From Phoronis australis (lineage: Eukaryota; Animalia; Phoronida), in the NCBI GenBank assembly GCA_002633005.1, contig NMRA01000147.1:733179-797178 (forward strand): a DNA stretch of 64,000 bases, in the 5' to 3' direction. Made by a program: the position numbers and the translations under genes. The notes below the pieces were generated by a model that was not told the origin of the DNA, made no database searches, and worked only from the letters and a program-made list of their open reading frames with translations. Shown in pieces: positions 1-64,000 of the stretch (position 1 is its first letter; every line of letters starts with the position of its first letter).

Positions 1-461
1 TACTCTCAGGAAATGGTCATTGTTGTGTTATGTGACTGACCTATTTTTGAATAGAAGTCGAATTTTAGGGTTTGGCAACCCCAATAAAATCATTGATTTT
101 TCTTTAATACACATTTCTTGACCTGTTAAGGGTTTTATGCTACTTTAGTAATAGACAATTCCTACAGTGATTTTGTGACCAGTTTCATCAGAGCCTAATT
201 TAATTGATTTTCGTTTTTTAGCCCTCTAACCTTCAAAATGCAGCTTTTAAGGTTTATTCATCATGAAGTACATGTAATCACTAGTATTGGGGTTCAAAAG
301 TCAATAACTACAAGCGTTAAGAAATTTTTCTGGTGTTTCAGTTTTGCAGTCACAAGTCGGCAGGTCAGTCATAGTGGTGCTAACATGTGAAGTCGGCTAC
401 AGATAGTGTTGAATGAATTTTAGTGTTCAAGTACGTGGCTGGTTAATTCACATTTCAGTGA

Positions 462-17936
<17,475 letters not shown>

Positions 17937-20900
17937 TGTGGTGACCAGATGACTGGTCAGCAATCAGTGGGGACATGGTCAGTATTATACCCTGTGGTCA
18001 AGGGAAATGGTGGTTTGCCAGTACCTTCTGTTGTGATGGCATCTTGTTAAGCTGTTGTCGTGACTGCGTGAAGTGTTGGGTAATGGAGCAGTGCTGCTGT
18101 GTGGCAAAGGATGGACAGGAATCCTGAATACACAGCTTTGATGTAACACTAACCCACTAAAGACAGTGCAAAAACTTTTGTGCAAATTTTGAACAAGCCA
18201 GTATAACAAGTGGCTGTTATAAATCTGGTTTCTTAAAAAAGTACAGTACATGTGACAAAAATATTTAGACAAAATACCTCTTCCCTGTCATGACGGCTAA
18301 TTTTGTTCACAATAAAAATGACTGGTAATAACTATCCTGGCAACAAAATTCTAATTTTTGATTGACTTGGCCACCTTACTACTACTAACTTTTTTGTCAA
18401 TTCCCCTTCAATCTCAGTCATAAGGGAGAAAACTCCTATGATGAATTTGGCTTCTGCCTAACTGCCATGACGTAGAATTCTGGGTCATTTTGTTTGAATC
18501 CTTTTGCGTTTACTGTGTCTTTAGATTTTGACCTCTTACCATAAAACATGTTCCATGGTTAGATTAGAAGATTTTTGGGCTTGTGGTGAACTGACAGTTC
18601 GTTATTGGTACAAACCAAGCTCAGAGCGTAAAACGACCAGCATGCCAAATTCAATTTGTGAATTTGAATTTGGTTTCCAGCAATAACAAGGTGAAGTTCT
18701 TCCCATGCCCTCAAATCACTTGTGATCTGATTATAAGAAATGAGATGTAACCCGTTTGATGACAGTCAGGGCTTGGAATTTCCTCTTTTAAGATGATTTC
18801 TTTTTTTTTCATTTCGATTTCCTCTTATTTGATTTCCAATTTCCTATTTTTTGGTATCTTTTTATCATTATGTTGATTTAATTGATGCAAAAATGTTTAT
18901 TTCAGTTAAATTTTACAACACAAAAATATTTGTGTCACACAAGCCTATTTGTGGAATGATACATCACCTGAAAAATTTTCCTCTTTTTTGTCATTGGTCA
19001 TTCCGAGCCCTGGACAGTTCAGTTCGTTGTCTAAATCAAAAGAATTGTATTCTTACGGACGTTGGGTTTGCCGCAGTTTTATCCAGTGGTGGTTGGTTGT
19101 GTTTAGAGATTTATGTGTCGAGATTTAAGGGACATGATATTTAACAGTTTATTCAAGGCAAAATGTTTGCTCATTACTGTTTTTTTGGCCTGACATGATT
19201 GTCATGGTTTAGGAAGCTTTATCTCACTGTGTTTGAAGCCATGTCACTGTGATCCACTATGTATGGAATTGTAGGTGAAGACGATGAGGGGAATTTGTTT
19301 TTCTCCAAAAGCCAAAAGAGGGAGTTAGGAGGCGAAATTGTGGGAGAAGTTGTGTGAGATGTTCGGTTTTTCTGGGAGTTACGCCAAAGGCAGACGCCAC
19401 GACTGACTTATTGTGTTAAAAATCAAAATTATGGAAAAAGTAATTTTAAATTTGTGTAGTGTCAGTTGTATTGAGCTGTGACTGCAGTGCACTTCTATTG
19501 TAGTTGTTTTATGTCATCAAAAATTGCTGAGGAAAGCATTATTGAAGGCATTTCTGGTCAATTCTTAAAGCAGCTTTTTATTTGTGATGGTGCGTGAGTA
19601 TTTGCCATGACAGTTATGCTGTTAACTCACAGGGTTTTTTGTTTGTAGTGAATGTCTTTTAATGTATTGTCTAGCGGAGGACCATTTATTATTTTGTTGA
19701 AATTGGTCAAATCAAATAGATTAAAGTTGAAAAGATGCTCAACTCTGTACCTTTTCTCTATCTCTCTCTACTTGATATAGCTGTGGTCTTGTCATGGCTG
19801 TATGACACACACACATGAAAAATGGCTGTGGTACTTAAAATCTGGCCAATGCTATCAACGGTTTGGAAACAACACAAAATTACTTAGCAGAAGTTGCAGG
19901 TGCATCTGGTCCTGTTTAGCTGGATAAAAATGTATTGGGCCTTTCATTCTCAAGGAATTGGTCTTGTAATATTCTTTGCTGTGATAGGTCTCTGGTATAT
20001 TACCATCACCAACTCAAAAGCTTCACACTTTATTTTGAACTAAAATTGCGAATTCGTAATTGGCACTTGTATGCATTGCCTGTGGCATAAGCTGGTTACT
20101 GAAATGGTAATAAATGTTATGAGACCAGTTTAATGAATCGGAGTAAAAGGCCTGATTCTCTTTTGGTATTTGATTAGCTTGATGAGGCAAAATGGAAGTT
20201 TAAATGCCTGTGTCATGTCAAATTACAACAGACTGAGCAGTATAGTCTGTCCATATGCATGGTGGAATGTGGTACCTAGTAATCAAAAGATTTGAACTAC
20301 TGGAAAATAACCCGAAGATAAAAAGTACTGCCAGACATTGGTGCTTAGAATATTTAGATGTTGATTATCTTTTAAGCTATAATCTAGGATCACGTCAAGT
20401 AACTTGAAATGTGATTGGTGGGACATTCATGTGACTATTGGCAGTTTTGATTGGCTGCTTACATTAAGTAGGGAGATAACTGTCTGTACCAACATGTGTT
20501 CACCAGTATTGTGTGGTGTGGTTTCAATGTAACTTGTTTGCTCAAACTGTTGTTGTTTTTTTAATGAAACAGTCATGCTAGGGCTGCTTCCAGTTGAATG
20601 AGATGATTAAAGATGAAAAATCAGATAAAATGCAGGTAGTACTCCAGTGAAATCAACATATGCAATTTCTGCCAATCCCATTGTAACATTGGAGTTTTAC
20701 GGTTAAAAATGTTCATCGTTGTCTCCTGTGGTGATGGTAAAAACAAGAAACATTACTAGGAGACATTTAGTTGCCGAGCGTAGTGTTTCAAGCCTGCAGC
20801 TCAGGCCCAGGAGTTTTTGTCTGAATGTCAGTGGGTGTTTAATCTGAATGTGTTTTGTTGTGATTTCAGAGTTCATAACTTACAAGTACTTCTGGTAGCA

Positions 20901-23085
20901 ATAATTCACTGATTTGCCTAATTTTCTGGGGACCATCATTGTAGTGGGGAACCTATGGACAATGGTATCTTTTTACTGACTATACAATACCTGGACATGT
21001 TTGTAATGTACTTTATCATCAAAAGGTTTGGGAAGTTTCATGACTATCAACTTGTAGGGTTTTCAAACTCTGAAGAATTCCTGTTCAGCACATATCTTAA
21101 CTGGTTTTGTCAGTATTGAAATTTGCATTAGTCTCAAATCATTAGTCTATAGCAATTGTTGACTTGTGTGCAGATCTAACCACTGGCAAAAGCAGTGTAG
21201 CAAAATACTTGTTAATGTTTTCCAACTTTTTGCGGTTCTGGAATCTTGTTTAGTTTGCCAGTTTTCAGGGAACTGTAATTTAGATGTTGTTCTTTACTGT
21301 CTCATTGTTGACACTTTTCTCCGTTTTCATTTTGTCTTTGTTAGTTCTAGTGCATCAAGTGTGTGATATTTAGGTTATGTAAGACCTTATTGACAAGTCA
21401 ATGTATTTAGCCAAATATATACCAAACTATAGATTTTAACTCTGTCAGTGAAAGTGCATTAAATTTCTGAAAGGACAGTCTGTAGGATTTGATTTTTGAT
21501 TTTATACCAATTTGCCATGAATCTGGTCATGTGACCACGTGTTTTTAGTATAAATTGCCAAAAAGGAACATTAAGCTTGCAAAACTGCAATAACGATAAC
21601 GTGGTTGACTAAATTTCGTTAGATCTAAATGTTCAAGATGGTTTTTGTTTTATGCAAGTTTTGACTTTTTAGAAAGTCATAAAATCCTAATTTTTATACC
21701 CTATCCTGCAAATGTGTAGCACTAAAATAATTCCTAAAACATCATTTTGGGGGACACTACATAATGGTGTTTGAAAGTTCCTTATAAATCCTATAAGCCA
21801 TTTCTGAGATGTGTTCTTAAGTTAGTTAAATTTTAACGTTTCATAAGGTCCTACTTAACCTTGAGGATAGTTAACCACATGTTGGGGAATGTTTAATACT
21901 TTGCAATACACCAAAAATTCTCAAGAGCTCCAGAGTGGTCTTTTTGGGAAAAATTGTCGCTACAGAAATAATGTTTCAAGTCTAGGCAACCCAAATATTG
22001 GCCTACACTCACAACATACATTTTCATTCCATTGAAAATGAACGAAAATTCGTATCAGCCAATGTGCACTCAGTTGGAAAATTTCTGATAGCCTCCTGTG
22101 CATCTTTGAATCTCGCAAGTTGTCAATTATTGATGACATGGCAGCAATGTTGACATCTTGGATCACTCATGTTGCTTCATTTGCAGAAGAAAAAATTATT
22201 CACTTATTATAGACAAGATCACTTGTCTTGATATGCAGTGTTCTAATTTCAGTACTGTTATTATTTAAGTAGGTGGTGGATTTTTACTTAAAACCGTGCC
22301 CTCCAAGTTAGCTACGTAACTATGTAAATCTGTTGGTCAAGATCATCATCCCAATTGTCAAAATATTTACTATTCTTTAATGTACTGATTTGTAAAACTG
22401 TGATTCGAGTGTTTCATAACTTTTACTTGGTTCCCTCCCAGGTGGCCAGTTCTAAGTTATATGTTTTGAGGTCATGTAAGACAACTTGAAATTTGCATAT
22501 TTTTCTCAAAACGTGTTGACGTAATACAGTTTACATCTTCTTGATAACGGAAGGCTGCCAAAAAGCCAAACTCTTACTCTGTTTCACTTGCTGTTTGCGT
22601 TCAATTTAGCATCTCATTTATTGACTCGTTTGATTATTCTCATGTGCTCATGAAAAACCTCATTTTTGTGTATGTGCAGAACACGTCAAAAGTACGTTTA
22701 ACCAGCCAATTAAATGGCCGACTTGGAATTCTCTTTTGGACGAAAGCAAATTCATCAACACAGTAGCTCTTCGTCATGGCTAGGAATGACGAGGAATTCA
22801 CCAGGACGTTATCAAAGTAGAAACATAGAATTGAGATATTTGTGACAAATTATTGTTAGTCAATTTCGATGGAAACGGCCAAAAGTTGTTAGGCTCTTTT
22901 GGCGTATGCTGTTGGAACTTTCAGTAACCAAGGAAATGTTGTTGCTTATTGTTACATTAAATCGCTAATTATAGTTAAAATATAATACTGCACAATGTAT
23001 ATCGCAGTTGATTCAATATTTTTATTACAAAGCATGGCTATTTACAAAATATTAACAATAAATAATGTTTCGTTCTAATTACACT
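17937..23085 (+). other. Probable long (~5 kb) DPP9 3'UTR ending near AATAAA 23057-23062
   Basis: No coding exons seen; T/G-rich + strand skew persists to ~23 kb and then inverts; AATAAA at 23057 followed by a T-rich tract. Confidence 0.45.
18281..18482. mobile_element. ~200-bp MITE family member in DPP9 3'UTR; related copies at ~13585-13770 and ~33519-33695
   Basis: Shared blocks ccctgtcatgac, aaaaatgac, caaaattctaatt, gatgaatttggcttctgcct; ends are imperfect inverted repeats. Confidence 0.65.
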
Positions 23086-23445
23086 TTCTACATGTTGTCT
23101 TCAGCATGGAATGTTCCTGATGGTTTTGACAAGCTCTTCATTATTCACCACTCATGTCCTCAGCCTGTAAGTTTTAAAACAACATTTGCATATATCATGG
23201 AATGTTATTTTTACATGAAAAGTAACTCAAAAGGACATCAGACCTATTAACTTCACATTCATATTTTAAGAGAAATTGCCCTGCAACGGATTTTACTTTC
23301 TCAAAAAGCACTCACATCAGTTTATTTGTAGAGTATCTGGGCAGCAAATTTTCCTTGAGACAAGTTTTGTTCAACATGACTTTCCATGTTATTTTGTATT
23401 TAGTTTTTAGATAAATGCTCTAATTGGCAGCAGGCTGATGTCGTG

Positions 23446-23543
23446 TTAGGTGTTACTTGATGAAGATAATCCAGGCTCGTGGCAGTTGGGGAAACGTAAT
23501 ACGTCAATACACCCTTCATATGTACGCCAATTAGTGTGAGTAT
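23446..23543 (-). CDS. LRRC71: Candidate alternative terminal LRRC71 exon
   Basis: Acceptor ccttcctag at 23544, open in phase 1 to TAA at 23446; minus-strand AATAAA at 23321-23326. Confidence 0.4.
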
Positions 23544-23927
23544 CTAGGAAGGCCAATAAAAATGGAACGTTGTTTTTAAAAAAACTTGCCCCTGCCTATT
23601 TTTCAGCAGTAAGAATACATTTTACAAACCTTCATAGTAGGTAAGCATAATACCTCACGATCGACCTTCTGACATTGACAAGGTCGAGAGCAAAACTCGC
23701 CACTAAACTCAAACTTATTTTAATTATTTTCAGGTTGGCAATTTTGACTTAACTTTTAATTTTTGACCCATAAAACTTATAGTTTAACAACCAAATGGAC
23801 TAAAAACGTCAAGAATTGCAAATTTGAAATGACCAAAATTAATATGAATGTAAAAAGAATGTTTAAAAAAGACAAAGTGACCTGAAAAAATGAACCCCGT
23901 CCAACACGACAGAATGGGAGTGCCCAC

Positions 23928-24110
23928 TTAACTTATTTGGCAAAGCATTAAAAAACACATGAATGCTAAGCTTTTCACAAATACACCCATAAACTCCTTA
24001 CTTTGCTCAATCTCCGGTGTTGAAGGAGGTGGTTTGTAGAATGGATCTTTGGTCAGCATCAACTCCTGAAGCTTCGCCACCTCTTCTGCTTCTAAGTTAA
24101 AGCAATTTTT
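23928..24110 (-). CDS. LRRC71: LRRC71 C-terminal exon (KNCFNLEAEEVAKLQELMLTKDPFYKPP...); reads to TAA at 23928 or splices at 24002
   Basis: ttccag acceptor at 24111; internal donor CAAA|gtaagg at 24001. Confidence 0.8.
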   Translation of the reverse strand, partial: KNCFNLEAEEVAKLQELMLTKDPFYKPPPSTPEIEQSKEFMGVFVKSLAFMCFLMLCQIS

Positions 24111-27100
24111 CTGGAAATAAATTACAACCATATGTCAACATTAGCCAGCACTGGGATGGAATGTCACTGAAAACATTACTTGCAAGTGGTACCAACTCTG
24201 TAGATGAAGTGCCCATCAATTCACTGCAAATTTGATTTTGTATAATTCTTCCATCAAAAAGAAGTTGCCTGACGACCATCTTAACACCGCAGGAATGACT
24301 ACGGCACATCTAAAGGTTCTCAAACTGAAGTGTCAGTGAGGGTAAGTCAAGAACGAGACTTTTTACATGGTTTTAGTTATTGCCAGGACAGAATGGTGTA
24401 AAACTTTTGATCGTATTGACTAGAGCCAGGGCAGCACATCATACACACAAGAATATCACCAGGTATCGTAAGCGAAGCACAATGATCACACTTTGTCTAG
24501 CTTTTCTCACGAGTGTCTCAATTCTACAGAACGCAGCAGAGGACGTGGTTAATACTCACATGTAAAGCTATTCTCATAAGTCCTGGCCCACCCTTTGTCA
24601 AGCTAGTAATGGACGTCTGATATTGCATGCTAGTCAGCATACTGCTAATGCCTTCATCTCCGATTTCATTACCTGAAGAATGACAGAGCGAGTATTAGAT
24701 CATTGGCTTTGAATGATCTATGGACTGGTAAGGGACAAGGTAATAATTAATAGTGGACTTTTCATGTTAGCACTCTCTAGAGTAATGGGAGCATGAAAGT
24801 GACTTCCGGTTGATCCTGACTCAGATTTGGTGGACAGGAATTCAATTACTACATACTGGTTCATGAATATAAAAGCAGAGGAATATAGTCCACTGTCAGC
24901 CTCTCCCATTGTTTGATTAGTTCAAGTTTTTATTTTAACTTCTAGGTGGCGCTGAACAGCTGTCCAGCAAAGACCTGATCGCCGCCTGATGGATTGGCGA
25001 ATTTCGAAAGTCAGCTATTGCAACATATATATGGCAATTCTATGCTTATTTTGCACATCAATTTATCTCAAACACTGTATCGCTTAGCCTTTCAGATAGG
25101 CAGATTGCACTTTGTTTTAAAACTCTACAAGCTGAACTACCACATTGGGGTGTATTACTGTCATGGTTATTCCTAGCTGACCTTAAGGTATAACGTGACT
25201 CACGGGACAAGTTGAGGTTGATTAAGACTCTGTTTCCTGCTATTAACAACCCTCCCTCAACATGGTCGGCAACATCTAGCAGTGGACTCAGATTCTCTGG
25301 TGTTTCAGGCTACAAATGAATCGTACAAAAATTTTATACAAGTCAAACAATTGCAGCTCACAAACCAAATGTGCAAACAAACTATTTAAATGTGCAATAA
25401 ACCAGCCTTCTGTAAAACACGCCACATACCGAAATGGATCAGAACTTGTTTGTTACTCAAGTCATTTAAAGCAACAACAAACTGGCAGCCGTGTTTGATC
25501 CAAGAAGCCTACTTTTGATCCAGAACTGCACTTACTACTAAACAGTTGGTCTCAACGTGTTCCTTACTCACAGATAAGAAGTTATTTCTGAATATGCAAA
25601 GAAGTGACAGTTATTCCTTGAGACTCAGCTCAGTGCATAAAATAATATGCTGTCTCAAGCCAACTTGTAGAGTCTAGTCTGAGGTAATGACAAACTCTTC
25701 TTTTGAAGACTGGAAATCACTTCCAGTTTGACTAAGGAACATTTTGAGACCAATTTCATAGTGGCAGGTACATGGTCTAAATGAAATGTTGGTTTTTGTG
25801 ATGGAAGGCAGGTTTATACAGTAAAATTTCTCTAATTTGGGACAGTATCTAGAATTTGGGACGCGGAAACTCCTGCAAAATTGAATTTTTCTCATTCTGA
25901 AATTTGGGACAAGGGCAATTTTGGCATTCACCATATTTCTCAAATTTTGGACAAATGTGTTTTCAACCTCCAGAATTAGTAATTTTGCCGTATACGTGGT
26001 GATTCTTGAATTTGGGAACTTGAAGGCTATTTCTAGAATTGAGACAAGCTGCGACCTTGAGCAGAATAATTAATTTGTCACTATCCCAACTTGGAGAATT
26101 TTTGCCACTTTTTAAAAAGGCTCGTGAAGAATACGCAGCCATAGTTACTGCTTGACTGAGACGATGAATTGCTGAGCCTGGTCTCAAGACATAATGCAAA
26201 TTACAAATTTATTTTATCTCTTACCAAGCTCAGAAGTAACATCAGAGGAACGTACTGAGACCTGTTTTAATCAATACTCTGGCAATAAAAGATACTATTA
26301 ATCAAAAGTTTGTTTTCTTGACAGAAGGTAAGTTTATAGCTGTTTTAACTCTAGAAATAGCTCTATATAATCAAGTTAATAGCACAGACACTGTAAAAAC
26401 GGCTTCAGGCTATATCTTAAGCACACAACTGCTATCAACTGTTATCTCAAACTCTTTTTTGGACCAGGTTTACTGAAGCTATCAATCAGCAGAAAACACG
26501 ATGACTTCAGATGAGCCTTAAACACTTTCAATTTCTACAGAAAGAGAGCTCAGCCATTTATCTTCATCACTAACAAAAGCCATATACCAGTCACTCAGTC
26601 AATGTTAATGGATTTTATACAAATCCACCAGAGTTCAAAATGCCATTAAAACATCAATACATATGCGGACAGAGATCATGACAACCAAACACATCAACTA
26701 ATAATTGAAAGCAATAAAAATACTACAACAGGAAATCACATGACAAACAGTGTTCCCTTCACTTCACTTATGCAGAGTCAGTTGTAAAACAAACACACTC
26801 TCATGGTCTTGGATCAAATTACTGGAACCTTCGTTATTGGGAACAGGCGTGGGAAAGTAATATGTCATAGCCAATTAAAGGTTACAAGTTAATGGGTGTT
26901 GAAAATGTTAATAGACCAATGATACAACATTTAATGCTTTGTCAAAATTATAAAGTACCCCAACACAATCCATGGTAAGTCCCTGGGGTAGACCAAACTA
27001 GGATAAGTTTAACTCTTTAACAACCTGGAGTTCCCCTTTGTCAGACAAACGCTTGCAGTTCATTTTAAAATTAATGAGTATAAAATTATAGACAAAGTGC

Positions 27101-30100
27101 AAAACTAATTTGCATTAAAAACTTAACATGATAAGTAAATTTTTCCTGATATCAGGTTAGTTTTAAAGATGAGACTGATGTGAAATTGTGAATTACTGAC
27201 CACAATACACAAGCAATTTTGAATTTATCAGAACTCCAAGTTGTTTATGAGTTTAGTGCAACAATATCTATTTTACCTCAGACTGGTAACTCTGCACATA
27301 CACACAGGAAAACAAAATATTTCAGTAAAAACTCATGTGTTTGCAAAATCAAGCAAATACAGTTTAGCACACCCCAATGAAACTATTAATCAACTCACAG
27401 AAGCTAAAATGTTCTCTAAAGCAAAATCACGTGCACACTTGGAATGCCATTGTGAGTCAATGGATGAGAATAATAATCTAAAACCACACAGAATGAAGGC
27501 ACGAAACATATAGCTAAGCCAACGCTGCTTTTCAATTCAAACACATTGCAAAAAATTGATCTTGAAATTGTGTTACCTTTTTCTACGAGAGGTATTGAAA
27601 AATAAATTAGCACAAGAGAGTAAACTATTTAACTGGAAATCAATTACATCTAAAAAGCATATTCATTTTAAAGTATACTATGTCTTAAACAGTGATTTCT
27701 ATAAACGTTTCTATCACAAAGCTTGAGAATCACTCAACATATTGCTAGACAGTGCTATTGTGTCGCCACTTCGACAAAACCGCATGCATCTTTTTGTCAA
27801 GATTCATCTTCATAGAAAGTTTGGTGAAATTTAATGTGCAAGTCATTTATGTACGGTAAAAGAAATGACTGCCATCTCTCTGCATTACAAACATCGCCAA
27901 CAGAAATTTTGACACCATATTGGAAGAATGGAATTTATCATAAATTTTGCCCGTAGGCACAAAAAGAAATGCTATGCTGCGATTGGTTTGGGTGTAAATC
28001 TATGAGTCAAAAGTCAAGGCTGCATGGCAAACACCAACTACAGGCATTGATTAATGGACAAATTCGGCAACCTTGTCTTGGGTGTTTGGTCCATTCACAT
28101 GAAATCACACAAACCTTGCAAGATTCCTAGCGCAGGCACTTAGGTCTTAGGCCTGACACAATAAACACTTGACCAATCTATTTAAGGTTGCTCACCTCGG
28201 ACTCCTGAGCTACTGCTCCTTTCTTGTCTTTACCTTTCTTGTCTTTGCCCCTCGTTGTTGCTGCCTTGGTGTTGTCCACAACCACCGAAGCTAAGGGGAA
28301 ATTAGAGAAACAATGAGCAACTGTAGGAGAATGAGCCAAAATGTTGGACTGCTAACATTCATGATCTGTAACAGGGCTGCTGTGTTCCTTAAGGCTACAT
28401 TTGTTGTATGTTTGGTGCCTCATAACATGGCATTTTGGCAAGATATCTCCCTGAATTACAAGCTTTCAGAACAGGCCATAGATCTACACCGATGGTAAGG
28501 TGGTAGGACATCACTTGATGTTGAAATGCTTCGCAAGTTTGTGTACCATACTATTTGAGGTCTGTTTAAAGAGGCTTGGAACATGAAAAACACTAAATTG
28601 CATAATATGCTACTGAAACAGAATTCAAGTTGTTCAACAGGTACTTTTACAGTTCGTTCGTAAAAATTTGGAATTTCCGTTGATGTCAAAGCATTTTTCT
28701 TCTAGTTTCAAATTTCAAAAAACTAGTGTCAACTATTTGTCACTTCCTTGATTTTTCCCCAACAAGGCAAAGCACATCTCTTAATTTGGTGCTGCAAGAC
28801 ATAGATGTAGCACATTTCCCTTATATGGAAAACTTGACCTTTTACCTTTGATGTAGACACAACAAGGACATTTTCACCTGATTAAAAGGCAACTGGTGTA
28901 AGTCTTCACTGTTTAAAATTACTTGTAAAGGTATGTTTCTAAAATGCACTTGGATTTTTTGTGAAATCGCTTGCTTCACTGGCTTGCCTGACGTACTGTG
29001 ATATCTACCGCAGATTCGGGGTGCGATCACATATGATAATCTGCCGTTCATATTCATCTTGATGGCCAACTGTTTGTCACATGACTGTAAGCGCATGCAC
29101 ATATTTATCATAAATGGGAGGGAGATTAGAAACTCTGTGGTGACTACAGAGTTTTCCTTAGTAGGTATTTCAGCAGAGAAAATGAATACGTAACTTTGTA
29201 ATACATGAAGTGAGATGGTACTTTCATCAGGAATTGTTTAAAAAATAGTTTTGACAAGCTTTCGCGTTCCATGCTTCTTTTAACATCTGTGTCCCATTAG
29301 GTTGACATATAAGTCTTATTCTCTTTTGAATTCTAAGGCACTGGCTGCAATTTACATGCCAAGCAGCCCACACAAAAATATTTTGGGATTCAGTCATTAG
29401 AGCCCAGCAGACTCAAGGGAATGTGTTTTACAATGACACTTTCAAATCCCTGCCGACTGAAGGATTGGTTTCCGGGACCCCATGTCTATCGCTTTTATAA
29501 GCATCCCGTGTTTTATTCAATTCTCCCAGATGATGAGTGACATTCAGTTAATTTCAAGGTTTTCACGATGTTCAGTATACCGGGTATCTCATCTTGAAAA
29601 ACTCTTGCTAGACCTTGAGTGAAATTGACATTTATCACCGTGACGACTTCATGACTAAAGGGTGAAGCACAATCAATAACAAATTCATGATCTAACCACA
29701 TTGAAGATCAGTTTTCCAAATTCAGGCAACCATGAAGTCCAGGTTTTTCCAAAATCATTGTAAACATGAAACTCCAGTTTGTGAAATTCATGGCACCAAG
29801 AAGGATTACCTTAAGAACTCGGAGAAAAAATTCTCTAGCATTTCTCATTGCAGTGTAAGTTGGTAGCTCTGAACCAATTATTATTTCTTTTCACTCGTAT
29901 AGTCTGTTTTACTTAATAATATTTTTTTACTCTGTTTAATATTTACTAGTCAGTTGCTATGATACAGTCTGTGAACAAGTTCAATCCCATTGTTTTTAAT
30001 TAGTTTTAACTTTTAAGTGTTTGTATGATCCCCAAAAAATTGCCAAATTTTGACAACTTTTGAACATCATATCTCAGAAATGGCTGATTGGATTCAGATA

Positions 30101-33100
30101 TCACACTTAATATACACACTGTTCACAAAATGGGGTAAGGGATTGTTTCAATGGTCAGTTATGACAATTAAATTTAGTCTGAACCTGCATTAGAATGATT
30201 TAATTATTTTCAGTTTATTCTTTAACTGAAAATATAAACATTTGAGATGGTTGCAAATCACCCTATTCCATAAATAGCTAATTTAAAGTTCCAAGATTCC
30301 TTACTGAATTTTACCACTTCTTACAAAATGTTTGAGAAATGTATAACACAAATACACAGTTTTATAGCATTGAAACACAGTATACTCAACACAACACCAT
30401 GTCAAAACAGCAAAAAGCAATAATAGAAATTAAACGTCAAATACCTAAAAACCAACACAACTCAAACAGGGAACACGTCAGACATACATTTACGGATGTG
30501 AGTCGGAGGGGGTCCAATGAATGAGACATGAACTACAACAGCACATTGCCACTACCATTAAAATGTTGCATTTAACAAATCGATTAAAGGCAGAGAAAAC
30601 ACAGTCATGGAAGTTACAAAAAGCATGGCCACACAATGAACACCTAGATTTTACCATTTGTACCTTGCCCTGAAAGTAAAAGTCTAACTGATAGTCATTA
30701 CGTAACACCTCTCAGGGACACAATGCGGTGAACAATTGAGTGGTCATGTAGCACCAGCTAATTCTGTACCACTGCTATCAGACAGTTTCAAAAAATAGAA
30801 GACATACATAGGAATGTTAGAAGCTTTCAAAAATGGTGAACTTTGGAAATTATTTTTTATCAAAATTGGGAGATATTGCCAGCATAAGGCATAATTATAT
30901 CACATGTATTATTGATGAGCACAATCTGTGTTGGCTGTGAGCCATATTGGCTTTGGCCTTAAAGATTATACAGGGGCAATACTGCAGACTTTGACGATCA
31001 ATAAGTTTTTCATCAGCTCTTTTTTAATTTCATTTTTTGCATCAAGAAGGTAGGAAAACAAGAGAGTGCGGCATGAGGTGAATAATGTAATTATTACTTT
31101 TGTATTATTTTCAACAATTGAAAGCATTTGCAAAATCTTTGTCATTTTTCTTAATGTCAGCTTTTCTAGGAACATCATCTCCACCTCAGCATTTACAGAA
31201 GCCAGTGCCATTACAAAACCTCCAGTTTTTTGTTGGAGCTGACTGTCAATCGGGCCATTGAGTTCTGATGATTATAGTATTCTGCTTGATGTTATCAGGT
31301 CCCAGGCTTGAGTCTAGGTACAAATCAATAATCACAGTACTCAGCTACCAAATGACAAAATGGCTGAGATTTTGACAAATTGTTTGGTAGGGTAACATCC
31401 TAGTAAAAATGATAGTGCTCTTGTTAGACAATATTTTAAAATCATACATCAGCAAAATCTCTGTGATGTTTTTTCGTAAGCCAGGGCTCAAACTTTCTGC
31501 TGCGTTTAAATCCAGGTGCAACAATATAACAACATTGGGATATCAAGCACCAACTAAAGACGCAGGTTAAAAATTCTGCATCATCCAGTCATGACATCAT
31601 TCTTTTGATTTTTTGGTAAAATAATTATATTATTTCGTTCTTCAATGACTCGGCAAAATTCAAACTTGGTTAAAAAAATCATGGATTCAGCATGAAGGAA
31701 CTGAAAAAAGTTTTGACTTTTAAGTTGAGAGTCTAAGGATTGGCACATGCAAAGATTCTAGTAATTACAAAATGCTCTGAAACTCTCACATTCAAACTAA
31801 GACCTCCTGTTAGTGGCTGTCTACACAAGAACAAATCTTGCGTGTAATTGGTATAGCTGCGCCACCTGCCCTTTATCAAATTGACACCTTTTGGGGCAGG
31901 AAAAGGCTATGTGGTTATGAGGTTATATTAGCCTTTTTACATCACACGTCGGTAATGTACCAGAGATAACATTCTGTTTTTCACAATTCAACTCATTTAG
32001 ACTATTAATGTTAATTCTCCATCAAATTTGCACAACCACTTCATATTACCTATTGCAAATTTCGTGTTGCAACCAATGCATTGTGGGATGGTTACCAACT
32101 TGCAATCATGCGATGACATCACCGATAACTTGGTGAAGTGTATTCAAAATGTGTCATTTGAGTGAACCAGGTCTGAAACCACGATCCACGCAACACGGTT
32201 TTTGATGCATACCAATACCACCAAGCAACCATCACACGGTTTTAGATGCATACCGATACCACCAAGCAACCATCATACAAGTGAAATTGAGCATCAAAAT
32301 GTATGAAATTAACATTAAACTGACTAATTTTCACAGCATGAATAATGCATATCAACTCAATACAAAACAAATTATCTGAGAAATTTTAACTACATAATAC
32401 AACCAGAATGGCAGGCAACATGCACATCACAATGAGGAAAGGAATAAAATTAATATGAGTACAACAAACAAGTCCCTTTCTGTTGAAAACAACAGGCATT
32501 AGGAATCAAGAGTTTCTGAAGCTACACACGACTCGAAATAATCCCAAAGTTTATTCTGCATCCGAAACAATGTGGAGCCTGGCATTATGATATACCATCA
32601 CGATACCCTATGGGTAATAAGTTACTGAAGCCAGGTTCAGGTTTGCAGCGCCACCTTTCAAAAGCTTGTCACAGGTTTAGTAGTGTTTTAGTTTTATACC
32701 AACTACACTTTGGATAATCCCGAACTCTTTCAGCATTTAACTTCTGCACAATAAACTACTATTTATTTCATCTGATTTTATAAGAGTGTATGAATAGATT
32801 GAGACATCCGAAAACCAGAGAGTGGACTTTGAACTGAGCATAGGCAGGACAGGAGGGTGTGTTCACACAAAATACAGTAAAATATATGAGACATGTCACA
32901 CAGAAAATCCCAATTTGGTCAGTCACTTCATGAGCAAGTCAAGAAATAAAACTAAAATTGGAGAAGTATAAGAAAATGAACTATTTCTTAGTTACAGGAA
33001 AAAGAATTGCACATGCTTTAAGTAGCTAAAATTTGTATGAAGCACACGTTTAAGGAGCTAAGTGTCAACTAAAAGATAATATTCATAGATATTTTTAAAA

Positions 33101-36100
33101 AGTGAAAAAAGATAGTGGGAATTAACACCAATGAATAATACTATAAGTAGATTTATTCAATCTTGACGTTGACAATTTTTTGTTGTTCAGCATGCGTCTT
33201 AGAGGCTTGTAAAAATATACGGTAATTTTCACTATACTACGCTGTAGCTAATGTAACTATTACACTGGAACACTGACTTACTGACCTCCTGATGAACGCC
33301 CACCCACGTTGGCCGCTGTCGCTGCTACAGAAACCAAGCAATAAACATCAAAGACATTGGACGAGTTGATCAACGCTGCACCTGACTTATGACCAGCAAT
33401 TTACCGTGAAGATCATACAGATTTAATTTCACACTTCATAATGTGGGTGTGTCATTTTAACATTAAGTCACCAGAGCAATCTACAGTACAAGACAAAAGT
33501 AATTGGACAAGATACAGTTCCCCTGTCATGACAACGAATTCTGTTAACAGTAAAAATGACCGGTAGCAAAATTCTAATTACATAACCGCATATCCACCAT
33601 TTTGCTGTTAATTTCTACTAACTCTCAGTCATGAGAGAAGACAGTATTCTGACGATGAATTTGGCTTCTGCCTGGCCGTCATGGCGGAGAATTCCCAGAA
33701 ATTTTGTCTCAAGACTTTTGGCTTGTACTGTACTTCCATCTGCTTTGAATATCGTTTGATATTCCACCTTCACTTCACAATTTCTCAATTCAATATGGTT
33801 TGTCATTCCTGAATTGCTATAATTGTGTTGGTACTTTTGAGTAGTTAGCAAGGCTACAAAACTGCTATGATAATGCAAAGTTGGTGGACAGGTCCAAATG
33901 ATGGACTGATTGAGAATCTTCGCAGTAAACTGCCTAGTCAAGCATGGCAGAGATCAGAGGACTGTATGATGGTGCTCCAGAAGAGTGAAGAGCTAGACTC
34001 ACAAGGAATAACTGATGCATGATACTGTTCTGTTTGTGAACAAGCGCACATTTACAGCGCTTAATAAAATCATAAGTCCTTAATAACAAAATTCTATAAA
34101 CTTAATTGAAAACAGGTTGAGCAATTCACGATTCAAATGAATTTCAAGTTTTGCCAGTCCTCTTGGTTGTTTATGAAAAATCTTAATTAAAATAAAATTT
34201 AATAAGCACAAAAACCAATCATTATCTAAAGAGACATTATTGGATTCATGGCCAAAAATACATCTTTGAGATTATTGATGGATGGGATATATTTTTTGAA
34301 ATTATTAGCTTTAACCAGAGTAATAAAACAACAATCCGATGCCTTTTGGTGACTTAACTTGAAATCACCAATTCCCACCATTATCTGCCAGATATTTGCT
34401 AAAATCAAGACTGGTGACTTTTACCAGTTGAATCATCCTTCTACTTATGCAATGGGGTTTAACTCTGTCAGAAGAGCATCGGACTGCAACCGTGGGGTTA
34501 CAGATTCAATTCCAAGCCGAGGCTCATCTCAGAAAATCTTTTTTCTCGCCGATAATGTCCTTTTAATGAAAGTTAGCGCACAGCATACAACCAGAAAGAG
34601 AGAGAACTTCAAGAATCACCTTACTGTCTGAAACTACCAACAGAGGGCACATGCTGTTAAGACTCATGCATAGGTTAGGTCAAATCATTCTCATGCTCAA
34701 ATCCTGTGTCCACTAAAAATCAAAATCAAAATTATTCTTGCCATTTTCTATAATAGTTTTTTATGAGAACTATGCTCGGGTACATAATGGCTTATGTTGG
34801 TAATCTTGCCTAGTCCCTGAGTTTGCACTAATGGTGCACTCTGCATTTAAAGAAAATTTGATTCTGAACTAAGAATTCCGAGTATGACTCGAAATCTCAA
34901 GTTTTCACCAGATAGGGATGATCAACTGCCAGCTTGGACTAGGAATTAACTCAAACGCATACAACATGATGTACTCGAGCACAAAATCCTTGACACTAAT
35001 TATCTTGAGTTCTCATACAAGTAGAGTGAAAATTCCAAATATTATAATTTCGAGTTCGATATCGACTACGTAGACCCTAGCCCCTGGACTTTTTAAGAGC
35101 TTTGTGTCGGATGGAAAATTTATTCTTATCCAATAAAATTGAACAGACAATATAGTGGAGACAGATATCCTAAAACTATTGGTGAATGGTTCTAAATTAA
35201 GCTAGCTGCAATGATTGGTTCAAGACAATTCAGTAAACAAGGACAGGGGTAGGAATTAACAATAGGTAAAAAGACCTTCAACAGTGTTAAGTCGCATGCA
35301 ATGTGCACTAGCTATACAAAGATTCAATGAGTGGAAATCAAGTGCTCGGTTTCAAAAAGTTATTCATTGACCTGTTTCCTGAAAACAGTCATGGCAACTG
35401 ATAACCAAAGTCACCAGGCTCTTGCAAAAAATTATTCCATGTCACAGATAACTATACAGACAATGAAACAAAACAAAAATGCAGCAACAATGCAGAGTGT
35501 TCATATGCATCGCATACAGCCAGATACAATAGATGATCATTTTTTAAACATTCCCGCTAGCTAAACTGAGCAATGCTAGTGAAATTTAATTATAGCTCTC
35601 AAAGGAATTGCAAGAAAAGAAATTCTCTCCTCAATAGGAACACACCAGTGCCATCTTTCATCATGGTTCTTCAAGCAGTTTGGACGATAGAGACGCAGAC
35701 AACAAAGGACACAAAAACAATACAACTGCCACTAGGGGGCACAACGTAGTTCAAATTCGTCTGGTGCTTTTGTCTACAAGATAGTGGTAGATATCTTTAA
35801 GGCAAACGCAAGGAAAACAAATTGCCACTAAGCAACTAAGCAGTAGTCAGATTTGTCCCAAAATCCTCATCAGTTGTACATGCACTTCTCAATATATAGT
35901 AACACATGTCAAATTTTAAGAAGATCCATCAAAGAGCTATTATTGAGCCACAGCAGTCAGACCCAGTGGGAACACATAATTATGCTAATTTTCATAATCA
36001 TTCTAAGAGTGGTTTGGTTGACAGAGAGGCCAGTGCCAAAAACCAAATTTGAAAATGATACAAATATAGCCATAAGTTGGCCTACAAAATCAAGGTCATG

Positions 36101-39100
36101 TGATGATACCGTTTCATTAAACCTAATTTGTCACGTTTCATGGAAATCTGTCAACTAGGAACTCCAAAGATACTGTCACTAGGGGGTATCATAGAAGTCA
36201 GATCTGCCCAAAAGTCGTCGTCAACCGTTGTCAAGTTTGTAGAAATACACCAGTCAAAGATCCAGAAGGAGCGTTCAGGAGATACATCCGCAGACACAAA
36301 AAAGAAAACAGCCACTAGGGTTGCCACAGTAGTCAGAGCCATCCAAAATTCGTCAGCCGTCCTATTGTCAGTACCAACACGTATGTCAATTTTCAAAAAT
36401 ATCCTTACAATGGTTTTGCAGAAGGAGGGGTGGACTTGAAAATCGTTATGATGGCCAATAGGTGGAGCGGAATACGTTGAATTTATCTGAAAATGAGAAG
36501 GCGGTGCTGTCTCTTTAAAAGACACCTATAAGTCAGATTTTATGAAAATCCATCCAGGAACTCCAAAGATGAAGCAAACATAAAAGAATAAAATTGCCAC
36601 TAGCGGGCACAGCAATAGTTGGATCTCTCCGAAAATTTGCTTAGGCGATCCCTTCCACAAACATCCATCAAAAGATTTTGGAAATACAGCAGCAGACCCC
36701 AGACGGATGCTGAACAGACGTGGGCGATAATAATGTGGGTGCATATAACAGACCTCTTACACTAGTCATTTGTTTGGTTCATGGTAGAAAAATGGAGTTT
36801 ACCAAGTTACACAGAGTAATGAACAGTTTGAGAACTAAGACCTTTGAAACGTACGTTTAAAATGGGAAGAAAAAACTTTTATGTTATGAGCTGAAATCAA
36901 ATAACGTTCCAGTATCCTGTATGCCGACATGTCAGATTATATTTTAGCAAGGAATCATTTTAAAACTACATGTAGCATAATGCGCTTTATAAAGTTTTGT
37001 GAAGTAAAGAATGCTACCTCAAGATACATTACACAACACAGCTTGCTACTTGGTACACCGCAACCCCAATTCTTCTGAGCCCTCCGTCATAGTTACTCAC
37101 TGGTGTTTGCAATCATTCAAAATTCATTTAAGTGAAAAACAAAAATTTCAAAGTCTAAAGCCTTGAAGCACAAAGAGAGGTTACAGTCAAAATCAATGTC
37201 ATATAATGCAAGAATATATGACAGTGACACGCGCTTCTTGTTGATATGGACTTTTCAACTCCCGAAATAATGTACATGCACGCAATAAAAAACAAGTTCA
37301 CATCTATTACTTTGCAACTCCACACTCATACCTATGATCCACTTTGATTTGTGTACTTTTATTGAATAATAAGAAGCCATTCAAGCAGGTAACAGAGTTT
37401 CAGCTCGAGCAAACAACAGTCTGTGCAATCATAACGCTACTAATAATTAAAACTACCACGTTACTCATTCAACTTCATAATAATGGCCAACAACTGTAAT
37501 AAATAAAAATGGGCACAAGAGCCTTCTGCAACAAACACTCAAAAAACATAATTTGTGCAAGTTCATGGAGAGGCCATAGACGAGACGAAAGGTAAGTTTA
37601 TCATTGTTGGCATCAATTAAAATGGTCATACTTGGATTATCAGTCACACTTGTTGCCAGCATATCTATGGTGAACGCCATTTTATGACAGCAATGAGTCA
37701 CCAGATAATGGTGTGCGACTATGTTTACTTCTCAACCCGGAGCAAATATTTTAATAGTAAGTAACTCATTCATTTAGTGAAGTGTGGTGCCACTATGACC
37801 CATGCAGTTACATAGAAATAAATTATCTAGAACATTCCAACTCTTAGTGCAAAACCTCAAACACCACATTCCATGGAGCATGCAATTCCCATGGCTGACA
37901 CACTAGTGAATTCCAACATTAGAAACCACCACCATTAATCTCTAACACACTTACCTTTGGAGCCTCTTGGATCTAAAGACAGAAAAAACAAAACATCATT
38001 ACACTCTATACAATCAAGACTGACCACAGCAGAGACAAGTATCATTATTTTAAATAAATTCTTATTCTAAATAAATCCTTATTTCCACTTTTTCGTAAAA
38101 ACAAACCATTTATTTTCAAAAACATTTTATTTGTTTGCGCATGTGAGAAGCCAAGCTTACATTCAGGCTCAGAACCGAAGTGACTTTGGCTAAATGTTGA
38201 TGTCACACATCAGGATAACTTCACAGTGCCAGATGAAGTATTTTTCACAACTACAGCGTGGCCATGTGCAGTGATATGGCGAAAAAATAACATAAAATGT
38301 AATTCATTTGGTAAATGGATGAAAGTATTGAATATAAATTAAGGAACAAATTGAAACATATTAGGTGTATTATTCATACCTAAAAGTCATTTTACCTGTT
38401 CTACACGGAATCTGATGTAAAAATTTTTATCAGGGCACAAAAATACTAATACACTGCTAAACTTACCCTTTTTAAGTGTCTTGTCTTCTTTGGCACCCTT
38501 CCCTTTTGTCTTGTCTTGTTTCTCTTCTTTCTCACCCTATTGGTGACAGAAACATATTAACTATTTGATATCAACAGCACAGCAGATTAACACAACCACA
38601 CAAGCTAGGGTTGCCATCCTTAAACACAAGACACAAGTCGTGCAGATGAAGGTAGTTTGATCACATGCTTTTCTTGTGATGCAGGGCCGTGTCGTGAAGA
38701 CTTATGTGATCTTACTTTTCTAGCAAGGAGCTTGTTCTGCGGATTGCAGACCAGGTTATACTTGAAGGATTTTATGACATGAAACTGAGGTGCAAACGAC
38801 CCTTAGTGAATCCGGACATGCAAGATTGCATAGCACAGTGGTAACATATTTCTGTACGATTTGTGAAGTGAAACACAAACAGTCAGTTTAAAATCTCTCC
38901 TCATACATGAAGGCAGGTGCGAGCTGACGTGCATTCAAGTTATGGCGAATGTCGTTTTAATGGGCAAACACAGGCTCCTGGCTTCTTAAAGGGTAGTACA
39001 CAAAGGTAGTACACAAGTGTGTGGACACAAATTCAGTGTTATGAGTCAAACAATGCCAACCATATTCAGTTGAGACTTACACGCAATCCCATGTAATTTT

Positions 39101-42100
39101 TTTTTAAAAAATAACATGTCATTGACCACATACCAATCACACTGACTCAAGAGTACGTTAACTCAAGGTAAATTATATATTAATATTGTAAACCGTTCCA
39201 AGAGTGAGTTCTTTACAACTTTGAGCTATTTTATGTTTTTCATTTGCACGACAGCACAGTCTATGATCAACTACAAACCACCAGGACCACTGTTATTCAG
39301 TCACAGCAGCAATTTATGAAATCAGACACGTATTGAAGAAACATTGTAGTTGTCATTCAACTCACCTTTTTCATCTTTGATGACTTGTCCCTTGTCTTAT
39401 CTTTGCCTTTATCCGCATGAGAGCTGCTGCGTACAGAACCGGGTCTATCTTTAGAGTCTGCTCGTCTACTTGGTGGTGGCTAGTGAAAGGAAATGACGAT
39501 TAGATAAGGTTATGTAGGAACCTAGAAAAAATTTCAAATTTGGCGAACTTCGGAGCATCACATCTCAGAAATGATATTTTAGAAAACTGTAACAAAATGA
39601 ATGTTTTTGAGATTTTATATTCAAGATTTATATCAAGTGGAATTTGGCTGTGTTACTGATATCGTTGTTGATACCAATTAACATTTTTGCTACATTTTAT
39701 CAAAAAGACAGGATCACACGATTCAATTAATGACACATTTATTTACTAAAAAGCCAAAAAATGAAGTTCTACAGGCTTTCCATTTTCAGAAATATCAACT
39801 TTTACTGAATAGTTTAGTAGACACTTACTGAAATACATTGACATGCCAGCAGAGTCCTATAAAATCTTAACACAAGACGGTAACCCAGCCAGTTACTTAG
39901 ACACCAACGCTCATGCAGCTCCAGTGAGGTTAATGGTCAGATATAACGTGCCTGAATTTTGAGAACCAGTTTTCTCCACTAAATAACAGGCATCAAACTG
40001 CTTCTAAAAATATCGATGGGCACCTTATATCTGACTATTGTTGCAGTGAGAGATGAGCTTAGGACATAGGTATTGTCGTTAAATGACAGAACAAAAAATT
40101 ATGTGAAAAACAACATCAATACCAAGAAAACCATGCTTGACTGCATACAAGATAAATTTAAAGGAAAACTTAAAACTGCAAACAAAATTCCAGCAATCAC
40201 CCTACGTGTCTCAAATGTATTATAAGTTCTCAAAACAGGACACTAAATAATTATTTAACTCCAGGTTTCACAGAGTGGCTCTCAAATATTGTTGACTATA
40301 ATATGAATACAATATGAATACAATATGAATATAATGCGCCTGATATCATTAACTTCCCAAGATTTGCAATTTATTATCACAGCTATTTACAATGAGCAAG
40401 AATAAAAAATCTGAAGGTCACATCATTTTGTCAAATTTTCTGAAAATAAAAAGGCATTGGCGTCTTCTTAATTAAAAGCCTATTAGCTGAAATTCTTGAA
40501 AACCCGTCAAAAACCTACAAAGACTGAGACAACAGCAAATAACCTAAAATTGCCACTAGGGGGCAAAGCGGTAGGCGGATCAGTCCAAAATTCATCAAAA
40601 TTGGTCACTATGCCCATCATGTCCAAAAGTTCGAGACAGCAATGACAGCAGCAGGCACCCACATAATGTATACGTGGCTGCATAAAAAGTACAACGCTAT
40701 AAAACAGTTATGTGCTCAAATCAAGGCTAAGAATTTCCATGATTTCTGTACTCTTTGCTGAACATCTATCTCATTTTTTACTGGATAATATGTCAACTTA
40801 CGTGTATTTGTACCAACGGCTTTGTGTTATCGGTAACGACCATTGAGTCATGAGTTGACCGTGGCTTCACATCCACACTAATCCTCGCATGATCAGAACC
40901 TAACACACTTCCTAAAAATTGTAACTCTGGGCGACCCTAACAAAATTATAGACTATACAAGAAAGCTACATTATTGCATCCTAATTATGAGCTAAAAGAT
41001 ATCACAGAAGCTGCAATATACTATGGCTTGCATTACATTATAAATTCAGGTATTGCAACATTACATAATGTCATATTGTTTTCCAGTGTTCTGTCTCCTA
41101 AAGAGATACCTTATTATACTGAAATAAAATATCATTTTACTAAATAACGTAGGTAATAAATCCACTTTATTCTCCCTTGTATCATTTGCGCATGCACTGT
41201 CTATAATATTATTCAATGTCTCAAGAGTCATCTGATGAAGAGCTGTATTCGCTCAAAAGGTAGCACAGTCTTTTACTGTTTTTTATACTGGAGAATAAGG
41301 GTGCATTTATACAATTGTTTTCACCTCCGTTTTACAGCAAAACTGCAGCCATACACCCACAGATCAATAGTTATTACTGTGACAATGGTTGCAAAACCAA
41401 ATTAAAGAGCAACATACTCCCCACTGATCTTCTGACAAAAATTGTCGACTGTCTCTGCATGAACTAAAATCAGAATCACATTTCCTCCTCCTCTTTGAGC
41501 ATAGCAGTATGTTTTTAAAACCAAGATCAATTATTTAATAATAAAAAGGACAGAACAAGAAGCAAGTAGACAGTCATGTCAACAACTTGACAATTTTTGA
41601 TACTTCCAATTGATTCATTATTTGCGATGAAATAACTTATGACTATAAAAAAATAAGTTACCGATTTCGAGCGTTCCATTCCAGCACCACTTTTGTCAGA
41701 CATGAGTCGACGTCGTTCAACCACCTCTTCATGAGTGAGGCAAAATCTTGATAGACTCTCGGCGAGTGATTTCGTTCCAACATCACCGATCTTGTTACTG
41801 GCAAGGCTGAGGGATAGGAGAGTTCTGTTCATTCTCAGACCCTAAAAAATAAACAGTCAAGCATATAAAGTATATGTAAGAACAAACTTTAAGTAAAGTG
41901 CTGTTCTCACCACATAACGAGTGTGATGGGAACAACAAAAAACTTTGAAACACATTTTTAGCAAAGTTCAAAGACCACTGTGATCTGCGTTTTTGTTTAA
42001 AAATGTTTGCAAATTCAGTGAAAATTTCGATTACACTAAGAATGGTATAATTCTGACTGCTGTCTACTCTGCAATTAAAAATGAGACAGTGACAGGGGTG

Positions 42101-45100
42101 AATAGCACTTCACAATGTTGTAAAAAAGCCGAGAAATTTCAAACTGTGTTCACATAGAAGTAATGTAAATTTGTACACTGCTTGCTACCCTGAGCACGGT
42201 ACGCGAGTACAATATGCGTTTTTGGCTAATTGATGTCACGCAAACTACTTAATGTTTTCAACTTCTATAATTTTTTATTTTGCAATTTTGTCTAACTGGG
42301 ACAAATTCATGTCAGATATTCAGCATTATTGCAGAGTTTTAGAGAAATAATAATATTAAGCTTTGACTATACTACTAACTGGTTCAAAAGCAATGAGAAT
42401 TTAATAATTTCAGCTTTGAGTTAATACAATCATGAAAACATCATACTTTCACATGTAAAAAATAATTTTTAGGTAATTTCACTAAAAAGAAAATACAGTA
42501 AGGTTTCCTCAAATCTGACCAAAAATGATAACTAAAATTGCCATTTAAGCTCATTTTTCAAACGCTCACTGTATTGCCGAAAATAGTCAAAATTCCATTG
42601 CGTTAGTTGCTGACAGTCGTACTAAATAAAAATTTTCAAAAAAAATCAAGTAAAACTGCTCTCTTGTATACTCTTATTGAAAAAATTAATTAAGATAAAT
42701 ACTGTTCCGCTACAGTGTGCTCTGATTTAAAGACACTTAACCGTTTATTATATTACAGAATACACTGCATTAAACACAAACTTGCAAACTAAGTACCTTA
42801 GCAATGCTTGTTGCTCCAGCGTCACCAATCTTGTTCCCGGTGAGATTCAGCGACAGAAGTTTCATGTTCTGCTTTTGTGGAGTTCCCAGCACTTTGCCTA
42901 TTCTTTCAGCCCCTGCATCCGTTAAGCCGCAATATCTCAGCGATAAGCTCTGCAGTCTAGAAAAGTGTCACGTTATGTAATGACTAAACTGTCAAAAACA
43001 CATGCAGCCAAGGAAAGTTTGAGCATTTTAACATAATGATTATTCCTAAACTTTTGCAATGTGAAAAGCAAGAATTCTAATGATTACTGTCAAAACTAGA
43101 TGTATAAAGGTGATTTCTTTTTAGTTTGCATAAATTGTTTAGAGGCTTCTCGCAAATTACATCAGACCATCGAACTCCAGTCCTGGAATGCCAACTCCAG
43201 CACGTGACCAAAACATTTCGTTATTAGAGCTTGTGGCCCCGACAGTAGCCACAATAGTTTGCACTGTGAATTTCCTGCTATCTACTCGACTGAGTTTAGA
43301 TCGAGCGTTATAATTATCAAATCAAGCCTAATTTTCTTACTTCTTTTTAATTTGCTAGACATTTTTGTTCATCAAGTGACACTCTTGAGCTATGGTTGTA
43401 AGACAACCAGTGATTTTCCCGCAAAATAAGTCAACAAACCCGGCAATTACATCGGTCATTCTTTATACGCACCAACCCGTGGCCCTGGCCAGATATTGGG
43501 AATAGTCTAGCCTCTGATATCTGATGAAAGACTTTTTAATGATAGGACTCATAATTACGCAACTGAGTTGAAAAATGGTGGAGTTGCGAAAATTTTTAGA
43601 GACAGGAAATTCCATATCAATAAGCAATTATAACGGAACAAATGAATACAAACAAATGCCACACATGCGTGGGAGCCACCTCAGCAGCGCGAGATTGAAA
43701 TTACACTCCATGGCTAGAGTTCTATGATCAGACACATGTCTTCTCTCAAATAAAATGATGGATGTATTCTGATAAATATATCAACAGAGATTAATACTCA
43801 TGACTCATCCAATAACGATCTTGAGGCAAATGACAGGAAACTTTAAGCAATACCCAGGGTCAATGTGTGAGATGAGTTGAAAAATTACACTGTTTTGATT
43901 TGAGATCAATAAATGCCACCAGGTGTCGCAGAAGCTTGAAAAAGGCAGCATTGCTGACAAAACAATGCTTTAACTTTTCACGAAAGAAAAACAATTTTTC
44001 CGTATCGTATTCTGGAAAATGAAGTCTATCTGTTGTATGAAGCTTGGCTGATACTGCAAAGCTTAAAACATGGAACAAAATCCTGGAATGATACTGCAAA
44101 GCTTAAAACATGGAACAAAATCCTGGAATGATAGCCAGCCTTAGTATTTACTCACAGACTTTCTTCAGTGAGTAAAACATCAAAGTTTTCTTCTTTGACA
44201 AGATTGTTGCCATCAAGACATAGATTTCTGAAAAGACATTAAATACATTACAGTAATTATTATAAATAGATAAATAAAACAACAAGAATGGATCAACTGA
44301 AATTTTCGGATGTATTAACGTCCTTTGTCAACAGAAACAGATATAAAATGTTTGATTTTATTTTATTTCTGTTTCTGTTAACAAAGGACGTTGTTACATC
44401 CGAAAATTTCAGTTGATCCATTCTTGTTGTTTTATTTACCTATTTATATTCTACATTTCGTGAAACAGTAGTATCCTTGGGAGGATCTGGATCGCCTTAT
44501 TTAGTTTCAGATTTATTTTCTACGTTATTAATTATTAGATACACTCAAATTCACTGATTGCACACCACCTGACCCGAAACTCTAGATATCGTATTTCAAG
44601 ATATAATTTAATCTTTCATTTTCAATTTCACTTGATCTGAAGAGTCAGACCATCATTAATACAGAACCCATATTGAATAAAAATAAAACGAGCATTCAAT
44701 AATGCCATAAATAAGTACCACATACAAGGAAATAAAAGGTCCGGTCAAGAATTCTCATTTCCACAGACATGAAATTCTAATAAATCACTTACTTCACATT
44801 AGCACACTGGTGCAAGAACGATCCCAGCAGTTTCACAGTTTCGCTCGTTAGTCCAGCACTCCACAAACTGCAAGGAGTGCAAAAAGAATAAATTATAATA
44901 AATTATGATAATAGTGAAGAGCCAACAAAAGATTTTCCAACTTCTAGTTTCCAACTGTTTAATCTTAATGCAGCCAGCATCAGGTGTGAAGTCATCGTGC
45001 AAGTATTTCTATCCATACCCGTGGTGTCAAGAATATCCACTCGACCCATTCTGTGACCTCCATCAGTTATGGATTCCCTTATCAAAATGTTTAGCTTTGC

Positions 45101-48100
45101 TAATAAAAGGATTTGTAATCAACAGTTTGCAGTGAAGTACCATCTCAATAGAGCACATGGAATATATCACTTCAAATAAAGTTGCTGGCACCCAAATGTT
45201 TCAAGGTTAAAACTGACTCAAGTTCTCCAATCAAAAAGTCAAGGAACATCTCATCAAGGCATTCAGACCTAAGGCACTCCATCTCAATTAATCTATAATT
45301 CTCAAGTGAAGCAGTTGCTTGTTGTTTCTGAAAATCAAAGCGACATTTTTGCAATACACTCACGTAATTGTGTGTAATTTATCCATGACAACCCAGCACT
45401 GCTTGAAGATATTCATCATAGTCTCATCAACTCTCCATCCGCGTACAAATATCTCTGTCACCGTGTCACCTTTGTCAGGATTATCCATTTCAACCTGTAC
45501 TGTTGGCTTAAAGTACTCAAACTTTTCTTTCATAACGTAGGTCTTTGGGGGAGGCTCAACTGGTTCTGGAAAGAATTACAGATATAACATGGATTATTAA
45601 TTACCAAAAATGGAAATTTTATAGAGTTCATGATAAACTAGGTTCATTAGACCAAAGCTCTTTAAAATAAAGCAAACTTCAACGGTGCATGAAAGTCTGA
45701 ACTAACTGCATAAGAATGATCAAAGTCTGTTGAGAATGTGAAACATCAGAATCGAGGGAAGTAAATTTCAAAGACCCTCAAACTCCTTCTTCATCGCAGC
45801 AATGCTCAGGGTTCAGACTCTACTGAAGACACAATTCACTGCTTCAAGTCAACAAGAGCACATCACTGAAAATCCGTGGGCTTGACAATGTTCAAGACAC
45901 AGTCACTTCCACTAGCCAGTTTGAGTCTATACATCTGCAAACTTTGGCAAGACACACAAGTGTGGAAGTCTCACTCTGGTGGTGAGTGTGACAGGCAAAA
46001 AACTTTTTAAACCGTCCTTCCTAATTGCTTATCTTGAACTTCTTAACCAAAACATTTTGAGGTTTAAAACATTGTGACTTTCATCCAGTCTTGAATTGTT
46101 GCTGAAGGGAACTGCAACTCATCACAAGCAATTCCTACACGTGCCATTTTAGAGGTTGCAATTTTAGGGCTGTATAACCAACTCGAATCAAATCTAAAGC
46201 GTTTTCAATTGTCACTGATCATATAATGTTCTTGTTGATAATGGAAACACAATCCTATCACAATAAAGAATAATACGAGATTGATTTTATGAAGTCATAA
46301 AAGGTCCAATTTGGATTTTCAGCCAGCTAAACAGGGCAAAATGTGGCTTCAACCACTACACACAGAGATTAGAAACTCGACACATTCTTCAAATAACGAG
46401 ACAGAATATTTGTCTTGAATATGCCAAGAAACAAACACCGGTCAAGGGAGTAACAAGTGAGCATCTTGACCAGACTTTGACCACGGCAGTACACATGGAA
46501 TTTTTACTCACCCCCTCCCTCAGTGAGCTCTTCCGGCTCTGGTTCAGGCTGGGGGTTCTTGTCCTTCCCTTTTCCACCTTTCTTGTCCTCGTTGGTTTGC
46601 ACCTGACTGGGTGATGGTGGGCGGCGTGCTCGCACAACAACTGGGGGAATGACAGCCATCTGGGCTCGGCGGCACAGCTCCGTGAAGTCATTGTTGAAGT
46701 GACCAGAGCAGACATGCGGTTCTGTGGAATATACAAATGGAAACAAGTCAGAATAGTGATCAACTGCAAAAGCAATGGCATTATGCCACGCAACACAAAA
46801 AATGTGTCAAGGTTTTGTATTGTTCTTATTGGCGTGTTGATGCGTTTAGACAAATATCAGCAAAACTACTGACAGCATTTTATTTAATTAAAACCATTCT
46901 CTGAAGGTAGAAAACTGGTAGAATGTTATTCTAGACTATAAACTTTCAAGAGTCTAATATCTAAACCAATGATACGGATAAATCAAAAACAAGTTTTATG
47001 TAATAAAAATTATTGAGATTAAAACAAAATATATTAGAACAGCAACATAACAGAATATGCAAAATGTATAAGCAATTGGACAACGAAGTCACTGCATAGT
47101 GAATCAGCAGGGGTCTTACGATCGATGACAACACAGTCCTTCATCAGACTCTCCTGTTTGAGTTTGTCGTGTCTCTGTTTCTTTGATTTACTATCTTCAT
47201 TTCAGAAACAAATAATTAACGTATTAGCAAAGACTGTGTTAGCCTTAAGGTCAACAATCAGTAAAACAGTATAGGTTCTGCACTTTCCAGCACCGGTCTA
47301 GTTTACTGAAATAAAATATTGTATATGATAGGCGTGGTGGTCCTTCCTCAAGAAAACTGAAAATAAATGGCTCACTTCTTCCACTGTGGTGAAATCCTTT
47401 TGTTAAAACAGCATTTTGTCTTGTTTAGCTGGCTCAAAATCGAAAATAAAATTAGGCCTTTTACTCTTACCGAACAAAATCGGTCTCATTGCATGCTTAC
47501 CATGGTTTTTCAAACAGTTGATATACTGCTGTACTAACTTACTGTGATAAGATTTTATTTCTGTTTGAAACAAGTGTATTGAAGTCGTCAGCGACTCAAG
47601 AAAACGCTTCTGAGTTTATCAAGGTAGGCCAACCCTAAAATTTCAAATTTGAAAATGGCGCATGTTGAGTCACCAGCCCATGCGGCAACAATTCAAGACC
47701 GGATGAGCACGGTAATTTTTTTAAACCCCAAAGTGCTTCAATCAAGAATTGAATATTAACAGCTAAACAGGGGCAAAATGCAGCTTTAAATAATGAAAGT
47801 TGTGAGCTCAGCAGTAAAACAAAACAAAACACAAAACATTTGCATATTAAGGTTATCTCAAGAGACCTCTATTCTAGCTCATATATATCAAGAAACAGGC
47901 TATGTCATCCAGTAACAGTATACATTTTCTGAAAGAAAAAAGACCAGAGATTATAAAAATGTGTTTTATAATCAGATTTTGGCCAAATCATAGAAATTTA
48001 AAAATCAGCGCAACTACATAGACTTTCATGTTCAACGTTTCGCTTTAACCATTAATGCATAATTGCAATAATAAACCATGAATGTACACTCATCAGTGGC

Positions 48101-51100
48101 ATTAATATTATTACATTACCTACTTTTTAAGTCAAAATTCCATTTTTCAGAAAGGTACATTGATTTCATAGCAAAAAATCCCCTTAATCGATTTTAACAA
48201 AACCCTTTTACTTCACAATTTACCTAAAAATGCTAAGAATTTTAGATTACTCAATTGGTTTTGTTTCTATGCCAAATTATTAACTCGCAAAATGTAAGAT
48301 ATTCTTCTCAATGATAGCAATTAGCAGCATATGATGATAAAACGATGTATTTAAATTGCCTTGACCAGTTTCGGCATTTATTAAAATGGCGAAAGTAGAT
48401 GGGACGGTGTTTTAATAAAAACCAAATGAAAACAGGTCAAGCAAATTTAAATCAATTGCTGTTTTTATCAACGTCAGACATTTTTGTAATAAATAGCAGT
48501 TAAATTCATCTATCTTACAGTACGCAAAAAAACTAGACATTTAAAACAAAAAACCTAACAGCATTCTTGAAACTGGTGAATAAAAATTAAAACTGGAAAA
48601 TTTCAAAGAAATTCACCGAGCCGTTTTCGAGAACTTGTGTTGCTAAGTACAAGTAACGTTGATTTGCCAAAGCCGAGAAAAAGCCGGAAAGGTTACGAGT
48701 CGTGAAAATCTGAAGGTTTCTGATTAATTATTTGACGGAAACTTGTTTTTGGTCACCTGGTGCTGTTACCTTGGTTGTTAGTAATTTGAACATTTACTCG
48801 CACTGTCAACTGAATTTGCAGTGCATAATTAACTTTATTATCACTAATTTGGTTAAGTTGGTTGACAACGAATTGAGTGAAACTTGCTTAGGGGAGGAGT
48901 TAAACTCTTGACCTATTAAAACAGATCAACAATACATTGTAGTACACGACACATGTCGAAGCATGTGCTGAGGAGACTGAAAGAAACCAATCTGGGTGAG
49001 GATTTATCTTTTTTCACAACTTGCTGTGTTCGTAATATGCCAGGTACTGTGCAGCGCTATCAATGGCCGTATGTACGCTTGCAGATGTCCAATTCACTCA
49101 GGATCAAAAAGTATATTTTTGTTTTCCACAGCATCTTTCCATGGTATGTACACCTCATTAACTCAATCTTATGGCATTGAATGAAAGGTCTATGAATAGC
49201 GAGAAGTGCATAAGCCAAGCTGGAAATTCATTTTGAGCGACAGCCCTGTAACCTTTTACCATGGATACGAAGTAAACAATTTTCCATGCAGTTGAAGGTG
49301 GTTCTGAATGTTTCTGCTAATTTTTTTTTCTTGCTGCACGGCATAATATTTTGAATTTGTTCCCCAAGACAGAAGGCATTTTGTGACACGTGTGAAATAT
49401 TGTGAAAACAGTACTTTTTGTGAATAAGGTTTGAAATAAACATCAGCTGGGTAAACAGATTTAGAAAGGGAGGATAACACTAACACTAACACACACTAAA
49501 ACACTGCATTCCATAAACTAAAGTAAATTACACTTGGCTAATTGTTCTCAACAGAATATTGCATGTTAGCAATGCATTTTAGCTGCAAATCTAATCTTAA
49601 GAAAATTACAAAGTTGGTCTCTCTTTGTAAGAAAAAGCGAACATTGAACAAAATCTATAACATGAAAATCAAACAAAACCACACAAGAAGGAATCAGTCA
49701 CAGGTCATTCACTTTAAAAATGAAACATGCTAACAACTTGACACTTTGACACTTGCATTTTTATTAATAAATATTCAATTCTTCTCAAACTAATATTCTG
49801 TCATCGAAATGATCAGGCCATGGAATGAAAATTTTTAAATTTAAATTCGCCTGTCATAGCAATGCCAGGTACAGTCATGTACAAGACTCGATGACAAGCT
49901 CTAAAATGTGAAGTGCTGCCAGTGTGACTATATGAATGACACTATGATATCTTGCAATTTGTCAACAGTTTACTATGGCCCATCTTCATTAGAGAAGAAG
50001 TCGACACAGGCTTTTGACTGTGTTTGGCAAAATCTGCTGGATTTGGACTTGGTCTTCTGCTGTGCTTGGGGGACGCAGTCTTTGAAAGAGAGCCTATAGT
50101 AAAGATCACAGAGGGAGAGAGAAAGAGAGAGAGTTAGATAGATAGTGTGCTCGAACTAAGGCAGAAATTTGTGCACTTCTTTAATTTAGATTTTGCAACT
50201 GGCTTATGGCTATACCTGGTGCAAAACATCACAGGTTATTTCATAAAAACAGACCTTTCGCCAAAGCAAGATGAGAAGCAAATGAATGTGGGTTTTTGTC
50301 GCACATCCCTTGGTGTCAATGTGCCAACCAGTTTCCTGCACAATGGAATTTGACTGAAGTTTGTAAGACCTCATGCCAGTTTTCCACTTGCAAAGCAGGG
50401 CGATTTCGTCCCATTTTTCGGCTGGGAATCCACAAGAAATGTTTTTTTAAAGAGTAAAAAAGTTTGAAATCGGCTGTTAATTTCAAATTAAGCAAATCAA
50501 TATGCTTTTGGTTTTTGAAAGATGAAGCAAAACAAGTTCAAACATTTTTATACTTAATTCAAATACACTGCAGTGCATGTTCAAAACACAAAAACAAGAA
50601 ACAGGCATGTCTTGTTTTATGTCTTCACACAAAACTGACGGAGGATAACTATTAGGTATTTTACCCCTTAGCTTGTGCTTAAGTTAAGACACAGTAACAA
50701 AGAATTATAACTGAACTTTGTGCAGTAATTAATAGTATCTCAGATTGTAGTGACTAACTACTATCACACTGTGAAGCAACCAAATCAATTAGGAGAGTAA
50801 GTTTACCACAATTTATTTCTGATCCGCTGCCCTGTTGAATAGTTGAACTATTCAAACTTCCTGAACCGCCAGCTACAAGGCTACGCTGATTTTTATGTTT
50901 CTTCTTTGATTTCTGCTTCATTTCTGTCAGACGTTTACAATATTTCCAACTGACACTGCCTCAGCACTGTTGCTACTGAATGTGAGTCTGATGTAACAGA
51001 TGATGATGTCATACAATTAACTTTTTGTAGTTTGTAGACAGCTAAAACAATTTGACAGATGAACCATGACAAAGCACCGAACAAAGACATGGATGCTTTT

Positions 51101-53332
51101 GTAAGCTTATCTTCTCAAATCTGATAAAATGCATTTTGGAATTTTTCTAAAGTTTATAAATTTACCAATTAAGGGGTTCAGCATGGTTTGCAAAAAAACT
51201 TCAAGCAGTCATTGTTTATAAAAAATTGGTCGATTATTATGAGTTTAAATAATAAAATCATTACTTAATTTCAGAAATCTTGACTTTGTGTTGAGTTTAT
51301 GATATTATAGAGTTAACGGCACCTGACATCAAATTTCACATTGACAGCACACTATGAGACACATCATTCCAAATTCCATGACGACCTTTGAACTTCAAAT
51401 GTAAACTCTGAGGCAGGCACAGAAAATGAAATTGCCATTAGGAAACCATAACAGTAGTTGGATTCATACATACAAAAATCAAGGTCAGCTATGCTCTCCT
51501 CACTAAAAACACATCTTTTAAATTTCGCACTCGTTATCTACCATTTACTTTGGTCCAAAATGATTTTCAGCTTAAACAGCAGTATATAGACTTAATGCAA
51601 GACTGAGATCAATGTTAAGTATAAGCATTCTTACTTATGAAATATAATGAAATGGCCTCCATAGATAAATGAAAATGTCGAGGCAGGAAGGTCAGAACAT
51701 ACTTTCCTGGTAAGTTTTCAGCAACATATACTTTCAGGAAAAAATATTTAAGCAGAGTCTCATTATATTCTCCCAATTCAGGCACAAGTCCTGGATCGTG
51801 TCCATCCTTGTCAATACACTGGAGACATAGGAAGTATTTTGCAATCCAAAACAGGGACTCTGTGCCCAGCTGAATAAAGCAATCTCACGTAGGGACACAA
51901 CTAAGTGTCTTCCCTAAATATTTTTGTGTATTTGTGTTGTTTGTCGCTCACAGATGAAATCTTTTTACTTAATCTGCATCTTCTGCTCCTCTTTGACTGA
52001 AGACATTTTCTAAATAGTGTAGAAAATTTCGTGATGACCGAGACTTGAACCCGGGTTGCACCAGCGACAGTCACGCATCTAAACCATTCGGCCAAGAGGC
52101 AATTGCCACTTGGCAAGCGGCTTAGAGAGGCTTTTATCTGAATGTATGTGTCATGACAACCGAAAGTCACGCTTCACAACACTACTCCCCCTTTTGCGGA
52201 ACAGGCGCGCTCCCTGGTGTTTAGATCTCAGCAACAACCTAGCGTCCTGGAATTCGACCTCAACAACGCTCTCTTTTGTGTTCTGAATCCACCAGTACCA
52301 GGTCGCACCCTCTCCATCATGTAGAAAATTTCGTGATGGCCGAGACTTGAACCCGGGTTGCACGAGCGACAGTCACACATCTAAACCATTTGGCCAAGAG
52401 GCAATTGCCACTTGGCAAGCGGCTTAGAGAGGCTTTATCTGACTGTACGTGTCGTGACAACCGGAAGTCACGCTTCACAACAATAGTACAACTGAAACCC
52501 GAGCCCTTAGTTCACTGAAAATTAACAGGGTCATAGTCCTTAAATATAAGTGTTGCATGAAAAAGTCACAATTTATTTTGAATTCAGTGTGGAGTTTACT
52601 TCCAGGGTGCATCAAAGCAAAAAATAACACTTAGTAATGAAAATAAAACAGCATAAGAAAGGACAATCAGTGTTTGCTCAAGTCCACAAATGCTGTGAAA
52701 AGTTAAGGAACGTAAAAGAGTCCCTATTTGGGACTGTTTCATGAAGTCGGGCACTGGACCCCATATACCTACAGCTGAAAATTCACAAGGTCTTGATTAT
52801 TACACGTAAGATATCGTACAGAACAAATTATTCGATCCAATATCAATTCTTTGACACTATAATTTATACCATATTCCAAAAACATTTTAACGATATTTGT
52901 GCTATAATTATTGCAGAAAAGTACAACCAGTCTGAGAGTGTAGGCGATTATATAAACAGGCTATGAGTGTTTGAATATTGTCCTTTTTGAGCATTCGCAA
53001 ATTCATTTTGTATTGTTTACATTATGCAATAGTTGATGAGTTTCCAGGACACTTAAAGTCACCAAAAACTTGTGTGAAAAATCTGTAGCTAATGATCTGT
53101 ATAAATCTAACATATGTATCATCTTTGATACCGATACTTCCTAAAATAATAAGAATTACCCGAGTTTCACCACAACAGTTGTCATGATACAACATCATAC
53201 CGATACCATCCAAACTGAACGACAGGTCTGCTTACCTAAGATTCTATTGTCGTCATCTCCACCATCATCTGTATGACCTTTGGCACTTGCCACTTTCTCC
53301 TTGTCTTTGCCCTTTTCAAATTTCTTACCCAT
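23928..53332 (-). CDS. LRRC71: Leucine-rich repeat-containing protein 71 orthologue, whole spliced CDS (~650-690 aa depending on cassette and terminal exons)
   Basis: Minus-strand GT-AG exons chain in phase. Segments EPHVCSGHFNNDFTELCRR, VTEIFVRGWRVDE, LCLDGN, LQSLSLRYCGLTDAGA, LLSLNLTGNKIGDAGA, GLRMNRTLLSLSLASNKIGD, LTHEEVVERRRL and GNRVLINLNLSRNEIGDEG match the recalled LRRC71 architecture (ribonuclease-inhibitor-like LRRs, Lys-rich linker, C-terminal LRR). Confidence 0.88.
24560..24672 (-). CDS. LRRC71: LRRC71 exon (NEIGDEGISSMLTSMQYQ...GPGLMRIALH)
   Basis: cttcag|113 nt|gtgagt. Confidence 0.9.
25204..25309 (-). CDS. LRRC71: LRRC71 exon (PETPENLSPLLD...GNRVLINLNLS)
   Basis: ttgtag|106 nt|gtgagt. 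Confidence 0.9.
25819..26107. mobile_element. Tc1/mariner(pogo)-like MITE remnant
   Basis: TA|CAGTAAAATTTCTCTAATTTGGGACAGT is imperfectly inverted at ACTATCCCAACTTGGAGAATTTTTGC; internal aatttgggac repeats. Confidence 0.5.
28196..28290 (-). CDS. LRRC71: LRRC71 exon (SVVVDNTKAATTRGKDKKGKDKKGAVAQESE)
   Basis: ccttag|95 nt|gtgagc. Confidence 0.85.
32194..32275. repeat. Tandem duplication, 2 x 41 bp
   Basis: cacggtttt(t/a)gatgcatacc(a/g)ataccaccaagcaaccatca twice. Confidence 0.85.
33286..33324 (-). CDS. LRRC71: LRRC71 39-nt small exon (AATAANVGGRSSG)
   Basis: tttctgtag|CAG... |gtcagt; phase 1-1; NAGNAG acceptor. Confidence 0.65.
34454..34525 (+). mobile_element. Degenerate tRNA-derived sequence (SINE head or tRNA-Cys-like pseudogene)
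   Basis: ggggtttaactctgtcagaagagcatcggactgcaacc...gattcaattcc resembles A box, GCA anticodon loop and B box; no acceptor stem. Confidence 0.4.
35590..36750 (-). mobile_element. Second copy of the same HINE-like family, inverted
   Basis: Shares gccactagggggc units and blocks similar to 6430-6800 in reverse complement. Confidence 0.6.
37955..37972 (-). CDS. LRRC71: LRRC71 18-nt microexon (DPRGSK)
   Basis: ttttctgtctttag|ATCCAAGAGGCTCCAAAG|gtaagt; phase 1-1. Confidence 0.72.
38467..38536 (-). CDS. LRRC71: LRRC71 Lys-rich exon (GEKEEKQDKTKGKGAKEDKTLKK)
   Basis: caatag|70 nt|gtaagt. Confidence 0.85.
39366..39479 (-). CDS. LRRC71: LRRC71 exon (PPPSRRADSKDRPGSVRS...KMKK)
   Basis: cactag|114 nt|gtgagt. 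Confidence 0.87.
40500..40690 (-). mobile_element. Short truncated copy of the HINE-like family
   Basis: aaattgccactagggggca at ~40547-40565 plus a related terminus. Confidence 0.45.
41662..41841 (-). CDS. LRRC71: LRRC71 LRR exon (GLRMNRTLLSLSLASNKIGD...EEVVERRRL...)
   Basis: ttttag|180 nt|gtaact. Confidence 0.93.
42797..42956 (-). CDS. LRRC71: LRRC71 LRR exon (LQSLSLRYCGLTDAGAERIG...GNKIGDAGATSIAK)
   Basis: ttctag|160 nt|gtactt. Confidence 0.92.
44051..44133. repeat. Perfect tandem duplication, 2 x 40 bp
   Basis: atactgcaaagcttaaaacatggaacaaaatcctggaatg twice. Confidence 0.9.
44156..44227 (-). CDS. LRRC71: LRRC71 exon (NLCLDGNNLVKEENFDVLLTEES)
   Basis: tttcag|72 nt|gtgagt. Confidence 0.9.
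44261..44528. mobile_element. Long inverted repeat (arms ~44261-44349 / ~44356-44448); probable Penelope-like element fragment with inverted pLTR
   Basis: Near-perfect ~90-bp arms; each contains ctg-TT(G/A)ACAA-a-ggacg..catcc-GAAAATTT-cag; flanking direct repeat taattatta at 44254 and 44529. Confidence 0.65.
44793..44867 (-). CDS. LRRC71: LRRC71 exon (LWSAGLTSETVKLLGSFLHQCANV)
   Basis: ttgcag|75 nt|gtaagt. Confidence 0.9.
45364..45565 (-). CDS. LRRC71: LRRC71 exon (…KFEYFKPTVQVEMDNPDKGDTVTEIFVRGWRVDE…)
   Basis: ttccag|202 nt|gtgagt. Confidence 0.9.
46512..46721 (-). CDS. LRRC71: LRRC71 exon (EPHVCSGHFNNDFTELCRR...)
   Basis: ccacag|210 nt|gtgagt; conserved N-terminal LRRC71 segment. Confidence 0.9.
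47120..47194 (-). CDS. LRRC71: Candidate LRRC71 cassette exon (SKSKKQRHDKLKQESLMKDCVVID)
   Basis: 75 nt, open in phase 1-1, donor gtaaga; acceptor (gaag) is weak. Confidence 0.38.
48335..48470. repeat. Imperfect inverted repeat (~135 bp)
   Basis: tgataaaa..atttaaattgccttgacc..ttttattaaaa mirrored by ttttaataaaa..ggtcaagcaaatttaaat..ttttatca. Confidence 0.65.
49974..50093 (-). CDS. LRRC71: LRRC71 symmetric exon (SLSKTASPKHSRRPSPNP...)
   Basis: Strong (CT)n pyrimidine tract and tatag acceptor; 120 nt open; donor gtaaac. Confidence 0.62.
50807..50923 (-). CDS. LRRC71: LRRC71 symmetric (phase 1-1) exon, possibly cassette or alternative start (EMKQKSKKKHKNQRS...)
   Basis: ctgacag| 117 nt open frame |gtaaac. 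Confidence 0.55.
52018..52482 (-). mobile_element. Complete TRIM (non-autonomous mini LTR retrotransposon) with tRNA-derived LTRs; Helenus-like
   Basis: Direct repeats 52018-52181 and 52320-52482 (TGT...ACA, 8 substitutions + 1 indel by eye); 4-bp TSD ATAG at 52014-52017 and 52483-52486; minus-strand PBS-like TGATGGAGAGG right after the 5' LTR; PPT AAAAGGGGGAGTAG right before the 3' LTR; A box and B box inside each LTR. Confidence 0.9.
53236..53332 (-). CDS. LRRC71: LRRC71 first coding exon (MGKKFEKGKDKEKVASAKGHTDDGGDDDNRIL)
   Basis: Acceptor tgatttcag at 53352, ATG at 53332, donor TTAG|gtaagc; phase 1 matches downstream exons. Confidence 0.75.
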
Positions 53333-55122
53333 CTTTACTTTCTTAACAAAACTGAAATCATAATTAATTCATCAAATAAAGTGACAAATGTCAAAATAAT
53401 GACGATATTTGCATTTAACAAGTTAAATTTAATGGTGTACCTCCATGCAAAGTAGATTACGATAAATTCATCAATTATCATAGAGCCGCACACCATCATC
53501 TTTAAAATCTTTGACTTTTGTCTGGAATACATTTGAAGGCTTTATATTCTGGATATGACAGGATGATCAGTCTATTTAGTAAGTTCTGTACAATATGGCA
53601 TACAGCGTAATTATCACTTAACAGGGTCCCACATTAGGAGAACCAGTTTTCTCCAGTGAAAAACATTAGCATCAAGCTATAGTTCTCCAAATGAGGGACA
53701 CTTGCAAGTGACTATGGTATGAACCAAATGAAATTCACTAGTTCCTTTTATGGAAAGAATGGCAACATTGCTGAAAACTTGACATATTACAAACCACTCA
53801 TGTTTAGTGATTATTCCAAACAAAAGCAAGTTTTAAAAATGTTATGAATCTAGCTATCTCTGGAATCCTCAGCCATTTCTTTTTACAAGTTAAAATATAT
53901 CAAAAAGTCAATCAGAAAATAGTAACCTGCACATTAAATAAGATTTGACAAAACACCACCACAACTGGAATTCCTTAACATGTGTTTTATCATATACAAA
54001 TCACATACAGGTCAACTGACCTCAAGTTCTGTGTCTTGAAGAACAATCAACAGGGTTGTTGAAAACAGGAGGGGGAAATTGGGGCAAGTGATGATGACAA
54101 GGGAGTTGCAGCAACTAACGGGAAGATAAAGCCTATCCATATTTCTTACAGCTACGGGCCAGGTGCAATTCGCTGTAGACCATTATAGGATATTTGAATT
54201 TGATGTGACATGGATCATTGAAGACGGGATTTTTGTATAACGTCAATTCTGTTAAATAGATGAAACTGGTTTTCATCAGGGACCACTATTAAAGTAAGCA
54301 GTTGAGAATCTCACGCCAGTGGCTAGACAATTACCACCATATATATATATATATCTATGTGCCCCGAACCAGAGACGGTGAAGCTACTATAGGCGCCTCA
54401 TGTACTGGAAGCTTGTCGGTGAATTAAGCCTGAGTTCACACTGATTAAAACGTCATAAGTCACATTGTTATTAGTACCTTTAGCACATAGAAGGATGCCT
54501 TTGGAGGCCGCCGATGTTTTTAATTCCTTCCAACTATTCCCGTAATCAAACTTTTTCTTCGAGCAGTCCTTCGTTCAGACTTGCCCAAATCGGCAACTGG
54601 CCATTTTTAACACTGCACACGCAAGTCAAGTCAAGTCAAGTAAATTCCATTTGTTATATTATTAAAGTAAAAGAAGAGAAAACATTAGTCACAGACTAGT
54701 ATAAATACATAAGTTACAAAATAAATAAATATGAATTAAAAAGATTAAAATACTTAAAAATTAGCACCATAGGCATAGCATAGGAGTCCGAAGTCCACCT
54801 GGCGAGCGCAGGTGTCCCTCCATGCGCAAAATGTACTTAAAGGAACATAAATTTGATGTTTTAGTGAGTGTTTGACATAATTTGTACCGCTGCCAGACTA
54901 CATACACGAGGAGTGAGGCCCACTCATAGTACACTGCACAGTGACACAGCCACAGCGGCACAGGGTGAACTCGCACTCACTCAGTCGAGTTCCTGGCCTG
55001 TGATGTTCATCGGCTGGGTTAGAAAATTTGTGACAGGTGCGCATTTAATAAAGATGACAGTTCCTTAACTAAAAACAAACTCCGTTTGAAAACTTGCTTC
55101 GCTTCAGTTAAGATAAAATTAC

Positions 55123-55410
55123 CTTTATTTCCAACTGAACCGACAGCGCAGTCCCTGAAAGGTTTACATTGACGTTTCACATACTTTCGCTGCTAACTCC
55201 GCATTCAAATAATGCGAAGTAAACAAGGGCAATTTACCCTCTTTAAAGCTCGTAAAGGTAAAAAAATACATCTTTATCACGTAATAAAACATTTCAAATG
55301 CTTATTTTTTATGTTTATAAGCTACAATTTATGCATTTCAGGAAATATTTTCTTTCTTTGAAAATCAATATTGCTACGCGAGATCTCAAAGTTGTGTAGC
55401 AACGGCATGC
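55123..55410 (-). promoter_or_regulatory. Probable LRRC71 promoter / non-coding first exon with an RFX X-box-like motif
   Basis: Minus-strand donor AAG|gtaatt at 55122; GTTGTGTAGCAAC at 55391-55403 resembles an X-box (GTNRCC-n-RGYAAC); adjacent GCATGCGCA; locally CpG-richer. Confidence 0.4.
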
Positions 55411-55574
55411 GCAATGTCGACTTTCCGCAAAGAAGTAAGTTACATTACAGTCAAAAGGGAGCGCCCTTGTTCTATTGACATCCGCTAGCACTAAGAGGCA
55501 CTGAACAGTTCTTACAGGGCTTTTGCCTATCAGAACACACGTAAATGGACTCTTCACCCTTTCTTCACTCTGTC

Positions 55575-58500
55575 AAAAACTGCATGCAAATTAAGAAAAG
55601 TTTTGAGTCATTTCACATCACAAGCCCTTCAGATGAGCACAGAAACTTTGTACTCTCTTGTATTTTTGACCCTTTCACTCCCCGGCAGTGGAAACCATCT
55701 ATACAATTCAGTAGAAAAATAAGAGCAAAAATGCAAAATGGGCACTTTTCACCCCAAAATCACCACTTCCCTGCCGATGCTCGACTAAAGCCAACATTAG
55801 ATTCCGAGGCCGATTCCAAAAATGTGGTCCAAAAGTGCTGTCAGACAACTAGTTTTTTGAAAATCGGGCTTGTTTGAGGGCTAACTGAAATCGCGGACAA
55901 TTTCTCAGTTGCCGCTACACAGCAATGCACAATTGCAACAGGGGGCCACCATCTTGAAGAAGAGTGCAGCTACAGCCGAGAAAGTGGCCTTTTTTCATTC
56001 TCAGCATGTTCACAAATACAAACAAACCACATTCACTGAGCCTACATGCAATGCCTACCTACAAAATGCCCCCGGCCCAAACTTGGCCTACCCCAAAATT
56101 TTAATATTTTAGCAATCCAAATTGGCCCTTTTGCAGGGTAGATTTTCTGCCTCACCTCCAATGCAGTGGGCCTTTTGCATGCAGGGACGAAGGCCGGCGA
56201 CGCGGCACGGCGCGGGGCGGAGTCCTGCAAAACTTGTTGAAAAAGTACCGCCTATCCGTAATTCGGCCACGGCGCCAGTGAGCATCTTGTCAATGTAAGT
56301 GACCCCCGGGAGCTTACGATCGGCGGGTTGATTATGTCTATCCGCTCCGGGTCTCTGAATGAATTCTGGAATCGGATGGCATCGTTCCAGCTGCTGTCAT
56401 CAATTGGTTTAGAAAAGACTTCCCCACTCAAGACTAATCTTGTGCTCTTTATATCGTGTCACTTTCGATGTTAATTGCCAACACTGGAGCATTAGATCCC
56501 GGGGCACTACTACCTCAGTCCCCGTGGCCCGCCCTAAATTTTCGTGATGCCTGCTGGATCGGTCAGAATCTGGAGCAGGCCTATAGATTTTCTGGCCTTA
56601 TGCAACTGCGGTCTTAGAAACTGACGAAGCCGGTTTCACAAACCACCGGAAGAGTTGATCTCATCATATACAAACTAATCCTCCTAGATGATGAGGAACG
56701 CGTAAGGCTAATTTCAAGCTCTCAAAGTTCGTCAATTTTGGTATTACGTTATCGTGTAATTATAACGAGTTGGCTACCCAACTCCACTCAGTGATATACG
56801 AAACTCTTGTGATATATAACCGCCGGTATAGAACGGTGGCCGTCACCGGTTGTGCTAAAACTTACCGTGGATATGAGTCGATTGGGCGTTTTATCAAGTC
56901 AGTAAATTTATCTGTTTCGGCACGACAGCACATACACAACATGATGTCTATGCTACGAAACACCACGGAAAGTAGGCGCTGCGGTTAATTGACCGGCGGG
57001 CCGGGGCCCATGGCTCCCCGTTTTACTGTCACAATCAAAATCTGCCGTTTTATGGTTTAGGCGGATATTTCCCTCATATGAACAACGATGCCCCCCGCCC
57101 GAAGACAAGATCTCGGAAGCAGTGTTCTAAAACGAAATCTTCGTATTTGAACCTTCATAGGCGACAGCCTGTCAACAATAATGCGTACCTACGACAACAC
57201 TAAATTAATCTATTAAAAGTTCTCAATTTGAATTAATCCGATCGCTCATACATAATGTATCACACCAGCCCCTTCTTCTATGATTTTAATCAATGTAGAA
57301 TACTTCTCCTGTTGACAGTTAACAATTAGCACTGGTGAGATTTACNAAAAACTGCATGCAAATAAAGAAAAGTTTTGAGTCATTTCACATCACAAGCCCT
57401 TCAGATGAGCACAGAAACTTTGTACTCTCTTGTATTTTTTACCCTTTCACTCCCAGTGGAAACCATGCAATTAGAAAAATAAGGGCAAAAATGCAAAATG
57501 GGCACTTTTCACCCCAAAATCACCACTTCCCTGCCGATGCTCGACTAAAGCCAACATTAGGTTCCGAAATCAAATTTCCTACCGATTCCAAAAATGTGGT
57601 CCAAAAGTGCTGTCAGCCAATAATATAGTTTTTTTGAAAATCGGGCTTGTTTGAGGGCTACCTGAAATCGCGGACAATTTCTCAGTTGCCGCTACACAGC
57701 AATGCACAATTGCAACAGGGGGGCCACCATCTTGAAGAAGAGTGCAGCTACAGCCGAGAAAGTGGCCTTTTTTCATTCTCAGCATGTTCACAAATACAAA
57801 CAAACCACATTCACTGAGCCTACATGGCAATGCCTACTGTGACCTACAAAATGCCCCCGGCCCAAACTTGGCCTACCCCAAAATTTTAATATTTTAGCAA
57901 TGCAAATTGGCCCTTTTGCAGGGTACATTTTCTGCCTCACCTCCAATGCAGAGGGCCTTTTGCATGCAGGGACGAAGGCCGGCGACTGGGACGCGGCACG
58001 GCGCGGACGGAGTCCTGCAAAACTTGTTGAAAAAGTACCGCCTATCCGTAATTACTTTCGGCCACGGCGCCAGTGAGCATCTTGTCAATGTAAGTGACCT
58101 CCGGGAGCTTACGATCGGCGGGTTGATTAAAGTATGTCTATCCGCTCCGGGTCTCTGAATGAATTCTGGAATCGGATGGCATCATTCCAGCTGCTGTCAT
58201 CAATTGGTTTTTCAACACCGTAGAAAAGACTTTCCCACTAATCTTGTGCTCTTTATATCGTGTCACTTTCGATGTTAATTGCCAACACTGGAGCACTGGA
58301 TCCCGGGGCACTACTACCTCAGTCCCCGTGGCCCGCCCTAAATTTTCGTGATGCCTGCTGGATCGGTCAGAATCTGGAGCAGGCCTATAGATTTTCTGGC
58401 CTTATGCAACTGCGGTCTTAGAAACTGACGAAGCCGGTTTCACAAGCCACCGGAGGAGTTGATCTCATCATATACAAACTAATCCTCCTAGATGATGAGG

Positions 58501-59147
58501 AACGCGTAAGGCTAATTTCAAGCTCTCAAAGTTCGTCAATTTTGGTATTACGTTATCGTGTAATTATAACGAGTTAGCTACCCAACTCCACTCAGTGATA
58601 TACGAAACTCTCATAACCGCCGGTATAGAACGGTGGCCGTCACCGGTTGTGCTAAAACTTACCGTGGATATGAGTCGATTGGGCGTTTTATCAAAAGTCA
58701 GTAAATTTATCTGTTTCGGCACGACAGCACATACACAACATGATGTCTATGCTACGAAACACCACGGAAAGTAGGCGCTGCGGGTAATTGACCGGCGGGC
58801 CGGGGCCCATGGCTCCCAGTTTTACTGTAACAACCAAAAACTGCCGTTTTATGGTTTAGGCGGACATTTCCCTCATATGAACAACGATGCCCCCCCTCCC
58901 GAAGACAAGATCTCGGAAGCAGTGTTCTAAAACGAAATCTTCGTATTTGAACCTTCATAGGCGACAGCCTCCATCAACAATAATGCGTACCTACGACAAC
59001 ACTAAATTAATCTATTAAAAGTTCTCAATTTGAATTAATCCGATCGCTCATACATAATGTATCACACCAGCCCCTTCTTCTATGATTTTAATCAATGTAG
59101 AATACTTCTCCTGTTGACAGTTAACAATTAGCACTGGTGAGATTTAC
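55575..59147. repeat. Tandem duplication of ~1.8 kb (55575-57345 / 57347-59147) joined by a single N
   Basis: Both copies begin aaaaactgcatgcaaat and end ggtgagatttac; N at 57346; many small indels between copies. Confidence 0.95.
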
Positions 59148-60044
59148 GGAAATAGTCATGGTCCATAGAGATTAATATTAACTCGGTAGGGCGTGAATTG
59201 TACGGTACGTATATAGCTATAAGCTATTGAGCTTGGTCAATTGCAGTGCTCACTAACGCCATTTAGAATGTTTGACAAAAACTTGACTTTCATATGTATG
59301 TTTACAAGCAAATCAAGGACATCAACATGGTGATATAACTTGGGAAACCATTTCCATTTGCGCATGAACAAAAAAAAATGTCACAACAGTCTCAGTATTT
59401 GACGCCCACAGACAATCGTGCAAAGGTCGTCGGATCAAAGCTCCACAGCGTATACCATTTCGAGAATATAGGTGCTCTCATGAGGCTTGTTTCATTGAAT
59501 GTCATAACCTTAGGATGTTTTTTTTTTTACTCAGAGTCAAAACGGAGACGAAATCATGCAGTCGGCCATAAATACGACTGAAAGCAAATAAAAGTCTCCG
59601 TTTAGACGGAAAAGTTGCGACAATTTAGAGAAACATGTCCCTATAAATTTTACATTACACCTTACACCTCAGGGATCAAATTTAGAACAACAAAGTAGAC
59701 AAACATGCGAGGTTGCTAGCACTGGCTCGTACGGGAAGTGTAGAAATTGTACAGCAGGCAAGATACTCACACCACGACATCAACATGCTGTCTAACACTG
59801 ACTACCCCGGCAAATATCACAATTAAACAAAACTGGTTGTTTTTCTGATTCCGCAAAAGGGTCAGTATTTAAGAGTACGAAGACGCTATTCAAGGTTTAT
59901 AGTGGACCTACAGGTGTATAACTCAGTAAGGTTACCTGTATTTACGAAGGGGAGATATTGACTATAACAAGCCATTACAAGACAAAAGAACGAAGACGAA
60001 ATTCTTCGACTGAAGAATATGCAAACTAAGCTGGGGGGGGGGGG

Positions 60045-60919
60045 GCTGTTTCTCGGAGAGTATATAGCCAAAAGTTGATTTTTCAGTTGTCCCTGGTTTT
60101 GCGCCTGCTCCCGAGTTGGCTACACATTTCTGAATCTTATGTTCAAGTTATAGACAGACTTTCTTACTTTTAGTATTTGTCTGATTTCGTGACATCCGTA
60201 CACTGAATTTTAGCCAAAAGACAACTCTCTTCGAGAAATAGCCCCCAGCCAGTCGTTCGCTTATAAATTCGTTTTGCTGATTTCTACATTTTTTGTCTTC
60301 AATTAAATCACACACGTGTGTGAAAACTAGAAAAAGGTTAAATTGACACATCTTTGGGGTGTGGAATTATATAGTTTACCCTTCTCTTCCTCTCAGCACG
60401 CGACGAAACTGTATGGCCACGTCGACCAGCTCATTATTCAGAAGGTTCGCCGGGCTTGGAGTCCTTGGAGCGCCGACCCGGNGCTGTTTCTCGGAGAGTA
60501 TATAGCCAAAAGTTGATTTTTCAGTTGTCCCTGGTTTTGCGCCTGCTCCCGAGTTGGCTACACATTTCTGAATCTTGTGTTCAAGTTATAGACAGACTTT
60601 CTTACTTTTAGTATTTGTCTGATTTCGTGACATCCGTACACTGAATTTTAGCCAAAAGACAACTCTCTTCGAGAAATAGCCCCCAGCCAGTCGTTCGCTT
60701 ATAAATTCGTTTTGCTGATGTCTACATTTTTTGTCTTCAATTAAATCACACACGTGTGTGAAAACTAGAAAAAGGTTAAACTGACTCATCTTTGGGGTGT
60801 GGAATTATATAGTTTACCCTTCTCTTCCTCTCAGTACGCGACGAAACTGTATGGCCACGTCGACCAGCTCATTATTCAGAAGGTTCGCCGGGCTTGGAGT
60901 CCTTGGAGCGCCGACCCGG
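60045..60919. repeat. Tandem duplication of 437 bp (60045-60481 / 60483-60919) joined by a single N
   Basis: Near-identical copies, N at 60482. Confidence 0.95.
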
Positions 60920-60935
60920 TCGCGGCTGTGCGGTG
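60851..60935 (+). CDS. Probable first coding exon of a further gene; peptide resembles a mitochondrial targeting presequence (MATSTSSLFRRFAGLGVLGAPTRSRLCG)
   Basis: ATG after a pyrimidine-rich tract, strong donor GTG|gtaagt at 60936, CpG-rich context; Arg/Ser/Thr/Leu-rich with no acidic residues. No downstream exon identified. Confidence 0.5.
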
Positions 60936-63900
60936 GTAAGTTAGGTGCAGTGGAACCGTTGTCCATTTCGACTTACGCACGACTCTGTTCGGAGATACGC
61001 AGACCACCTTGTGTTTCAGATATAGTCAACCCCAACTGCGCCACGTGACTGTCAGTTTCCAACTGACGGCCGCGATACTATACGTCGACCGCCGGGCTAC
61101 TAATTATCGTTTCACTGTGAGAAAATTACAAATCTATAACAAAATTTCATTATATTTTTATTTAACTGAGACACACAAAATAATTTATTTAAACTATGCT
61201 TTTGTTCTGTCATTATAGAGCTCTGTTGTCAATCAGTTTTCTTCGCTCAGATAAGTAGGTATATTTCTTTATTGATGGAGTCCGAGTATTTTAAGTAAAT
61301 ATATGTAAACGACTATCTTCTGTGTTGAAATCGATCGTGGATCGAGATATTACTGAGGAAAAAATAATAGCTACGGGTATCAGTAGTGACGGACTCGAAG
61401 TTGAGGAGAACACCGGCAACTATCTGCAACTTGAGTTCTAATATTGCGCTGAGTGCAAGTGAGGGCGTAAAACACAACAGCTGATTCGGGTGTTTTTTTT
61501 TTCATGGATCAGCGTGATGCACTCGCTGATGGTCGGTAGCCAGCAGGCTAGGGAACCAGCGAGCGTGATGCACAGACGAGCACGTATCATCGTTTTCATC
61601 AACATCGTGGAATTCACGTTCCTGGGGGGCTGAAAATTCGTCCAGAACCCAGAGCGACCGCAACTCGCAAGAGGAAGTTTTGCAACGTTTATTGTCGGCG
61701 TTATGTAAAAATGTTTTGCTAAGCAATACGCGACTGACCAGGGCGACGGCCATCGAGGTAACTCGGTTATTTTTGACTGCGATTTGCACTTCGGAAGATT
61801 ACGATACCCACCCCTCTAGAGAATGGACAAAAAGGACAATGCCCGAAGTAGTAACTGTACTTCCAGAAAAGCAATAAAATAGTAGCTCGCGGTTGACATG
61901 ACAACGGAAGAAGGTAGCCACTGACAACAACCACACAAGACCAACGGCAAAATCCATTATGTAACACGACTGAATGATTTTCATAGATAACAATACAGAC
62001 ATTTTGGACGTAGAAGTCAATTTTAACTAGTCTGTTTTATTCCCACAATTATCGACTAACTATGTCGGTACGTAATCTATAAATTACACCACAAATAATT
62101 AGATATAGATAATGAGGTGTCACACCTCCACGCCGTAGTGAAGTACATTTTATAGATGTAGAAATCAATAGTCTGTTTCTGGTGTCTGAGATTCTCTTTC
62201 ACTATTTCATCAGGTCGGAGGGAAATATACAGAAAACCTAGAACACTAACAATTATTCTTTAACCGACCAGTATCTCTAAATTATAACGGCTTGGGATCT
62301 AATTTATGCTTACAAAATAACTTATGTTCAAGTATCTTACAATTTATAATTAGAACTCGTGGACAAATACATTTTCATATTAAACTATATCGATATCTTA
62401 CATGACGTATGAGTTTGGAATTAATTAAAGGCATAAATCATTTAAACAGGTGTATTGCCGTGGTCTATTTCACTGGACACGCTAAAGACGGGTCGTTATT
62501 AGTCCGGATATAGATCAACTCGTGCTGTACGTTCGTGGTGCGCACAGAATCTCATCTAGGGTAGCACAGACGTTGTTGCGAACTTCAACTTTTACAAAAA
62601 TATCAAACACGATCAGTTTTCGGTTTAGCTAGAGATTTCTATACAAACCCAGGACGCATTAGCATTCGGCTGGCATTACATTGGGAAATCTCCGCAATAT
62701 AGCGGGAATAGTTGAAGGGACAAATATTTGAAACAATTACTCCCCGGTTTTCTAACATCTCAGTATCTCAGTAAACTCAGCGAATGGAAATTCCTCGCAA
62801 TTCTTTACTTTATGTTTAAACAAGGAGATAATGCAGATACAGTACTATTTGACGAAGCCGTATTCAAGAAGTCCTCCATTGTATATTTGTTTTAGTTCGC
62901 ATGGCTTTTCCAGCAAACAGGTTGTTGTGTATCTAGGCATACAACCAAACCCACTGTTGTTGGCTCAGATGTATTCACTGTGCGCTGTGGTTCAAATGGT
63001 ATAATGGTGTTTAACATAAACAACGCTATGTGCAAGCGGAAAATAAAAATCGACTTCACCGTTGCATAAAAAGAACCGCGCGAGATACATGGCTAATCTT
63101 TTTTTCTTTACTGTTTAAAGAGAGTTGATCTACTGGCCCAGTCATGTCAGTACCGGAAATGATCTATACTGACGTATTATATGGCGTCGCGAGGGGACAG
63201 TCTCAATTTGAAATGAAATGTTCACGGCACGTTTTATAAAACGAGTTCCACGACCCTGTCCCCCATCCACGTATAATATCTCAATCCTTAATTATCTAAT
63301 CTATACACCTAGTTCTCTGTCTATAGCCATCCATCCATCCATCTTCTCATCCGTTCGTCGACCCACTTATTTTAGTCGGAAAACCATTCACCATTTACCC
63401 GTCCACTCAAGTAGCTAACTATCGCTAAAATATTAGTGAGTATTGTTTGAATGTAAAGGCACGGGTCTCTTGCTTTCTGAAAATGATCACAGAACGCAAA
63501 CGTAAGCAACTTGAAAACTTGAAATAAGCCCGATTAAGGGCACCACATAAGCAATTCCACGTTTTACTTTATCCACCAGATTTTGTTGCTAGTTGTACCC
63601 GTCAGAATGCAGTAGTAACCTTACCTGAGAGTTTTCAACAAGGTTCCAGTACTAAGGTTTTTAGCAGGGGAACCATTCATGTTACTGATCACCATTCAGT
63701 CTTGAACCTGAAATAGAACAATCATCACGAAAATAATTACCTCAACGTCGGCATTCCTGCCAAAACACTGAAGGCAGACATCGAATGCTGTAAGCCTGGT
63801 TTCGCTGACATTTTGACGAAATACTCCGAGCAGTCAGTATGTTACCACAGTCCTGGTTGAGGACATTTGCAGCAAAGTAACGGATCGAGTTGCGGATTTT

Positions 63901-64000
63901 GTTTGCGAAAGCCGCAACAACGGTGGGATTAGCCTTAAAACTTCCTCGAGTGTCCCTTGGTCTTTCGTTTAAATATTTGGCTTAGGAATTATTCATTGTC

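Follow-up and report, generated by a model that had tools for sequence, protein, structure and literature searches.

The 64-kb window, that is, the whole 64,000-nucleotide stretch of Phoronis australis DNA analysed here, carries LRRC71 on its minus strand, with exons running from 46721 down to about 24000. A first coding exon is predicted upstream at 53332-53236 (minus strand) and a first intron at 46722..53235. Taken alone, this exon shows weak similarity (tblastn E 0.95-5.5); MGKK stands at or near the N-terminus in 9 of 13 LRRC71 homologues, and joining the phase-1 donor of the exon to the acceptor at 46722 yields E-P-H-V, as in homologues. This exon join bears out the preliminary description, which had placed a mini-LTR retroelement in sense orientation inside an LRRC71 intron. 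The intron also holds an older repeat (51862..52754; E 5e-4) with degenerate inverted ends (51862-51936 and 52685-52754, 64% identical over 75 nt). Read depth is high at 52597-52767, and contigs join 52011-52014 directly to 52630-52718. The retroelement thus appears to have inserted into the older repeat. No empty insertion site was found among the 15 joints listed out of 26, all from one DNA sample that may itself be the one from which the window was sequenced. The joint 52011-52501 was considered as such a site and rejected, as other letters lie between its two sides; we take it to be a paralogous copy of the older repeat around the element.

The element occupies 52018..52482 on the minus strand (465 bp) in the order LTR-interior-LTR, and blastn found it as a single copy within the window. 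Direct repeats of about 164 bp with TG...CA ends and a 138-bp non-coding interior had been proposed, and the comparison recovered them as a 5' LTR of 163 bp (52320..52482), a 3' LTR of 164 bp (52018..52181), both TG...CA, and the interior at 52182..52319, all on the minus strand. The proposed target-site duplication (TSD), ATAG, is present on the 5' side (52483..52486) and the 3' side (52014..52017); in this copy the flanks match at 4 bp, and comparisons at 3, 5 and 6 bp fail. A 4-bp match would arise by chance at a rate of 0.5% given the window composition. The LTRs differ by eight substitutions (six transitions, two transversions) and one gap, giving a K2P distance of 0.051, with four of the six transitions in CpG context, in agreement with the earlier estimate of about 5% divergence caused partly by CpG transitions. 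Read on the minus strand, the interior starts with TGATGGAGAGG and ends with AAAAGGGGGAGTAG, where a polypurine tract with a GGGGGAGTAG-type end (52182..52195, minus strand) abuts the 3' LTR, as had also been noted. Across the whole element, the longest stop-free frame has 73 codons and the longest from a Met has 50. The interior folds into a single long rod (-47.5 kcal/mol, z -2.5; 3 of 200 shuffles equal it). Folding also revealed a 6-bp hairpin near the 5' end of the LTR, in U3 (52453..52472, minus strand, in the 5' LTR), one pair of which is now G-U in the folds of the 3' LTR.

Each LTR contains a tRNA-derived module on the minus strand, whose box A, CTGTCGC loop, box B and T4 run were found where the preliminary description had put them. 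Box A lies at 52386..52396 in the 5' LTR, where it fits TRGCY...YGG (PMC10886601, section 3.5), and at 52084..52094 in the 3' LTR. Box B, a GGTTC box as in animal Helenus elements, lies at 52344..52353 within an intact 5-bp T stem in the 5' LTR and at 52042..52051 in the 3' LTR, so that both LTRs carry type-2 A and B boxes; in the 5' LTR module, G53 sits 44 nt after T8. Box A followed after 25-50 nt by box B occurs three times in the window on both strands, twice inside the element. The loop (52372-52366 in the 5' LTR, 52070-52064 in the 3' LTR) caps an anticodon-like arm (52361..52377 in the 5' LTR) with five of five pairs, a 7-nt loop and a central, Asp-like GTC. The term tRNA-shaped, used earlier for this module, holds for the anticodon and T arms; it fails for the acceptor stem, where one of seven pairs forms, and for the D stem, which is lost. 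The cloverleaf fold is no better than that of shuffles (z about 0). The module therefore keeps its promoter boxes yet cannot fold into a tRNA. ARAGORN called no tRNA gene at its default threshold, and Rfam gave no match to 51800-52700 with E values of up to 1 or to the entire window with gathering scores; at default thresholds, these two tools miss the tRNA-like module as well. At a lowered threshold ARAGORN called an Asp(gtc) gene on the 3' LTR, which we discounted, as two other genes were called alongside it, one of them in flanking DNA on the opposite strand. A T4 run ends the 5' LTR (52325..52328, minus strand), where transcription would need to read through, and its counterpart ends the 3' LTR (52023..52026, minus strand), where it is the predicted terminator. 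The sense strand of the element has no other T4 run and the opposite strand has three, which is consistent, weakly, with Pol III transcription.

Over the start of box A lies a 24-nt hairpin, detected by folding and a 24-mer scan, with identical sequence in the 5' LTR (52393..52416, minus strand; 10-bp palindromic core at 52409-52400) and the 3' LTR (52091..52114, minus strand). It is closed by the opening bases of box A and folds at -14.5 kcal/mol, with pair probabilities of 0.97-1.0 when placed at the start of an RNA. Among the 127,858 24-mers of the window, the two LTR copies alone combine a central 10-bp palindrome with a fold at -12 or better.

Further copies, expected from the preliminary description, were sought in contigs and read depth of the same organism, all from one DNA sample, in which depth sums are not copy numbers. 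Single-copy flanks have a depth of about 50, interior bins 746-1639 and LTR bins up to 9570, again not to be read as copy numbers. An interior variant at 52237 is carried by 29 contigs. Three of the records (3, 4 and 5) cross the junction between LTR and interior and show 17-24 differences, and another (record 2) holds a whole LTR within 1843 nt otherwise unmatched here, as a solo LTR would. The family is thus interspersed and multi-copy, with LTR-interior junctions and solo-LTR-like copies, and no tail-ended SINE copies were seen. An 18-nt LTR motif used to scan metagenomes hit 19 loci, all 19 of them short matches only (18-28 nt around the motif).

The far greater depth of the LTR bins implies that free LTR-like units outnumber full elements, as would be expected if the LTR pair were a chance mimic made up of two SINE copies of tRNA origin or of a local duplication. 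However, the repeats have TG...CA ends, an exact 4-bp TSD surrounds the pair and a purine tract abuts the second repeat; 65-70 bp of LTR precede the tRNA head, and the unit closes with CA and has no tail; the interior too occurs in many copies and is attached to LTRs at other places; and in the available part of Table S3 of PMC10886601, Helenus families usually show a surplus of solo LTRs. We find a chance pair of this kind hardly credible. Both LTRs of the present copy share a rare C, at 52074 and 52376, where nearly all other contigs have A (6089 of 6126.5 and 2736.5 of 2809.8 depth at the two positions), as would follow if a single RNA had served as template for the two LTRs. Gene conversion is an alternative source of the shared C.

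The predicted primer-binding-site position (52302..52319, minus strand) adjoins the 5' LTR. As to the proposed tRNA-Ala primer, the site agrees at 9 of 11 bases with the putative Ala motif given in its support, the pairing with CCA contains a mismatch, and Ala is not established. Read with a 3-nt spacer, the site would presumably imply a tRNA with U73, of the Cys type. A literature search for an Ala-primed Gypsy partner returned nothing relevant. By eye, the site matched none of the tRNA ends listed for animal Helenus cleanly in the available part of Fig. S2 of PMC10886601, agreeing at 12 of 18 ungapped positions with the Leu-type site of Helenus-2_LAn. A poor host-tRNA match would be explained if the element primed itself, the 3' acceptor strand of the module pairing with the start of the interior, and a fold across the LTR end indeed pairs 52339-52334 with 52319-52314 (6 bp) and adds four further pairs. 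This fold is, however, no better than those of shuffles (z -0.8; 35/200), one of its six pairs is G-U in the 3' LTR and most other copies (position 52339), and the pairing ends two bases before position 73, so that a normally cut tRNA end would provide no clean primer. No such complementarity was found in other Helenus families (Kojima, 2024; PMC10886601). We consider self-priming very improbable.

The anatomy, the 4-bp duplication, the further copies and the inability of the tRNA module to fold are direct observations. We conclude that the locus probably holds a mini LTR element of the Helenus type, with predicted Pol III transcription from the boxes of its 5' LTR and likely copying and insertion by proteins from an autonomous Gypsy element. 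The predicted Pol III start lies 8-20 nt before box A, at the palindromic hairpin or within it (52416-52404). Since a T4 run ends the 5' LTR, full-length RNA would need leaky termination, with some polymerases passing this short run and stopping at its twin in the 3' LTR. Short T runs are weak terminators; a literature search found no usable support for leaky T4 termination in such a context. The product would be an RNA of 382-394 nt with a terminal repeat of 80-92 nt, enough to rebuild both LTRs. A Gypsy helper would package this RNA, a host tRNA at 52319 and the purine tract at 52195-52182 would provide the primers, and integration would follow with a 4-bp stagger. By sequestering the 5' half of the module, the hairpin would let the RNA escape tRNA processing; its palindrome may also pair two RNAs for packaging.

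Same-species RNA reads (standard paired RNA-seq) cover the LTRs and the interior on both strands. Across all 1.7 kb covered, with the neighbouring repeat included, few reads (71 of 1065 and 68 of 1060) are at least 95% alike, and 93-94% run on into unlike sequence. These reads look like copies carried inside other transcripts and not like discrete element RNA. Together with the sense orientation of the copy in an intron, and with the T4 run ending the 5' LTR, at which Pol III transcription would partly terminate, they fit an alternative in which the element is a true TRIM, its tRNA piece is the vestige of an old SINE insertion and its RNA comes from Pol II. In that case Pol II would start at a U3 promoter or run into the element from a host gene, for example LRRC71. 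Standard RNA-seq, however, would miss a short non-polyadenylated RNA, and the two boxes, the distance between them and the T stem have survived the loss of the acceptor and D stems. Both boxes are also conserved across Helenus families (PMC10886601), and we regard a vestigial module as unlikely. Use of Pol III has not been shown for any Helenus, as that paper itself states.

By eye, the architecture of the hairpin recurs with changing sequence in 54 of the 76 published non-insect animal Helenus LTRs in the available data, with a self-complementary core immediately before box A. The GCCA/TGGC closing stem is shared with Helenus-1_PiIm. Kojima (2024; PMC10886601) does not mention a hairpin at this place. 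This by-eye likeness would tie the P. australis family to the Helenus group of fishes, bivalves and nemerteans. The hairpin may be a candidate RNA dimerisation signal. We tentatively extend this to a proposal that we rate as possible rather than probable, namely that it is a conserved, family-specific signal for both dimerisation and packaging at the 5' end of a Pol III RNA, marking one ancient or horizontally spread Helenus lineage. Such a lineage would span fishes, the coelacanth, bivalves, nemerteans and the present host, its palindromic core having changed sequence many times while always remaining self-complementary. The published view, contrary to a single lineage, is that Helenus origins were mostly separate. 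Kojima (2024; PMC10886601) notes that what keeps a TRIM linked to its helper when their LTRs lack homology is not known. A conserved palindrome of varying sequence at the predicted 5' end of the RNA would be a concrete candidate for that link, and a character for grouping Helenus families that can no longer be aligned by sequence.

Several known systems resemble the element in part. A tRNA-derived SINE2 starts at the tRNA head and ends in a tail. It shares the internal tRNA-derived promoter with a decayed cloverleaf and differs in having no U3 upstream, CA end, purine tract or fixed 4-bp TSD; we rejected membership, given the 65-70 bp ahead of the module and the CA end without a tail. Cassandra of plants and Ajax of nemerteans, in the parts of the sources available, share the TRIM format, a Pol III promoter in each LTR and a strongly folded RNA, and Cassandra transcripts in arrays are reported to read through intervening LTRs (PMC7215508). 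Their promoters consist of 5S rRNA sequence (box A/box C), whereas the P. australis element has tRNA-type A/B boxes, and Ajax has 5-bp TSDs compared with 4 bp here. Rfam found no 5S rRNA in the LTR at E up to 1, a weak result alone, as the tRNA module was missed too; we set membership of either group aside because the boxes are tRNA-type and no 5S-derived LTR sequence was found. The biv-TRIM of bivalves is likewise a short animal TRIM with no clear canonical primer site and with inverted repeats in its interior, but the available part of its description mentions no Pol III module in the LTR (PMC6934838).

The closest counterpart is animal Helenus (TRIMp3; Kojima, 2024; PMC10886601), defined by a length below 1000 bp, TRGCY/YGG and GGTTC boxes, a 4-bp TSD and a Gypsy-like primer-binding site. 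The anatomy, the A and B boxes, the TSD and the other copies all support the earlier suggestion of a non-autonomous LTR element resembling Helenus. Shared features are the two LTRs, the A/B module followed by a short T run, the purine tract and the 4-bp TSD and, in the available part of the paper and its Table S3, a size within the published animal range, a broken cloverleaf and an excess of solo LTRs. The nearest layouts there, by eye, are Helenus-1_PiIm (pearl oyster), Helenus-1_CGi, Helenus-1_LiLo, LTR2_Lch and LTR-11_DR; some bivalve families also have Asp-like loops, and several bivalve interiors end in the same GGGGGAGTAG-type purine tract. None of the families listed in the available supplement has parts of 163-164 and 138 bp, and none of nine motifs from the window was present in the available part of Data S1, where FASTA line breaks may hide single matches. 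The primer site falls outside the Lys, Leu, Trp, Arg, His, Ile, Pro, Glu and Ser sites given there. The host is not a mollusc, and its DPP9 is 58% and 57% identical to that of Lingula anatina and Lineus longissimus, respectively, so that it is neither of these species. A quick DPP9 tree left the host, probably a spiralian, among brachiopod, nemertean, annelid and priapulid rows with no firm placement. Because the architecture is that of Helenus and no published Helenus consensus matches, the sequence comparisons point to a member of the kind described in 2024 and, as first suspected, to an apparently uncatalogued family, which would widen the host range of Helenus and add one more family to be masked in annotation.

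The preliminary description had placed a 465-bp LTR-interior-LTR retrotransposon on the minus strand at 52018-52482, and its position was borne out: two repeats, the 3' LTR at 52018-52181 (164 bp) and the 5' LTR at 52320-52482 (163 bp), enclose an interior of 138 bp (52182-52319). In agreement with that description, an ATAG TSD of exactly 4 bp lies on both sides; the chance of a 4-bp flank match is 0.5% at the composition of the window. On the minus strand, each repeat runs from TG to CA and contains box A, a 7-nt loop (GTC at its centre), box B and a run of four T (T4), and a purine tract closes the interior, adjoining the second repeat, all as had been claimed. The proposed LTR divergence of about 5%, partly due to CpG transitions, matches the 8 substitutions and one gap that we counted (K2P 0.051), with 4 of the 6 transitions at CpG. 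The element has no frame of more than 73 codons, its interior folds into a rod-like structure (z -2.5), and the 64-kb window holds no second copy.

Two convergent genes occupy the window, DPP9 on the plus strand (465-17933) and LRRC71 on the minus strand (53332 to about 24000). The predicted first LRRC71 coding exon (53332-53236), whose own similarity is weak, joins the acceptor at 46722 in phase, which puts the element in intron 1 in sense orientation and specifies the intronic location proposed earlier. Across the aligned exons, DPP9 shares 58% identity with its counterparts in Lingula and Owenia and 57% with that of Lineus. A quick 27-row tree separates it from the molluscs, whose 18 rows form a clade (SH-aLRT 99), without firm placement among the brachiopod, nemertean, annelid and priapulid rows, so that the host is probably a spiralian other than a mollusc. 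Degenerate inverted repeats (51862-51936 and 52685-52754) flank the element, which appears to be nested in an older MITE-like repeat, because the flank on its right also occurs in many copies and is linked straight to the left flank in contigs. This flanking repeat (52597-52767 and 51862-51936), separate from the element, reaches a depth of 28,720 versus 50 and is plentiful among RNA reads. Other repeats in the window included a segment of about 1.8 kb duplicated in tandem upstream of LRRC71 (55575-59152; 97-100% identity, N nearby), which may have been duplicated recently or be an artefact of the assembly, an 89-bp inverted repeat in an LRRC71 intron (44261-44448; 94% complementary, 10-nt spacer), a minisatellite of 20-bp period in a DPP9 intron (1475-2234), and a degenerate dispersed family in both orientations in DPP9 and LRRC71 introns (6559-8249, 35714-36641 and 40545-40597).

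The tRNA-shaped module reported for each LTR stood in part: the anticodon arm (5/5 pairs in the 5' LTR, 4/5 in the 3' LTR) and the T arm (5/5 pairs, G53 lying 44 nt after T8) are kept, whereas the acceptor stem retains 1 of 7 pairs and the D stem is lost. At default thresholds, ARAGORN and Rfam searches returned no tRNA match to the module. Judged from its sequence, the module is a promoter relic and not a tRNA gene. A third box A/box B-like pattern, in a DPP9 intron (10055-9995, minus strand) and without LTR features, is probably due to chance.

Four DNA runs from one sample contain the stretch; two were aligned to 51400-53100, along with two RNA runs labelled as the same species. In one DNA run, depth was about 50 in the unique flanks, 746-1639 in interior bins and up to 9570 in LTR bins, sums that are not copy numbers. 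An interior variant at 52237 was found in 29 contigs. Three records span the LTR-interior junction with 17-24 differences, and another carries a whole LTR (22 differences) within 1843 nt without other match to 51400-53100, as a solo LTR would. The suggestion of a family is thus supported by these further copies. At 52074 and 52376, the two window LTRs have the same base, absent from nearly all other contigs, as expected if one RNA templated both. One contig has an LTR copy whose 3' end differs lying immediately beside another copy (joint 52090-52341), reflecting either nested insertion or a related subfamily. RNA reads over the LTR and interior came from both strands, were mostly less than 95% alike and mostly continued into unlike sequence; they show element copies inside other transcripts and carry no information about a short product of Pol III. 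Two LTR-end variants, at 52027 and 52030 (and 52329, 52332), were carried by most RNA reads whose first mate lies on the plus strand (28/33 and 22/24 at 52027). Both variants are nearly missing from the aligned DNA contigs and possibly reflect one copy that is expressed or an allele present in other individuals.

The preliminary description had likened the element to Helenus, a TRIM group with tRNA-derived boxes A and B in its LTRs (Kojima 2024, PMC10886601). All testable Helenus features are present, primer site aside: the proposed tRNA-Ala primer motif matches at 9 of 11 positions, a mismatch falling in the CCA pairing, and the primers that PMC10886601 lists for animal Helenus do not include Ala. 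Nine window motifs had no match across its whole supplement, and the family was not among the consensus sequences examined there, those of all non-insect animal families, together with the animal rows of Table S1. On the basis of the PMC10886601 consensus sequences, we provisionally consider the family uncatalogued. The element is real and multi-copy; it represents a new family within a known kind, and its host lineage apparently lies outside the published Helenus list.

The feature of the element worth following is a 24-nt hairpin on the minus strand (52416-52393 in the 5' LTR, with an identical copy at 52114-52091 in the 3' LTR), which occupies the place of the 5' acceptor strand in the tRNA module. 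Its core is a perfect palindrome, GGCAATTGCC, and its closing strand is formed by the first bases of box A. The fold (-14.5 kcal/mol) was equalled by 1 of 1000 base shuffles, and inner pair probabilities were near 1 wherever the context contained the whole hairpin. Apart from the two LTR sites, no 24-mer in the window combines a 10-bp palindrome at its centre with such stability. Pairing of two copies was computed at -40.2 kcal/mol versus -29.0 for two monomers, a possibility and not a function, because any palindromic hairpin gains likewise. Scoring published LTRs by eye for a self-complementary core of 8-12 bp and a closing stem ending in the box A start (tolerating G-U pairs and a single unpaired base at the centre), we found the hairpin in 54 of 76 non-insect animal Helenus LTRs (PMC10886601), wasp and fungal families being left out; many of the 54 are closely related, so that independent core changes are far fewer. 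It was present in 18/18 vertebrate (one without the outer stem), 33/51 bivalve and 3/3 nemertean LTRs, and in 0/3 from Lingula and 0/1 from a ctenophore. Cores vary in sequence yet keep self-complementarity, both in published LTRs (GGGTTAACCC in Helenus-1_CGi, GAAGTACTTC in Helenus-1_MyGa, GAGCCGGCTC in Helenus-1_AcRu and GGGAATATTCCC in LTR2_Lch) and in the window element. The words 'palindrom', 'hairpin' and 'dimer' do not occur in the main text of PMC10886601, and a literature search found no published description of the Helenus hairpin.

The mechanism that we propose builds on the observed anatomy, copies, retained boxes and broken cloverleaf. Pol III would start in the 5' LTR, at the hairpin or inside it, pass the first T4 in a fraction of cases and stop at the second; the sense strand of the element has no T4 besides this LTR-end pair. 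The predicted transcript would be 382-394 nt long with a terminal repeat of 80-92 nt, and a Gypsy helper would then package, reverse-transcribe and integrate it. The required T4 read-through is the weak step; in Cassandra arrays, transcripts are reported to pass through intervening LTRs (PMC7215508). The hairpin would keep processing enzymes away from the 5' half of the tRNA module, and modelling makes the rod-like interior a candidate second packaging signal besides it. Retroviruses and Ty1 have palindromic dimerisation signals, and by analogy the hairpin may work like them.
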